Source: Bacillota bacterium
Lineage (GTDB): Bacteria > Bacillota > Sulfobacillia > RBS10-35 > JAJYVN01
Direction of reading: 5' to 3'
Assembly: GCA_021806565.1 (NCBI GenBank)
Contig: JAJZXK010000001.1
Location: forward strand, 32,314-96,313
Length of the DNA: 64,000 bases
Position numbers and translations under genes: made by a program. Shown here piece after piece: positions 1 through 64,000 of the stretch; position 1 is the stretch's first letter; every line of letters begins with the position of its first letter. Below the pieces are notes generated by a model. The model saw only the letters and a list, made by a program, of their open reading frames with translations. It ran no database searches and had not been told where the DNA came from.

Positions 1-59
1 CAGGTCCGTTGGCGCTGCGTGGGCGGCGCCGCGGAGCGGCCCCGGCGCGCACCGGGATG

Positions 60-346
60 GTCCGCGGGCGGGCATGTTCGGCCTTGGCAGGCGCAGTTCG
101 AGGATGCCGTCGGCGTAGTGGGCCTGCATCGTCAAGGTCGACGGGGACCGGAAGTCCGAGCGTCTGCGCCAGGTCTCCGGCCGGTGTCTGGTGGAGCAGC
201 CATCAAGCGCCCTGCGGGATTTCCGCCGCGCGTCTGGTGCGGATGACCACCTGCCCGCCGTGGTGGCTCACCTGGATGGCCTCCGGTTGCACCCCCGGCA
301 GGTCCGCGACCACCTCGTCCGCCGTCTCATAGACATCCAGCGCCAT
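60..346 (-). pseudogene. Hsp20/alpha-crystallin small heat-shock protein, disrupted (N-terminal 47 codons then TGA, C-terminal part continues in +1 frame)
   Basis: The minus-strand reading from ATG at 346 gives MALDVYETADEVVADLPGVQPEAIQVSHHGGQVVIRTRR... (alpha-crystallin domain start). It stops at TGA 205..203. An Hsp20-like AHYADGILELRLPRP then resumes in another frame. Confidence 0.35.
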
Positions 347-412
347 AAATCACGTGGCGCGGGGACTGTCGGGTTCAGGCGACAGCGGTAGCGCCGCTTC
401 CTCCCTTGCGTT

Positions 413-658
413 GTGAGTACGACGCACAGATGGTACTATGAGAACATGTACCGAACAGCTAGGCTGGCGCTGAATCCGAAGATTAAACAAGCAGTGGCGC
501 TCGCCGAAACGGCGCGCGAGTTTACTGCCGTCTTTAACTTCGTCTCTTCGTCTGCCGCACCGGATGCGACGCCAACGAGAAAAACGGCGTGCGGCTGCAT
601 CACTTCACTTACCGAGAAACAAGAGGCGAGTGCCTGGATCTGGTTTCCGACCTGCTGA
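413..658 (+). pseudogene. IS200/IS605 TnpB (OrfB)-like N-terminal fragment in an AT-rich island
   Basis: The peptide YRTARLALNPKIKQAVALAETAREFTAVFNFV resembles the TnpB N-terminus (kfrLyPtkeQeelLnktfgacRfvyN). The ORF stops after 81 aa. Local GC is clearly lower than the flanks. Confidence 0.3.
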
Positions 659-904
659 TCCGCCGCGGGGTTGGCGTCCATCGGCTGCGGTCGCGCGCGC
701 GCCGTCTTGGCCGTGAACACCCCCCGCTTTCGTCCACGCGGTGTGGGTCCGATTCCGCGGGCACCGCATCCCGCTTCGGTCCACAACTGCCCTGATGCGT
801 TTCCCGCACCGCACGGTGCACACCCGGAGGCTGCCGCTTGCGCGCCACCCTGAATCCTATTACTGTACGCACAGACGATCTGCGCACAGAGTGGAGGCGC
901 TCCG

Positions 905-1324
905 ATGTGGTACCATGAGCATAGCGCCGAGACCGGACTCGCGCCGGCAGCGATCTGGAGGGTATTGCGCGACGTGGATCACTGGACCGACTGGGACACG
1001 TCGATGCGGAGCGTCTCCCTCCTTGGTCCGTTTGGGGTCGGCACGCGGGTCTCCATGACCCCCAAAGGGCAGGATGCCATCATCGCGACCATCGTCGATG
1101 CCAGGGAGAACGAGCGGTATGCCGACGAGACTCAGATCGACGGCCTCACGCTGCGTTTCAGCCACGCACTGACACCGCTGCCCGGCGGCGGAACCCGCAT
1201 CACGCACCGTCTGGAGATCCACGGCGCCGAAGCCGACCGGCTCGGTCCCCGCGTCGGCCCCGCCATCACCGAGGACTTTCCGGAGGCCATGGCGGCCCTG
1301 ATCGGGCAGGCGGCCCGCACGTGA
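905..1324 (+). CDS. SRPBCC (START/polyketide-cyclase-like) domain protein
   Basis: 139-aa ORF with a typical SRPBCC fold sequence. Good GC3 bias. Its stop overlaps the next gene by 4 nt. Confidence 0.65.
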   Translation: MWYHEHSAETGLAPAAIWRVLRDVDHWTDWDTSMRSVSLLGPFGVGTRVSMTPKGQDAIIATIVDARENERYADETQIDGLTLRFSHALTPLPGGGTRITHRLEIHGAEADRLGPRVGPAITEDFPEAMAALIGQAART

Positions 1325-1779
1325 CTCGCTTCGCGGGGGGGCCCACTGACAGTCCCGGGTTCCTTCTGTGGCATGTGACACTGCGCTGGCAGCGGGCGAT
1401 GGCGCAGGCCCTCGCCCCGCTCGGCCTCACCCACGTCCAGTTCGTGCTGCTGGCCTGCGCGTGGTGGCTGAACGAGCACGCCGCCCCCCCCAACCAGCTG
1501 GCCCTGGCCCGCCAGGCCGGAACCGACGTGAAGATGACCTCCGAGGTCGTCCGCCGCTTAGAGGCGCGGTGCCTGATCGAGCGGACGACCGATCCGGGGG
1601 ATGCGCGGGCCAAGGTGATCCGCCTGACACCGCAGGGGCTGCAGAGCGTCGCGCTGGCCATCGCCGCCGTGGAGGACGCGGATGAGGCCTTCTTCGCACC
1701 CGTGGCCGATGGCGCCCAGTTGACCGTCCTCCTGCGGCGGCTGGCCGCCGTTCCCCCCTATGGTGAGGCCAAGGTTTAG
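1321..1779 (+). CDS. MarR family transcriptional regulator
   Basis: 152 aa with a winged-helix MarR signature (LTHVQFVLLACAWW...LARQAGTDVKMTSEVVRRLEARCLIER). ATGA overlap with the upstream gene. Confidence 0.8.
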   Translation: MTRFAGGPTDSPGFLLWHVTLRWQRAMAQALAPLGLTHVQFVLLACAWWLNEHAAPPNQLALARQAGTDVKMTSEVVRRLEARCLIERTTDPGDARAKVIRLTPQGLQSVALAIAAVEDADEAFFAPVADGAQLTVLLRRLAAVPPYGEAKV

Positions 1780-2722
1780 GCCGGGGATGCCGTGGCGGCG
1801 GCAGGCGCGTCGCCCGCCGGGTGGCGGGGGAGGGATCCCCGAGCGGGGTGCGAGCCGGATGGTCCAACGGTCATGGGTGTGGGGGCGCCCGCGCGCCGGT
1901 CTGCGTCGTCGGCGGAGTCGTCGCCGCTTGGCGTGGGCTGGTGCCGCGGTACTGGGTGCGGCGGCCGCGTTCATGCTCTGGTCACGCCGGGTGCCCTACC
2001 TGATGTGGAGTGCCCTGCCCTCGGTGAAAGAAGAAACCGACTGCGGAGCGACGGGCCGTGCGCGGTGACCCGCCACCCCATCTACGTCGCCGTGCAGGGT
2101 GTCCACTACCGTCGGCTAAAGCCGGAGGCTTGTCCACCCGAATCGGCGGACGTTAGGCCGGTGGACGGCGGCCCGCAGGGGCCGGATGTACCCACCCCGG
2201 CAAGGACAGGAGCGATCCGGAGCTATGTGCCCACAGCGGTTGTCCGGCAAGCCGGTGCCTTTGGGCGGCGTCTCCTGCCCGCTGTGCTGCGAGCGTTTTA
2301 CCGGGTGGCAGACTGCCCGCCCGAACCCGCCACGCTCGGTGTTCAAGGTTCCGACCCATGCTACCGCAGGGGGGGGAGCGGCGCTTCCGCTGTCGCCTGA
2401 AGGCGGCAGTCCCCGCGCCGCGTGATTTATGGTCGTGGGCTCCGACCGGATGACCGGGGTCGTTTCGCAGTGGGCGGCGTTCGTCGTGGTCGCGTTTGCG
2501 TGATCAAGAGCCGTGCGGAAGCATCTCTGATGCTCGACACGCCGGGTTCCGCCACGAGGCCCAGCGGCGGCGCACGCCGCTCCTGGTGCCGCGGCCACAG
2601 GCCGGAGGTGGCCGCGCGGGGCGGCGCGCTCGCGGTCGAACCCGCGGCGGGAGGTGCCTTGCAGGCATTTCCGCGCCAGGGTTGACGGCCCCGCCGCCGT
2701 ACCCATGCCCGGGGGGATGGCG

Positions 2723-3733
2723 ATGCGCATCCGGTCGATGGGTACCACCGGTTTGAAGGTGAGCGAGGTCTGCCTCGGAACCATGACCTTCGGCTACCAG
2801 TGTGACGAACAGACATCCATGCGGATCATGGATGTCGCGGACGAGGCCGGCGTGCAGTTTTTCGACACGGCCGACGTCTATCCGCTGGGCGGAGGGGCGG
2901 AGTTGCGGGGACGCAGCGAGGAGATCGTAGGGCGGTGGCTGCAGCAACGCGGGGCACGCGAGCGCATCGTGCTGGCGACCAAATGCCGTGGCGCCACCGG
3001 CCCGGGACCGAACGACCAGGGCCTCAGCCGCAAGCATATCGTGGCCGCGTGCGACGCCAGCCTGCGTCGGCTGCGCACCGATTACCTCGATCTGTATCAG
3101 GTCCACGGCCCGGACCCGACGACGCCGGTCGAAGAGACGCTGCGGGCCCTGGACGACCTGGTGCGTTGCGGAAAGGTCCGCTATGTCGGCTGCTCCAACC
3201 ATGCCGCCTGGCAACTGGCCGACGCGCTTTGGACGAGCGACCGTCGCGGGTTGGCCCGCTACGACTGCGTCCAGCCGCGGTACAACCTGTTGTTCCGGAT
3301 GGTCGAGGCCGAGATCCTGCCGCTGTGCCGGGCGCACGGCGTCGGGGTCATCGTGTACAACCCCCTGGCGGGCGGCATGCTGACCGGCCGCTACCGGGGC
3401 CTGCGCGAGCCTCAGGCCGGGACCCGCTTCACCCTGCCGCACAACGGTGAGGTCTACCGCCGCCGCTACTGGAACGATGCGGTGTTCGAAGCCGTGGATC
3501 AACTGGCACGGCTGGTCGAGCCCCGGGGCAAGTCCCTGCTGCAGGTGGCCCTGGCATGGGCGCTCGCCCAGCCGGGTATCACATCGGCCATCGTGGGGGC
3601 CAGCCGTCCGGAGCAACTCGTCCAGAGCCTGGAGGCGGTCGGAATCGAGCTGGACGCGCAGGAGCTGGAAGCCTGCGACGACGTCTGGTACCGCCTGCCC
3701 AGGGAACGGGATCCCCAGGTGGCCGGGCGCTAG
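2723..3733 (+). CDS. aldo/keto reductase
   Basis: AKR motifs present: LGTMTFG, FFDTADVYP, CSNHAAWQLADAL. Start chosen at the internal Met before MRIRSMGTTGLKV. Confidence 0.85.
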   Translation: MRIRSMGTTGLKVSEVCLGTMTFGYQCDEQTSMRIMDVADEAGVQFFDTADVYPLGGGAELRGRSEEIVGRWLQQRGARERIVLATKCRGATGPGPNDQGLSRKHIVAACDASLRRLRTDYLDLYQVHGPDPTTPVEETLRALDDLVRCGKVRYVGCSNHAAWQLADALWTSDRRGLARYDCVQPRYNLLFRMVEAEILPLCRAHGVGVIVYNPLAGGMLTGRYRGLREPQAGTRFTLPHNGEVYRRRYWNDAVFEAVDQLARLVEPRGKSLLQVALAWALAQPGITSAIVGASRPEQLVQSLEAVGIELDAQELEACDDVWYRLPRERDPQVAGR

Positions 3734-3745
3734 ACTAGCGGCCGG

Positions 3746-4444
3746 TCACGCCAACCCGCGTGCGCCGGCCGCTACCCCTCCCTGTCCCAACGCCACGAGC
3801 GCCTCCAGCGACAGGGGGGTGTAGGCGCGGCTGCGCAGCGTGCGCAGGAGCGACGGTAGGGTCGAGGCTGCCGCCGGATCGACGGCCAGGCGCAGGATGT
3901 CTCCCGGGCGCGCCGCCGCCGCAGTGACCTCTGGCGCCGCGCCTGCGGCCGAAGTCCAGGCCACGGGCTCCAGACCACAGCGCAGAGCGTCACGCCGCAG
4001 CCCCGAGGGGGGGAGCGGTGAGTGGCGCAACTGCAGGAAGACGGGCTGTGCCCCCACCGCTTCCAGGGGACGCAACGCCCCGCAGGCCGGCGCGCCGACG
4101 GCCGCGCCGAGGGCCTCGACCTCCAGACCGGCGTGCAGCAGTTGGCGGAGATGGCCGGGATGGTGTCGGGCGTAGCGGGCGCCGACGAAGAAGGTTGCGG
4201 GGGTTCGCGCCGCGGTCAGGACCTTGATCGTCGCCGCGACCCCGCGCGTGCCGTGGGGCACGGGGAAGGTCAGGGCGACGGCGTCCGAGCGGACCGCGAC
4301 CGACCGCAGCACCCCGACGGGAGCGGAGCCGACTGGTGCGGCTTCCCGCTGCAATCCCCAGCGGATGGCGGCGATCAACAGCGCCGAACTGCAGACGACG
4401 GCCAGCCAACGCCGGATCCCCGCCCCCAGAGGTACCACGATCAC
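3746..4444 (-). CDS. polysaccharide deacetylase-like (NodB homology) protein, catalytic DD motif not conserved
   Basis: N-terminal TM segment followed by ...TFPVPHGT...TFFVGARYARHHPGHLRQLLHAGLEV, which has a NodB-like layout. Probably degenerate. Confidence 0.45.
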   Translation of the reverse strand: MIVVPLGAGIRRWLAVVCSSALLIAAIRWGLQREAAPVGSAPVGVLRSVAVRSDAVALTFPVPHGTRGVAATIKVLTAARTPATFFVGARYARHHPGHLRQLLHAGLEVEALGAAVGAPACGALRPLEAVGAQPVFLQLRHSPLPPSGLRRDALRCGLEPVAWTSAAGAAPEVTAAAARPGDILRLAVDPAAASTLPSLLRTLRSRAYTPLSLEALVALGQGGVAAGARGLA

Positions 4445-4525
4445 GGTTGTATCCCCCCGGCGGTGGGCGGCCGGGGGCCGCGCACCCGGGGCAAGGATAT
4501 GGCGTTCCAGCGGGCGGCAGACGCG

Positions 4526-5779
4526 TCATGTCCCGGCGGCGCGCACCTGGCTTTCCAGGCTCGCCAAGGTCAGTACGCCCACATGTTGCCAGCGCACGGT
4601 GCCGTGCGACCCGACCAGGGCCAGGAATGGGAGGGCCGCGACGCCGTACGCGGAGGCGATCCGCCCGTGCCGGTCCAGGGCGACGGGCAAGCCCAGGCGA
4701 TGGACGGACACGAACCGCCGTACCCACGCGGTGGAAGGCTCGGCCACCCGCAGGTCGACGGCGACGGCCGGAGGCAGGTGCAGCGCCGCCGCCCGCTGCC
4801 GGTAGGCACGCAGGACGCGCATGTCTTCGCGGCAGGCGACACACCAGGTGGCGAAAAACGCGACCAACTGATCGGACCCACTCGCACCTCCGACCCGGAC
4901 GGTGGCGGACCGCCCCGAAGGCGACAGGCCAGGCACGACGCGGATGGCCACCGTGTGCGGCCGGACCGCGCCCTCCGCGAGCACGTGCAGCTGATCCAGG
5001 ATTGCCGCCGTCCGGGACCACACCCCGCCCACCAGCCGCCAGGGTTGGGGCAGGACGGCCGCCGCTTCGGCGGCCAGGGCGCGCGCGCCGGCGCCGACGG
5101 CCGCGAAGTCGCCCGAGGTCTGAGACACGAAGCGTTCGTGTCCCCGAGGTCCGATCACGTAGACGGCCGGCGTGTGGTCGATCAGGCCGCGTACGACGGC
5201 CACGTAGATGTGGTATGCGCGCCAGACCGCCGCCAACTGTGTCGGCGTGCCCGTGAGGAACAGCCAGTGCTGCTGCATGCCGTGCGCCTGGGACCAGGAA
5301 CGCACCGCCGCCACAGAGGTGGCGGTCGGGTTGGCGTTTACGGCGAGCAACTGTACCCTTGCCCCCGCTGGCCCGAGGCGCTGTTGCGCCAAGCGCATTT
5401 CCTGGGCGGTGAGGGGACAGACGGTGGTGCAGCGGCTGTCGACGAACGCCAGCACGATGGTCTTGCCCCGCAGCGAACTTAGGGAGACGCCGCGGCCGAA
5501 CTGATCCGTGAGGCGGAAGCCCGGGGCCGCCGGGGCCGGATGCAGCGCCAGCGCGCCGGCGACGGCCGTTCCGGGGCCCGGGTCCGAGGCGGACCGCACA
5601 GCCATCGCCCCCGCCAGTAGCGCCGCCACTGTCCAGGAGGCCCGCCGCACCCATCGCCAGCGTGGCACCCGCCAAACCCTCCTTATGCTCGCTTGGCTCG
5701 TCGGGGCGATCCGCGGTGTCACGTGCCCACGACCCGCCCGTGTCCATGTCCATCCTGGCACCGCGGCCGACGCTGTCAA
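4526..5779 (-). CDS. SCO1/SenC-like copper chaperone fused to a TlpA/ResA-like thioredoxin domain
   Basis: First domain shows LAFVDSRCTTVCP (SCO1 CxxxC). Second domain shows FFATWCVACRED (WCxxC thioredoxin fold). N-terminal TM/signal segment. Confidence 0.7.
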   Translation of the reverse strand: MTASAAVPGWTWTRAGRGHVTPRIAPTSQASIRRVWRVPRWRWVRRASWTVAALLAGAMAVRSASDPGPGTAVAGALALHPAPAAPGFRLTDQFGRGVSLSSLRGKTIVLAFVDSRCTTVCPLTAQEMRLAQQRLGPAGARVQLLAVNANPTATSVAAVRSWSQAHGMQQHWLFLTGTPTQLAAVWRAYHIYVAVVRGLIDHTPAVYVIGPRGHERFVSQTSGDFAAVGAGARALAAEAAAVLPQPWRLVGGVWSRTAAILDQLHVLAEGAVRPHTVAIRVVPGLSPSGRSATVRVGGASGSDQLVAFFATWCVACREDMRVLRAYRQRAAALHLPPAVAVDLRVAEPSTAWVRRFVSVHRLGLPVALDRHGRIASAYGVAALPFLALVGSHGTVRWQHVGVLTLASLESQVRAAGT

Positions 5780-5889
5780 GCCGCCGCCCTGCCATGGCCG
5801 CGCTGTGGTACAGTGGCTGGCGGGCCGCGCTCGGACGCGGTCGCGCAGGTTTATGACGGTTTTCGAGTGGAGGCGGCAGGCGCAAGACG

Positions 5890-7728
5890 GTGGCAGATCA
5901 GCAGCAGCAACAGATTCGCAACGTGGCGATCATCGCGCATGTGGATCACGGCAAGACGACCTTGGTGGACGCGATCCTGCGGCAGACCGGTGTCTTCCGC
6001 GCCAATCAGGCGGTGTCCGAGCGGGTGCTCGACCGCAACGACCTGGAACGGGAGCGCGGTATCACCATCCTGGCCAAGAACACTGCCGTCGAGTATCGGG
6101 ATCATAAGATCAACATCGTGGACACACCCGGCCACGCCGACTTCGGCGGCGAGGTCGAGCGCATCCTCTCCATGGTCGACGGGGCCCTGCTCGTCGTCGA
6201 CGCCCTGGAGGGCCCGATGCCTCAGACGCGCTTCGTGCTGCACAAGGCACTGGAGCACCGCTTGCGCCCGATTCTGGTCGTCAACAAGCTGGACCGCCCT
6301 GGCGCCGATCCACTGCGCACCGTCGATCAGGTGCTGGATCTGTTTTTCGCCCTCGGCGCCGACGAGGACCAGCTCGAGTTTCCAACCGTGTACGCATCCG
6401 GCCGCGCGGGCGTCGCGGTGCGCGAACTCACGCAGCCGCTGGACCCTCAGGGGATGACCGGCACGATCCTGCCGCTTTTGGACGTGGTGCTCGAGCACGT
6501 GCCGGCGCCCGTGGGGGCACCGGACGCGCCCCTGCAAATGCTGGTAACCACCCTTGACTATGACGACTACGTCGGCCGGATCGGTATCGGCCGCGTCCGC
6601 CAGGGTGTGCTGCGCGCGGGCGAGGCGGTCGCCGCCGTCTACGGATTGGACGGAGCGCCGCGCACGGCGCGCGCGGCGCAGCTTTATACGTTCTCCGGCC
6701 TGCAGCGGGTTGCGGCCGATTTCGTCGGTCCCGGCGACATCGCCGCGGTCGCCGGCCTGGCCGATCTCACGGTGGGGGACACCGTCACCAGTTCCGCCTC
6801 GCCCGCGCCCCTGCCGGCGCTGCATGTCGATCCGCCGACCCTGGCCATGACCTTTTCCGTGAACACCTCGCCGTTCGCCGGGCGTGAGGGGGAGTTCGTC
6901 ACCTCGCGCCAATTGCGCCAGCGCCTGAGGCGGGAGTCCGAGCACAACGTCGGCCTGGAGGTCGAAGACACCGCCAGTCCGGACGCCTTTGTCGTGCGGG
7001 GCCGCGGCGAGTTGCACCTGTCCATCCTGATCGAGACCATGCGGCGGGAAGGGTATGAGTTACAGGTCTCGCGCCCCGAGGTGGTGTTGCGGGACGGTCC
7101 GGAAGGGCTGGCCGAACCGATGGAGGAGTTGGTGGCGGACGTCCCCGACGCGGCGGTGGGATCGGTGATGGAGGCGTTGGGATCGCGGCGCGCGGAACTC
7201 AAGGACATGCAGCCGGCGGGCGACGGGCGGACGCGCCTGGAGTTTTTGGCGCCAGCCCGGGGCCTGGTCGGTTTCGCCTCCGAGTTCCAGACATTGACCA
7301 AAGGGTACGGGGTCATGAGCCACACCTTTGCCGGTTATGGACCACATCGCGGTCCCATCCCCGGGCGGGCCCGCGGCAGCCTGGTGGCGTGGGAGCCCGG
7401 CGCGACCACGGCCTTTGCCCTTGAGAACGCCGAGCAGCGCGGCACCCTGTTCATCGGGCCCGGGGTCGCGGTGTATGCGGGGCAGGTTATGGGCGAAAAC
7501 GCACGGGAGGGCGACCTTGAGATCAATGTCTGCAAGCGCAAGCACCTGACGAACATGCGCTCCAGCACCGGCGAGGAAGAGGTCAAGCTGACCCCGCCGC
7601 GGACCCTCTCGCTGGAGCAGTGCCTTGCCTTCATCCGAGACGATGAACTGGTCGAGGTGACTCCACGGTCGCTACGGCTGCGCAAGGCGGTGTTGGACCG
7701 TCACCAGCGTGCCCGCCAGCGTGGCTGA
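5890..7728 (+). CDS. typA: translational GTPase TypA/BipA
   Basis: [28 protein letters not shown]... with full-length EF-G-like architecture, 612 aa. Confidence 0.95.
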
Positions 7729-7749
7729 ACGGGTACGCTCGCGGGCCGT

Positions 7750-8427
7750 CTACGGTTCGGCTTGGGCGTACGCGATGGGGTCGGCGCAACCGGCGGCCGC
7801 AAACCCGCGTCGGCGCAACTGGCATGCGTCGCAGCGGCCGCAGGCGGGTCGGCTTCCCAGGTAGCAGGTGAGGGTTTGCGCAAAAGGGACGTCCAGGCTC
7901 AGGCCCAGGCGGACAATGCCTGCCTTGTCGAGTTCTGCGAGCGGTGTGTGGATGCTCACCCCGCCCACCGTTCCCAGGCGTACCGCCTCCGTGAAGGCCG
8001 CGATGAACGTCGGGCGGCAGTCGGGGTAGCCGGAGTAGTCGAGCGTGTTCACTCCGATGAAGAGGTCGGTGGCGCCCAGCGGCTCGGCGAAGGCCGTCGC
8101 CAGGGCGAGAAACACGATGTTCCGCGCCGGCACGTAGGTAGCGGGTATGTCCGCGCCGATCTCCTCTGCCGCCCGGTCCAGGGCGACGGCCCGGTCGCCG
8201 GTGAGTGCGCTACCGGAAAAGACATGGCCGAGCCCGAGGACGCGGCGGTGCGCGGCCGGTACGCCGCAGGCCGTCGCGACCGCTTCGGCTGCCGCCAGTT
8301 CGGCGCGGTGGCGCTGCCCATAGTCGAACGACAGGGTCCACGGCTCGAAGCCGTCGCGCTGGGCGACCCGCAGGCAGACCGCTGAGTCCATTCCCCCGGA
8401 TAGCAGCACCACCGCGCGCCGCGCCAT
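7750..8427 (-). CDS. queC: 7-cyano-7-deazaguanine synthase QueC
   Basis: VVLLSGGMDSAVC PP-loop motif and a C-terminal CxxC zinc motif (CGRCDAC). Confidence 0.9.
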   Translation of the reverse strand: MARRAVVLLSGGMDSAVCLRVAQRDGFEPWTLSFDYGQRHRAELAAAEAVATACGVPAAHRRVLGLGHVFSGSALTGDRAVALDRAAEEIGADIPATYVPARNIVFLALATAFAEPLGATDLFIGVNTLDYSGYPDCRPTFIAAFTEAVRLGTVGGVSIHTPLAELDKAGIVRLGLSLDVPFAQTLTCYLGSRPACGRCDACQLRRRGFAAAGCADPIAYAQAEP

Positions 8428-8430
8428 CGT

Positions 8431-9171
8431 TCACACCCCCCGCCGGTTGCCCCACAGGAGCACGTGCAGCTGCGGCAGCACTCGGACGTCCGCCATGTCC
8501 GGGTCGGCCAGCGCCCGGCCCGCCAGCCAGCGCAGCCGGGCCAACAGGCGGCCGCGTCGGTCCCGACCGACGCGGTTTCCTGCCTGCAGTGTGCACGGCA
8601 CAGCCGGATGGCGGCGGTGGACCTCGCGGGCGAACAGAAAGTCCGCGTCGCTGAAGACGACGATCTTCAGATCCGGATCCGCGGCCGCGCGCAGGGTTGC
8701 CTCCAGTGCGTCCCAGTCTGGCGGCATGCCGGAACTTGGTCCCTTGGGGGACACGGTGACCGCGTCCACCCGCCCGAGCCAACCTGGCGCCCGGCTGCCC
8801 TGGGTCTCGACATGAACGTGGTAGTCCGCCGCGTGCAGGGCGTCCACCAGCGGGTCGCAGTCCTGCAGAGTCGGATTGCCGCCGCTGATGGTGACGCTGC
8901 GGCAGGTGGGGCCCAGATCTCGCAGGCGTTGCAGGGTCTCCCGCGGGGTGAGCCGCAGCACGGGCGCCAGTGATCCCGGCTTCCAGGTGAAGGCACTATC
9001 ACACCACGAACAGGACCAGTCACAGCCGGAGAGCCGCACGAACATCGTCGTGCGGCCGATCTGCCGTCCCTCGCCCTGCAGGGTCGGGCCGAAGATCTCC
9101 ACCACGCGAAGGGTGTTTGCTCGCGCGGTCGCCGCACGGTTCGGTTCGGGTAGGGGCCTGCCTTGCGCCAC
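8431..9171 (-). CDS. queE: 7-carboxy-7-deazaguanine synthase QueE (radical SAM)
   Basis: FGPTLQGEGRQIGRTTMFVRLSGCDWSCSWCDS radical-SAM cluster motif. 4-nt gap to queC. Confidence 0.9.
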   Translation of the reverse strand: MAQGRPLPEPNRAATARANTLRVVEIFGPTLQGEGRQIGRTTMFVRLSGCDWSCSWCDSAFTWKPGSLAPVLRLTPRETLQRLRDLGPTCRSVTISGGNPTLQDCDPLVDALHAADYHVHVETQGSRAPGWLGRVDAVTVSPKGPSSGMPPDWDALEATLRAAADPDLKIVVFSDADFLFAREVHRRHPAVPCTLQAGNRVGRDRRGRLLARLRWLAGRALADPDMADVRVLPQLHVLLWGNRRGV

Positions 9172-9196
9172 GGGTTACCTCCGTCCGGTCCCAGGG

Positions 9197-9577
9197 TCAG
9201 GCGCCCGGGGGCGTGTAGACGACGATATTGCGTGTGGTCTCGCGCACCGTCAGTTCGACCAGCCGCGGCCGGTTGGGCTGAGCATCCAGCCGCGTCTGCA
9301 CGCGCCGGGCGAGCACCACGGCCAGGCGCTCTGCCGTGGGCCGCCGACCGCCGGCAGCGAGGTCGGGATCGTCGTTGAGGTCGGTATGGTCGATCGCCCG
9401 CAGCACACTCTTGATCACGGCGAAGTCGACTACCATCTCCTCGTGCAGGTCTTCGGCGGCGATGACCGCTTCCAGCGACCAGTTGTGGCCGTGCGGACGG
9501 GCGCAGGGCCCGTCGTAGCCCGGAAGGTGGTGCGCGGCCGCGATGTCGTCGACCCGGACCCGGACCACGAAGCCCAT
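9197..9577 (-). CDS. queD: 6-carboxy-5,6,7,8-tetrahydropterin synthase QueD
   Basis: 126 aa carrying the CARPHGHNW (CxxxHGH) motif. Confidence 0.85.
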   Translation of the reverse strand: MGFVVRVRVDDIAAAHHLPGYDGPCARPHGHNWSLEAVIAAEDLHEEMVVDFAVIKSVLRAIDHTDLNDDPDLAAGGRRPTAERLAVVLARRVQTRLDAQPNRPRLVELTVRETTRNIVVYTPPGA

Positions 9578-9580
9578 CCC

Positions 9581-10432
9581 TCAGATCCCCCCGGCCAGTG
9601 TCCGCGCTGTGGTGATCTCCTCGGCATAGGTGGCGTAATCGTCCACGGGCGTCTCGATGATCATCGGCAGCCCGCGCAGGAACGGGTGGGTCAGACAGGC
9701 CGCGAGTCCCTGGGGGCCGATCTCTCCGCGGCCCAGGCGCTCGTGGCGGTCCTTGTGGCTGCCCAGCGGGAACTTGCTGTCGTTGAGGTGCAGCGCGCCG
9801 ATCCGGTCCCGGCCGACGGCGGCGTCAAACTCCGCAAGCATGCGGTCGATGCCGTCATGCGTCCGGATGTCCCAGCCGGCGGCGAAGAGGTGGCAGGTGT
9901 CAATGCAGACACCGAGTCTCGCCGGCCGCCCGCACGCGTCCAGGATGGCACCAAGCTCTTGCGGCACCCCGCCGACCTCGCCGGTCTGGCCGGCCATCGC
10001 TTCCAGAAGCAGCAGGCAGTTGCCGTCGCCGGCCTGCTCCAGGGCCTCGGTGATGCCGGCGGCGGCGCGTTGCACGCCGGCGCTCCGCGCTTCGGCGGGG
10101 CAGTGCCCGGGATGTAGCACGATGGCATGCACACCCCAGGAGGAGCAGCGCGCCAGATCTTCGCCCACCACGCGGACGCCGAAGTCCCAGATATCACGGT
10201 CCGATGCGAGGTTGATGACATACGGTAGGTGGCCGACCAACGGGCCGAGCCCGGTTTCGCCCTGATAGCCGCGCCACTCCGAGATCTCTTGCTCACCGAC
10301 CTTGCGCGCCGCGGAGCCGCGGGGATTGCGGGTGTGAAAGCCAAAGGTGTCGGCGCCGACCGACGTGGCGAGTCTGCCGGCCTCCGACAGCCCTCCACTG
10401 ATGGTGAGGTGGGCTCCGATGCGCACCGACAT
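9581..10432 (-). CDS. nfo: endonuclease IV (deoxyribonuclease IV)
   Basis: IGAHLTISGGL...HLNDSKFPLGSHKDRHERLGRGEIG Nfo signature. Start taken at Met19 (GAAAGGG RBS upstream). It lies 3 nt upstream of queD on the same strand. Confidence 0.9.
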   Translation of the reverse strand: MSVRIGAHLTISGGLSEAGRLATSVGADTFGFHTRNPRGSAARKVGEQEISEWRGYQGETGLGPLVGHLPYVINLASDRDIWDFGVRVVGEDLARCSSWGVHAIVLHPGHCPAEARSAGVQRAAAGITEALEQAGDGNCLLLLEAMAGQTGEVGGVPQELGAILDACGRPARLGVCIDTCHLFAAGWDIRTHDGIDRMLAEFDAAVGRDRIGALHLNDSKFPLGSHKDRHERLGRGEIGPQGLAACLTHPFLRGLPMIIETPVDDYATYAEEITTARTLAGGI

Positions 10433-10503
10433 CGCCCTTTCACCGCGCGCGGCATGCGTAGCCCGGCGGCGATGATACAATAGCACGACTTGTCGCCCGC
10501 GGC

Positions 10504-11145
10504 GTGCGCGGGGCGGCTGGAGGAGCGGTTTGGGTGACAGACCTTCGCACCAAGTTCGAGGCCGTGCTGCGGCTCGGCCGGCATCTGCCGCAGAACCCGG
10601 ATATGGCCTTCCTGCTGGGCTTCCTCTCTGGAAACCTTAACCGGTTGCACTTTGTGCGGTCCCTTGAGGGTGCGCCCGTCGCCATCGCCGTGGCCGGTGG
10701 CCGGCGCTATCTCTGGCCCGGGGGTGCCTTTTCGGCCACGGTGCACTCGGTTCCGGTGCCGCTTCCCGGCCCCCTTGTCGGTGCGCTGGCGGAGAACGAT
10801 GAACCCATCTGCGTGCGCGTCAGCCTGGACGATCCGGTCGACGCCGCGTGGTTCGAACCGTTGCTGGTCGATTCGTACGAGACGGTGCGTACGGGGCTCA
10901 AGAGTGACAGTCTGTCGGATCGGGTGCGCGGGGTGCGACGCCGGATCGACCAGGCCCTGGACGTGTATCGGGAGTGCCGCCGCCTGCTGGACGAGGGTAA
11001 GGGCGAGGATGAGGCCCGCCTGAAGTTCTTTCTCGGTGTGGCTGAAACTGAGATCGAGGGTCTTGGCCACCAGTTGTCCGACCTCAACGGCCGTCTGCGC
11101 GAACGGGATGGCCGTTCGGTCGATGAGGGGCGGGAGGCGGATTGA
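10504..11145 (+). CDS. hypothetical protein
   Basis: 213-aa ORF with good GC3 bias and no recognisable motif. Divergent from nfo. Confidence 0.4.
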   Translation: MRGAAGGAVWVTDLRTKFEAVLRLGRHLPQNPDMAFLLGFLSGNLNRLHFVRSLEGAPVAIAVAGGRRYLWPGGAFSATVHSVPVPLPGPLVGALAENDEPICVRVSLDDPVDAAWFEPLLVDSYETVRTGLKSDSLSDRVRGVRRRIDQALDVYRECRRLLDEGKGEDEARLKFFLGVAETEIEGLGHQLSDLNGRLRERDGRSVDEGREAD

Positions 11146-11166
11146 TCGGCCGCCCGCGCCGCCGCG

Positions 11167-11673
11167 TCAACGCAGCCGCATCGCCTGCAGCAGCGTGGCG
11201 GTGAGCCCGGCGGCGATGAGCGGTCCGGTGGGCACGCCGCGCAGGAAGATCGTTCCGAGTACTGAGCCGACGATCATGCCGACCAGAGCCGCCGGGTAGT
11301 TGTGGAGGAAGTCGACCCCATTGCGCCCGAACCAGGCGGCCACGGCGGCGACCCCCAGGCCGATCCAACCGGACGGGCGCAGCAACTCTCCGGCGAAGGC
11401 GCGCATCGTCAGGCGGTCCCCGGCGAGCGGCGCCAGCAGCCCCGCGACCAGGAGCAGGATGCCGAGGCTGGTGCCCCGCTGATCCAGGAAGCGGATCGCC
11501 ACTTCGACCCGCCCGAGGCGCAGCAACAGCAGGACCGCCGCTGCGCCGGCGATCAGGGGATTGCGGCCGGCGATGCCCAGCGCCACGCAGATCAGCAACA
11601 AGATCAGGCCGTCGGCCAACGCCCCACCTCCATCTCTCGCCGTAAGGCCGTATGCCGCCTGGGCGCCGGCCAT
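11167..11673 (-). CDS. DUF441/UPF0756-like membrane protein
   Basis: Hydrophobic 168-aa product starting at the internal ATG (MAGAQAAYGL...). The longer upstream extension of the ORF looks non-coding. Confidence 0.5.
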   Translation of the reverse strand: MAGAQAAYGLTARDGGGALADGLILLLICVALGIAGRNPLIAGAAAVLLLLRLGRVEVAIRFLDQRGTSLGILLLVAGLLAPLAGDRLTMRAFAGELLRPSGWIGLGVAAVAAWFGRNGVDFLHNYPAALVGMIVGSVLGTIFLRGVPTGPLIAAGLTATLLQAMRLR

Positions 11674-11758
11674 GCCCGGCGAACCACTCCATGGAGGGCG
11701 GCATACCCTGCGCCCATGCGCGACCCGGCGTGCCGGGTGGTGAAGGGGTGGTTGGGGC

Positions 11759-12631
11759 ATGGCGGACGGGGATCGCCCGCGTGGGGATTCGGCGTGGGGG
11801 GATACCTGCCCATTTCCGATTTCGGGCCGCGTGGCGAAGCCTCGGACCCACGGATTGACGATGGTGATCGACAAGGGGCTCGGTCTGTCGGCCACGGCCG
11901 ACCTGTTCGAACTGGCGGGTCCGTGTATCGACCTGCTCAAGTTGGCGTTCGGAACTACGGCGTTCTATCCGACGCAGGTGCTGGAGCGCAAACTGCGTCT
12001 GGCCGAGGATGCGGGGGTGCTGGTGTATCCGGGCGGCACCTTCCTGGAGGTGGCCGTCGTCCAGGGCCGTGGCCGCGCCTTCATCGATCAGGCGGCCGCA
12101 CTCGGCTTCCGGGCGATCGAGATCTCCGACGGTACGATCCAGATGTCGACCCACACCCGCTATGCCCTGATGGATCTGGCCGCAAGCCACCACATGCGGG
12201 TGCTGACCGAGGTCGGCAAGAAACACCCGGCCGACCGCGTGCCGCGCAGCAATATCCGCGAACAGATCGGTGCCGACCTGCGGCACGGTGCGTGGAAGGT
12301 GATCGTCGAGGGCAGGGAGTCCGGTAAGGGCGTCGTCATCTACCATGATGATGGCAGCATCGACGAAGAGGAGATGGAAGAGATCGCGGCGTCCGTGGCG
12401 GACGGCACGCGTCTGATCTGGGAGGCGCCGCTCAAGAACCAACAGCAGGATTTGATCCTGCGTTTCGGCTGCAACGTCAACCTGGGCAACATCCATCCCG
12501 ACGAGGCGCTGTCGCTTGAGGCGTTGCGCGTCGGGCTGCGAGGCGACACCCTGAGGGCCGCGATTCTCTCCAACCGCATCCCTTCCGCCAATCACGTGGG
12601 CGAGTCGAGGGACGGCGAGCACGGGGAGTGA
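11759..12631 (+). CDS. phosphosulfolactate synthase (ComA/YitD family)
   Basis: RTHGLTMVIDKGLG...DLLKLAFGTTAFYP...EISDGT is characteristic of (2R)-phospho-3-sulfolactate synthase. Confidence 0.75.
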   Translation: MADGDRPRGDSAWGDTCPFPISGRVAKPRTHGLTMVIDKGLGLSATADLFELAGPCIDLLKLAFGTTAFYPTQVLERKLRLAEDAGVLVYPGGTFLEVAVVQGRGRAFIDQAAALGFRAIEISDGTIQMSTHTRYALMDLAASHHMRVLTEVGKKHPADRVPRSNIREQIGADLRHGAWKVIVEGRESGKGVVIYHDDGSIDEEEMEEIAASVADGTRLIWEAPLKNQQQDLILRFGCNVNLGNIHPDEALSLEALRVGLRGDTLRAAILSNRIPSANHVGESRDGEHGE

Positions 12632-13128
12632 CGGGGCACCAAAGGGCGGCCACCCGTCCACCCCCGGATCGACGGCGCCGCAGTTGCGGAGGTCCCCGGG
12701 TCCACCCACGCGGTGGGGCGGTACTGCGCGAACCCATCGCGCAGTACACGCCGCCCCTGCGCAGACCGCGGCTGAAGTCGACGGAGGCCGGCCGCCGGGC
12801 CGCAGCGCACCCTGATGCGATCAAGCGGCACCATCCGTTCGGATGCAGGGCTTGCGTACGCCGTGGCGAGGGCGGGGAAGGCGGGCCGCATCACGTGTGC
12901 GGCGCCGACGCGTCGTCCGGCATCTACCGCCTTCTCCGCCTTCTCGGCGGCCGGGCACGCCGCCCAGACACACCGGCCCGTAGCTGCATGCCCGTGCCCG
13001 GTCAGGGGGCGGCAGGTACGCTATGGCCCGACTCTGGTCGACCGTTCCGACCCGCGGAGGCGGACATATGGTGATCGCTTGCGGTCGCACGTGGGGATGG
13101 CTGGTGGGTTGGCCGGGACGCGGACGCC

Positions 13129-14088
13129 TCAGGCCATGCCGGGTGCCGGCCGCAGCGGCGGCCGGCCCGTCAGGACACGGACCACGTCCTCCGCCACCTG
13201 CAGGGACACACTCCGCTGGGCCTGGCGCGTCAGAGCCGCCAGATGCGGGGTGCGCAGCAGGTTGGGCACACCGTCCAACGGATCAGGCCGTAGCGGTGGT
13301 TCCGGGTCTCGCACGTCCAGCGCGGCGCCTGCCAGCCAACCCTCGCGCAATGCCATGGCCAAGGCCGGCTCGTCGATCAATCCACCCCGCGCCGTGTTGA
13401 TCAGCATGGCCTCCGGCCGGAGCAGCGCCAACTGCCGCTGCCCGATCAGGTGATGGCTGGCCGGGGTCAGGGTGGCGTGAAGGCTGATGGTGTCAGAGCT
13501 CCGCAGCAGGTCTGGCAGGTCCACCAACTCGGCGCCGACTTCACGCAGGTCGGCGTCGTCCTGGCGGCGACCCGGTTGGCTGACCAACAGCCGCATCCCG
13601 AGGGACCGGGCGCGGCGGGAAAGCGCGCGGCCGACCCGGCCGAAGCCGACGATGCCCAGGGTGTGTCCGCTCAGTTCCTGGCCGACATACGTGGTCCGCG
13701 CCTTCCAATCGGGTCCGGCGGCATCGGCCCAGGAGGGCTGCAGTCCGCGGGCCAGCGCCAGGATGAGCAGCAACGCGAACTCGGCCGTGGCCGCGGTATT
13801 GGCGTCCGGCGCGTGGACGACGGTCACGCCGGCCCGGCGCAGCGCCGGCAGGTCGAGGTTGTCCAAACCGCTGCCCAATCGCCCGACCACCCGCAGACGG
13901 GGCGCCGCGCAGAGGAGGTCGCTTCCCACCCGTACGCGGTTGCGCACCACGAGGCCGTCGATCTCGCGCGCCACGCGCAACCATCCGGGTGGTTGTGCGG
14001 CGAGGTCGGGACGGTATTGGACGGAGAGTGCGGCCTCCAAGACCCCAAGGCCGGCTTCGTCCATGAACTCAGTGACCAGTACCTGCAT
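13129..14088 (-). CDS. D-isomer-specific 2-hydroxyacid dehydrogenase (PGDH-like)
   Basis: GIVGFGRVGRALSRRARSLGMRL NAD-binding motif plus the catalytic region INTARGGLIDEPAL...DVRDPEP. Confidence 0.85.
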   Translation of the reverse strand: MQVLVTEFMDEAGLGVLEAALSVQYRPDLAAQPPGWLRVAREIDGLVVRNRVRVGSDLLCAAPRLRVVGRLGSGLDNLDLPALRRAGVTVVHAPDANTAATAEFALLLILALARGLQPSWADAAGPDWKARTTYVGQELSGHTLGIVGFGRVGRALSRRARSLGMRLLVSQPGRRQDDADLREVGAELVDLPDLLRSSDTISLHATLTPASHHLIGQRQLALLRPEAMLINTARGGLIDEPALAMALREGWLAGAALDVRDPEPPLRPDPLDGVPNLLRTPHLAALTRQAQRSVSLQVAEDVVRVLTGRPPLRPAPGMA

Positions 14089-14203
14089 GGCGGCCGGACC
14101 CTCCCGTCGGTCCGTGGGATCGGTGGTAGGCTATGCGCCGGGCGCGTGGCGGGGTCCGCGTCCGGCGGGCGCAGTGGTATGCTGATGCCTGCGGGCATGC
14201 AAT

Positions 14204-15655
14204 GTGGATCTGGGGGCGGCGGCCGTGTTCGTGCCGGACGAAGAAATGGCTCGCACTCTGGAGGGTTGGATCGGTCTGCTCGCGGCGGACGCGCTGGCCG
14301 ATCTCTGGCCTGGCTGGTCTGCGGCGACGCTGCCGGTGGCCATCGTGCCGCCCGGCAGCGACGGCGTCTTTTTGTTGCGCGGCCCGGCCGATGTGGGCCG
14401 TCCGGTAGCGGGCCGCAACGCGCGGCTCTGGCCGGATCTGGCGCGCGTCGAGGCACGTGAACTCGACCGCGTCGGGATCGAAGCCCCGGGGTCCGCCATC
14501 GGCGTGTTGCGCTGGCGCGGGCATCCGCCGTTGCCGCTCGCCAGTGGCGCGCCGTCTGGCGGTGCCGCCGCGCAACTTGTGGAGGCGTGGTTTTCCGGCT
14601 GGTGGGGCGCGGGGCGGGCGGCGGATGCACAAGCTCCGGCCGCCATCGGGCAGGAGACGGCGGAGGCAGCGGAGGCAGCGGCCCTGGCCACGGTGGAGGG
14701 CCGCCTCCTTGCGACCATCCTTCGTGAGCCGTGCGAGCCGCGGGCGGTTTGGCGCCGGGCCCTGCAGCTACTGCTGGTGCGGCGCGAGCGCCGGGCTGCC
14801 CTGGAGGAGGAAGCGATCGACCGCCAGCGTGCCCGGGAAATACGCGGCGGGCTGCCGGCGTATGTCGCGTTGCGCTGGGCTCAGGGGCGGGCTTCCGCGG
14901 TTGCGGCAGAGTTGGCCGCGGCGTTGGACGCGGTCCTGGCCGATCTGGGCTCCGCGCCTCCCGCCGGCAGGGACGCGAGCGTGGGGATGGCCCTGGCCCT
15001 CGTCCTGGACCGCATGGAGGCCACGTTCGCCGCCGCGGGTCCCTACCGGCGCGCCGGTGTGGACATCGAATGGCGTGAGCGGGTCCGCCGTGCCCCGCAA
15101 GCCGCCGCCCAAGGCCTCGACGCGGCCTTGGAGGCGGTCCTGCCCTTAGATGGCGGCTCGCGCGACGAGGCGGCCCTGCGCGTGGCTTTCGGGGAGCACG
15201 ATCACGCCGCCGCTGTGGAGGCCGCCCGCCGGCAGAGTGAGGCGGCGGCGGGCGCCCGTACCGCCTTGGTGGAACGGATTCTGCACGGCAGCGGGACGTT
15301 GATGGCGGTGGACGTGTCCGCCCTCGGCCCACCGGCCGTGCACAGCCCCGCCGGTGGGGCGCAGCCGGTGCACGCCCGGTTGTATGTCTACCCGGAGGGT
15401 GCCGATTTCCATTTTCCGGGGGGATGCCGCGTCACCTTCGGGCTGCCGGTGGCGTGTGATCTCGCGAGCGGCCTGCTGCAGGCCCGCGTCGCGGCCCGGC
15501 CCGTGTTTGCCGGGGATGACGGTCCCGTGTGGGAAGAGGGCGCGGCGGCGTTCAGCGAGGGGTTGGACCTGCGCCTGCCCGGCCTGCAACTGCTGGCGGT
15601 GGCGGGGACGATCCATCCGATCGACGGAGGTTTCCTCCTGCGCCTGTTGCGGTAG
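14204..15655 (+). CDS. hypothetical Ala-rich protein
   Basis: 483-aa ORF with consistent GC3 and no recognisable domain. Divergent from the dehydrogenase. Confidence 0.4.
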   Translation: MDLGAAAVFVPDEEMARTLEGWIGLLAADALADLWPGWSAATLPVAIVPPGSDGVFLLRGPADVGRPVAGRNARLWPDLARVEARELDRVGIEAPGSAIGVLRWRGHPPLPLASGAPSGGAAAQLVEAWFSGWWGAGRAADAQAPAAIGQETAEAAEAAALATVEGRLLATILREPCEPRAVWRRALQLLLVRRERRAALEEEAIDRQRAREIRGGLPAYVALRWAQGRASAVAAELAAALDAVLADLGSAPPAGRDASVGMALALVLDRMEATFAAAGPYRRAGVDIEWRERVRRAPQAAAQGLDAALEAVLPLDGGSRDEAALRVAFGEHDHAAAVEAARRQSEAAAGARTALVERILHGSGTLMAVDVSALGPPAVHSPAGGAQPVHARLYVYPEGADFHFPGGCRVTFGLPVACDLASGLLQARVAARPVFAGDDGPVWEEGAAAFSEGLDLRLPGLQLLAVAGTIHPIDGGFLLRLLR

Positions 15656-15714
15656 GCGCCCGGCAGGGATCGCGGCGCCGGTCCGGAAGTATCGATGCAA
15701 TTGGATAGGGGCGT

Positions 15715-15812
15715 ACGCTAGGGGTGTCCGCCGCGGGGTGGACTGAGAACGGGTCGTGGGACCTGTACCCTTGAACCTGATCTGGGTCACACCAGCGGAG
15801 GGAAGCGGCCGT
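15715..15812 (+). promoter_or_regulatory. TPP (THI-box) riboswitch upstream of thiC
   Basis: Core motif present: GGGGUG...CUGAGA...ACCCUUGAACCUGAUCUGGGUCACACCAGCGGAGGGAAG. It lies about 90 nt upstream of the thiC ATG. Confidence 0.85.
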
Positions 15813-15845
15813 GGGGTATGCAACGGTCTGGCACCAGGTGGGTGA

Positions 15846-17684
<1,839 letters not shown>

Positions 17685-17703
17685 CGGAGGAGGGGGTGTG
17701 CGC

Positions 17704-18873
17704 ATGCAGCCGGACCATTTCCTGGGCTATCGGCGACCCGCGGGTGATGTAGGGGTCCGCAACCATGTGCTCCTCCTGCCGACGATCACCTGTGCGAACC
17801 AGGTGGCGGCTTCGGCCGCCACCCTGGCGCGCGGCGCGGTGTTTGTGACGCACCAGCACGGCTGCGGGCAGACCGGTCGCGACTTGGAACAGACCATGCG
17901 CACCTTCATCGGCTATGGCAGCAACCCCAACGTATACGGGGTGGTCGTCTGCGGTCTGGGGTGCGAGGCGGCCTCGGCCCGCATCGTGGCCGAGGGCATC
18001 GCTCGCCGGGGGGGCAAGCCGGTTGAGTTGGTGCTGATCCAGGAGTCCGGTGGCACCCTGCGGGCCATCGAAGATGCGGCGCGGGCCGCCGCGTGGATGC
18101 TGCAGGACGCGTCCGAATTGGTGCGGGAGCAGGTGCCTGTGTCCGAGTTGGTGCTGGGGACCGAATGCGGCGGGTCGGACGCCTGCTCCGGTATCTCGGC
18201 CAATCCGGCGGTCGGTTCGGTCGCCGACCGGTTGGTCGACGCCGGGGGCACCGTGCTGTTGGCGGAGACGACCGAGTTGATCGGGGCCGAGCACCTCCTG
18301 GCTGAGCGGGCCGCACGGCCGGAGGTCGCGCAGCGGGTGTATGAGGTGATCGAGCGTTATGAGCGCGAGATCCTCGCCACCGGTTACGATATGCGCGGCG
18401 GCAATCCCTCGCCAGGCAACATGGCCGGCGGGCTGACGACAATCGAGGAGAAGTCGCTGGGGGCGGCCCACAAGGCCGGGACGCGCCCCCTGATGGACGT
18501 CATCCCCTACGCGACCCGTCCGAAGACGCGCGGCCTGGTCTGGATGGATACGCCCGGCCACGACATCGAGCAGTTGACCGGCATGGTGGCCGGCGGGGCG
18601 CAGGTGGTGCTGTTCACCACGGGGCGCGGCACGCCGACCGGCTGCTGCATCGCCCCCGTCCTCAAGATCGCCACCAACACCGCGACGTTCGAACGGCTGC
18701 GCGACAATACCGATGTGGATGCGGGGGCCATCGTCGCCGGGACCGCTTCGGTGGAGGAGGTCGGGGAGCGTTTGTATGGGGAGTTGGTGCGTACCTGCTC
18801 GGGCCGGCTGACCCGCGCGGAGGTTCTCGGGCACCAGGAGTTCGGCCTCTGGCGCATCGGACCGACGCTCTAA
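17704..18873 (+). CDS. UxaA-family (altronate/galactarate dehydratase-like) large subunit
   Basis: D-galactarate dehydratase/altronate hydrolase C-terminal domain. GGAGGAGGGGG RBS sits 19 nt after the thiC stop. Confidence 0.75.
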   Translation: MQPDHFLGYRRPAGDVGVRNHVLLLPTITCANQVAASAATLARGAVFVTHQHGCGQTGRDLEQTMRTFIGYGSNPNVYGVVVCGLGCEAASARIVAEGIARRGGKPVELVLIQESGGTLRAIEDAARAAAWMLQDASELVREQVPVSELVLGTECGGSDACSGISANPAVGSVADRLVDAGGTVLLAETTELIGAEHLLAERAARPEVAQRVYEVIERYEREILATGYDMRGGNPSPGNMAGGLTTIEEKSLGAAHKAGTRPLMDVIPYATRPKTRGLVWMDTPGHDIEQLTGMVAGGAQVVLFTTGRGTPTGCCIAPVLKIATNTATFERLRDNTDVDAGAIVAGTASVEEVGERLYGELVRTCSGRLTRAEVLGHQEFGLWRIGPTL

Positions 18874-18906
18874 TGGCTGGCACCGGGGGAGGCGGCGGCG
18901 GTGGCC

Positions 18907-19206
18907 ATGGCGTCCCTGCTCGTGCTGGACGCACGCGATAACGTGGCGGTCGCTCTGGAGTCGCTGGAAGCGGGTAGCCGCGCACGTGTCGCCGGCGGCG
19001 CGCTGGAGTTGCGGGATGCCGTGCCCATGGGCCACAAGGTGGCGCTGCGTGCGATCGCCGCCGGCGAGCAGGTCCTGAAGTATGGGGCGGTCATCGGGCG
19101 CGCCACAGTGGACATCGCTCAGGGTGCGCACGTCCACGTCCACAACCTCGAAGGCCTGCGCGGCCGGGGCGACCGACGCCCCGGGGCGTCGGGGCAGGAT
19201 GGCTGA
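18907..19206 (+). CDS. SAF-domain small subunit of a UxaA-like dehydratase
   Basis: ASLLVLDARDNVAVALESLEAG...VPMGHKVALRAIAAGEQVLKYG matches the SAF/UxaA N-terminal domain. Confidence 0.7.
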   Translation: MASLLVLDARDNVAVALESLEAGSRARVAGGALELRDAVPMGHKVALRAIAAGEQVLKYGAVIGRATVDIAQGAHVHVHNLEGLRGRGDRRPGASGQDG

Positions 19207-19876
19207 GGAGGTCGTTGGGGTGCGGATCGCGCGCATGCTGGACCTGAGTCAGGAGCTCTACCCGAACAGTCCGGGACTGCCCGACGTGCCGCCGCCATCC
19301 ATGGAGCTGTTGCGCAACGGCCCGCGCGACGGTTGGAACCTGGAGGTGTTGACCACCCCGCTGCATTGGGGGACGCACTTGGACGCCCCGGCGCACATGG
19401 CGGAGTTTTCACGCACCATGGACACCTATGCGGTGGAGGAACTCCAGGGGCCGGCCGTGGTCTGCGACCTGCGCGGTAAGGCCCCGCGGGCACCGATCAC
19501 AGTGGCAGATCTCGAGGGCGCGCAAGTGTCGGCCGGCAGCGTCGTCCTGCTGGTGACCGGCTGGGGGGCGTATCTGGGGTGGAGCCGCCGCTGGGTGCTT
19601 GAGTCGCCCTTCCTCGATCCGGCGGCCGCCAGGTGGCTCGCCGGGCGTGGCATCCGGGGTGTGGGCATCGACCACCTGAGCATCGGCGGTCTTGGGCCGG
19701 AGAACCCCGAGACGCACCGCGCCCTGCTCGGGGCCGATGTCTGGATCGCCGAGAACCTCTCCTATCCGGATGAGATCCTTGACGGCGGCCCCTGGCACGT
19801 CATCGCCCTACCTGTGCGGATCCGGGCGGCGAGCGGCGGTCCCGCCCGTGTCGTGGCGGTGCGTGGGGCGCCGTAG
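19199..19876 (+). CDS. cyclase family protein (kynurenine formamidase-like fold)
   Basis: HLDAPAH...VGIDHLSIG motifs. Its ATG overlaps the SAF gene stop. Confidence 0.7.
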   Translation: MAEEVVGVRIARMLDLSQELYPNSPGLPDVPPPSMELLRNGPRDGWNLEVLTTPLHWGTHLDAPAHMAEFSRTMDTYAVEELQGPAVVCDLRGKAPRAPITVADLEGAQVSAGSVVLLVTGWGAYLGWSRRWVLESPFLDPAAARWLAGRGIRGVGIDHLSIGGLGPENPETHRALLGADVWIAENLSYPDEILDGGPWHVIALPVRIRAASGGPARVVAVRGAP

Positions 19877-20009
19877 GCCGGGTCGTTGGGGCCGTGACGG
19901 CCCGCGTCCATGCCGGGGGCCCCGGGCGCCGGGCGTCGCTTGTGGTCGGGTGCGCGCCGTCGAGCCGGGTGCGCCAGCCACGGTATCCCTGAGCCGGGGG
20001 GCCTTGGTT

Positions 20010-21596
20010 TCAGTCGGCGGCAGCACCCGGCTTCGGCTCGCCGAGCGGTTCCGCCCGCAGACGGGCCGCCAGCGCCGTACGGCAGAGGGCGCGATCATCC
20101 AGGGGCACGCTGCCGCCAGGACCGGCTTGGCGCGTCTCGTGGCCGCGTCCGGCGACGAGCACCAGGTCGCCGGGGCGCGCGGCGAAGATGGCCTCCGCCA
20201 CGGCCGCGCGGCGGTCCAGCAGAGTGTGCCATCGCGCGCCCGCGCGGTGCAGTCCGACGGACACCGCGGCTGCGATGGCCGCGGGGTCTTCCGCATACGG
20301 GTCGTCGGTAGTCAGATAGACGTGATCGGCGTACCGCCCGGCGAGTTCCCCCATGCGGCTCCGCTTTTCACTGTCCCGGTCGCCGCCCTTGCAGCCGAAG
20401 ACCAGGCGTAGCTGGTTGCGGCACGCCCGGCGCGCCGTCTGCAGGGCGGCGGCGAGTCCGGCCGGGTTGTGCGCAAAGTCCACGACGACTTCGAAGTCCT
20501 GGCCCAGCATCACAGGTTCGAAGCGGCCGGGTATCGGGGGCAGGTGCTCCAGGGCGTGGGCGGCCATTTCCGGATGCACCCCGTTTCCGAGCGCGGCGGC
20601 GACGGCCGCCAGGGCGTTCTGGGCGTTGTGCGCTCCGGGGAGGCCCAGATGGAACTCCAGCCGGCCGAAGTCGCCCTCGGCCCGTATCACTGCGCCGCTG
20701 TTCACCGCCCGATAGTGGCCGCGCACGTCGGCCGGGGACTGGATGCCGAAGGTGACGAGGCGGCGGTGGCCGCGGGATTCCCGCGCCACCAGCCGGCCGG
20801 CGGCCGTGTCGGTGCAGACCACGGCCAGGGCGGGGTGCGTCTTGGATCCGCCGCGCGGTCGGAAGAGGCGGCGCTTGGCGGCGAAATAGGCCATGGCGTT
20901 GCCGTGGTAGTCGAGATGGTCGCGTGAGAGATTGGTGAAGACGGCGGTGTCCACCTCCAATCCCTCCAGCCGCTTCTGGGCCAGGGCGTGGGAACTGGCC
21001 TCCAGGGCGACGCCGTGCAGGCCGGCGGTGGCGATTTCCGCCAGCATGCCGTGGAGGGCCGGGGCATCCGGTGTCGTCAACGGCGAGGTGACCTCCCGCT
21101 GGCCCAGGCGGTAACAGACGGTGCCGATCAGTCCGACCGGCCGCTGGGCCACCGCAAAGATGGCCTGGAGCATGAAGGTGGTCGTGGTCTTGCCGTTGGT
21201 GCCGGTCACCGCCAGCACGAGCAGGCGCCGGTCGGGATACCCATGCAGCGTCCGGCTCAGCATGGCAAGGGCGGAGCGCACATCCGGCACCTCCACCTGG
21301 GGGACTCCGGCGAGTTGCGGTAGCGGGTGCGCCACGAGCAGGGCGGCGGCGCCGCGCGCGACGGCGGCTTCGGCCCAGGCGTGCCCGTCCTGACTGGTAC
21401 CGGGGACGCACGCGAACAGGGTCCCTGGCCGGACAAGGTCTGTGTGGCAGGCCAGACCCTGGATCGCGAGCGGTTGGATCGGACCGTGAATTCGGTACTG
21501 GGGCAACTGCGCCACGAGGTGGGCGAGCGGGATGCCGCTGGTTTCACGTTGCGGCGCGGCGACGGCTGCGGGAAGCGGGGCGAGCGGCGGTGTCAC
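20010..21596 (-). CDS. murE: Mur ligase, MurE-like (UDP-MurNAc-tripeptide synthetase paralog) with DDPY in place of DNPR
   Basis: MurE N-terminal domain plus GTNGKTTT P-loop. The diamino-acid selectivity motif reads TTDDPYAEDP. It lies outside any dcw cluster. Confidence 0.8.
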   Translation of the reverse strand: MTPPLAPLPAAVAAPQRETSGIPLAHLVAQLPQYRIHGPIQPLAIQGLACHTDLVRPGTLFACVPGTSQDGHAWAEAAVARGAAALLVAHPLPQLAGVPQVEVPDVRSALAMLSRTLHGYPDRRLLVLAVTGTNGKTTTTFMLQAIFAVAQRPVGLIGTVCYRLGQREVTSPLTTPDAPALHGMLAEIATAGLHGVALEASSHALAQKRLEGLEVDTAVFTNLSRDHLDYHGNAMAYFAAKRRLFRPRGGSKTHPALAVVCTDTAAGRLVARESRGHRRLVTFGIQSPADVRGHYRAVNSGAVIRAEGDFGRLEFHLGLPGAHNAQNALAAVAAALGNGVHPEMAAHALEHLPPIPGRFEPVMLGQDFEVVVDFAHNPAGLAAALQTARRACRNQLRLVFGCKGGDRDSEKRSRMGELAGRYADHVYLTTDDPYAEDPAAIAAAVSVGLHRAGARWHTLLDRRAAVAEAIFAARPGDLVLVAGRGHETRQAGPGGSVPLDDRALCRTALAARLRAEPLGEPKPGAAAD

Positions 21597-21719
21597 GCGG
21601 GATCAGCCCCTTTCACGCGGCGGCGGCGCCGTCGCGGCGGTGTCTGCTGGTCGGCGGCGGCATGCTATGTGGCGGTGCGTTTGTCCGGAGCCTGGACGAA
21701 TGCCGAAAGGGGTGGCGCG

Positions 21720-22328
21720 ATGCGGGTGGCGGTGACCGGTGGCACGGGCCGCTTTGGTACGGCCCTGGTGGAAAGGCTGGCGGCGTCTGGAGCGGGCGGC
21801 CAACGCGGCCGCCGTGGCCGCCAGCCAAGTGGACAACGCCGTCCCGGTGGAGGGGGCCCGGAATGAGGCCGCAGTTGCCGCCGCGGACATCATCGTGTTG
21901 GCGGTGCTGGCCCGCGGGCATGCGGAGACGCTGCGGGGGGATCGCCGCCTGCACCCGGGGCAAGGTGGTGGTGGATACCTGTGTCTGCCACCATCCTGAC
22001 GGCGGTGGGCATTGGTTGGCGCCGCCGGAGGCTCGGCGGCGGCCAGGGCAAGGCGGTCTCCCGCGGCCTGCGCTTCCCTCGCCCCTTCCTGGTGGGCGAC
22101 ACGCTGTTGGTGTCCGACGGGGACGGCGCGCGCGATGGGGCGTGGCAGATCCTGTCCGCCCTGGGCCTGGGTTGGGTGGACGCCGCCGGCCCGGAAGCGG
22201 CGGCCGCCCTCGAGCAGGTGGCAGCGCTTGTCGCGAGGCTGGAAGACCGACGGGGCGTTCCGCCTCCGGCCCTGCGCCTGCACTGGGCCGGGCGCGGCCC
22301 CTTGCCCGCGGCACCGATGGGCGGCTAG
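21720..22328 (+). pseudogene. NADPH-dependent F420 reductase-like Rossmann oxidoreductase, disrupted by three +1 frameshifts/deletion
   Basis: Homology jumps frames three times. Frame 0 gives MRVAVTGGTGRFGTALVERLAASG. Frame 1 gives VDNAVPVEGARNEAAVAAADIIVLAV. Frame 2 gives GKVVVDTCV. Frame 0 again gives PFLVGDTLLVSDGDGARDGAWQILSALGLGWVDAG. Confidence 0.45.
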
Positions 22329-22452
22329 GGTGGTTTCCGGCGCACCCCGCCGGCCGAATCGTGGGGCAGGTCATGTTTGGCGCGCGGCGCGGGCGCATCA
22401 CCCCTGGGACGCTCCCCCGGCGCAGGCTGCGTAGAGAGGGTTAGGACCTGTC

Positions 22453-23541
22453 GTGGGCAAACGTCGCCGTCGTTTCCGACCCGGACCGATCCGCATCGCC
22501 TTCATGGCCACCGTCGGACTGGCGCTGTGTGCAGGCGTCTGGACGGCCTGCGCGCGGCGGGCGTCGCCTCCAGGCGCGCGTCCGCCCGCCACGGCGCCTT
22601 CGGCGGCCGGCCACACACCCACGTCGTCGTCCTCCTCACCCGCGGTGCGGCCGGTGACCTCGGTGCGGGTGCGGTCGCTGGGCGCGTTGCTGCCCACGCC
22701 CTTGATGGGCCTTGCGGCTGCGACCGTCGGCCGGCACATCTATCTCGTCGGTGGCGCGGGACCGCAGGGCTACAGCGCGGCGATCTACGCGTTTACCCCG
22801 CCGTCGGCCAGCGCGAAGGCCCGCATCACCAAGGTGGCGTCCCTCCCGGCGGGCCGCCATGACGGCGCGGCGGTTTCCAGCGGCGGCGCGCTACTGTTTT
22901 GCGGGGGGGGCCGCAACCGCGGCCACCGGGCGGTGTATCGCTACCGGCCAGGGGGAACGGTGCACCTGTTGGGCCGGATGTCCCAGCCCCTGTCCGACCT
23001 GGCCGGGGTGACGGCGGGGGGGACGGCCTATTGCCTGGGTGGATACAACGGCACGTCGCAGTACAGCGCGGCCGTCTACGCCGTCGGTGGCGCCACGGCC
23101 GCCCGCCAGGTGGCCACCCTGCCGCGGCCGGTGCGGTACGCCGCCGCGGCTGCGGCGGGGCACGGTATCCTGGTCGTGGGCGGCCGCACCAACGGGTGGC
23201 GGGCCGTCGCCGACATCCAGTGGGTGCCGTTGCGGGGCGGCGGCAAGCCGGTCGTCGTCGGAAGCCTGCCGCGGCCGCTTTATAAGGCCATGGGCGCGAC
23301 GCTCCCGGGGGCGGCACTGGTCATCGGCGGCTGCGGGCCGCACAGCCATGTCCATCGCCATGTGTATGCGTTGTCGGCGTCCGGGGCGGAGACCGGCGTG
23401 GGGCGCCTACCGACAGGATGGTGTTACGGCGCCGCCGCGGTGCTGGGGGGGCGCGTCTACGTCTTCGGCGGCCACGGGCCCAGTGGTCGACCGTCCGATC
23501 GGGTCTGGGAACTCATCCCAGGCCAAGGGGCCGGCGGTTGA
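22453..23541 (+). CDS. Kelch-repeat beta-propeller (lipo)protein
   Basis: Signal/lipobox-like N-terminus, then repeated Y..GG motifs typical of Kelch blades. Confidence 0.6.
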   Translation: MGKRRRRFRPGPIRIAFMATVGLALCAGVWTACARRASPPGARPPATAPSAAGHTPTSSSSSPAVRPVTSVRVRSLGALLPTPLMGLAAATVGRHIYLVGGAGPQGYSAAIYAFTPPSASAKARITKVASLPAGRHDGAAVSSGGALLFCGGGRNRGHRAVYRYRPGGTVHLLGRMSQPLSDLAGVTAGGTAYCLGGYNGTSQYSAAVYAVGGATAARQVATLPRPVRYAAAAAAGHGILVVGGRTNGWRAVADIQWVPLRGGGKPVVVGSLPRPLYKAMGATLPGAALVIGGCGPHSHVHRHVYALSASGAETGVGRLPTGWCYGAAAVLGGRVYVFGGHGPSGRPSDRVWELIPGQGAGG

Positions 23542-23637
23542 TCCCCCGCAGGCCGGCGGTTCGGCTGGAGATCGGGAGCGGGACGCGTTGCGGGCGGGGT
23601 TGCGCGGTGGTACCGTGAATCCAGGGGGAGTGGCACT

Positions 23638-25257
23638 TTGGCCGGTGCGCGCATCCAGGTCTACGACACGACGCTGCGGGACGGGGCGCAGCAGGTCGGT
23701 ATCTCCCTTTCACTGAAGGACAAAATTCAGTTACTTCAGGGCCTTGACGCCTTTGGCGTCGACTACGTCGAAGGCGGTTGGCCGGGCAGCAACCCCAAGG
23801 ACCTGGAGTTCTTCCAACAGGCGACGGCGTTGCCGCTCCGCTCCCGGTTGGCGGCCTTCGGCGCCACCCGCCGCGCGGGCGTCTCGGTGGAGGCCGACCC
23901 CAGCGTGCAGGCACTGCTGGCCAGTGGCACTCGGACCGTGACCATTTTCGGCAAGAGTTGGCTTTTGCACGTGCGTGAGGCACTCGGGACGACGGCTGAG
24001 GAGAACCTGGCGATGGTGCGCGACACCGTGGCCTTTCTCAAGCAGCACGGCCGCGAGGTCCTTTATGACGCTGAACACTTCTTTGATGGCGCCGCGGATG
24101 CGGACGGCGGAGCCTATGCCCTGGCGACCCTGCGGGCGGCGGCGGAGGCGGGCGCCGACACCCTGGTGCTTTGCGACACCAACGGCGGGAGTCTGCCCGA
24201 GCATGTCGCGGCATGGACCCGGCGCGTGCGCGACGAGTTCGGCCTGCCGGTGGGTATTCACACCCACGACGACGCTGGCCTGGCGGTGGCCAACGCAATG
24301 GCGGCCGTGGCCAGCGGCGCCGGGCAGGTGCAGGGAACGATCAACGGCTATGGGGAGCGGTGCGGCAACGTCAATCTGGCAACCCTGCTTCCCAACCTGG
24401 TGCTCAAGTGTGGCTATGACTGCACGGCGGCGTCATCGCTCGGAGAGTTGACCGCCCTGTCGCGGTTGGTCAGTGAGGCGTGCAACCTGCCGCCGGTGCC
24501 CGGTGCCCCGTATGTGGGGCCGAACGCTTTCGCCCACAAGGGTGGTGTGCACGTCAGCGCCGTCAATCGCAACCCCGCCACCTATGAGCATGTACCACCG
24601 GACGCGGTGGGCAACGCGCGGGAGGTGGTGGTCTCCGAACTGTCCGGCGCCAGCAACCTCGCATACAAGGCGCGTGAACTCGGGTGGGACTGGCTGACGC
24701 CTGAGGGGCGGCGGCTCCTCTTGGAGCGGGTCAAAGAACTGGAGTACGCGGGATATCAGTTCGAGGGGGCCGACGCCAGCTTCGAGTTGCTGGCGCGGCG
24801 CGTTCTCCATACCCAGCGGCCGTTTGTCGAACCGGTCGGCTATACGATCTCGGTCGCCCGGCGCAACGGGGCCGAGCCGGACGCCGAGGCGACGGTGCGA
24901 GTCCGCGTCGGCGGGCGCTTGCTGCACACCGTGGCCGACGGCGATGGGCCGGTGAACGCGATCGACCGCGCCCTGCGCAAGGCGCTGGAGGATCCCTACC
25001 CCGAGGTGCGCGACATGCGTCTGGCGGATTACAAGGTTCGAGTGATCGACGGCCGCGAGGGGACGGCGTCGCGCGTCCGGGTGCTCATCGCGACGGAGGC
25101 GCCCGACGGCTACTGGACCACGGTGGGGGTTTCAGACAATATCCTCGACGCCAGTTGGCTGGCGTTGTTGGACAGCCTGGAGTATGGGGTGACCAAGCGG
25201 CGGTTGCCCAAGTCCGCCGAGGCGCCTGCCGGCCCCGCGAGCGGGGCGGCAGGCTGA
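23638..25257 (+). CDS. cimA: (R)-citramalate synthase / 2-isopropylmalate synthase family
   Basis: IQVYDTTLRDGAQQVGISLS... HMGL-like domain plus a C-terminal LeuA-dimer domain, 539 aa. Confidence 0.85.
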   Translation: MAGARIQVYDTTLRDGAQQVGISLSLKDKIQLLQGLDAFGVDYVEGGWPGSNPKDLEFFQQATALPLRSRLAAFGATRRAGVSVEADPSVQALLASGTRTVTIFGKSWLLHVREALGTTAEENLAMVRDTVAFLKQHGREVLYDAEHFFDGAADADGGAYALATLRAAAEAGADTLVLCDTNGGSLPEHVAAWTRRVRDEFGLPVGIHTHDDAGLAVANAMAAVASGAGQVQGTINGYGERCGNVNLATLLPNLVLKCGYDCTAASSLGELTALSRLVSEACNLPPVPGAPYVGPNAFAHKGGVHVSAVNRNPATYEHVPPDAVGNAREVVVSELSGASNLAYKARELGWDWLTPEGRRLLLERVKELEYAGYQFEGADASFELLARRVLHTQRPFVEPVGYTISVARRNGAEPDAEATVRVRVGGRLLHTVADGDGPVNAIDRALRKALEDPYPEVRDMRLADYKVRVIDGREGTASRVRVLIATEAPDGYWTTVGVSDNILDASWLALLDSLEYGVTKRRLPKSAEAPAGPASGAAG

Positions 25258-25279
25258 GCGACGGTGCGGGCGTCTGGTC

Positions 25280-25486
25280 TCAGCGGCTCAGGCGTGCCGC
25301 CCATTTCCACGCATCGATCCAGACGATCACCATCACTAGGACGAAGGCCAGCACCCCGTCCCACGGACCGAGGGGTTTGACCAAGGTGGCGACGATCACG
25401 AAGGCGGCCGCCAGACCGAGCAGTTGCAGGGTGTCGCCGATGAAGAACTTCCAGAGATAGCGCCCGATCGCCGTAATGGTGTTCAT
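25280..25486 (-). CDS. small membrane protein (68 aa)
   Basis: Two hydrophobic helices. ATGA overlap with the upstream membrane-protein gene suggests translational coupling. Confidence 0.4.
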   Translation of the reverse strand: MNTITAIGRYLWKFFIGDTLQLLGLAAAFVIVATLVKPLGPWDGVLAFVLVMVIVWIDAWKWAARLSR

Positions 25487-26193
25487 GCCCGCTCACCCCC
25501 GGCCGAGGCGCGATTGGGCGCCGTGGACCGCAGCAGCGTCACTGCGAGCCAGGCCAGGACGAGGTTGCCGATCGCCAGCCAGATCACGGAGGCGTCCGCG
25601 CCCCACCAGTGGATCCCGAGTGCCTCACCGAGCCAGAGGGTGCCGAAGCTGGTCAGCATGACGCCGACCACGAACTTCAGCGCCACCTCGGGAACGCGGC
25701 CGAGCGGACCGCGGGCGATGGCCGCCGCGACCACGCAGAGCAAGGCGGCCGCTACCGCACCGACGATGGCCGAGCCCAGCGCCCCTCCGGTCACGCCCAG
25801 TGCCAGCACGATGAAGACGACCTCCGCGCCCTCCAGCAGGACCCCGTTGAACGCCATCAGGAATGCCGCGTGTGGTGATGCGTCCGCGTCGTCGTGGTGT
25901 CCGCCGCCGGGGCGCGGCCGGCCCAGGCGGACGGTGGCCTTAGAAAGCCACTTCACCCCGAACAGCAGGAGCAACCCCCCGATGATGGCGCGGAGCACCG
26001 GCAGCGGAACGGTGTGCAGTAGGCCGACGCCCAGCACCGCCACGGCCACGGCCAGGATGCCGGTCGCCGCGAGCGTCCCGTACAGCGCGGGCCCCCAGCT
26101 GGCCAGCGTCGCGGCGGCGATGACGATCACGGCCGCCTCCACAAATTCCACCAGTGCGCCGCCAAAGGCGGTGAACAGGTATCCCCAATGCAA
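25483..26193 (-). CDS. membrane protein with an internal duplicated (E-rich helix) repeat
   Basis: TTG start at 26193 preceded by GAGGGAGGG. Only the C-terminal 237 codons of the long ORF look coding. Confidence 0.5.
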   Translation of the reverse strand: MHWGYLFTAFGGALVEFVEAAVIVIAAATLASWGPALYGTLAATGILAVAVAVLGVGLLHTVPLPVLRAIIGGLLLLFGVKWLSKATVRLGRPRPGGGHHDDADASPHAAFLMAFNGVLLEGAEVVFIVLALGVTGGALGSAIVGAVAAALLCVVAAAIARGPLGRVPEVALKFVVGVMLTSFGTLWLGEALGIHWWGADASVIWLAIGNLVLAWLAVTLLRSTAPNRASAGGERA

Positions 26194-26340
26194 ACGCGTA
26201 CCCTCCCTCGCATCCCACGGTGACTTGCGGCCCGGCGCTACATCGCGCCCAAGCCATGCGGACGGATCCCGCCACCCCACCCTTTCGCACAAGCCTTCTC
26301 CACTACCATTCCTTATGCGGCCGGGGCCCCGTATCCTTCC

Positions 26341-26396
26341 GCCGCAAGCCGCAAGCCGCAAGCCGCAAGCCGCAAGCCGCAAGCCGCAAGCCGCAC
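26341..26396. repeat. heptanucleotide tandem repeat (GCCGCAA)x8
   Basis: Eight perfect 7-nt units seen directly. The repeat is intergenic, between a minus-strand membrane gene and a plus-strand GNAT gene. Confidence 0.9.
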
Positions 26397-26601
26397 GTGC
26401 GCAGGGGCGCATTTCCGCGGGGAGTCGCGATCCAGAGTCCGGGCATGGCGGGTCCGGTGGAGACGTTTTCGGGCCGATCGCCGACGTGGCGCCATTGGGG
26501 CGCATGGACTCAGGTCGTGGCGTCGTGTGGGCCGCAGGTGGGCCGGGCCCCGGGGCGAATCGGCGCCCGGGGGCGGTGTGGCGGTGGCCAATCGGATACC
26601 G

Positions 26602-27057
26602 ATGTCCGAGGTGCGGCTGGCGGCGGCGGCCGTCGGCGCCGATCCGGAGTTTGGCACCCGTCTGGCCGCGTACTGGCGCGACCTGGGGGTCGAGCCGCCG
26701 GCCGCATGGCATCTTCAATACATGCGCCGCCTGCTGGTGGAAAACGGCCGCTCCCGGCACGCCTTTTGGGGTGAGTGCGCGGGCGCCCGCGTCGGTTTGG
26801 CCATCCTTCGTCTGGAGGAGGACTGGATGTGGCCGGCCCGGCGTGTGGGCCACATCGCGGAGTTCACCGTCTTTCAGCCCTGGCGGCGCCAGGGCCTTGG
26901 CAGGGCGATGGCCTGGGCCTGCTGCGATTGGCTGCGGGCGCAGGGCTGCGCTTCCATCGAACTGGACGTGCTGCCAGGCAACGTGCGGGCGCACGCCTTT
27001 TGGACGGCGGTCGGCGGCGAGGCGATCTGTGTCCGCATGCGGCTGCCCCTGCGCTGA
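26602..27057 (+). CDS. GNAT family N-acetyltransferase
   Basis: HIAEFTVFQPWRRQGLGRAMAW is a GNAT acetyl-CoA-binding motif. Confidence 0.7.
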   Translation: MSEVRLAAAAVGADPEFGTRLAAYWRDLGVEPPAAWHLQYMRRLLVENGRSRHAFWGECAGARVGLAILRLEEDWMWPARRVGHIAEFTVFQPWRRQGLGRAMAWACCDWLRAQGCASIELDVLPGNVRAHAFWTAVGGEAICVRMRLPLR

Positions 27058-27204
27058 CTCCAGCGGCCGGCCCCCTGTCCTTGGCCGTCCGGGCTGGATT
27101 CGACCGCGGCCGGATGGACGGCGTGCGCTTGTACCCCGGTTGGACCCGGGCGTAGACTGCGCCATGGTCCATGATGCCCGTGTGGCGATACGGGGGGGCG
27201 GCCG

Positions 27205-28050
27205 GTGGCTGCGGCGGGGTTTGCCTGGGGGAGTCGCACGTTCGTGATGGGGATCGTGAACGCGACCCCCGATTCGTTTTCGGGGGACGGCTGTGGCGCG
27301 GACGTGGAGGGCGCCATCGCGCGGGGACTGGCCCACCTGGACGCCGGCGCCGACATCTTGGACGTGGGTGGCGAGTCCACGCGGCCGGGTGCCCAGCCGG
27401 TGGCGGCGGAAGAAGAATGCGAGCGCGTCGTGCCCGTGATCCGCGGCTTGAGGGCCCGCACGCAGGCACCGCTTTCGGTCGACACCTTCAAGGCGGAAGT
27501 GGCGCAGGCCGCCCTGGAGGCCGGTGCCGATATCGTCAACGACGTCTGGGGGTTGCGGCGGGACCGCGCCATCGCGTCCGCCGCGGCCCGCTTCGGTGCC
27601 ACACTGGTCATCGTGCACAACCGGCCCGCCGAGGCGACCGTCGATCCGCTCGGCGGGATGTATCCGCGGGCGGTGTACGGGGACGTGGTGGCCGAGGTCG
27701 CGGCGGAACTCCAGGAGGCGGCGGGCTGGGCATTGGCCGCGGGGGTACCGGCCGAGCGCATCTGGCTTGACCCCGGGTTGGGTTTCGGCAAGACGCCGGC
27801 CCAGAGCCTGGAACTGCTGCGGCGCCTAGGCGGGTTGCGTCTGGGGTATCCACTCTTGGTGGGTCCGTCCCGCAAGTCGTTCATCGGCCGGACTCTCGGA
27901 CTGCCGGTGGGCGAGCGGGACGAGGGCACCGCGGCGGCGGTGGCGCTTTCGGTCGCCTTCGGCGCGGATGTGCTGCGAGTCCACGACGTTCGCACCATGG
28001 TGCGCGTGGCGCGGATGGCCGACGCGGTGTGCCGCGGCGGTCCGGCGTGA
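27205..28050 (+). CDS. folP: dihydropteroate synthase
   Basis: MGIVNATPDSFSGDG...ADILDVGGESTRPGA DHPS signature. Confidence 0.9.
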   Translation: MAAAGFAWGSRTFVMGIVNATPDSFSGDGCGADVEGAIARGLAHLDAGADILDVGGESTRPGAQPVAAEEECERVVPVIRGLRARTQAPLSVDTFKAEVAQAALEAGADIVNDVWGLRRDRAIASAAARFGATLVIVHNRPAEATVDPLGGMYPRAVYGDVVAEVAAELQEAAGWALAAGVPAERIWLDPGLGFGKTPAQSLELLRRLGGLRLGYPLLVGPSRKSFIGRTLGLPVGERDEGTAAAVALSVAFGADVLRVHDVRTMVRVARMADAVCRGGPA

Positions 28051-29318
28051 ATCCCCTCTCGGAGGCCGACGTCTATCGCGGCTATGAGGCATTGCTTGGG
28101 TTGCCGGACAAGGAGCGGGGCGGCGCCGATCTGCTCGGCTGGGATCCCCGCCGCATGCGGCGCTGGCTGGGACGGCTCGGCGACCCCCAGTTGCAACTGC
28201 GCTGCACCCTGGTCGCCGGCAGCAAGGGCAAGGGATCAACCGCCGCCATGCTGGAGGCGATGCTGCGCGCGGCCGGCCGCCGCACGGGGCTGTATGCGCA
28301 GCCGCACCTGCACCGCTACGCGGAGCGGATCCGCGTCGACGGCCGGCCGCTCACCCCGCCGGCGAGCCGCGCCGCGTTGGACCACGTCCTGGGCTTGGCG
28401 CCCGGTCCGGTGACCGCCTTCGAGGCGGCAACGGCTGCGGCCCTATGGGTGTTCGCGCGGTCGCGGGTGCAGGACGCGGTGCTGGAGGTCGGTTTCGGCG
28501 GCAGGCTGGACGCGGTCGCCGAGGCGGACCCGGCCGTGGTGCTGATGGCATCCCTGGAGTCTGAGCACGTGGACCTGCTCGGCCCGACGCTTGCAGATGT
28601 CGCGGCCCACGACCTGGCGCTGTGCCGCTACGGCCGCGTCTGCTGGTCCGTGCCGCAACCGCCTCCCGTCGACCGCTGGTGGGCCGACCGACTGCGGGCC
28701 CAGGCGGTGGACGGCGGGGTCGTTTCCCCACCCGAGGTGCTCGTGGGCGGGCGGGTGCGGTTGCGGACGCCGGCCGGTGCGGTCGACGCAGGCCTCCGTC
28801 TGCACGGTGCGTTCCAGCGGGTCAATGCGGCACTGGCCGCGGCGGGGGCGGCCAGCCTCGGCGTGGGACCCGGGGCGATGGCCGGCGGTCTGGAGGCCGT
28901 AAGCTGGCCGGGCCGTTTCGAATGCGTGTCGGACCGGCCGCTGGTGGTCGTGGACGGGGCGCACACCCCCGCCTCGGCCCAGGCCCTGGCGGCGGCGGTC
29001 CACTCCCTGGTCGGACCGCGGGGACGCGTCGCCCTCGTGGCGGGAATGCTGAGCGACAAAGACGCCGTCGGTTTTGCCTCCGCACTGCGGGTGCTGTGCG
29101 CCCGGACCGTCACGGTGGCACCGCGCCACCCCAGGGCACTGGATGCGGATGTGCTGGCCCGGGCCTTCGGGTCCGGGGCCGAACCCGCGCCCGACCTGGA
29201 AGCGGCCATGGCCCTGGCGCGGGCATGGGCCGGCGCGGACGGACTGGTGCTGGTCGCGGGCAGCCTGCACCTGGCGGCCGAGGCGCGGCTTGTGTGCGGT
29301 CAAAGTGCGTGCGTGTAG
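28029..29318 (+). CDS. folC: dihydrofolate synthase / folylpolyglutamate synthase
   Basis: LVAGSKGKGST Mur-ligase P-loop. Overlaps the folP 3' end. Confidence 0.8.
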   Translation: MPRRSGVNPLSEADVYRGYEALLGLPDKERGGADLLGWDPRRMRRWLGRLGDPQLQLRCTLVAGSKGKGSTAAMLEAMLRAAGRRTGLYAQPHLHRYAERIRVDGRPLTPPASRAALDHVLGLAPGPVTAFEAATAAALWVFARSRVQDAVLEVGFGGRLDAVAEADPAVVLMASLESEHVDLLGPTLADVAAHDLALCRYGRVCWSVPQPPPVDRWWADRLRAQAVDGGVVSPPEVLVGGRVRLRTPAGAVDAGLRLHGAFQRVNAALAAAGAASLGVGPGAMAGGLEAVSWPGRFECVSDRPLVVVDGAHTPASAQALAAAVHSLVGPRGRVALVAGMLSDKDAVGFASALRVLCARTVTVAPRHPRALDADVLARAFGSGAEPAPDLEAAMALARAWAGADGLVLVAGSLHLAAEARLVCGQSACV

Positions 29319-29670
29319 TCTGAGCTCCGGCGCACCCGGGATGGTGCCGGCGGGCCCCACGGATACGTCGTTACCGCTGCAGGAGGGCCGACCCCAGGGA
29401 CGTGAAGAGGGAGGGGCCTGCCGGTTCCCTTGCCTCGGTATGGCCGCGCAATACCTTGCCAATGAACCACAAGCGGTTCAGCTCGTCCGGGCAATGGATC
29501 CTGCGGAGCGGCTTTTCGCCCGCTTCGTCCACCCTCCGTCCGCAGCGATCTCTTGCAAGGCGCCACCACGGGCCACAGACCGCGGGTACGGTTTCGTGCC
29601 GTTGCAGGGATGCGGCGCCGCGGCGCCAAGGCCGCTGCGCCGCGCTTCGCCGGGACGCCAACTCGGCCGT

Positions 29671-30780
29671 TTACGGGCGCGGCGATTCCTGCAGGGTCGA
29701 GGCCCGCAGGCCTCCACGGGCGCGCCGCCAGCGCACGGCGGTACACAGCAGCCAAGCGGCTGGGCCGGCGGTCTGCAGGGTGCGGGTTGCTGGTCCGACC
29801 AAGTCCTGGGCGGCCACCTTCGGATCGGACAGGTAGAGCGCGGGCAAACCGCGGACGACGGTACGGTGGAAACCGGCCAGGGGCAGGTGCGCCACCGCCG
29901 CGTCGGCTTGGCGGCCGAAAACGACCAGCCGCGCGGCGGCCGCGTTCGCGTCCGGATACCAGAACGTGAAGTTCATGTCTCCGCCCCGCCGGTCCTCTTC
30001 GCGGTCGATCCAATAGTCCAGCAGGATGTGCAGCCCGGTCACCCACGGGAAGTAGGCGCGGCGCAGCTTCAGCGCGGCCGCCTCGTCCAGCGCGCCGGCG
30101 GCGGCGGCGGCGAAGAGAGCGAAGATACCGAGTGTGGAGCCGGTGGCGGCGGCGATCTCCCACCAGTCGAGGCCGGGGGCCTCCGCGGCAAGACCGGCCG
30201 CCCAGTCGCGGACGGCCTGTTCCCGTTGTCTGGGGCGGTGTTTGTGCTCCTGGAGGTCGGAGTACCAGGCCGCCAGGCGCGCGGCCTGGGTGCAAAAGGC
30301 CCCGCGCGCCCGTGCCGGCAGGCGCAAGACCTCCGCCTGACAGGTCGCCACCAGGGCGTCCAGGTAGCCACCGTCATCGCGGCGCGGATAGTCGTCGTAG
30401 AAGGAGGAACCGGGTGCCGTCGTCGACGGCGCCTGCACCGCGGCGCGCATGGCGTCGTGCAACCGGCGGAAGGCGGGCGCCCCGGCGGCGGGGGCGCGGT
30501 CGCAGAGGTTGTCCAGGTAGTCGCTGATGGTCTGTAGAGCGATGATATAGCGCAGGGCGGCCGGGGCGGCGCCCGCCGCGGCCAGGGCATAGATGGCGCC
30601 GCCCTCGCAGTGGAAGCGCTTATCGTGCAGACTGGCCAGGGCGTGGCGGCGCAACTCCGGATCCGGGATGGCGGCGGCCGTGGCCTGCCACGGAGCCATC
30701 GCCTGCGCCACGGCGCGGGACAGACCGGGCAGGGCGAGCACGACGCCGAGCGGGCTGGTCGGGGTACGCTGCACGTGCAT
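29671..30780 (-). CDS. ytpB: tetraprenyl-beta-curcumene synthase family (YtpB/DUF2600), sporulene pathway
   Basis: IIALQTISDYLDNLCDR is the DUF2600 signature. Start taken at the internal Met (MHVQRTP). Confidence 0.7.
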   Translation of the reverse strand: MHVQRTPTSPLGVVLALPGLSRAVAQAMAPWQATAAAIPDPELRRHALASLHDKRFHCEGGAIYALAAAGAAPAALRYIIALQTISDYLDNLCDRAPAAGAPAFRRLHDAMRAAVQAPSTTAPGSSFYDDYPRRDDGGYLDALVATCQAEVLRLPARARGAFCTQAARLAAWYSDLQEHKHRPRQREQAVRDWAAGLAAEAPGLDWWEIAAATGSTLGIFALFAAAAAGALDEAAALKLRRAYFPWVTGLHILLDYWIDREEDRRGGDMNFTFWYPDANAAAARLVVFGRQADAAVAHLPLAGFHRTVVRGLPALYLSDPKVAAQDLVGPATRTLQTAGPAAWLLCTAVRWRRARGGLRASTLQESPRP

Positions 30781-30893
30781 GCGGTCAGCATACCCGCTGT
30801 CCGCCGCGGGCCGGAAGGCCTGGACCCGGCAGGGGCTGGTCGCCTCGGGGACGAAGTGCCACGCGGCCGGGAGCCGGAGGGAGAGGGTGCCAG

Positions 30894-31790
30894 GTGCCGG
30901 GCGTCGTCCGGCGGGTCGGAGTGCTCGTCCATGCCGACAAACCTGGCGCGCTTCCACTGACGGCGCGGTTGGTGGCGTGGTTGCAGGCGCGCGCCGTGGA
31001 GGTTGCGGTGCTGCCGGAGGTGGGCGCGGCGCTGGGCGGCGGCGTGTCGGTTTGCCTGTTGCCCGAAATGGCCTCGCAGTGCGGTTTGGTGATGGTGCTG
31101 GGCGGGGATGGGACGCTGCTGGGTGCGGCCCGGCGGACGGCGCCGTACGCTCCGGCCCTCTTGGGTGTCAATCTGGGGCGCCTCGGGTTCTTGACCGAAT
31201 TGGAGCAGGCGGAACTGTTTGCCGAGCTGCCGGGCATCCTGTCGGGCCGCTTCGAGATCGACGAACGTGCCATGCTGGCCGCGGTGGTGCGCGGCGGTGC
31301 GTCGGAGGCGCAGACCTACCTGGCGCTCAACGACGTGGTCGTTGCCAAAGGACCGTTCTCGCGCCTGATGCGCTTGTGCGTGCGCTCCGGGGGGCGCGAG
31401 GTGGCCGCCTACCCCGGCGACGGGGTCATCCTTTCCACCCCCACCGGGTCGACGGCATACGCCCTTTCTGCGGGTGGACCCATCCTGCATCCGCAGGTGC
31501 ACGGAATCTTGATCACGCCCATCTGTCCGCACAGTTTTTATGCGCGACCGACGGTGGTCGGCGCTGGCGAGCGGTTGCGGGTCGAGGTCTCGTCCGTCGC
31601 CGGTCCGCACGGCCCGGTGGATGTGGCGCTGACGGTCGACGCCCAGGAAGGCCGATCCCTGAGGCCAGGCGAGTGGGTCGATGTCTCCGCTGCGCCACAG
31701 CGTGCCCGCCTGGTCCGCCGGCCCGGCTGGAACTTCTACGAGGTGTTGCGCGGCAAGCTTGCCGATGGCGGTGTTCGTGGAGGCGGCTGA
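30894..31790 (+). CDS. nadK: NAD kinase
   Basis: VMVLGGDGTLLGAAR and NDVVV...GDGVILSTPTGSTAYALSAGGP. Confidence 0.9.
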   Translation: MPGVVRRVGVLVHADKPGALPLTARLVAWLQARAVEVAVLPEVGAALGGGVSVCLLPEMASQCGLVMVLGGDGTLLGAARRTAPYAPALLGVNLGRLGFLTELEQAELFAELPGILSGRFEIDERAMLAAVVRGGASEAQTYLALNDVVVAKGPFSRLMRLCVRSGGREVAAYPGDGVILSTPTGSTAYALSAGGPILHPQVHGILITPICPHSFYARPTVVGAGERLRVEVSSVAGPHGPVDVALTVDAQEGRSLRPGEWVDVSAAPQRARLVRRPGWNFYEVLRGKLADGGVRGGG

Positions 31791-31858
31791 GGCGCCGCCG
31801 CGGGTCGAGCCGGCTGTACCGGCGCCCTGCCGCCGGGTGAGGGGAGGTCCGACCCAGG

Positions 31859-32344
31859 GTGCGTACCAAGGAGCAGCGGCAGGAGCGCATCCTGCAGTTG
31901 GTGCGGACGCGTGCGGTGGACACGCAGGAAGACCTGGCCGCCCTGTTGCACGCCGAGGGGTTTACCGTCACCCAGGCGACCGTCAGCCGTGACATCCGCG
32001 AACTGAGGTTGGCCAAGGTCCCGACGGGCGCGGGCCGCTCCCGGTACGCCGTGGCCAACGGGGCTCCCGGCGAACGCCTGCGCCAACTGGTCCGCGATTG
32101 CGTCACCGGGGTGGATGCCAGTGAGAACATCGTGGTGCTCAACACGCTTCCAGGGATGGCGCAGGCGGTGGCCGAGGTGCTGGACGGCGTGGGTGCCCCA
32201 GAGGTGATCGGCACGATCGCCGGCGAGCGGGTGGTCTTTGCCGTGATCAAGCCGCGGGCCGCGGTGCCGGCGTTTCTGGCACGGCTGCGCGGGCTGCGCG
32301 GGCAGGAAGCGGGCGGCACCGGGGCGATGCCGTCGTCACCCTGA
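31859..32344 (+). CDS. argR: arginine repressor ArgR/AhrC
   Basis: QERILQLVRTRAVDTQEDLAALLHAEGFTVTQATVSRDIREL plus a C-terminal oligomerisation domain. Confidence 0.9.
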   Translation: MRTKEQRQERILQLVRTRAVDTQEDLAALLHAEGFTVTQATVSRDIRELRLAKVPTGAGRSRYAVANGAPGERLRQLVRDCVTGVDASENIVVLNTLPGMAQAVAEVLDGVGAPEVIGTIAGERVVFAVIKPRAAVPAFLARLRGLRGQEAGGTGAMPSSP

Positions 32345-32804
32345 ACCGCGAACCTTGCCGCGACCCCGATGCGCCGAGACCGCAGACCCGAAGCCGCCGC
32401 AGGGGGCGAAAGGTGCGCCGGGCGCGCCGGGTGGACACAGGGAAGCGGCCGGCGGTGGGGAAACCGGCGGGTGCGTGCGGTGGTCGGGCCACCCCCCGGC
32501 GGTCGGTTGCTGCGGGTGCGGTGGTGCCGGTGCGCATGGGCCGTTCGCGGGATCAGCGAGCCCGTGGGGTGCCCTGACGGGGCCGTCGAGGGTCGGTGTG
32601 TGCGGCCGGGCCGGTTGCGGCGGAGCGTGGCGCCCTGCGGGCGCAACCCGGTCCGGGTGGAGGTTCCGGCGTGCGCGGCGGTGTCGCCGCGCGGCCCGAG
32701 TCCGCCGGTTGCCCAGGCCCCGCGAGGGGCAAATCGTGGGACGAAAGGGGCAAGGCCTGGTCGGGCTGGCGGTGTGGAACGGCGGGCGACCGGCCTATCC
32801 ACAT

Positions 32805-34541
32805 ATGCGGACCAGGGCGGGCAGCTTGTTGCGCAGGCTCGAGGTGGAGCAACTGGCCATCCTGCAAGAGGCGGCGGTGGCGTTCGGTCCCGGGCTTAAC
32901 GTCCTGACGGGTGAGACCGGCGCTGGAAAGTCGCTATTGCTGGACGCGTTGTTGTTGGCCCTGGGCGGCCGGGCGGACGCCGGGCTGGTGCGCGACGGCG
33001 CGCGCTCATTGCGCGTGACCGCCGAGTTCGCGCTACCCACGTCGGATCCGCTCTGGCAGGTTCTTGCCGCGGAGGGCCTGGAGCCGGATGACGGAGTCTT
33101 GGTCCTGACGCGCGAACTGGGTCGGGATGGGCGTTCGACCTGCCGGGTGAACGGCCGCCTGGTGACCGCCGGGACCCTGCGTACCGCTGGGGCGCATCTG
33201 GTGTCGGTGTTGGGGCAGGGTGGCCAGGGGCGGTTGGCCCAGCCGGCGGCGCAACTCGCCTTCGTCGACGCCTGTGGCGGCGCGGACTTGGCGAGGGCGT
33301 CCGCCGAGGTGGCCGGCGTCTATGCCCTTTGGCGCGAGGCGGTCGACGCCCGCCGGGAATTGGGTGGGGGATCGCAGGATCGCGCCCGCCGGAGGGACGA
33401 CCTGGCGGCGGCGGTGCGGGAGATCGACGCCCTGGGCCTGCGGGTGGACGAAGAGGCCGAGTTGGAGGTACGGCGCCGGCGGATGGCGGCGGCCGGCCGG
33501 TTGTTGGAGTCGGTAGGCCGGACGCTGGAAGCGCTGTGCGACGGCGACGGCTCCGCACGCGACCGGTTGGGCCACGCGGCGGCGGAGATCGGGTCGGTGT
33601 CCCGCCTGGACGATGCGCTGTCCGAGGCCGTCGGCTTGCTGGATCAGGCGTGCATCGCGGTGGACGAGGCGGCGCGCCTGCTGCACACGTACGCCGAGGG
33701 CCTGAACTTCGACCCCGGGGCCGTAGCGGAGTTGGAGGAGCGCTGGTCCGCCATCCAGCGATGCAAGCGCCGGTATGGGGGCGACGCGGCGGCGGTGCTC
33801 GCCTACCGCGATGAGGCCGAGGCGCAGGTGCGGGCCCTGGAGGCGGCGGAGGCTGAAGCGGCTGGGCTGGAGGCCGAGATCGAGGCGCGCGGCCGCGAAC
33901 TGGGATCGGCTGCGGCCAGGCTGGGCGTCCTGCGGCGCCAGGCGGCCGAATCCCTGGAGGCCGCGTTGGCGGAGCAGTTGCAGGATTTGGGCATGGCGGG
34001 GGCGCGATTGAGGATCGGCCTGGAGGTCGCCGAAGACCCCGCCGGGGTGATGGTGGGGGAGACGCGCCTGCGCTGCGGGCCGGCGGGATGCGAACGGACG
34101 ATGTGGCTCTGGGCGGCCAACCCCGGCGAGGGTGGCCAGGAACTGGGCCGGGCCGCTTCGGGTGGGGAGCTTTCGCGGCTGTATCTGGCGCTGCACGCCC
34201 TGCGGGCCGAGACCGGGGACGTGCCCACGCTGGTGTTTGACGAGGTGGACGCCGGGGTGGGCGGTCGCGCCGCCGCGGCGGTCGCGGCGCGGTTGGCTGC
34301 CCTGGGGGCGCACCGCCAGGTGCTCTGCGTCACACACCTGGCGACGGTGGCGGCGGCGGCGGAGCGCCAGTTCGCGGTCGGCAAGCGTACGGTCCAAGGG
34401 CGGACCGCCGCTGAGATTGTGGAGTTGCAAGGTGCGGAGCGCGTCCGCGAGTTGGCGCGCATGTTGGACGGCAGTGCGTCCGCCGGCGCGATCGCCCACG
34501 CCCGGGAACTGCTGCAGCGGCGGTCGCGGCCGGCGGGTTGA
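32805..34541 (+). CDS. recN: DNA repair protein RecN
   Basis: LNVLTGETGAGKSLLLDALLLALGGRA Walker A and a C-terminal ABC signature. Start at the internal ATG 32805 gives a 578-aa product. Confidence 0.9.
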   Translation: MRTRAGSLLRRLEVEQLAILQEAAVAFGPGLNVLTGETGAGKSLLLDALLLALGGRADAGLVRDGARSLRVTAEFALPTSDPLWQVLAAEGLEPDDGVLVLTRELGRDGRSTCRVNGRLVTAGTLRTAGAHLVSVLGQGGQGRLAQPAAQLAFVDACGGADLARASAEVAGVYALWREAVDARRELGGGSQDRARRRDDLAAAVREIDALGLRVDEEAELEVRRRRMAAAGRLLESVGRTLEALCDGDGSARDRLGHAAAEIGSVSRLDDALSEAVGLLDQACIAVDEAARLLHTYAEGLNFDPGAVAELEERWSAIQRCKRRYGGDAAAVLAYRDEAEAQVRALEAAEAEAAGLEAEIEARGRELGSAAARLGVLRRQAAESLEAALAEQLQDLGMAGARLRIGLEVAEDPAGVMVGETRLRCGPAGCERTMWLWAANPGEGGQELGRAASGGELSRLYLALHALRAETGDVPTLVFDEVDAGVGGRAAAAVAARLAALGAHRQVLCVTHLATVAAAAERQFAVGKRTVQGRTAAEIVELQGAERVRELARMLDGSASAGAIAHARELLQRRSRPAG

Positions 34542-34564
34542 GGACGGGAGGGGGCGGCCGTGGC

Positions 34565-35125
34565 GTGATCTTCCTGGCTGCGATCGTCGTGGGGATCGTC
34601 GCCGGTTGGGCCGGCGGCGGGCGGCTGATCGCCCTGTCCGAGGTGCGGCTGCACGCCTGGCCGGCAGTGTTGGCGGGCGTCCTGTTCAACGTGCTGCTGC
34701 CGCTGCTGTGGCCTGGCCTGCGCGCCCACCTCTGGGCGGAACTGGCCCGGGCCTGTCTACTTTACGGTGCGATCGGCTATTTGCTATGGGCCAACCGGGC
34801 GATGGCCGGCGGCGCCGCGGTGGCGGCGGGTATGGTGTGCAACGCCGTGGCGACGCTGCGCTACGGTGGCCGCATGCCGGTCTGGGTGGCGGCCGCCTGG
34901 CGTCAACTCGCCGCCCGGGCGCGCTTGGTGGCCGGTGGATATGTGGACCACGCGCCCATGTGGCACCCGCACCTTGTCGGCTGGCTCGGCGATGTGTTCA
35001 CGGTACCACCTCCCCTGCGTCCCGACGTGTTCAGCATCGGTGATGTCGGCATCGCCATCGGGTTGGCCATGTTCCTCTCCGCAGCCATGCGCCCGCGCCG
35101 CGGGTCCCTCACGACGGGCTCATAG
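34565..35125 (+). CDS. hypothetical membrane protein (DUF5317-like)
   Basis: GTG start with GGGAGGGGG RBS. Multiple TM helices. Lies between recN and spoIVB. Confidence 0.5.
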   Translation: MIFLAAIVVGIVAGWAGGGRLIALSEVRLHAWPAVLAGVLFNVLLPLLWPGLRAHLWAELARACLLYGAIGYLLWANRAMAGGAAVAAGMVCNAVATLRYGGRMPVWVAAAWRQLAARARLVAGGYVDHAPMWHPHLVGWLGDVFTVPPPLRPDVFSIGDVGIAIGLAMFLSAAMRPRRGSLTTGS

Positions 35126-35203
35126 CCCGGGGGCGTCGTGGGGATGGTGGGAGTGGGGGGCGATCGGCCCTCCCGCGGGGGGCGAGGCAAGCTGCGCGGG
35201 CGG

Positions 35204-36514
35204 ATGACGCGCTGGCTCGGGGCGGTGCTGGCCGCCGTCGTGGTCTTCGCCGGTCGGGCGCCCGGGGCACGGGCCGCCCTGCGCCTGCCTGGGACGATCT
35301 CCATTGCGGTCGGGCAGAGACAGCGACTCGACCTGGGTCTGCCAGGTACGGTGGCCGTGCGGGTCAGCGGCTCCGGTGCCAAGTGGTTGAACGTCGACGG
35401 AGCCCCGGCCATGACGTGGCGGGAGGTTCCGGCGGCGGCGCTGTGGCTTGAGCCGCTGCGCCCCGGATCCACCACGATGCAGTTGCGTCTGTTTGGGTTC
35501 ATGCCATGGCGGCCGGTGCGGCTGCGGATGGTGCAGGTTCCCCGGGTGACGGTGGGAGGCCAGTCCATCGGCGTCGTGCTGCACGGCGACGGCCCGCTGG
35601 TGGTGCGGACGGTCCAGGTGCCGCAGGCCGGTGGGGCCGTCGCATCGCCCGCCGCCGGGGCGGATCTGGAGGCGGGAGACGTCGTGGTGGCGGCCGGCGG
35701 CCGGCCCGTGCGCAGCCCGCAGGCGGTCTCGCGCGCAGTCCAGTCGGTGGGGCGGATGGGAGGCTCGCTCACGCTGACCGTCCTGCGCCACGGCCGCATG
35801 GAGTCGGTGCGGGTGCACCCGGTTCGGTCGCCGACGGGCCGCTATCTGATTGGGGCCTGGCTGGTGCGCGACGGGGCATCCGGCGTCGGCACCCTCACCT
35901 TTTACAGGTCGCCGCTGGGTCCGTACGGGGCCCTGGGCCATCCGGTCCTCAACGCGTCCGGGCAGCCGCCGCAGATGGCTGCCCCGGGCATCCTGTGGCC
36001 GACGGTGATTTCCGGACTGATCCCGGGTCGTCCCGGCCGGCCGGGCGAGAAGGTCGGCCAGTTGGAACCCGGCGGGCGCCCGCTGGGCAGCGTGCGCGCC
36101 AACACCCCCGTGGGGGTTTTCGGCCGGTTGGCCGCGGCGCCTGCGGCCGGTGTTCCGGGGGAGGTGCTGCCGATGGCGCTGGCGGACCAGATCCAGGTCG
36201 GCGCCGCGCACCTGTTGACGGTGTTGGACGGCCAAGAGGTCCGCTCCTACCGCGTCGAGATCACCGCCGTGCTGCCGCAACGCAGGATGAGTAGCCGTGG
36301 CTTCGTGCTGCGCGTGGTCGACCCGCGTCTGCTGTCGGCCAGCGGCGGCATCGTTCAGGGCATGAGCGGCAGCCCCATCGTGCAGGACGGCCGCCTGGTC
36401 GGGGCCGTCACCCACGTCTTCGTGGACGAACCGGCCCGCGGCTACGGCGTCTGCGGCTGCTGGATGGCGTCGATGGCGGGGTTGTTGCCATCGACGCCCG
36501 ATGGCGCGTCCTGA
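35204..36514 (+). CDS. spoIVB: SpoIVB peptidase (S55)
   Basis: PDZ domain plus [26 protein letters not shown]55 catalytic motif. N-terminal signal anchor. Confidence 0.85.
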
Positions 36515-36653
36515 CGAAACGAGGCTGACGTTCGTGGTATGGGTTACCCATCTCATGGCAGGACCCCCTCTGCCCGACCAGAATCCAACGCGTGCGGCCG
36601 GCCCCGCACCCCGCGGCCGAGGCGGTGCATCGACCGGTCGATCGTCGGAAGAG

Positions 36654-37439
36654 GTGGAGAGCTTGGCCGTCAGCGCCGAATCGGTGGCCCCATACCGGAT
36701 CCTGGTGGCGGACGACAATCGCGAGTTCTGTGACCTGCTTGCCCAGTTCATTCAGAGCCAGAGTGACTTTAAGCTCGTGGGGGTGGCGCAGAACGGCCGC
36801 CAGGTGCTTGAGCTTGTGGAAAGCGAAAGCCCTGATGTGCTGATTCTGGACATCATCATGCCGCACCTCGATGGCATCGGCGTGTTGGAGCAGTTGAACG
36901 CGCTTGGGTTGCCGCGCCGACCGCGCGTGATCATGTTGACGGCGTTCGGCCAGGAAAACATCGCCCAGAGGGTGGTGTCCTTGGGGGCGGACTATTACAT
37001 CCTGAAGCCATTCGACCTTGCCGTCCTGACCAAGCGCATCCGGCAGATCGCGAGCGGCCAGGCGGTCAAGCGACCACAGGGGGAGGCGCGGAGCCTCGAG
37101 TTCGAGGTGACCGAGGTCCTGCACGAGATCGGTATCCCCGCCCACATCAAAGGCTATCTCTATCTCCGCGAGGCCATCTGTCTGGTCGTCCAGCGGGTGG
37201 AACTCCTCGGCGGCGTCACCAAGGAGCTTTACCCGACGATCGCCAAGCGCTTTCAGACGACGCCCAGCCGGGTGGAGCGGGCCATCCGCCACGCGATCGA
37301 GGTCGCGTGGAGCCGTGGCAATGTGGATCTGATCCACAGCCTGTTCGGGCATACGGTGAACTCCGATCGGGGCAAGCCGACCAACTCCGAGTTCATTGCG
37401 ATGGTGGCGGACAAGCTGCGCATGGAACTGCGCTCCTGA
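36654..37439 (+). CDS. spo0A: sporulation master regulator Spo0A
   Basis: REC domain ([11 protein letters not shown]...DIIMPHLDG) and the 0A-specific C-terminal domain ([18 protein letters not shown]...[11 protein letters not shown]). Start is uncertain: GTG 36654, TTG 36663 or GTG 36684. Confidence 0.95.
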
Positions 37440-37476
37440 ACGCGATGCAGGAAATCGATGGGTCGTGGTGGTAATT

Positions 37477-37523
37477 CCGCTGTGACGGGGCGGCGGATAG
37501 GGCGATCCGTCCCGCCACAGCGG
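37477..37523 (+). terminator. imperfect GC hairpin downstream of spo0A (possible terminator, no U tract)
   Basis: CCGCUGUGACGGGG...CCGUCCCGCCACAGCGG inverted repeat seen directly. Confidence 0.3.
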
Positions 37524-37555
37524 ATCTCCCGGATGGTACGAGGGGTGGGGGCTCA

Positions 37556-38341
37556 GTGGAGGAAGGCCAGGGATCGGCCGGGACTCGCGCCAAAGTGTCG
37601 GTGCGTTCCGTGGAGCAACTCATCGAAGGGTTCGCCGCGGTGGAAGGCGCGCGCATCGTGCTGGACGACTGGGGCGCGGTGCAGCAGATCCATGTGCTGG
37701 CCGACGACTCGCGCCCGCCCAAGGCGATCGCGCGCGACATCCAGTCCGGCCTCCAGGCCCGATGGGGTTTGGTGGTCGATCATCGGCGGATCAGCATCGC
37801 CCAGATGGAAGATGTCGCGCCGCGCCCCCAGTGGTCGCGCCTCCGCCTGGAACAGTTCGCGGTCAGTACCGATCCGGTGCGCGGGCGCATCGAGATCGCG
37901 GTGAGCCTCGCGCCGGACGGCGGTCGCGACGCCACAGGGCGTTCGCCGTTGTCCGGCACCTCCCTTTGGCAGGGGAGGGCTGCCGGTGCAAGCGGCGCGG
38001 GGACCGGGCTGCGTCTGGCGTCGGAGGCGACGCTCCAGGCCCTGAACCAGGCGTTGCGGCCGGACCACGCCTTCAGCGTCGCCGATATCGGGCGGATGTC
38101 GCTTGGGGGCCAGGAGATCGTGGTCTGCCTGCTGCAGTACCACGCGCCCCGCGGGGCGGTCGAGATGCTCAGCGGCTCCGCGCTTGTCCGCAGCGAACCG
38201 CTGGAGGCGGCGGTGCGGGCCGTGCTCAACGCCAGCAACCGCTCGTATGGGATCGCCGGGCGGCGCTTGGGCGCCGGAAGCCTGACCCAGGACTTATCGG
38301 CGACGGAGGCGGCCGCCGGTCAGGAATCCGAAGACCACTGA
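37556..38341 (+). CDS. hypothetical protein with two internal repeats
   Basis: GTG start after a GAGGGGTGGGGG RBS. Two ~90-aa repeats. No assignable family. Confidence 0.45.
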   Translation: MEEGQGSAGTRAKVSVRSVEQLIEGFAAVEGARIVLDDWGAVQQIHVLADDSRPPKAIARDIQSGLQARWGLVVDHRRISIAQMEDVAPRPQWSRLRLEQFAVSTDPVRGRIEIAVSLAPDGGRDATGRSPLSGTSLWQGRAAGASGAGTGLRLASEATLQALNQALRPDHAFSVADIGRMSLGGQEIVVCLLQYHAPRGAVEMLSGSALVRSEPLEAAVRAVLNASNRSYGIAGRRLGAGSLTQDLSATEAAAGQESEDH

Positions 38342-38643
38342 CCGTGCCCTTTGGGCGAATGCCCGCCTTCAGTTGTGGGCGCGCGCCAGTGCCATCCATG
38401 CCCTCAGGCCCGGTCCGGTGCGCACGACCGCCAGCCAGCGACGGAACTCGCGGACGCTGCCGTAAAACCGCAATCCTTGCCGCGGTCCGCGGAGCATGCC
38501 ATCGAGGGTGGCCACGTGCATCCCCCCTGCCGTCTGGACGCCCAGGCGCGTCCCCCGGTAGCATGTGCGGGTGCCGCGGCGAACATGCCGGTGTGGCCTG
38601 TGGAGCCGTCGTGGGGGGCTCGCGCGTGGGGGAGTCTTCTTCG

Positions 38644-39858
38644 GTGAATCAGGCCGAAGTGTGGGTCGACCTGCATGTGCATCTGGGCCGGGCGGCCGGG
38701 CGGCCGGTGAAGATCAGCGCCTCCCCGGCCCTGGACCTTGCCGGTGTTCTCGCCACAGCCAAGGCCGCCGTCGGATTGGATGGCGTGGGCGTCGTGGATG
38801 CCTGCACGGTCGGTGGCCTGGCGGACCTGCGCGCGGCGGTGGCCGCAGGGGCGCTTCGTCCCGTCGCCGGCGGCGGTCTGGTCGCGGCGGACGGGCTGGT
38901 CATCTTGCCGGCCGCCGAGGTCGAACTCGACATGGCTGGGCACCGGGTGCATTTTGTGGCGCTGCTTCCCGATCTGGACGCCGCGTCGTCCCTGGGGCAG
39001 CGACTCGCGCGGCATGTGCGCAATCCCTGGCTGTCGAGCCAGATGGCCCACGATCTGGACCCCGCCGGCCTGCTGGCCATGGCTGCCACCGTTGGCGGTG
39101 TGGTGTGGCCGGCCCACGCCTTCACTCCGCACCGCGGTCTCTACGGGTGTGCCGTGCGTTCCGCGGCGGCGCCGCCTCCGCTGGGGCTCGGGCCGCGGGT
39201 GTTCGAGGGCTTTATCGCCGTGGAACTCGGTTTGTCGGCGGACACCGCCATGGCGGACCGACTGGGCGAACTGGCGGAACTGAGCTTTGTCAGCAACTCC
39301 GATGCCCACGGGCTGGCGACCCTTGGCCGTGAGGTGAACCGGATGCGCCTTCGCGGGCCGCTCGACTTCACGGGCGTCGTGCGCTGCCTGCGGCGCGAGG
39401 CGGGATTCGAGATGGTGGCCAACTACGGGATGGAGCCGGCGATGGGGAAGTATCACCGAACGGGGTGCCTACGGTGCGGCCGCACGGCGGATGGTCCGCC
39501 GCCACAAGCGTCCTGTGCCGACTGTCCGGGCTCCCGCGTCGTGACCGGGGTGCTCGACCGGTTGGCCGCGATCGCCGACCGGGCCGAACCGCAGCATCCT
39601 GCCCACCGCCCCCCCTATCACCGCCAGGTGCCGCTTTCGAGCCTGCCCGGGGTCGGCCCGCGTACCCTCGGTCGTTTGCGCTCGGCGCTGGGCCCGGATC
39701 TGGCGGTCCTGCATCGAGCGGAGGCCGACGCGATCGCCGCCGTCGCGGGTGGGACGGTGGCCCGGTGGATTCTGGCCGCCCGCCAGGGGAGGTTGCGGCT
39801 GCAGGCGGGCGGCGGCGGCACCTATGGCAAGGTGCTGGGGGTGGCGCGACTGGCATAG
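38644..39858 (+). CDS. PHP-domain protein with C4 zinc finger, endonuclease Q (TIGR00375)-like
   Basis: VDLHVHLG PHP motif, CLRCGRTADGPPPQASCADCPGSRV zinc finger, HhH-like C-terminus. GTG start with GGGGGAG RBS. Confidence 0.55.
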   Translation: MNQAEVWVDLHVHLGRAAGRPVKISASPALDLAGVLATAKAAVGLDGVGVVDACTVGGLADLRAAVAAGALRPVAGGGLVAADGLVILPAAEVELDMAGHRVHFVALLPDLDAASSLGQRLARHVRNPWLSSQMAHDLDPAGLLAMAATVGGVVWPAHAFTPHRGLYGCAVRSAAAPPPLGLGPRVFEGFIAVELGLSADTAMADRLGELAELSFVSNSDAHGLATLGREVNRMRLRGPLDFTGVVRCLRREAGFEMVANYGMEPAMGKYHRTGCLRCGRTADGPPPQASCADCPGSRVVTGVLDRLAAIADRAEPQHPAHRPPYHRQVPLSSLPGVGPRTLGRLRSALGPDLAVLHRAEADAIAAVAGGTVARWILAARQGRLRLQAGGGGTYGKVLGVARLA

Positions 39859-39896
39859 CCTCCGCCGGGACGGTGGTGCCCGTGCCGTGGCTGCGG

Positions 39897-40475
39897 ATGC
39901 GCATCGTGCGCTGGCGCCGGCCGGCGCCGCGCTGGCCCGGCCTTGCCGCTGCGGGTGCCTTGACCGGTGGTCTCGCGGCTGGGGTGGTGGCGGCCTACGC
40001 ATTGGCGCCGGCGGAGCGCGCCGCCCTTGGGGCGGCCATTGCCGCGTACGTTCGCAGCCGCGCCCATGGCCGCGGCCATGTTCTGGGCCCGGCCCTGCGC
40101 GGTTGGCTGCAGGCGGCCGCGCCGGTCTGGGCCGCGGGGATGGTGCGCGGCGTCGGGGTGCCGCTGGCGATCGCCGCGCTCGCCCTGCATGCGTTTGCCC
40201 TCGGAATGGGACTGGGGGTCGCCGCGGCGAGCGGCGGAGTGGCCGGCTTGGTCGCCGGGGCCCTGGCCATCCTGCCCGGCAATCTCCTGGCGCTTCCCGC
40301 CCTGGCGTGGATGGGCGGCCGCGCGGTCGCCCTTGCGGCCCGCCCGGCGGCGAGTCCCCTGCCGCCGACGTACGTGCGCGTCGGCGCGACGGTACTGATC
40401 GGGGTCACCCTCAGCAGCGTGGGGGAGGCGGAACTGGCGCCGCTACTCTTGCACGCCTTTCACATCGGGGGCTGA
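39897..40475 (+). CDS. spoIIM: stage II sporulation protein M (SpoIIM)-like membrane protein
   Basis: Matches the SpoIIM C-terminal half: ILPGNLLALPALAWMGGRAVALA and VGEAELAPLLLHAF (compare IEGYASPLLMEYL). Confidence 0.45.
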   Translation: MRIVRWRRPAPRWPGLAAAGALTGGLAAGVVAAYALAPAERAALGAAIAAYVRSRAHGRGHVLGPALRGWLQAAAPVWAAGMVRGVGVPLAIAALALHAFALGMGLGVAAASGGVAGLVAGALAILPGNLLALPALAWMGGRAVALAARPAASPLPPTYVRVGATVLIGVTLSSVGEAELAPLLLHAFHIGG

Positions 40476-40575
40476 GCCGGCACGGCCGCGGTCGGCTTGG
40501 AAAGGAGGGGCCCGGTCGGGATGGCGCCCGACCAGGCCCCTTGCTGTGCCGGTGCGTTGGACGCGGGGCGGCGGC

Positions 40576-41664
40576 TCAGGGCGCGATGCCGAGTGCCAGG
40601 GCGGTGAGGCCGAGTGCCAGGGCGGCCACCGCCACCGCCGCGCCGGCCAGGGCGACCAGTCGCGGTGCGATGGTGCGCCGCCGGGCCACCATGAGCATCG
40701 ACGGCAGGCTGATGGCCGGCAGCGCCAGGAGCAGCACGCCGAAGCTGCCGGCGCCCAGGCCATACCGGGAGAGGACCTGTAGGATCGGCACCTCCCCCGC
40801 CGTCGGGATCACAAAGAGGGTGCCGGCGATCGCGAACGCAGGCAGGAGCCAGAGTGCCGCTCCGATCGCCGGATTCATGGCCGGAAACAACCAGGCGCGC
40901 GCGAAACCCAGGAGCAGGACGATGACGAGCCATTCCGGCACCACGCCGAGCGCGAGGCCCGCCAGGCTGTGCAGCCAACGCCGCCAGACGTTGCCGTCCT
41001 CGTCCTGGGCGGGAGGTTGCGGCAGTCCGGAGGCGTCCCCGGCCGCGTCCCCCGCGAAGCGGTTGACCAGCCAGCCGGCACCCAAGACCAGGACCGCGCC
41101 GGCGACGATGCGCACCAGGGCCCAGCGCCAGCCGAGCACAAAGCCGATGAACACGATCGTAGCCGGATTCAGCACCGGATTGCCGAGCCAATAGGCAATC
41201 GCCGCGCCCGGCGCGACGCGACGGGCCCCGAGCCCCACTGCCAGTGGGGCGCTGCAGCACGTTCACATCATGGACGGCGTTGCGGCGAGTCCCGCCAGCG
41301 CGACCGAGCCGAGCCCGCTGCTTCCCAGCAGGCGGCGCAGCCAGTCTGCCGGGATCAGCGCCTGCACGCCGGCGCCAAGCAGCAGGCCGAGGACCATGGC
41401 CTGCCAGACGTCGCCCACGTAGGTGCGCGTATACGTCCAGGCCGTGGCGAGCGACGGCGCCGGGGCGGCGGCGGCCGTGCCGCTGACGATCGACCCGCCC
41501 AGGGTGTGGTGTGCCGCGGCGGCCAGGCTCTTATGGAAGAGCGGGTCCCACTTCACGTAGAACAATCCCGCGACGGCGATAGCGGTGAACACGGCGATGC
41601 CCCACGCAGCGCGCACCGGTCGCGGCGCCGAGCGCGTGATGGACGTTTGGGCCAAGCAACACAC
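40576..41664 (-). CDS. DUF318/UPF0718 (ArsP/YraQ-like) permease interrupted by one in-frame TGA (41265..41263): candidate selenoprotein or nonsense pseudogene
   Basis: Both halves are collinear in one frame: ...GLAATPSMM-TGA-TCCSAPLAVGL... The TGA falls inside the conserved Cys-rich motif. PTAGEVPI motif is present in the C-terminal half. A GC hairpin starts 12 nt 3' of the TGA. Confidence 0.5.
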
Positions 41665-41726
41665 ATCCTTCCGCTGGCGGAACCCTTCATCTCAGCATAA
41701 CTGGGTATGCGGCGGCCGCCAACGGA

Positions 41727-42590
41727 TCATGCCGGATGCGCATCGGGGATGGGATGGATGCCCCGGGTCGCCGTCACGATGCACCAAGCGCCCCGTTCCT
41801 GTACGCAGGTGCCGGAGCGGGCCAGGAGGCCGCAGACCTCCGCACCATACACCTCGCCCAGCGGGGGGCAACCGGGGCGTGGTGCGGCCAAAAGGGTCCG
41901 TTGCACCGCAGGCGGGTCCGCGGCCTGGCGCCAGGTGGTGGAGTGGGCTTCCAGTTCGAACGGGCAGAACAGTTCGGGGGAAAAGGCCGCCTCCAGTGCC
42001 TCGCGGCGGAGCGCGAAGGGTAGGCGCCGCCAGCGTTGCAGAGCGGCATCGCTTTGTTCCGAGGATGGCGCGGGCAGAAGCGGCTCGGCGTCGCCGTGCA
42101 GGAGTTCGAAAGCAGCCATCCGCCCCCCCGGACGCAGCACGCGGGCAAGTCCCGCGATGACGCTGGGCAGTGCCTCCTGCGCATACTGCAGTACGGAGCG
42201 GGCGACGACGGCGTCGACCGTCAGCGATTCGAGCGGCAGGTTCACCATATCCGCGTGCAGCCAGCGCACCCGCTCGGCCAGCGGGTGGGATCGGACCGAC
42301 GTCCGGGCCTGTTCCAAGAGTTCAGCGGAAATGTCCAGGGCCAGAACCGTGCCCTGCGGACCGACCGCATCCAGCAGTGCGGGGAGGAACTCGCCGGTGC
42401 CGCAGCCGAGTTCGAGGACGGTCTGGCCGGGCGCCGGAGCCGTGGCCTGCAACAGGCGCTGGCGGATCCCCGCGATGAAGGCGAGGGCCGCCTGTGCCTC
42501 TTCGGGGGTGGCTGCGTTGAAGCGGGTGCGGTTCAACCAGTCGGCCCAGATGTCGGGCATGGTCTGCCTGGTTGGAACAGGGCGTGGCAT
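41727..42590 (-). CDS. class I SAM-dependent methyltransferase
   Basis: VLELGCGTGEF motif I. Cys-rich C-terminus. Lies 62 nt upstream of the permease on the same strand. Confidence 0.75.
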   Translation of the reverse strand: MPRPVPTRQTMPDIWADWLNRTRFNAATPEEAQAALAFIAGIRQRLLQATAPAPGQTVLELGCGTGEFLPALLDAVGPQGTVLALDISAELLEQARTSVRSHPLAERVRWLHADMVNLPLESLTVDAVVARSVLQYAQEALPSVIAGLARVLRPGGRMAAFELLHGDAEPLLPAPSSEQSDAALQRWRRLPFALRREALEAAFSPELFCPFELEAHSTTWRQAADPPAVQRTLLAAPRPGCPPLGEVYGAEVCGLLARSGTCVQERGAWCIVTATRGIHPIPDAHPA

Positions 42591-42859
42591 CGAGCGTTCG
42601 ATCCCTCACCGCGTCCACGTGACCAGGCCTGCGCCCCCCTTCAGCTTTGAATCGCCCCCGGCCCGTCCTGCGGGCGGGCGGCGGGGGCTCACGGCGGGTG
42701 TGCCGCACGCCCCACCCCCAGGGCCCACGCCCTACATCGTATGGTCGCCTTCGTCGGCCGCGTTCCCTGCACCTGCCAACCGCTTGAAGGTGGTTGCCTT
42801 CGGCGCTACGCTGGTCGCGCAAGCTCGGCAACCGCGGTCCCGTCCAGGGGGGGATCGAC

Positions 42860-43974
42860 ATGCGCATCGGGGTGCCACGCGAGGTCAAAGACGGCGAATA
42901 CCGGGTTGCGCTGACACCGGCGGCGGTCCACGCGCTGGTCGAAGACGGGCACGATCTGGTCGTGGAGCGCGGGGCGGGAGAGGGTAGCGGCTGGGCCGAC
43001 CCGGAGTTCCTAGCGGCGGGCTGCCGGCTCGGCGACACCTCGGAGGCCTGGGGCGGCGACCTGGTGGTCAAGGTCAAAGAGCCCCAGCCGGGAGAGTTCG
43101 TCCACTTTCGCCCCGGATTGGTGCTGTTTGCCTACCTGCACCTCGCCCCGGCGCCGGAACTCACCACGGCGCTGGTGTCTTCCGGCATGGTCGCCATCGC
43201 TCTGGAGACGGTCCAGCGCGGCGACGGCCACCTGCCCCTGCTGGCCCCCATGAGTGAGATCGCCGGCCGGATGGCGGTGCAGGTCGGCAGCCACTTTTTG
43301 CAGCGGCCGTTGGGCGGCAGCGGCATCCTCCCCGGGGGCGTGCCTGGAGTGGCCCCGGCCCGCTGCGCGATCGTCGGTGGGGGTACCGTGGGCCATGGCG
43401 CGGCGCGGGTCGCCCTGGGCCTCGGCTACCGCGTCACCCTCCTGGACATCCAGCCGGATCGGCTGCGCGCCCTGGACGACCGCTTCGACGGACGCGTGGA
43501 CACGGTGGCCGCCCAGCCGCTCGCGGTCGCCGCCGCCGTGGTGGAGGCGGATTTGGTGGTGGGGGCGGTGTTGGTGCCCGGTGCGCGGGCCCCGCGCGTC
43601 GTGAGTGAGGCGATGGTCCGGGCCATGCGCCCCGGGAGTGTCGTGCTGGACGTCGCGGTCGACCAGGGGGGGTGTGTCGCGACCTGCGACCACCAGAGCA
43701 CCCACCAGGATCCCACCTACATCCGCCACGGGGTCGTGCACTATGCCGTCGCGAACATGCCCGGGGCGGTGCCGCGTACGGCTACGGCCGCGCTCGCCAA
43801 CGCGACGCTGCCCTTCCTGCGGGCCATGGCCGCCCGCGGGTGGCGCCAGGCGGCGGAGGCCGACCCGGCGCTGGCGCTCGGGGTCAACGTGGCTGGGGGA
43901 GCCGTGGTCTGCGCACCGGTCGCCCAGGCCCAGGGTCTTGAATGTCCGCCGCTGGCGTCCATCGGTGTCTGATG
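42860..43974 (+). CDS. ald: alanine dehydrogenase
   Basis: MRIGVPREVKDGEYRVALTP and AIVGGGTVGHGAARVALGLG NAD motif. Confidence 0.9.
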
Positions 43975-44104
43975 CCCGCCGATTGCCCGACGACTGCCGG
44001 ACGAAGATTGAGATGGGCGAGAAGGTCTGGTTTCCGTCCGGGTCGGTGCCGCCGCTCGTGGAAGCGCGTGCTGGCCGCCCCCCCGGCGTCTGGAGGCAGC
44101 AAGG

Positions 44105-45037
44105 ATGGCCGTGGCACCGTCCCCGCGGGTGTGCAGCGGCCCTGTCGCGTCCTTCACCGCCTATCTGGCGGCGGAGCGCGGGTTGGCGGCGCACAGCGTC
44201 GCGGCCTACCGGCGCGACCTGGAGGATTTCGAGCGCTTTCTGCTCGCGCGCGGCCAGGCCCTGGCCGGACCTCCCGACCCGGACGGCGCGGAGGCTTACC
44301 TGCGATCGCTGGTGGAACTTGGCCGCGCCCCGACGACCATTGCCCGCCGGCTTTCGGCGTTGCGCGCCTATGAGCGGTATTGCCTGGAAGAAGGCGCGCG
44401 GCCGGAGCGGCCGGGCGGCTTGGCCCGGTTGCCGCGGCCGGGGCGCCGTCTGCGTCTGCCACGGGTGCTTGGGGTGCATGAGGCGGCGGCCCTCTTGGAG
44501 GCCGTGCGCGCCGACGGACCGATCGGCCTGCGCGACCGGGCGGTGGTCGAGTTGCTGTATGCCAGCGGGTTGCGGGTGTCGGAACTGGTCGGTCTGGATC
44601 AAGGCGACATCGACCTGGAGCGCCGGTCCCTGCGCTGTTTCGGCAAGGGAGGCCGCGAGCGCGTGGTGCCGTTCGGCCGCCCGGCGGCCGCGGCGGTGGA
44701 GCGCTACCTTCAGGAGGGCCGGCCGGCTCTGGACCGTGGCGGGCGGCGGTCCGGCGACGCCGTCTTCCTGGGGTCGCGCGGAGGCCGGCTGGCGCGCCAG
44801 ACGTGCTGGAGGCTGTTGAAGCTGTATGCCCGGGCCGCCGGGCTGCCGCGGCCGCCCTCGCCGCACGTGCTGCGACACAGCTTTGCCACGCACCTGCTGG
44901 CCGGCGGCGCGGACCTGCGCGTCGTCCAGGAGTTGCTGGGCCATGCGGACATCGGGACGACGCAGCGGTACACACACCTCACCCTCGGCCACCTGCGGCA
45001 GGCGTACCTGCAGGCACATCCTCGAGCGCGAAGATAG
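44105..45037 (+). CDS. xerD: tyrosine recombinase XerD
   Basis: RHSFATHLL...LGHADIGTTQRYTH catalytic R-H-R-Y region. Confidence 0.8.
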   Translation: MAVAPSPRVCSGPVASFTAYLAAERGLAAHSVAAYRRDLEDFERFLLARGQALAGPPDPDGAEAYLRSLVELGRAPTTIARRLSALRAYERYCLEEGARPERPGGLARLPRPGRRLRLPRVLGVHEAAALLEAVRADGPIGLRDRAVVELLYASGLRVSELVGLDQGDIDLERRSLRCFGKGGRERVVPFGRPAAAAVERYLQEGRPALDRGGRRSGDAVFLGSRGGRLARQTCWRLLKLYARAAGLPRPPSPHVLRHSFATHLLAGGADLRVVQELLGHADIGTTQRYTHLTLGHLRQAYLQAHPRARR

Positions 45038-45055
45038 GGGGAGACCGCGACGTAC

Positions 45056-45883
45056 TTGCACCTCGACCCATATCTGTTGCGGCTGGGACCGCTGGGCATC
45101 CGCTGGTACGGGGTGTTCATGGCGATCTCCATGGCCATCGGCATCCGCTACTTCGTCCGCCGCGGCAGGCAGGCCGGTGTGGATGAGGACACGCTGTATA
45201 ACATGGCGCTGTTGAGCATCCTCGCGGGCGTCGCCGGGGCGCGGCTAGTGTATGTGCTGACGAATTGGCACTACTTCCAACTGCATCCGGCGCAGATCCT
45301 CCAGATCGAACAGGGCGGGCTGGCGATTCACGGGGCCATTGTCGGCGGGGTGGCCATCGGCATGTGGTATGCCTGGATCCGGCGCCTTCCCTTCTGGGCC
45401 CTGGTGGACGGGATGGTCCCCGGGATCTGTGTGGGTGTGTTCCTGGTGCGCATCGGCAACATTTTCAACGGTGAGATTCTCGGTCACGCGGCGGTGCTGC
45501 TCGGGGGGCACCGCCAGCCGGCCCAGGTGTATGAGATGGTGTTTGCCCTCATCCTCTGGGCCGTCTACTGGCGGCAGTTGCGCAGGGATCCCGCGGACGG
45601 CGTACCGTTTTGGACGTTCATGCTCGGTTACAGTATTCTGCGCTTCATGAGTGAGGCCTTTCGCGACAATCCGCAATACGGGATGCACTATACCAACCAC
45701 TACCTGGGTATCGGCTTCGCGACGCTGGAGCAATGGTTCACGCCGCTCATCCTGGCGTTGACCCTCTGGGCCCTGGCTTGGCGGCGCGGCGTCGACCGGC
45801 ATACATTCACCGAAGGCCCTCGCTGGTCGCCTGGACCGGCGGGCATGGCCGCGGTACCCCAGGGAAGCGGCGAGGGGGCGTAG
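45056..45883 (+). CDS. lgt: prolipoprotein diacylglyceryl transferase
   Basis: RIGNIFNGEILG Lgt signature and multiple TM segments. Confidence 0.9.
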   Translation: MHLDPYLLRLGPLGIRWYGVFMAISMAIGIRYFVRRGRQAGVDEDTLYNMALLSILAGVAGARLVYVLTNWHYFQLHPAQILQIEQGGLAIHGAIVGGVAIGMWYAWIRRLPFWALVDGMVPGICVGVFLVRIGNIFNGEILGHAAVLLGGHRQPAQVYEMVFALILWAVYWRQLRRDPADGVPFWTFMLGYSILRFMSEAFRDNPQYGMHYTNHYLGIGFATLEQWFTPLILALTLWALAWRRGVDRHTFTEGPRWSPGPAGMAAVPQGSGEGA

Positions 45884-47308
45884 GTGATCGCGGGGCAGAA
45901 GGGCTCGGGGGACCGTCGTCGACGCCTGCCGCCCGTGCACGCGTTACTGGCGGACGCCCGGCTGGAGTCTTGGCAGGAGCGACTTGGCCGGGACGTCGTG
46001 CGCCGCGGGGTCGCCGCGGTGTTGGCCGTGGCGCGGACGCAGGCCGAGGCGGGGGATGTTCCGGACGCGGCCGCCATCCTGGACCGGGTAGAGCGGCGGC
46101 TGCGTGGAGAGTCGCGACCCCGCCTGCGGGCGGTGATCAACGCCACCGGCATCGTGCTGCATACCGGTCTGGGGCGCGCGCCCCTGGCAGCGGAGGCCGT
46201 GGAGGCGGTGGCGCGCGTCGCCGCTGGGTACAGCAACCTGGAGTTCGACCTCCAGGATGGCGAGCGCGGCGACCGCCACGCACTGGTGGCGTCCGCGCTG
46301 GGCGAACTCACGGGTGCGCCCGCGGCGATGGTCGTCAACAACAACGCCGCCGCGGTGCTGCTGCTTTTGGCCGCTCTGGCGGCGGGGCGCGAGGTGGTCG
46401 TCTCGCGCGGCGAACTGGTGGAAATCGGCGGCAGCTTCCGCATCCCAGAGGTGCTGGCGCAAAGCGGCGCGTCCCTGGTCGAAGTCGGCACGACCAACCG
46501 CACCTACGCCCGCGATTACACCGCGGCGACGAAGCGGCCCGGCGCAACGGTGGCCCTGCTGCTCAAGGTGCACCAGAGCAACTTCCGCCAGGTCGGCTTC
46601 ACGGCGGCACCGGGCATCGCCGAATTGGCGGCGGTCGCCCGCGGCGGCGGGATTCCGTTGGCCTATGACATGGGATCCGGCACGCTCTGGCCTGGACTCG
46701 GACCGCAGGGAGCGGTCGGGGAACCAACGGTGCGCGAGGCGCTGGCCGCTGGCGCCGACGTGGTGACCTGGAGCGGCGACAAGCTGTTGGGGGGGCCGCA
46801 GGCGGGCGTGCTGTGCGGGCGGGCCGACCTGATCCGGCACTGCGCCCGCCACCCACTTGCGCGGGCCGTGCGCGTCGACAAGTTGACGCTTGCGGCCCTG
46901 GAGGCGACCTTGGCCTTGTATCGGGAGGGACGGGCGGCGCAGGCGGTGCCGGCACTGCGCATGCTGCGCCGCCCGCCGGGCGAACTGGCGCGTGAGGCCG
47001 AGGCCCTGGCGGCAGCCTGCGGCCGCCGTCTGGGGCCCCGGGTCGAGGTGACCGTCGTGGCGGGGGCCTCGGCGGCGGGCGCCGGCGCCCTGGCCGCCGT
47101 GGAACTGCCCACCGCGCTGGTGCGACTGCGGGCCCGGGGGGCCGCGGTCTCCGAGTGGGCCGCTGCCCTGCGCACCGGCGAGGTGCCGTTGGTGGCCCGC
47201 GTCCAGGACGACGCACTCCTGTTGGATCCCCGGACCCTGCTGCCCGGTCAGTCCGAAGGGGTGCCCGACCTCCTGGCGGCCGCGCTGACGGCGCTTGCGG
47301 CTGGCTGA
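45884..47308 (+). CDS. selA: L-seryl-tRNA(Sec) selenium transferase (selenocysteine synthase) SelA
   Basis: VINATGIVLHTGLGRAPL, VVNNNAAAVLL, VSRGELVEIGGSFRIPEV, PLP-lysine motif WSGDKLLGGPQAG. Its start abuts the lgt stop. Confidence 0.9.
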   Translation: MIAGQKGSGDRRRRLPPVHALLADARLESWQERLGRDVVRRGVAAVLAVARTQAEAGDVPDAAAILDRVERRLRGESRPRLRAVINATGIVLHTGLGRAPLAAEAVEAVARVAAGYSNLEFDLQDGERGDRHALVASALGELTGAPAAMVVNNNAAAVLLLLAALAAGREVVVSRGELVEIGGSFRIPEVLAQSGASLVEVGTTNRTYARDYTAATKRPGATVALLLKVHQSNFRQVGFTAAPGIAELAAVARGGGIPLAYDMGSGTLWPGLGPQGAVGEPTVREALAAGADVVTWSGDKLLGGPQAGVLCGRADLIRHCARHPLARAVRVDKLTLAALEATLALYREGRAAQAVPALRMLRRPPGELAREAEALAAACGRRLGPRVEVTVVAGASAAGAGALAAVELPTALVRLRARGAAVSEWAAALRTGEVPLVARVQDDALLLDPRTLLPGQSEGVPDLLAAALTALAAG

Positions 47309-47506
47309 AGGCGGATGCTGTCACGTGGGGTCGAACGTATCCCCGCCGCGTGTGGCCGACGGCCGGGGGGCGCGGCAGGAAGCGGGTGGCGCATGGGCGA
47401 AGAGGACGCGCGTCCAAGGAGCGCTCATGATTCCGACGGTGGTGCCGGACCGCAGCCCTCGGCGTGTGGAAGCGCTGGCGCGGGGTCCGGGCGGGGAGGC
47501 GCACCC

Positions 47507-47734
47507 ATGCTGGTGCTGACGCGGCGCGTCAACGAGACGATCATGATTGGCGACGACATTACGGTGACCGTGGTGTCTGTGCAGGGCCACGGTCCGCACG
47601 CGCAGGTTCGCCTCGGGATCACCGCCCCCCGCAAGACGGTGGTACTGCGCCGCGAGGTGGCGTCCCGCAACGAGGGCCCCCGCGCCAGGGATGCGACGGC
47701 GCCGACGGATGGCGGACCCGTCGCGGCGGGTTAG
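47507..47734 (+). CDS. csrA: carbon storage regulator CsrA
   Basis: [51 protein letters not shown]. Confidence 0.85.
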
Positions 47735-47897
47735 GTCGGCGCGGCACGGGCCTTCCTTGCGGCGTCCGCCCGCGGATCTCGAGTGTGGCGCGGCGCCGGT
47801 CCCTCCACCACGTGCGCTGGGCGGTCTTTGGCCGTCCTCGCCGCGCTTCGGGATGCCGGTCCGCTCGTGGCTTGTCCGGATACGTTTCCGCCTGGTT

Positions 47898-48224
47898 TCA
47901 CCCGTCCTGCCCCTCGGCCGCCCTGAGTCGGTCGGGCGGAAATCCGGCATGGCGCTGGTAGGCACGGCGGGCGGCGAGACCGCGGGCGCGCTCACCCATC
48001 TCCTCCGTCGCTTTGTGCAGCGTTTGCTGGAGGCGCAGGTCCAGATGGGCGACTTCGGCCAGTGCCGGACCAGTGGCGCGCAGACCGGCCGCCGTCGTGA
48101 GGGCGCGTTCCACTTCGCGGCACAGGCCGGGCAGCGCCTGCCAGTCTCCGCGTTCGGCGCAGGCGAGTTGCTGTCGCAGCAGGGAACGCAGGTGGGTGAG
48201 CTCCGGGTCGCCCGGAGGGTTCAC
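47898..48224 (-). CDS. small helical protein, possible flagellar chaperone (FliT/FlgN-like)
   Basis: 108 aa. GTG start overlaps the GNAT stop. Assigned by position in the flagellar filament locus only. Confidence 0.3.
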   Translation of the reverse strand: MNPPGDPELTHLRSLLRQQLACAERGDWQALPGLCREVERALTTAAGLRATGPALAEVAHLDLRLQQTLHKATEEMGERARGLAARRAYQRHAGFPPDRLRAAEGQDG

Positions 48225-48742
48225 TTCGGTTCGGCCGCTGGGAGAAGGATGAGGCCGAACAGGACCTCGTCGCAGAAGGTGTCGCCGATGCGCAACTGGT
48301 CGCGTTGCACCCCTTCGACCGCATAGCCGGCCCGGTGGAAAAGCGCCAGCGCGGCCGCGTTGGACCGGGCGACCCCCGCGCCGATGCGGCGCAGTCCGGC
48401 CGCCATGGCCCAGGCGCGCACCCCCTGGAGCAGTAGCTGCCCGATGCCCCGTCGGCGCCATCGGGGGTCCACGGCGAGGGACGCCGTGGCCGTATGGACG
48501 GTGGTCGGTTCGAGCCCGCGCACCCCGACCGCGAAACCGACCACGCAGCTTTGGTGGACGGTCACCAGGGCGCAGGCATGCTCCAGTTCGAGGGCCGCGA
48601 GGCGTACCGCCTCCTCCTTTGGGTTCAGCGAGGCCGCGTCGATGCCGAGCATGCCCTCGGCCGCGACCGAGCGCAGGAGTGCCACGATGGCGTCGGCGTC
48701 GGCCTCGGTCGCGGCGCGCAGGCGGATCGCCGACTCAACCAC
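48221..48742 (-). CDS. GNAT family N-acetyltransferase within the flagellar filament locus
   Basis: VGFAVGVRGL...VDPRWRRRGIGQLLLQGVRAWA is a GNAT motif. Start set just after the fliD stop. Confidence 0.6.
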   Translation of the reverse strand: MVESAIRLRAATEADADAIVALLRSVAAEGMLGIDAASLNPKEEAVRLAALELEHACALVTVHQSCVVGFAVGVRGLEPTTVHTATASLAVDPRWRRRGIGQLLLQGVRAWAMAAGLRRIGAGVARSNAAALALFHRAGYAVEGVQRDQLRIGDTFCDEVLFGLILLPAAEPK

Positions 48743-50207
48743 CACTGCTGCTGCCCCCTGATCCACCCGATCCCTGGGCGGCATACTGCGCCTGCAGGAA
48801 GCCCGAAACCTGCTGGCTCTGGGCGTGGCTTGCCATCAAGCCCTGAATCATCTGCGAGAACTGCGACTGCATCTGTTGTTGCTGCTGCTGGATCATCTGG
48901 TTGATCGGGCTGTTTGGGTCGTTGATCTCCTGGCCCAGGCTCTGGGCCTGCTGCTGCAGGTCGCTGATCTGGGCGGGGATCGAGCCGTTGGGCCCCACAA
49001 AGAGGCTGAGTTGCTGTTGGAGTTGGGTGGCGATGCCGCCGCTGGCGCCGTTCATCAGCATGGCGACCGCGGCGGGATTGTCTGCCAGGGCCGTCTGCAA
49101 CGTGGTGGGGGAGACGCTGAGGGCGAGGTTGCTCGGGGAGCCGACCGGCGCGGAGAGCGTGACGCCGATCTGCGAAAGGGACTGGTACCCCGCCGGTTGA
49201 CCTGGCTGCACGGCGGTCAGGGCCTGAGTGATGCTGTTGGTCAGCGACAGCAGGGCGGCGTTGCCTTCGAGCGCCCCGTTTTTGCCCCCAAACTTCTGCA
49301 CGTCGCCCAGCAGGGTGTTGAAATCCTTGGCCAACTGCGAAAAAGCCCCGCTGATCGCGGACTGGTTTTGGGTGACGCTGATGGTGGCGGGGCTGCCGGA
49401 GGGCGTCGGCGCCAGCAGTTGCAGCGTGACGCCCGGGATGGTGGTGTTGTCGGTGTTGGTGAGGCCGGTCTCGGCCAAGCCGTTGACGGTGTATTGCGCG
49501 GCGTGGGCGGCCTGCAGTTGGTTGGCGGGCGTGGCGCTCGAGTTCAGGACGCCGAGCGACTTGAGGATGCCGCTCCCATCCGTCCACTGGATGGCCGTGC
49601 CCTGGGTGGACGCGATGTTGAGGGCGTAACCGCCGGTGGTCGGCATGACGGTCGCCGTGACGTTGTCGCTGGCGGCGTTGATCGAGTGGGAGATGGACTG
49701 GAGGCTGTCGGTGGACGCCACGCTGATCGTCTGACCGTTGATGGTGAAGCTGCCGCTTTGGTTGAGCGCGGCCGAAGAGCTCGTCTGGGTCGCTGAGTTG
49801 TCGATCTCCATCTGGGCCAGTTGGCTGACGGATACCTGGAAGGTGCCGGGCGAACCCGATGCGCTGGCGGACGTCGACACGTTCACCTGCGTGGGCGCGG
49901 AACTGGCCGCGCTCACCCCCTGATACAGGCCGGTGCCGGCCAGGCTCTGGGCGTCGGTCTGCAGGTTCGAGACATCCGTCTGCAACTGCTGCCAGGCCTG
50001 CTCCTGGGTGTTGACGGTGGAGAGTTGTTGAGAAAGCTGATTGAGGGGCAGGGCGTCGACGCCCAACTGGGCCTGCATGGCCTGATCCAGGGCGGAGATG
50101 TTGTAGCCGGGCAGGAGCGCCCCGAGGATCTGCGGATTGTTCCAGACGCTGGACGCACCCGAGGAAGATGATCCAAGAAGGCCCATGCCCCCGATGCTGC
50201 TGCTCAC
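48735..50207 (-). CDS. fliD: flagellar filament cap protein FliD
   Basis: Ser/Thr/Gln-rich 490 aa with N- and C-terminal FliD heptad regions. Confidence 0.8.
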   Translation of the reverse strand: MSSSIGGMGLLGSSSSGASSVWNNPQILGALLPGYNISALDQAMQAQLGVDALPLNQLSQQLSTVNTQEQAWQQLQTDVSNLQTDAQSLAGTGLYQGVSAASSAPTQVNVSTSASASGSPGTFQVSVSQLAQMEIDNSATQTSSSAALNQSGSFTINGQTISVASTDSLQSISHSINAASDNVTATVMPTTGGYALNIASTQGTAIQWTDGSGILKSLGVLNSSATPANQLQAAHAAQYTVNGLAETGLTNTDNTTIPGVTLQLLAPTPSGSPATISVTQNQSAISGAFSQLAKDFNTLLGDVQKFGGKNGALEGNAALLSLTNSITQALTAVQPGQPAGYQSLSQIGVTLSAPVGSPSNLALSVSPTTLQTALADNPAAVAMLMNGASGGIATQLQQQLSLFVGPNGSIPAQISDLQQQAQSLGQEINDPNSPINQMIQQQQQQMQSQFSQMIQGLMASHAQSQQVSGFLQAQYAAQGSGGSGGSSSGG

Positions 50208-50632
50208 CGCCGTACCCCCCCCGCCGCCGCGGCCGGTTGGCCGTGCAACTCAAGGTCGGCCGCCTGTTGCCAAGCCTCGCGCAACTCGGTGATCAATGGG
50301 ATCAGCGCGGCCAGCCGCTCGCGGCTCTTTTCGACGTTTGCTCGACCGAGTTCGGTGGACAGGTAGCCATATACAGCGTCCAGGTTCTTCGCCACGTCGC
50401 CGCCCACCTCGAGGTTGAGGCTGCCGCGCAGCAGCCCCAGGACCTGCTGGGCGTTGGTCAGTGCTTCGTGCGCCGCGGGGACGTCTTGGGCCGCGATGGC
50501 GCGGTCGGCCTGCCCGATGGCCATGAGCACGGCCGCCAGTGCCGTGGCGGGCACGCGTTGCGGCGGCAGCAGGGCTGCGGCGGCGCTGTGGTAGGCACAG
50601 ACGCGGGCGTGAAGGGTCGGGTCGGACACCAC
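50204..50632 (-). CDS. fliS: flagellin-specific chaperone FliS
   Basis: ALTNAQQVLGLLRGSLNLEVGGDVAKNLDAVYGYL matches the FliS core. ATGA overlap with fliD. Confidence 0.85.
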   Translation of the reverse strand: MVSDPTLHARVCAYHSAAAALLPPQRVPATALAAVLMAIGQADRAIAAQDVPAAHEALTNAQQVLGLLRGSLNLEVGGDVAKNLDAVYGYLSTELGRANVEKSRERLAALIPLITELREAWQQAADLELHGQPAAAAGGVRR

Positions 50633-50659
50633 AAGCCACCCCCGTTCGGGCTGGAAGCC

Positions 50660-50688
50660 GACAGGGGGCGGGCGTACCCGCCCCCCGC
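50660..50688 (-). terminator. GC-rich hairpin terminator downstream of flagellin
   Basis: The minus-strand RNA carries GGGGGCGGGUACGCCCGCCCCC (9-bp stem) followed by a U-containing tract, 25 nt after the flagellin stop. Confidence 0.5.
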
Positions 50689-50710
50689 GGTTGGCGTGGG
50701 ACCGTCGGGA

Positions 50711-52417
50711 CTAGGGCAGGAGCTTGAGCAGGGCCTGGGGCACCTGGTTTGCCTGGGCGAGCATCGCGACGCCCGACTGCTGTAGCACCTGGTCCTTGGA
50801 GAGCTTGACCATCGCCAGGGCCATGTCGGCGTTCATGATCCCGCCGCGGGCCGTGGTCAGGTTCTGCTGCGAGGTCTGCAGATCGTTGCTGGCCTGGGTC
50901 AGCCGGTTCATCAGCGATCCCACCTGGGCGCGCTCACCGGAGATCTGGGTCAGGGCCGCCTGGATAGCGGTCTGGGCCGTCGTCGCCTGGCTGTAGTTCA
51001 TGACCGAGAGGCCGCCGCCGACGCTGGCCTTCTGCTGCACCGTACCGCCGGAACCGGCCGCCGCCGTGTTGGTGGCGTAGGTGAGGGCGAAGTTGGACGC
51101 GGCGCCGGAGCCGAGGGTGCTGGTTGCGGCACCGTTGGTTCCGTAGGTGACACCGGACGAGGCTCCGAAGAGCGTCGACGCGGAGACGTTGACCGACACG
51201 GCCTGGCCGTCGTTGGCGTTGCCCACGGTCGCCGGGTTGGTGGTGGCCGCGTTGATGGTGGTGGCGCTGCCGATCGCCGTGCCGTTGGAGTCGACCAGCT
51301 GTACGGAGGCCGATTCGGGGGTCAGGGCGATGTTGTAGGTGTCGGTGCTCGTCGCCGTACCGGAGCCGGCGGCGGTGCCGGACTGGGTGGGTGCCGTGAT
51401 CTTGCTCAGATCGACGCTGGCTCCCGTCGTGCCGAGTTGTTGCGTGCCGGTGAGCGTGGACAGTCCGCTGGCGACGGTGGTGTAGGTGCTGCCGCCATCC
51501 GTGCTGTAGAGCACGTTGTAGGTGGTGGTGCCGGCGGTGCCGCTGGTGTACGGGGTGACCGCCTGGACCTGGACGGAGATGTTCTGGGACGTCGTGCCGG
51601 AATAGGTGAGCGCGTCGTACTTCATGGTGCCGGCGGTGCCGCTCAGACCGGTCAGCGTATTGCTTTCCGTAAAACCGTTGCTTCCCGCTGCGGTGGTGGT
51701 GCTGACTAGGGATGTCTGGCTGCCGCCGTTGATGGCGGCGGCCGATTGCTGGGCGGCGGTGATCTGCAGGCCGTAGTTGGTACCCGTCAGACCGTAGCTG
51801 CCATAGGGGTTGCTGGTGCTGGAGCCGCCATACAGCGCCAGAGCGGATAGGCCGTAGGTGGCCGCCGTGCTGGCGCTGCCGAAGGCGACGCTGTTCGGGT
51901 TCTGGCCTGAGACACCGAGGCTTTTGGCGTCCACCGCTCCCAACGAGAACTGCAGGGCCTGGTTGGGGTCGGCGCCGATGGCCAGGTTGACGTTGCCGAG
52001 CACACCGTCCAGCAGGTTCTTGTTGTTGAAGGCGGTCTGGTTGGTGATGCTGTTGATTTCCTTGGTGTACTGGTTCATCTGCGACTGGATCGAGCCGCGG
52101 TCGACACCCACGTTGGTGCCGTTGGCGGCCTGCGTGGCCAGGGAATACATCGACTGCAGGATGTTCTGAATCTGGCTGAGGGCGCCGTCGGCGGTCTGCA
52201 GGAAGCTGATGCCGGACTGGGCGTTCTGATTCGCCTGGTTCATGCCGTCGATCTGGGACTGCATCTGCTGGCTGATGGCCAGACCGGCCGGGTTGTCGGC
52301 GGCGGAGTTGATCTTGTACCCGGACGACAACTGCTGCAGCACGCCGTTCATGCTTGTCTGGGTGTTCTCGAGGTTGCGCCACGCATTCAGGGCCGCAACG
52401 TTGGTGTTCACAAACAT
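50711..52417 (-). CDS. hag: flagellin
   Basis: Conserved D0/D1 regions at both termini (NTNVAALNAWRNL...; ...LAQANQVPQALLKLL). 568 aa with a long variable middle. Confidence 0.95.
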   Translation of the reverse strand: MFVNTNVAALNAWRNLENTQTSMNGVLQQLSSGYKINSAADNPAGLAISQQMQSQIDGMNQANQNAQSGISFLQTADGALSQIQNILQSMYSLATQAANGTNVGVDRGSIQSQMNQYTKEINSITNQTAFNNKNLLDGVLGNVNLAIGADPNQALQFSLGAVDAKSLGVSGQNPNSVAFGSASTAATYGLSALALYGGSSTSNPYGSYGLTGTNYGLQITAAQQSAAAINGGSQTSLVSTTTAAGSNGFTESNTLTGLSGTAGTMKYDALTYSGTTSQNISVQVQAVTPYTSGTAGTTTYNVLYSTDGGSTYTTVASGLSTLTGTQQLGTTGASVDLSKITAPTQSGTAAGSGTATSTDTYNIALTPESASVQLVDSNGTAIGSATTINAATTNPATVGNANDGQAVSVNVSASTLFGASSGVTYGTNGAATSTLGSGAASNFALTYATNTAAAGSGGTVQQKASVGGGLSVMNYSQATTAQTAIQAALTQISGERAQVGSLMNRLTQASNDLQTSQQNLTTARGGIMNADMALAMVKLSKDQVLQQSGVAMLAQANQVPQALLKLLP

Positions 52418-52562
52418 GGTCTCTTGCCCGTCTTCCGCCCCGGCCGTGCGGGCTTCACTCCCTCGAATTTATGGATTGCGATCCTTCCGCCCCACGGGGG
52501 AGGTGCGACGGGGGACCGCCTCTTGGCCGGGCTCCGCTGGCCTTGTGCCAGCGTCACTTTCC

Positions 52563-52589
52563 TTATCGGCCCGTGGTCGCCGATGTTTA
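52563..52589 (-). promoter_or_regulatory. sigma-D (sigma-28)-type promoter for flagellin
   Basis: The minus strand reads TAAA-N15-GCCGATAA (consensus TAAA-N15-GCCGATAT). It lies about 145 nt upstream of the flagellin ATG. Confidence 0.55.
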
Positions 52590-52626
52590 GACCCGGGGTG
52601 ATCATCTTTGAAGAACTGCGTTTGGT

Positions 52627-54144
52627 TTACGCGCAGCCGGGCGGGATGCGCGGCGCTTGCTGGGGCAGGGTGAACACCGGCGTGCCGCGGACGTACCGTT
52701 CGGCCATATGGGTCTGGAGGTAGCGGGTCAGACAGGGGCCGACCCCGCCCTGGTCCACCAGGTAGCGGGCGCCGCCGGCGATGTCCGCCCGCAGCAGGGG
52801 CGGGGTGAGTGGGTTGACGCGGTAAGCGTGGCGGCGGGCGTAGAAGAGGACCGTGGGGTTGTACGTGCCACTGAGGATGATCGTGGTGTGGGCCGGAAGG
52901 ACGCGGTTCAGGGCGCGGCCGAGGCGATAGACCGGCCAGGCCGGAGGCCAGTAGCCGCGGATCCCATACAGCCCGCCGCTGAGGGTCGCCAGCGTCAGCA
53001 AGACCGCGGCCAGGGCGGGGGCGGCGCGAAGCCGCCGCGGCAGTTGCATGGGCAGTTGCCGCGCCAGAGCGTCCAGGGCCACGCCCATCGGAATGGCGAG
53101 CCATGGCAGCACCGGCATGAGGTAATACTGGAAGCGGATCGCGCGTAGCACCACCACCCCATACAGTCCGATCGCCACGGCCCAGACCCAAAACCAACGG
53201 ACGCGGCCGGGGTGGCGGATGCCAAGCAGCGCGCACCCGAAGAGCAGGAGCAGCAGGCCGGTGGGGGTGATGGCAAGGGCGAGGACGTCGCGCATGAGGA
53301 AGACGGTGAAGTGGCGGTGACCGGCGATATAGGGATCGGTCAGCGATGTGAGGATGAAGTCGACGTAATGCGTGCCATGCGGCGCGAGTTGCCGCTGGAT
53401 CAGCGTGTACGCGGCGCCGGCCGCCACCGGCGCCGCCAGGAGCGGGAAGGTGACCACCAGCCAGCGGCGGGAGAGCATGGTGCGCCATTGCCAGAGCACG
53501 TCCTGGTAGACCAGGGCGGCAGCCCCGGGCAGGAGCATCAGGTTGGGCAGCTTGGCCAGGACGGCGAGGCACAGCAGTCCACAGGCGGCGGCGAAGCGGC
53601 CGGCCGTTTGGCGCACCGCGAAGCGGTCGACCGCCCAGAGCGCGCATAGCCCCGTCAGCAGCATCATCGCTTCGGGTTGGAAGGCGCGCCCGAAGAAGAT
53701 GCCGATCGGCAGCAACGCGTAGATCAGCGTGCTCCAGGCGGCCGCGCCTGGACCGAGGTGGCGGCGCACCAGCGCCCAGAGCGGAAGGGCCGATAAAGTG
53801 AACAGGGCGTCTGGGACGATGTGCAGGAGCCAGGTGTGCCAACCGACGAGGTGCGCCAGTAGTGCGGTGAGCGCCGGGGTCAACTGCAACTCCAACTGGG
53901 TGTAGTCGGGTCCGGGGCCGTCGTGCCACAGTTGCGGGTGCAGCAGGCGGATGCCCAGGTGGGTATAGAAGTAGGCGACGGCCGCCGTATCTGTCTGCCG
54001 CCAGTCCGATGTATCCACCAACGGCACTCCGAGGTGGTAGGTGCGTAGGGCGAAGGCGAGTGCCAGGGCGGCCGCCAGGGCCGCCCCCTCCCGCCACGTC
54101 ACCGCTGTGCGCTCCGGCCCCGTCCCCATCCCCTCCTCATGCAC
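52627..54144 (-). CDS. GT-C family glycosyltransferase (GT39/PMT/ArnT-like)
   Basis: 505 aa with about 11 TM helices and the PMT_2/ArnT-type N-terminal loop with a conserved acidic motif. Co-directional with and immediately upstream of flagellin. Confidence 0.7.
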   Translation of the reverse strand: MHEEGMGTGPERTAVTWREGAALAAALALAFALRTYHLGVPLVDTSDWRQTDTAAVAYFYTHLGIRLLHPQLWHDGPGPDYTQLELQLTPALTALLAHLVGWHTWLLHIVPDALFTLSALPLWALVRRHLGPGAAAWSTLIYALLPIGIFFGRAFQPEAMMLLTGLCALWAVDRFAVRQTAGRFAAACGLLCLAVLAKLPNLMLLPGAAALVYQDVLWQWRTMLSRRWLVVTFPLLAAPVAAGAAYTLIQRQLAPHGTHYVDFILTSLTDPYIAGHRHFTVFLMRDVLALAITPTGLLLLLFGCALLGIRHPGRVRWFWVWAVAIGLYGVVVLRAIRFQYYLMPVLPWLAIPMGVALDALARQLPMQLPRRLRAAPALAAVLLTLATLSGGLYGIRGYWPPAWPVYRLGRALNRVLPAHTTIILSGTYNPTVLFYARRHAYRVNPLTPPLLRADIAGGARYLVDQGGVGPCLTRYLQTHMAERYVRGTPVFTLPQQAPRIPPGCA

Positions 54145-54201
54145 TGAACGGAACCCGGCCCCCGGCCGCGATGGTATCCGCCGCGGCTCGGACCTATACG
54201 G

Positions 54202-55560
54202 CTAAACGCGTCCGGCCGCCGCGACGGCGTCGATGAACTGGCGGGCGGTGCGCCCGGAGCGTCCGTTGTATGTGAGGGCCCAGCGCAGCGCCTGGGCCCT
54301 CAACTCGGCCGCGGGTAGATCCAGTCCGGCCGCAGCCGCCAAATGGGATACGATCTCCAGATACAGGGCTTGGTCCGGCGCCGGAAACACCACTGTAAGT
54401 CCGAAGCGGTCCGACAGCGAAAGCATCTCTTCGACCGCATCTCCGGCCCGCGGGTCGTCGTCGTCCGGCCGGGGCCGGTCCGCGAAGCGCTCCTGCAACA
54501 GGTGGCGGCGGTTGCTGGTCGCGTACACCCGTACGTTCGGCGGCCGGGCCACCAGCCCGCCCTGCAGGGCCGCCTTGGCGTCCCGGTAGCTCCCGTCGTC
54601 CGCCCCGAAGGAGAGATCGTCGACGAATACGATGAAGTGCTGGGGTTGACCGGCGAGCCGCTCGCAGATCTCCGCCAAGTCTGGAAGGTCGCGGCGGTTC
54701 AACTCGAGCAGCCGCAACCCGCGCCCCGCGAAGCGTGGCAGCAGGGCCTTGACGGTCGAGGACTTGCCGGTGCCCCGGTCTCCATACAGGAGGACATCGT
54801 TGGAAGGAAGGCCGTTCAGAAACCGTTCGGTGTTGGCGGTGACCTGGGCGCGCTCCATTTCGTAACCATGGAGTGTGCCGGGGTTGTCGGGGTGGGCGAT
54901 CGGCTGCGCGATCCCGTGGCCGCCTGGGTCGGTGACCCATCGCCATGCGTCCGTGGCGGCAAAGGGTCCGGCGCCCCCCGCCAACGCGGCCTGCCGGAGG
55001 GTGTCGGCCAGCCGGGCCCAGTCGCGGCCTCCGGCGAGGCGGCCGGCGACCCCCTGGGGACGCCTGTGGCCAAGATCCCTAGCCGGAACGACGGCGTGGC
55101 CCGCGTCGGCCAGGGCGGCCGCTGCGGCGTCCAGTACACCGCCGTGGGCGAGGTGTTCCAGGTGCTCGAGGTCGGCGCGCGCCGCGGCGCTCAGCCCGGC
55201 CGCGGGGTCCGCGGCGAGCGTGAACGGATTGGCGCAGGTGGCGACCGCTTGGGCGATGTGTGCTGCCCAGGCGTCGCCGGCCCAGCCTTCGTCGGCCAGG
55301 ATGCGGAACCAGCGGCAGTAGGCGGCCGCCGCCCGGTCTGTGCGGCCGGCGGCCAGGTGGCGCAACAGCGCCGCGCAAGCCTCTCCGCCCGCGTCCTTGA
55401 GGACGGGGGCGAACAGGTGCAGGGTCCGGATGGCGGATGGCCGGCCGGCCGCTGCGGCGTCGGGTCCCGTCGGCATCGTCAGGTGGATCCCTCCCGCGGC
55501 GGTATCGCTGGACGCTTCGGGGCAGGCGCCCGCGCTCCTCGTGCGCGCGGTGTTCGACAA
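54202..55560 (-). CDS. AAA+ ATPase of the DUF815/COG2607 family
   Basis: LLYGDRGTGKSSTVKAL Walker A, FIVFVDDLSF Walker B, VYATSNRRHL. Confidence 0.7.
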   Translation of the reverse strand: MSNTARTRSAGACPEASSDTAAGGIHLTMPTGPDAAAAGRPSAIRTLHLFAPVLKDAGGEACAALLRHLAAGRTDRAAAAYCRWFRILADEGWAGDAWAAHIAQAVATCANPFTLAADPAAGLSAAARADLEHLEHLAHGGVLDAAAAALADAGHAVVPARDLGHRRPQGVAGRLAGGRDWARLADTLRQAALAGGAGPFAATDAWRWVTDPGGHGIAQPIAHPDNPGTLHGYEMERAQVTANTERFLNGLPSNDVLLYGDRGTGKSSTVKALLPRFAGRGLRLLELNRRDLPDLAEICERLAGQPQHFIVFVDDLSFGADDGSYRDAKAALQGGLVARPPNVRVYATSNRRHLLQERFADRPRPDDDDPRAGDAVEEMLSLSDRFGLTVVFPAPDQALYLEIVSHLAAAAGLDLPAAELRAQALRWALTYNGRSGRTARQFIDAVAAAGRV

Positions 55561-55694
55561 CGTTCGTGAAAGTTGGGGGGAAGGCCCCCTTGCCGGAAGG
55601 TGGCGGCTGGTGACGTGTGGTACTAGCTCCGTCGACCCAGCACCACGGCGAGTGTACGCGAGGGCTCGGCAAAGGGGGTGCGCACCTGCGCAGG

Positions 55695-55850
55695 TGCTGA
55701 AGCTCGGGCATGCCCGGGCGCGGGGGAGTTTCCGGCACCGTGGGGTGAATCTCGCCGATACGGCGGGTAGGGCGGCCCGGCCGGCCCGAACCCGACAACT
55801 AACCCCGCAAGCACACGGTCGGGGAGGGTCGTCCTCCCCTCAGGTCTGGC
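55695..55850 (+). promoter_or_regulatory. c-di-AMP (ydaO/yuaA-type) riboswitch upstream of a LysM/M23 peptidase
   Basis: GGGGUGAAUC, GGGUAGGG and CCCGAACCCGACAACUAACCCCGCAAGC match the ydaO consensus. Followed by a GGGGAGGGUCGUCCUCCCC terminator-like hairpin and then the RBS/TTG of the peptidase. Confidence 0.7.
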
Positions 55851-55877
55851 AACGCCACACCCAGCGGAGGTGACCCG

Positions 55878-57017
55878 TTGGCATCGCCTGAAGACAAACC
55901 GCGGCCTCGTTCGGCCTTTTCCGGCCGTCGGCGCCGCTTCCGTGCCGAAGTGTTTGCCCGTAACGTCTCCCGCCGGTTGCACGGGTGGTCCCAACATCCT
56001 CATGGACGTCACTTCTGGATCGCGGCGGCCGTCCCGATTGCCCTGGCCCTGGTTCCCTGGGAGGCCGCCGGCTTCGGAACCGCACAGGCGGCGTCGCCCG
56101 TGACCCCGCTGGCTATGGCGCCGGCCCATCCCGACGTGCTCCAGGTCACGGCATCCAGACAGCGTTCTCATCATTCGACCCAGGCGACGCAGACCCGCCA
56201 GCGGCTGTCCAGCATGGCGCGCCCGGCGGCGGCCGAGCGGCAGGGTCCGGTGATTTCCTCCTACGCCGTTCGGGCGGGTGACACCCTGAGCGGCATCGCG
56301 GCGCGTTTCGGCACCGACATGGCCAGCCTGGAGCGCATCAACCACCTGTCGGCCGACTCGATCCTGCAACCCGGCCAGAAACTGACCGTCTTGCATCAGA
56401 TCGGCTGGCTGTACACGGTGCGCTCCGGCGACACCCTGGATGGCATCGCGTCCGCGACGGGTGCGTCGCCCCGCGCCATTGCGCGAAGCAATGGCATGGG
56501 CGGAGGCGGCGCCATCCTGCACATCGGCCAGCGCTTGGTGATCCCCAAGAATCCGCCAGTGGCGATCGCGGCCGCGCGGCCCGCATCGGCTGCCGATCCC
56601 GCCCCGACGGCGCCGCCTCCGAGCCGCGGCGCGGCGTTGCAGTGGCCGGTCCAAGGCGTCATCACCAGCCCGTTTGGTTGGCGGCCCAATCCCTGGGGTG
56701 GTGCCGGGATGTTCTTCCACCACGGCATTGACATCGGGGTGCCGCAGGGTACGCTGGTGCACGCGGCCTGCAGCGGACGGGTGGTGCTGGCGCGATGGGA
56801 CGGCGGCTATGGCAACGCCGTCAAGGTTGCGTGCAACGACGGGTTGCTGACGCTGTACGCGCACAACTCCAGGTTTGCCGTGCACTACGGGCAACTGGTC
56901 GCCCAGGGTCAGGTGCTCGCCTATTCGGGTATGACCGGCAACGCCACCGGACCGCACGTGCACTTCGGCGTCATGCGCGGCGGCGTGTGGCAGAACCCGA
57001 TGAACTACCTGCCGTGA
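55878..57017 (+). CDS. LysM-domain M23 family metallopeptidase
   Basis: Two LysM repeats (YAVRAGDTLSGIA; YTVRSGDTLDGIA). M23 motifs HHGIDIGVPQGT and HVHFGV. Confidence 0.85.
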   Translation: MASPEDKPRPRSAFSGRRRRFRAEVFARNVSRRLHGWSQHPHGRHFWIAAAVPIALALVPWEAAGFGTAQAASPVTPLAMAPAHPDVLQVTASRQRSHHSTQATQTRQRLSSMARPAAAERQGPVISSYAVRAGDTLSGIAARFGTDMASLERINHLSADSILQPGQKLTVLHQIGWLYTVRSGDTLDGIASATGASPRAIARSNGMGGGGAILHIGQRLVIPKNPPVAIAAARPASAADPAPTAPPPSRGAALQWPVQGVITSPFGWRPNPWGGAGMFFHHGIDIGVPQGTLVHAACSGRVVLARWDGGYGNAVKVACNDGLLTLYAHNSRFAVHYGQLVAQGQVLAYSGMTGNATGPHVHFGVMRGGVWQNPMNYLP

Positions 57018-57143
57018 CGCGTGTGCCTGGGCGGGGGTGCGGGATCGGCCCGCGCCTCCCCGCCGGGACGCGCGTGCTTGCCAACCGGGGCGTCATGTGT
57101 GCGCGACTCCATGGTCGCCGACGCTCCGACCCGGGTGGTGAAC

Positions 57144-57176
57144 CAAAAAGGGACGCGACCTCTGGTCGCGCCCCCT
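57144..57176 (-). terminator. rho-independent terminator for the RRM-protein gene
   Basis: The minus-strand RNA carries GGGGCGCGACCAGAGGUCGCGUCCC followed by UUUUUGG. About 35 nt downstream of the gene. Confidence 0.65.
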
Positions 57177-57209
57177 GGGGTATCCTTATTGGTTCGCTGG
57201 CGGTGCCGC

Positions 57210-57485
57210 CTAGTAGCGGCGGGGGCCACCGGGACGCGGCTCACGCGGCCGGGCCTCGTTGACAGTGAGCAGACGACCGCCCATTTCCACGTTCTGCAAC
57301 GCGTCGATGGCGACCTGCGCCTGATCGTCTTCCACCTCGACGAAACCGAAACCCCTGGAACGTCCCGTCTCGCGATCCATCGCCACGCGCGCCGAAACGA
57401 CCTGCGCGTGCGGGGAAACCAACTGCGAAAGATCATCTTCGGTAGCGCTCCACGGCAGGTTCCCGATATACAGAGTCTTGGCCAA
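57210..57485 (-). CDS. RRM-type RNA-binding protein
   Basis: KTLYIGNLPW (RNP2) and SRGFGFVEV (RNP1). TTG start with GGAGAAGGGG RBS. Confidence 0.75.
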   Translation of the reverse strand: MAKTLYIGNLPWSATEDDLSQLVSPHAQVVSARVAMDRETGRSRGFGFVEVEDDQAQVAIDALQNVEMGGRLLTVNEARPREPRPGGPRRY

Positions 57486-57703
57486 GCTCTCGTACCCCTT
57501 CTCCTGGAACGGTCTGGGTGGGTCTCGGGGGGTTCCGGGAGACATGGCCCTCGGAGACCAGCCACAAGACACCGACCAGCGCCTGTAGCATACGTGCAAC
57601 CGGGTCAAGAGCGCAAGGGGCAGCGAAAAAAATTTGACAGTCCACCGCCGCGCACTTGACGGCGCTATGCTCGCCATGCTTTACTGCGGTAAAGCGATGA
57701 AGT

Positions 57704-58711
57704 TTGCCGCGAAGCATTCGGGCTCCTTGGGGGATTGGCGTGGCGAGGGCGTCGGGCGCGTTGGACGCGGTGCTCGCGACGGTCGCGCGCCGCCGCAGGC
57801 TGGCCGAGGCGCTACGGGTCGTCGTGGAGGCGCGCGGCTACGGCGAGGTGGCGGTGCCGCTCCTGCAGCCTGCGGAGGGCAGCGGCGACTGGGGCGGGGC
57901 CTACCGCGTGCTGGACCAGGATGGCTCGGTGCTGGCCTTGCGGCAGGATATCACCGGTCCGGTCGCACGGCTGTGCGCCAGCGGGGATGGCGGTGGACCT
58001 CGGCCGCGGCGGTTGCACTACCAGGCGACGATTGTGCGGCGCCTGCCGGGCGAGGGCGCCCGTGAGATCTTGCAGGCGGGCGTCGAGCGGATCGGCGCCG
58101 CGGCGCAGGAGCCGGCCGGTGAGGGCGATTTCGAGATGCTGGACCTGACCGCGTCCTGCCTGCAGGCCGCCGGGGCGCAGCGGTTCCTGCTGGCGGTGGG
58201 GAACGTCTCCTATGTGCGGGAGATGCTGGACGAGGGCGGTGTGCCGGCGGAGCCGGCGATGGCGGCGCTGCGGGCGCGCGACTATGTCGCGCTGAGCGCC
58301 CTGGTGCCGTCGCGCCTGCTGGCCGAACTGAGTTTCCGCGGCCCGCTGCCACAGGCGTTGGTGCGGTGCCGCCGCCGCCACGGTCCGGCGGCGCGCGCCT
58401 GGCGGGCCTTTCTCGAGCGTAGCGCCGACGCCGATTGGCAGCGGCATGTGCTCGTGGAACCCGGACTGGTCCTTTCGGCCGAGTACTACACCGGCCTGGT
58501 GTTCGAGGCGCTCTTGGCGGGGGTGCCATGGCCGGTCGGCGACGGCGGCAGATATGACCGCCTGCTCGGACATTGGGGTGTGGATGAACCGGCGGTAGGC
58601 TTTGCGCTGGACTGTGACCGCCTGCTGCGCGCCCTGGCCGGGTCTGCGGTCGCGGATGGCGATCGTCGCGTCTGGGCCCTGCTGCGCGATGCCGAAGGCG
58701 GGAGGCGATAG
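57704..58711 (+). CDS. hisZ: ATP phosphoribosyltransferase regulatory subunit HisZ
   Basis: Class-II aaRS-like fold, GFALDCDRL motif. TTG start. Confidence 0.8.
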   Translation: MPRSIRAPWGIGVARASGALDAVLATVARRRRLAEALRVVVEARGYGEVAVPLLQPAEGSGDWGGAYRVLDQDGSVLALRQDITGPVARLCASGDGGGPRPRRLHYQATIVRRLPGEGAREILQAGVERIGAAAQEPAGEGDFEMLDLTASCLQAAGAQRFLLAVGNVSYVREMLDEGGVPAEPAMAALRARDYVALSALVPSRLLAELSFRGPLPQALVRCRRRHGPAARAWRAFLERSADADWQRHVLVEPGLVLSAEYYTGLVFEALLAGVPWPVGDGGRYDRLLGHWGVDEPAVGFALDCDRLLRALAGSAVADGDRRVWALLRDAEGGRR

Positions 58712-58716
58712 GCGTC

Positions 58717-59364
58717 ATGGAACGCGTTACGCTGGTGCTGCCGCGCGGGCGGCCGTGGGAGACCCTGGAGCCGATTCTGCGCCGCGCCGGCGTTCCGGGC
58801 GTCGCGGCGGCGGATCCGGACCGGCAATTGGTGGTGGAAGGCGAACGGGTGCGCCTGCTTTTCACACGGCCCGCGGATGTGGTGACTTACGTTCGAGAAG
58901 GCGTGGCGGATCTGGGGGTCACCGGCAAGGATGTCCTCCTGGAGGACGGCTCCGGGATCGTGGAGTTGCTGGAACTGCCGGTGGGACGCTGGCGCCTGTC
59001 GGTCGCCGTCCCGGAAGCGGGATCCCCGTGGCCGGAGTTGCTCGCCCAGCGGGGTGAGTCGCTGCGGGTGGCGACGAGCTATCCCAGGGCCGCCGCCTCC
59101 CACTTCGCGGCCCGCGGTCTGACGCCCCATGTCGTGCACCTGCGCGGCGCCGTCGAACTGGCGGCGGTCGTCGGCCTGGCCGACTGCGTGGTGGATGTGG
59201 TCGATACGGGGCGGACCCTGGCCGCCCACGGCCTGGTCGAGGTGGAGCGCATCGCGGAAGTGTCGCTGCGCCTTGTGGCCAACACGGTCAGCCACCGCCT
59301 GCGACACGCGGAGTTGGACGCACTGGCGCGTGGCCTGCGGCGGGCTCTGCGTACTTCCGCCTGA
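58717..59364 (+). CDS. hisG: ATP phosphoribosyltransferase (short form) HisG
   Basis: LPRGRPWETLEPIL...DLGVTGKDVLLE...DVVDTGRTLAAHGL. Confidence 0.9.
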   Translation: MERVTLVLPRGRPWETLEPILRRAGVPGVAAADPDRQLVVEGERVRLLFTRPADVVTYVREGVADLGVTGKDVLLEDGSGIVELLELPVGRWRLSVAVPEAGSPWPELLAQRGESLRVATSYPRAAASHFAARGLTPHVVHLRGAVELAAVVGLADCVVDVVDTGRTLAAHGLVEVERIAEVSLRLVANTVSHRLRHAELDALARGLRRALRTSA

Positions 59365-59466
59365 TCCATGCGGAGCCGGTAGAATCGGCCCGGAGGTCGG
59401 GTTCGTCCGCTACGCGCGGTTGGTCTATCCGCGCTCAGGTGGGGGGACGGGAGGAGGGGGAAGCGG

Positions 59467-61896
59467 GTGATGATGACGATGGATTCGTTCTGGCGGCCCT
59501 GCCCGCCGGAGCGGTGGCGGCGTCCCCCGGTCGACGGGGGCACGGGGGCGGTTGCGCAGAGGGTGGCCGAACTTCTTGCCGCGCTGCGTGCGGGTGGCGC
59601 GGCCGGCCTCGCCCGCATCGAGGCGGCGCTGCGCGCCGACCCCGCGGTCGCGGTGGACCGGGCGTTGCAAACGGACCCGCTGGATCCTTCCGTGATGGTA
59701 GAGGTCCCGGCCGCCGACGTGGCCGCCGCCTGGGATTCGGCGCCGGCGGCGTTGCGGGAGGCGCTGCGCACGACGCGGCGACGGCTGCGTGATGTCCTCG
59801 CCCCGGCGGTACCTCGGCCCCGCCGGCACCTGGACGCGGGTGGCAACCTGGCGCAACTGCGCCCGGTGCCGCTCGAGCGGGTCGGGGTATACGTCCCCGG
59901 CGGCCGCGCGGCGTATCCCTCCAGCGTGCTCATGTGTGTGGTGCCGGCGCGCCTGGCCGGTGTCGGCACGGTGGTGCTGTGTACTCCGGCTGGTGCGGAC
60001 GGACGCGCCGATCCGGCGGTCCTGGCCGCGGCCGCGGTGGCCGGGGTGGATCGGGTCTTCCGGCTGAATGCAGTTCCGGCGCTGGCCGCCATGGCCTGGG
60101 GACTTTCCCCGCTGCCGCCTTGCGACAAGGTGGTGGGACCCGGGAATCCGTACGTGGTGGAGGCCAAGCGGCAGTTGTATGGTGCGGTCGGCCTGGACGG
60201 CCTGCCCGGGCCTTCGGAGATCGTGGTGTTGGCATCCACGGGTGCGGATCCGCAGTGGGTGGCGGCCGACCTCTTGGCCCAAGCCGAGCACGGGCCCGAC
60301 AGCCTCTGCCTGTTGGTGACCGACGACGCTGATCTCGCCGCGGCCGTCGGAGCCGCTCTGGCGGCGCGGCTCGACGCCCTGCCGGCACAGCGGGCCCGGG
60401 ACGCGGCCGCTTCGTTGCGCGCCAGCGGCGGCCCCGTGCTGGTGGCGGCGCCGGCTGCCGGGTTGGCGTTCGCGGAGCACGTCGCCCCGGAGCACCTCTC
60501 GCTTCAGGGAAGTGCCGCGGAGTCCCTGGCGCCCCGGGTGCGCCGCGCGGGGGCGCTCTTTGTGGGGCCCTGGTCTCCGGTGGCCGGGGGCGATTACGCC
60601 GCCGGCACAGACCACGTGCTGCCGACGGCTGGCGCGGCGCGGTACGCCTCGGCCCTGGGGCCGTCGGACTTCGTGCGCACCATGCAAGTCTTTCATGGCA
60701 GTGCGGCCGGCTGTCGGCTCTGGGCCCCGGCCGCGGCGACGCTGGCCCGGGCGGAAGGTTTCGCCGCCCACGCCGCATCCATCGAGGAGCGGTTGGCGGT
60801 GGCACCCGCCGGAGAACTCGCGGCGGCACCGCCGGCGCCGTATGTGCCGGCGGTGCCGCCGGGAGCGGTGCGCATGGACCTCAACGAAAACCCCTTCGCC
60901 TGGTCGGAGCCGCTTTGGCAAGACGTGTTGGCGCGTCTACGCACCGCCGAGCCGACCCGATACCCGCGCGACACGCAGCGGTTGGAGGCGGCGCTGGCGG
61001 AGTATGCCGGGGTCGCGCCCTCCCAGTGTCTGGCGGCCAACGGTTCCGACGAACTGCTGCTGGCGGCCGTCGCCGCCTGGGGCCACCGGGTGCGGCGCGT
61101 CCTGTTTCCGGCGCCGACCTTCGGTATGTATCGTCGCTTGGCCGAGGCGGCCGGGCTGGAGGCGGTCGCGCTCCCTGTCGGTCCCGCGCCCGGCTTCGCG
61201 CTGCCGGTGGATGACCTGCTGGCCGAGGTGGCCAAGGGTGGGGAGACGCTGCTGTTTTTGTGCCGGCCGAACAACCCGACGGGCAGCCTCTGGCCGCGGG
61301 ATGCGGTGGAGCGGCTGGTTGCGGCCGAAGGTGTCTGGGCGGTCCTCGACGAGGCATACCTGGAGTTTGCGGGTCCGGGGGCCGGACTCACCGAGTGGAT
61401 CGACCGCCACCCGCGACTGTGCCTGCTGCGCACGATGAGCAAGGCGTTCGGTCTGGCCGGTTTGCGTGTCGGTTACGCCCTGTGCGGCGCGCAGGGTCTG
61501 GAGCCGCTGCGGGCGGCCGTGCAGCCCTGGGCGGTCAGCAGCTTCTCGTGCGTCGCCGCCCTGGCAGCCCTGGGCCGGCGGGACGAGATGTCGCGGACGG
61601 TTGCGCTGTTGGTCGCCGAGCGGGACCGCCTGACCTCCGGCCTGGCGCGCCTTCGCGGGGTGACCCCGTATCCCAGTTCCGCGAACTACATTCTGTTTCA
61701 AGTGGACGCGCAGCGCAGTGGTTGGCGGGCCCCGGAATTGTTTGAGGCCCTCTACCGGGAGGGCTCGGTGCTGCGCCGGTTCGCCAGCGAGCCCGCTCTG
61801 GCGGACTGTCTGCGTGTGAGTGTTGGCCAACCGCACGAAAACGACCGGTTGTTGGCGCTGCTCGAGGCGGCGTTGGGGGCGCGGGCGGGCGCCTGA
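59467..61896 (+). CDS. hisD: apparent fusion of histidinol dehydrogenase (HisD) and histidinol-phosphate aminotransferase (HisC) in one 809-aa frame
   Basis: N-terminal about 440 aa carry HisD motifs (GPGNPYVVEAKRQLYG, AEHGPDS). A Pro/Ala linker follows. The C-terminal about 345 aa carry HisC motifs (MDLNENPF, TMSKAFGLAGLRVGY). No stop codon lies between them. Confidence 0.8.
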   Translation: MMMTMDSFWRPCPPERWRRPPVDGGTGAVAQRVAELLAALRAGGAAGLARIEAALRADPAVAVDRALQTDPLDPSVMVEVPAADVAAAWDSAPAALREALRTTRRRLRDVLAPAVPRPRRHLDAGGNLAQLRPVPLERVGVYVPGGRAAYPSSVLMCVVPARLAGVGTVVLCTPAGADGRADPAVLAAAAVAGVDRVFRLNAVPALAAMAWGLSPLPPCDKVVGPGNPYVVEAKRQLYGAVGLDGLPGPSEIVVLASTGADPQWVAADLLAQAEHGPDSLCLLVTDDADLAAAVGAALAARLDALPAQRARDAAASLRASGGPVLVAAPAAGLAFAEHVAPEHLSLQGSAAESLAPRVRRAGALFVGPWSPVAGGDYAAGTDHVLPTAGAARYASALGPSDFVRTMQVFHGSAAGCRLWAPAAATLARAEGFAAHAASIEERLAVAPAGELAAAPPAPYVPAVPPGAVRMDLNENPFAWSEPLWQDVLARLRTAEPTRYPRDTQRLEAALAEYAGVAPSQCLAANGSDELLLAAVAAWGHRVRRVLFPAPTFGMYRRLAEAAGLEAVALPVGPAPGFALPVDDLLAEVAKGGETLLFLCRPNNPTGSLWPRDAVERLVAAEGVWAVLDEAYLEFAGPGAGLTEWIDRHPRLCLLRTMSKAFGLAGLRVGYALCGAQGLEPLRAAVQPWAVSSFSCVAALAALGRRDEMSRTVALLVAERDRLTSGLARLRGVTPYPSSANYILFQVDAQRSGWRAPELFEALYREGSVLRRFASEPALADCLRVSVGQPHENDRLLALLEAALGARAGA

Positions 61897-61914
61897 TCGC
61901 AAAGGGGGGTGCGA

Positions 61915-62515
61915 GTTGGCAGAGGTGGGGCGCCGGGCCGAGGTGCGCCGGCAGACCAAGGAGACAGACATCCGCCTGCGTCTGGATGTGGACGGCACGG
62001 GAACCTGCGGCAGTGCGACCGGGGTGGGATTCCTCGATCACATGTTGTCGGCGTTCTGCCGCACCGCGTTGTGCGACCTGGAGGTGCAGTGCCGCGGCGA
62101 CCTTGTCGTGGAACCGCACCACAGCGTCGAGGATGTCGGGTTGTGCCTCGGACAGGCCCTGCGCCAGGCGCTGGGGGACCGTGCCGGGGTGCGGCGCTAC
62201 GGTGCGGCCCTGGTACCCATGGACGATGCCCTCGCCCAGGTGGCGCTGGACCTGTCGGGCCGTCCCTATCTCGCATGGGGGCCGCAACTGCCCCTGCAGA
62301 CCCTCGGGACCTTCCAGACCGACCTGGCCGAGGAGTTCTGGCGGGCCGTGACGGCGCAGGCGGCGTGGACCCTGCACGTGGACCTGCTGCGCTGGCGCAA
62401 TGCCCACCACGCCCTGGAGGCAATCTGGAAGGCCGCCGGCCTGGCGCTGCGATCGGCGGCCGCGCGGGATGCGCGCATCGTCGGCACGCTCTCGACCAAG
62501 GGCGTGCTGGCATGA
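61915..62515 (+). CDS. hisB: imidazoleglycerol-phosphate dehydratase HisB
   Basis: VRRQTKETDIRLRLDVDG...GFLDHML...HHSVEDVGL. TTG/GTG start just after the hisDC stop. Confidence 0.85.
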
Positions 62516-63153
62516 GTTCGGCGCCTTCACCGCCGATCGCGATTGTGGACTACGGCGCCGGCAACCTGCACAGCGTTGCCAAGGCGGCGGCGGCGGCCGG
62601 GCTGTGTGCGGTGGTGACCGGAGATCCGGGTAGGGTGGCGGCGGCGCAGGCGATCATCCTGCCGGGGGTCGGCGCCTTCGCGCAGTGCATGGCCGAACTG
62701 GCTGCGCGCGGGCTGACCGAACCCCTGCGGGCGCATCTGGCGGCGGGCCGGCCCCTGTTGGGGATCTGCCTCGGCCTCCAGGTGCTGTTTGAGCGCGGCG
62801 AGGAGGGGGCCGGAGCGGCCGGGTTCGGCCACCTGCCGGGTACGGTCTGTCGTCTTTCGGCCCCGGGGCTGAAGGTGCCCCACATGGGATGGAACGCGGT
62901 GCGGCCGCTGCGGTCTTCACCGCTTTTCGACGGTATCCCGTCCGGCGCCTATTTCTACTTTGTGCACAGCTACCAGGCTATGGCTCAGGATCGACACGAT
63001 GTCCTGGCGGTGGCCGACTATGGCGGCCCGGTGACCGCAGCCGTGCAGCGCGGTCAAGTCTTCGCAGTACAGTTCCACCCGGAGAAGTCCAGTGTGGTCG
63101 GGCTGCGGCTGTTGCGGAACTTCGCGGCGCTCGCCGCAGGTGGTGCCGCGTGA
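62512..63153 (+). CDS. hisH: imidazole glycerol phosphate synthase, glutamine amidotransferase subunit HisH
   Basis: IAIVDYGAGNLHSV...GICLGLQVLF...VQFHPEKS. ATGA overlap with hisB. Confidence 0.9.
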   Translation: MSSAPSPPIAIVDYGAGNLHSVAKAAAAAGLCAVVTGDPGRVAAAQAIILPGVGAFAQCMAELAARGLTEPLRAHLAAGRPLLGICLGLQVLFERGEEGAGAAGFGHLPGTVCRLSAPGLKVPHMGWNAVRPLRSSPLFDGIPSGAYFYFVHSYQAMAQDRHDVLAVADYGGPVTAAVQRGQVFAVQFHPEKSSVVGLRLLRNFAALAAGGAA

Positions 63154-63890
63154 CGAGGTTCACCGTGTGGCCCGCCATCGATCTGCGCGGGCGGCAGTGT
63201 GTGCGCTTGGTGCAGGGGGACCCCGACCAGGCGGAGGTGTTCGCCCGCGATCCGGTTGCGGTCGCCTGCCGCTTCGCGGCGGAGGGCGCGACCGCCCTAC
63301 ATGTGGTGGACCTGGACGGCGCCTTCGCCGGCCGGCCGCGCCAATTGGATCTGGTGGCCGATATCGTCCGGGCGGCCGCCGTGCCGGTGCAATTCGGCGG
63401 GGGGCTGCGCAGTGAGCGTGACGTGGAGGCCGCGTTTGAAGCGGGCGTGGCGCGGGTGGTCCTGGGCACGCGGGCGCTGGACCCTTCCTTTCTAGAAGGC
63501 ATGCTGCAGCGGTGGGGCCCCGACCGCTTGCTCGCCGGCCTGGATGCGCGTGGCGAGGAGTTGGCGGTTGCGGGCTGGCAGGAGCGCACGGGGCTGGACG
63601 CGGCGGCCGCGGCGGCCCGTTTGCGGGCGGCCGGGGTGGAGAGCGCCGTCTACACGCAGGTGCAGCGCGACGGGATGTTGGCCGGCCCGGACCTGGAGGG
63701 GATCCGCCGCATCGCCGCCAGCGGGCTGCAGGTGATCGCCTCCGGTGGGGTGACGACGGCAGAGGACATCCGAACCCTGTCGGCGATGCGGTCGCAGGGG
63801 GTGTGCGGCGCCATCCTCGGCCGGGCGCTGTATGCGGGGCGCGTGACGCTTGCCGAGGCGTTGGCTGCGGCGGCCTTCGCCGCCGGGTAG
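63150..63890 (+). CDS. hisA: ProFAR isomerase HisA
   Basis: [19 protein letters not shown]...VQFGGGLRS...[15 protein letters not shown] overlap with hisH. Confidence 0.9.
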
Positions 63891-63918
63891 GATGGCCGGA
63901 AGGGGCGGGTGGTCTCCG

Positions 63919-64000
63919 GTGCTGGCGCGGCGCATCATTCCTTGCCTGGACATCGATGAGGGGCGCGTCGTCAAGGGCGTGCGTTTCGAGAATACGAGGG
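63919..64000 (+). CDS. hisF: imidazole glycerol phosphate synthase cyclase subunit HisF (5' partial, runs off the window)
   Basis: [27 protein letters not shown] matches the HisF N-terminus. Confidence 0.7.

What the first reader, a model, noticed from the sequence alone, without database searches (positions are those of the whole stretch)
60700..60900. HisD and HisC encoded as a single 809-aa ORF (bifunctional fusion or lost stop codon)
Histidinol dehydrogenase motifs occupy the first ~440 residues and histidinol-phosphate aminotransferase motifs the last ~345. They are joined by a Pro/Ala-rich linker (AVAPAGELAAAPPAPYVPAVPPGA) with no stop or frameshift. HisD (last two steps) fused to HisC (step 7) is not the common HisIE/HisB-type fusion and would couple non-consecutive steps. 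It could also be an assembly or indel artefact that removed a stop.
Basis: seen in the sequence. Interest (0 to 1): 0.55.

Follow-up and report, generated by a model that had tools for sequence, protein, structure and literature searches.

The report
Natural HisD–HisC fusion enzyme gene
Two neighbouring histidine-biosynthesis genes (histidinol dehydrogenase and histidinol-phosphate aminotransferase) really are joined into one conserved gene here; it is not a sequencing error, the same fusion occurs in many bacterial lineages, and it mirrors the first laboratory-made gene fusion (1970), so it is solid but only moderately novel.

Summary
The 809-aa ORF (59467..61896, +) is real. It has a complete HisD domain (res 71-443), a 14-aa Ala/Pro linker (444-457) and a HisC domain (458-803).

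It is not an artefact. The identical protein is called in an NCBI MAG and in separate assemblies of two sequencing runs. At least 25 relatives at 46-84% identity keep one ORF with a 13-17-aa linker. The isolate Thermaerobacter marianensis also has a fused gene.

All residues aligning to the E. coli active-site positions of both enzymes are invariant. Both halves evolve under equal purifying selection (dN/dS ~0.13), while the linker drifts but stays in frame.

The 120 best database hits are all two-domain fusions. They come from Bacillota, Chloroflexota, Actinomycetota, Gemmatimonadota, Myxococcota, Proteobacteria, Bacteroidota and Acidobacteriota. A rough tree needs at least 11 gains or losses.

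No third domain and no histidinol-phosphate phosphatase accompanies the fusion. It most likely fixes 1:1 co-production of two adjacent homodimeric enzymes rather than channelling.

Reviews of his-gene fusions omit this pair. The same fusion was made in Salmonella in 1970 (Yourno, Kohno, Roth). Verdict: real, conserved, modest novelty.

The parts
57740..58711 (+). hisZ (regulatory subunit of ATP phosphoribosyltransferase), first gene of the operon
   Evidence: Pfam tRNA-synt_His, 160 bits. Gene call of 323 aa on the identical NCBI contig, mapped to the window with offset 56469.
58717..59364 (+). hisG (short-form ATP phosphoribosyltransferase, 215 aa)
   Evidence: Pfam HisG, 155 bits; ORF.
59449..59460 (+). 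Shine-Dalgarno-like GGGAGGAGGGGG, 6 nt upstream of the GTG/ATG start cluster of the fused gene
   Evidence: Read directly from the sequence.
59467..61896 (+). Fused hisD::hisC ORF, 809 aa. The gene callers of public assemblies start at ATG 59470, giving 808 aa.
59677..60795 (+). HisD (histidinol dehydrogenase) domain, residues 71-443. Residues aligning to E. coli Zn-ligand and catalytic positions: Q272, H275, E342, H343, D376, H383, E430, H435.
   Evidence: PF00815 389.7 bits; TIGR00069 383.5 bits against a cutoff of 243.8. Residue mapping to E. coli 1K75. Residues invariant in A1.
60796..60837 (+). True inter-domain linker, residues 444-457 (AVAPAGELAAAPPA). Its sequence is variable and its length is conserved (13-17 aa) in the clade.
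   Evidence: dN/dS 0.44-0.63 against about 0.13 in the domains, and a 1-codon indel against the closest relatives. Predicted coil with a pLDDT dip to 62.
60838..60867 (+). HisC N-terminal arm motif PYVPAVPPGA (residues 458-467).
   Evidence: P458, Y459, V460, P461, P464 and G466 are invariant or at least 90% conserved. Homologous PY/GY motif in stand-alone HisC N-termini. PDB HisC alignments start here.
60838..61875 (+). HisC (histidinol-phosphate aminotransferase) domain, residues 458-803. Residue aligning to the E. coli PLP-lysine K214: K659 (61441-61443). Other conserved residues: N603, D628, Y631, S658, R667, R770, R783.
   Evidence: TIGR01141 265 bits; PF00155 174 bits. Mapping to E. coli 1FG3. 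Invariance. Foldseek TM 0.82-0.85 to solved HisC structures.
60861..60876 (+). In-frame GGGAG + 8 nt + ATG (Met470). This is a chance internal start look-alike, not a conserved feature.
   Evidence: Met470 occurs only in the window, P0002 and P0003, and is Leu elsewhere. GGGAG is GGGCG in L084 and L085. A start here would remove the conserved PY arm.
61925..62515 (+). hisB (IGP dehydratase only, 196 aa, no phosphatase domain), starting 28 nt after the fused gene
   Evidence: Pfam IGPD; gene call; sequence.
62512..63153 (+). hisH (glutamine amidotransferase subunit)
   Evidence: Pfam GATase; gene call.
63165..63890 (+). hisA
   Evidence: Pfam His_biosynth; gene call.
63919..64000 (+). Start of hisF, which runs off the window. 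On the full contig hisF and hisIE follow.
   Evidence: Gene calls on L081 and L084.

Best explanation
This is a genuine, evolutionarily fixed fusion of the adjacent operon genes hisD and hisC. It encodes one polypeptide of about 85 kDa with two independent, intact active sites. The N-terminal site is an NAD/Zn-dependent histidinol dehydrogenase (last two steps of the pathway). The C-terminal site is a PLP-dependent histidinol-phosphate aminotransferase (step 7).

The fusion arose by loss of the hisD stop together with the first ~17 codons of hisC. As a result HisD's last helix is tied by a 14-residue Ala/Pro spacer directly to HisC's N-terminal arm (inferred).

The step between the two activities (histidinol-phosphate phosphatase) is encoded elsewhere. 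The fusion therefore most likely does not channel a substrate. Instead it locks in 1:1 co-synthesis and co-assembly of two enzymes that are each homodimers, and it removes one translation-initiation event from a compact operon (inferred).

Shown here: the ORF, both domains, conservation of the residues aligning to the E. coli active-site positions, purifying selection on both halves, and persistence and recurrence of the fusion. Inferred: that a single polypeptide accumulates, that both activities are present, and the selective benefit.
For: ORF and domains.

Not an artefact:
- The identical 808-aa product lies on 7 contigs, including NCBI GCA_027418245.1 and Logan assemblies of SRR13222494 and SRR13222495.
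- Relatives at 84%, 82% and 56-68% identity, plus a 730-aa subgroup at 46-52%, all carry one ORF with a 13-17-aa linker.
- The finished genome of the isolate Thermaerobacter marianensis DSM 12885 carries a 935-aa fusion.

Functional integrity:
- The residues aligned with E. coli HisD Q259/H262/D360/H419 and E326/H327 are invariant across 27 fused proteins, as are those aligned with E. coli HisC N157/D184/Y187/S213/K214/R222/R322/R335.
- dN/dS is 0.13 for HisD and 0.12-0.15 for HisC. The linker gives 0.44-0.63, with an in-frame 1-codon indel.
- The AF2 model has pLDDT 84.9 with both domains folded and a coil at 446-467.
- The HisC half superposes on solved HisC structures at TM 0.82-0.85.

Context:
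- The operon is hisZ-G-[DC]-B-H-A-F-IE, with no other hisC or hisD in the window.

Ease of origin and recurrence:
- In 10 of 41 genomes with separate adjacent genes, only the hisD stop codon separates in-frame hisD and hisC.
- Fused forms occur in at least 8 phylum-level groups with linkers of 13-126 aa, and Fitch parsimony needs at least 11 changes on a HisD tree.

Precedent:
Against: - There is no protein-level or activity evidence for this or any natural HisD-HisC fusion.
- The HisC half scores 265.2 bits on TIGR01141, just under the curated cutoff of 276.55. The match starts at profile position 21, so the shortfall is probably due to the replaced N-terminus.
- The steps are non-consecutive and no phosphatase is fused or adjacent, so the adaptive value is unproven and the fusion could be nearly neutral.
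- Raw reads were not examined directly.
- The monomer model cannot show whether both dimer interfaces can form at once. The HisD half superposes poorly as a rigid body on domain-swapped crystal monomers (TM about 0.5).
Confidence: 0.88

Rival explanations
1. Assembly or sequencing artefact: a lost stop codon or an indel merged two separate genes in this assembly only.
For: The genome is a 71% GC metagenome-derived sequence. No stop occurs in any forward frame across 60700-60900, so a frameshift would not be flagged by stops alone.
Against: The identical product is found in an NCBI MAG and in separate assemblies of two runs. The fusion is present in every relative found, from 84% down to about 41% identity, including a finished isolate genome. 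Protein similarity to HisD and HisC is in the same frame on both sides of the junction. The linker differs from relatives by whole codons only.
Confidence: 0.02
2. The ORF is fused, but the cell makes separate enzymes. This could happen by internal translation initiation at ATG 60874 (preceded by GGGAG) or by proteolytic cleavage in the Ala/Pro linker.
For: GGGAG lies 8 nt upstream of an in-frame ATG (Met470). The linker is predicted to be coil with lower confidence.
Against: Met470 is Leu in all but the three closest sequences. The GGGAG is GGGCG in the 82-84% relatives. A product starting at Met470 would lack the nearly invariant PY arm. The conserved linker length of 13-17 aa argues for constraint on a tethered protein.
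Confidence: 0.05
3. The C-terminal aminotransferase is not HisC. It would instead be a related subfamily enzyme (CobD-like threonine-phosphate decarboxylase, or an aromatic or other aminotransferase) fused to HisD for another purpose.
For: TIGR01141 scores slightly below its cutoff. CobD (TIGR01140) also matches at 197.7 bits. A CobD structure (1lkc) appears among the fold matches.
Against: hisC is the best-scoring model by 65 bits or more. The residues aligning to E. coli HisC R322/R335 and the arm residue Tyr459 are conserved (their phosphate-binding role is recalled). The gene sits exactly where hisC sits in hisGDCB operons, and the operon has no other hisC. The best sequence matches in PDB are HisC enzymes.
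Confidence: 0.04

Closest known systems
Laboratory hisD-hisC fusion of Salmonella typhimurium (Yourno, Kohno and Roth, Nature 1970, 228:820; pmid 4920435)
   Same: The same two genes, in the same order (D then C), adjacent in the operon and joined into one reading frame. It is described as a bifunctional histidinol dehydrogenase/aminotransferase and as the first artificial fusion enzyme.
   Different: That fusion was selected in the laboratory. From my recollection it arose by paired frameshift mutations reading through the hisD stop; I did not check this. The fusion here is natural, fixed, under purifying selection and widespread. Its junction replaces the first ~17 residues of HisC with a 14-aa spacer. 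The 1970 paper itself could not be read here.
Database-only natural PF00815+PF00155 proteins, e.g. Thermaerobacter marianensis DSM 12885 'histidinol dehydrogenase' (935 aa, P0034)
   Same: The same two-domain architecture in the same order and the same conserved active-site-aligned residues. It groups with the window's clade in the HisD tree.
   Different: Only about 41% identity. The linker is about 67 aa and lacks the PYVP motif, and there are extra low-complexity insertions and a tail. It is annotated only as histidinol dehydrogenase and is uncharacterised.
HisNB (bifunctional HisB of gamma-proteobacteria)
   Same: A fusion of his enzymes catalysing non-consecutive steps (6 and 8), arising within the operon.
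   Different: Different domains (HAD phosphatase plus IGP dehydratase). Here hisB is monofunctional, 196 aa, IGPD only.
Fungal HIS4 (HisI-HisE-HisD)
   Same: HisD is fused to enzymes of distant steps in the same pathway.
   Different: HIS4 is eukaryotic. HisD is the C-terminal module and its partners are HisIE, not HisC. No prokaryotic HIS4-like protein was found by Fani et al. 2007.

Membership tests
Histidinol dehydrogenase HisD (EC 1.1.1.23; PF00815, TIGR00069) | Full-length match to the family profile above the curated cutoff | tested here: met
   TIGR00069 383.5 bits against a cutoff of 243.8, residues 77-442. PF00815 389.7 bits, reaching profile end 411/411.
Histidinol dehydrogenase HisD (EC 1.1.1.23; PF00815, TIGR00069) | Zn ligands (E. 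coli Q259, H262, D360, H419) and catalytic E326/H327. The roles are recalled from the E. coli structure literature. | tested here: met
   These align to Q272, H275, D376, H435 and E342/H343. All are invariant in 27 fused homologues.
Histidinol dehydrogenase HisD (EC 1.1.1.23; PF00815, TIGR00069) | NAD-dependent oxidation of histidinol to histidine | not testable with these tools
   Requires an enzyme assay or complementation.
Histidinol-phosphate aminotransferase HisC (EC 2.6.1.9; TIGR01141, PF00155) | Match to the HisC equivalog profile above the curated cutoff | tested here: inconclusive
   TIGR01141 is the best aminotransferase model at 265.2 bits, against a cutoff of 276.55. The match starts at profile position 21 because the N-terminus is replaced by the linker. 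PF00155 scores 174 bits against a cutoff of 19.7.
Histidinol-phosphate aminotransferase HisC (EC 2.6.1.9; TIGR01141, PF00155) | PLP-binding lysine and cofactor residues (E. coli K214, S213, D184, Y187, N157, R222) | tested here: met
   These align to K659, S658, D628, Y631, N603 and R667. All are invariant.
Histidinol-phosphate aminotransferase HisC (EC 2.6.1.9; TIGR01141, PF00155) | Substrate-phosphate binding arginines (E. coli R322, R335) and the N-terminal arm Tyr (Y20). The roles are recalled. | tested here: met
   R770 and R783 are aligned and invariant. Y459 lies in the PY arm motif shared with stand-alone HisC.
Histidinol-phosphate aminotransferase HisC (EC 2.6.1.9; TIGR01141, PF00155) | HisC fold | tested here: met
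   The model superposes on HisC structures 8bj1, 1fg3, 4r8d, 3cq5 and 2f8j with TM 0.82-0.85 and rmsd 2.5-4.7 A.
Histidinol-phosphate aminotransferase HisC (EC 2.6.1.9; TIGR01141, PF00155) | Located in a his operon as the only hisC candidate | tested here: met
   The operon is hisZ-G-[DC]-B-H-A-F-IE. No second homologue is present in the 64-kb window. The rest of the genome was not searched.
Natural HisD-HisC fusion proteins (PF00815 followed by PF00155 in one chain) | Both domains in one uninterrupted ORF, in the order D then C | tested here: met
Natural HisD-HisC fusion proteins (PF00815 followed by PF00155 in one chain) | Fusion conserved in independent relatives (not a singleton) | tested here: met
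   The 120 best hits are all two-domain proteins. Genomic loci L001, L002, L084 and L085 confirm single ORFs.
Natural HisD-HisC fusion proteins (PF00815 followed by PF00155 in one chain) | A single bifunctional polypeptide accumulates in the cell | not testable with these tools
   Needs proteomics or expression.

The most novel reading that the evidence does not exclude
The fusion may be more than a co-expression device. It tethers two different two-fold-symmetric dimers through a short 14-residue spacer attached to HisC's substrate-contacting arm. This could build a higher-order assembly (a ring or filament, or a closed D2-like particle). Such an assembly might recruit the unlinked histidinol-phosphate phosphatase into a three-enzyme metabolon carrying imidazole-acetol phosphate through to histidine. 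That would explain why the same non-consecutive pair has been fused independently in many phyla.
Probability: 0.12. Interest if true: 0.55.

Novelty: new member of a known kind. Interest (0 to 1): 0.3.

Why it matters
1. Annotation. These proteins are named only 'histidinol dehydrogenase' or only 'histidinol-phosphate aminotransferase' in public records. Pathway reconstructions can therefore score hisC (or hisD) as missing and wrongly predict histidine auxotrophy in Bacillota, Chloroflexota, Gemmatimonadota and other MAG-dominated lineages.

2. Evolution. hisD-hisC is a recurrent natural fusion that the standard catalogue of his-gene fusions does not list. It adds a further case of non-consecutive steps being fused. 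That argues that operon adjacency and ease of stop-codon loss drive many fusions, rather than substrate channelling.

3. History. It is the natural counterpart of the first gene fusion ever made in the laboratory (1970). The evolutionary route that experiment proposed has in fact been taken repeatedly in nature.

Tried and rejected
- Artefact hypothesis: rejected.
- Conserved internal start for a separate HisC: rejected. Met470 and its GGGAG are not conserved.
- Third domain (such as a phosphatase) hidden in the longer fusions of other phyla (up to 1160-aa stop-to-stop ORFs; 919-935-aa Thermaerobacter-clade proteins P0030 and P0034): none found, only PF00815 and PF00155.
- Histidinol-phosphate phosphatase near the fusion: none in the operon, and no PHP, HAD or IMPase domain among 30 window ORFs scanned. 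About 15 ORFs between 0 and 27 kb were not scanned.
- Regulatory leader (T-box or other Rfam family) upstream of hisZ: none, even at E <= 1.
- Second hisD or hisC copy in the window: none.
- A solved structure spanning both domains: none by sequence or by fold (TMq <= 0.40).
- Literature on a natural hisD-hisC fusion: four searches found none. The library holds only open-access papers and bioRxiv, so this is not proof of absence.
- Organism name: the exact-match clusters carry no names. The closest named genomes are 'Bacillota bacterium' MAGs.
Full report
**Observation**

The window contains one ORF at 59467..61896 (+), with a GTG start, 809 aa and a TGA stop. The reported junction region (60700-60900) has no stop in that frame. 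Pfam finds a complete Histidinol_dh domain at residues 71-443, ending at profile position 411/411, and an Aminotran_1_2 domain at 503-797. NCBIfam gives hisD (TIGR00069, 383.5 bits, cutoff 243.8) at 77-442. It gives hisC (TIGR01141, 265.2 bits, cutoff 276.55) at 466-800, and hisC is the best of all aminotransferase models. GC at the three codon positions keeps the same coding signature through the junction (GC3 0.78-0.90).

**Surroundings**

The ORF lies in a his operon: hisZ (57740-58711), hisG (58717-59364), the fused gene, hisB (61925-62515; 196 aa, dehydratase only), hisH (62512-63153), hisA (63165-63890) and the start of hisF. On the longer public contigs hisF and hisIE follow.

- A strong Shine-Dalgarno-like GGGAGGAGGGGG precedes the start.
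- No second hisD or hisC homologue is in the window.
- No Rfam family, T-box or otherwise, lies upstream of hisZ.
- The window also encodes Spo0A, flagellar genes and SelA, and is 71% GC. This fits a high-GC endospore-lineage member of the Bacillota.

**Artefact or real**

The exact 808-aa product is encoded on 7 contigs. These include the NCBI assembly GCA_027418245.1 and separate Logan assemblies of runs SRR13222494 and SRR13222495.

A protein search returned 1331 hits at E <= 1e-30, and the best 120 are all two-domain proteins (PF00815 + PF00155) of 576-935 aa (the shortest, P0023, is truncated). They include relatives at 84%, 82% and 56-68% identity, plus a 730-aa subgroup at 46-52%. The finished genome of Thermaerobacter marianensis DSM 12885 carries a 935-aa version.

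I fetched the DNA of the 84% and 82% relatives (L084, L085) and of a 64% relative (L001). All have a single ORF in the same operon context. At the junction they differ from the window by substitutions and one whole-codon indel.

**Anatomy of the junction**

In an alignment of 27 fused proteins (A1) the HisD domain ends at ...AHAASIEERL443. Residues 444-457 (AVAPAGELAAAPPA) vary in sequence but hardly in length: 13-17 aa across the clade. From P458 the sequence is conserved again: P458, Y459, V460, P461, P464 and G466 are invariant or at least 90% conserved.

Stand-alone HisC proteins from unfused genomes carry the same motif (L.PY.SAR, or GYHSPQ in Actinomycetota). It sits 16-20 residues after their start codon and 13-17 residues before LNxNE. 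The fusion has replaced roughly the first 17 residues of HisC with a 14-residue spacer attached to HisD's last helix. In the AlphaFold model that helix is H433-445 and the coil runs 446-467 (pLDDT 84.9, pTM 0.60).

The in-frame GGGAG + ATG at 60861-60876 looks like a relic start but is not conserved. Met470 is Leu in all but three sequences, and the GGGAG is GGGCG in L084 and L085.

**Are both halves functional?**

The alignment to E. coli HisD (1K75) puts E. coli Q259, H262, D360, H419, E326, H327, H367 and E414 opposite window Q272, H275, D376, H435, E342, H343, H383 and E430. The alignment to E. coli HisC (1FG3) puts N157, D184, Y187, S213, K214, R222, R322 and R335 opposite N603, D628, Y631, S658, K659, R667, R770 and R783. 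All of these are invariant in the 27 fused proteins. The catalytic roles of these E. coli residues are recalled from the structural literature and were not tested here.

Nei-Gojobori dN/dS against L084 and L085 is 0.13 for the HisD part and 0.12-0.15 for the HisC part. The 14 linker codons give 0.44-0.63. The HisC half of the model superposes on solved HisC structures at TM 0.82-0.85. The HisD half matches HisD structures significantly but with a poor rigid-body fit (TM about 0.5). This is plausibly because HisD crystal structures are domain-swapped dimers (title of 1K75) while the model is a monomer. No PDB chain covers both halves.

**Distribution and origin**

In 80 loci from species-representative genomes I classified the architecture by ORF.

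- Single fused ORFs occur in the Bacillota relatives (L001, L002).
- They occur in nine Chloroflexota/Limnocylindria genomes (L008, L009, L014-L016, L018, L023, L027, L029).
- They occur in a Thermoanaerobaculia genome (L005), a Hymenobacteraceae genome (L012) and two Proteobacteria MAGs (L025, L047).

Named protein hits add Actinomycetota, Gemmatimonadota/Longimicrobiales and Kofleriaceae. Pfam scans of ten of the longest or most distant fusions show only the two domains. Linker lengths are 13-17 aa in the window's clade and 19-126 aa elsewhere.

A neighbour-joining tree of 196 HisD domains places the window's clade and the Thermaerobacter clade together as an all-fused group. Other fused groups are interspersed with unfused ones, and Fitch parsimony needs at least 11 state changes. 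This is a rough estimate on a sample enriched for fusions.

The route to fusion is short. In 10 of 41 genomes with separate adjacent genes, hisD and hisC are in the same frame with only the hisD stop codon between them.

**Mechanism**

By established pathway knowledge, HisC makes histidinol phosphate (step 7), a phosphatase makes histidinol (step 8), and HisD oxidises it twice to histidine (steps 9-10). The fused activities therefore bracket a step that is not in the protein. That step is not in the operon (hisB is dehydratase-only), and no candidate phosphatase domain was found among 30 scanned ORFs of the window.

Direct channelling is therefore unlikely. The best-supported reading is a bifunctional enzyme whose two sites work independently. 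The fusion would fix equimolar synthesis and co-assembly of two homodimeric enzymes and remove one initiation site. This is an inference. A near-neutral ratchet (easy to fuse, hard to split) is compatible with the repeated origins. The conserved linker length and the retained PY arm show that the junction is under constraint.

**Comparison with what is known**

The catalogue of his-gene fusions lists hisIE, hisNB, hisHF/HIS7 and HIS4. It never mentions hisC (Fani et al. 2007, PMC1963479: 0 occurrences; the same list appears in PMC8305728). Four full-text searches found no description of a natural hisD-hisC fusion.

The same pair was fused in the laboratory in Salmonella. [quoted passage not shown] The window's gene is thus the natural counterpart of a classic experiment, and a member of a large but uncharacterised and under-annotated database family.

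**Verdict**

Novelty is modest: a natural, recurrent, uncharacterised fusion of a known kind. Interest is 0.3.

Noticed in passing
window 55685-55828 (+): A c-di-AMP riboswitch (RF00379, 65.6 bits) lies directly upstream of a LysM + Peptidase_M23 gene (55878-57017). This is a typical ydaO-class leader on a cell-wall hydrolase.
   Followed up: partly
window 15710-15820 (+): A TPP riboswitch (RF00059, 58.8 bits) lies upstream of a 613-aa ORF (15846-17684). I did not annotate that ORF.
   Followed up: no
window 57486-57739: The 254-nt region between the divergent RRM_1 gene (57210-57485, -) and hisZ has no Rfam match even at E <= 1. The his operon has no recognisable T-box or attenuator, so its regulation is unknown.
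   Followed up: partly
window 43010-45244 (-) and 38404-39468 (-): A 744-aa ORF and a 354-aa ORF have a good coding signature (GC3 well above GC2) but no Pfam hit at E <= 1e-5.
   Followed up: no
window 36366-37439 (+), 45884-47308 (+), 48735-52468 (-): Spo0A, SelA (selenocysteine synthesis) and a fliD-fliS-fliC flagellar cluster are present. With 71% GC this indicates a motile, endospore-lineage, selenoprotein-using member of the Bacillota.
   Followed up: partly
L004, L006, L007, L010, L011, L013, L019, L022, L024, L026 (hisD/hisC boundary): In these Bacteroidota, Calditrichota, Legionella, Competibacteraceae and Micrarchaeota genomes, hisD and hisC are in the same frame and separated only by the hisD stop codon. 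They are one substitution away from a fusion.
   Followed up: partly
A1 alignment: P0017 (columns ~738-795), P0034 (columns ~804-842), P0024-P0026 (columns ~332-356): Fused homologues tolerate large low-complexity insertions inside the HisC domain: about 55 aa of Gly/Ala-rich sequence after 'EFAG' in P0017, and about 39 aa in T. marianensis (P0034). The 730-aa subgroup lacks about 25 residues of the HisD domain.
   Followed up: no
window 59467-59680 (residues 1-71 of the fused protein): The HisD N-terminus of this clade is divergent. The Pfam match starts at profile position 45, against positions 3-13 in fusions from other phyla. The domain scores 390 bits against 426-542 bits elsewhere. The segment around residues 55-75 looks like a clade-specific insertion.
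   Followed up: no
model m97b34a76fdad versus PDB HisD chains: The HisD half of the monomer model aligns to HisD crystal structures with rmsd of 19-24 A despite 35-40% identity. I attribute this to the domain-swapped dimer in the crystals. The tethered HisC may therefore sit next to the partner subunit.
   Followed up: no
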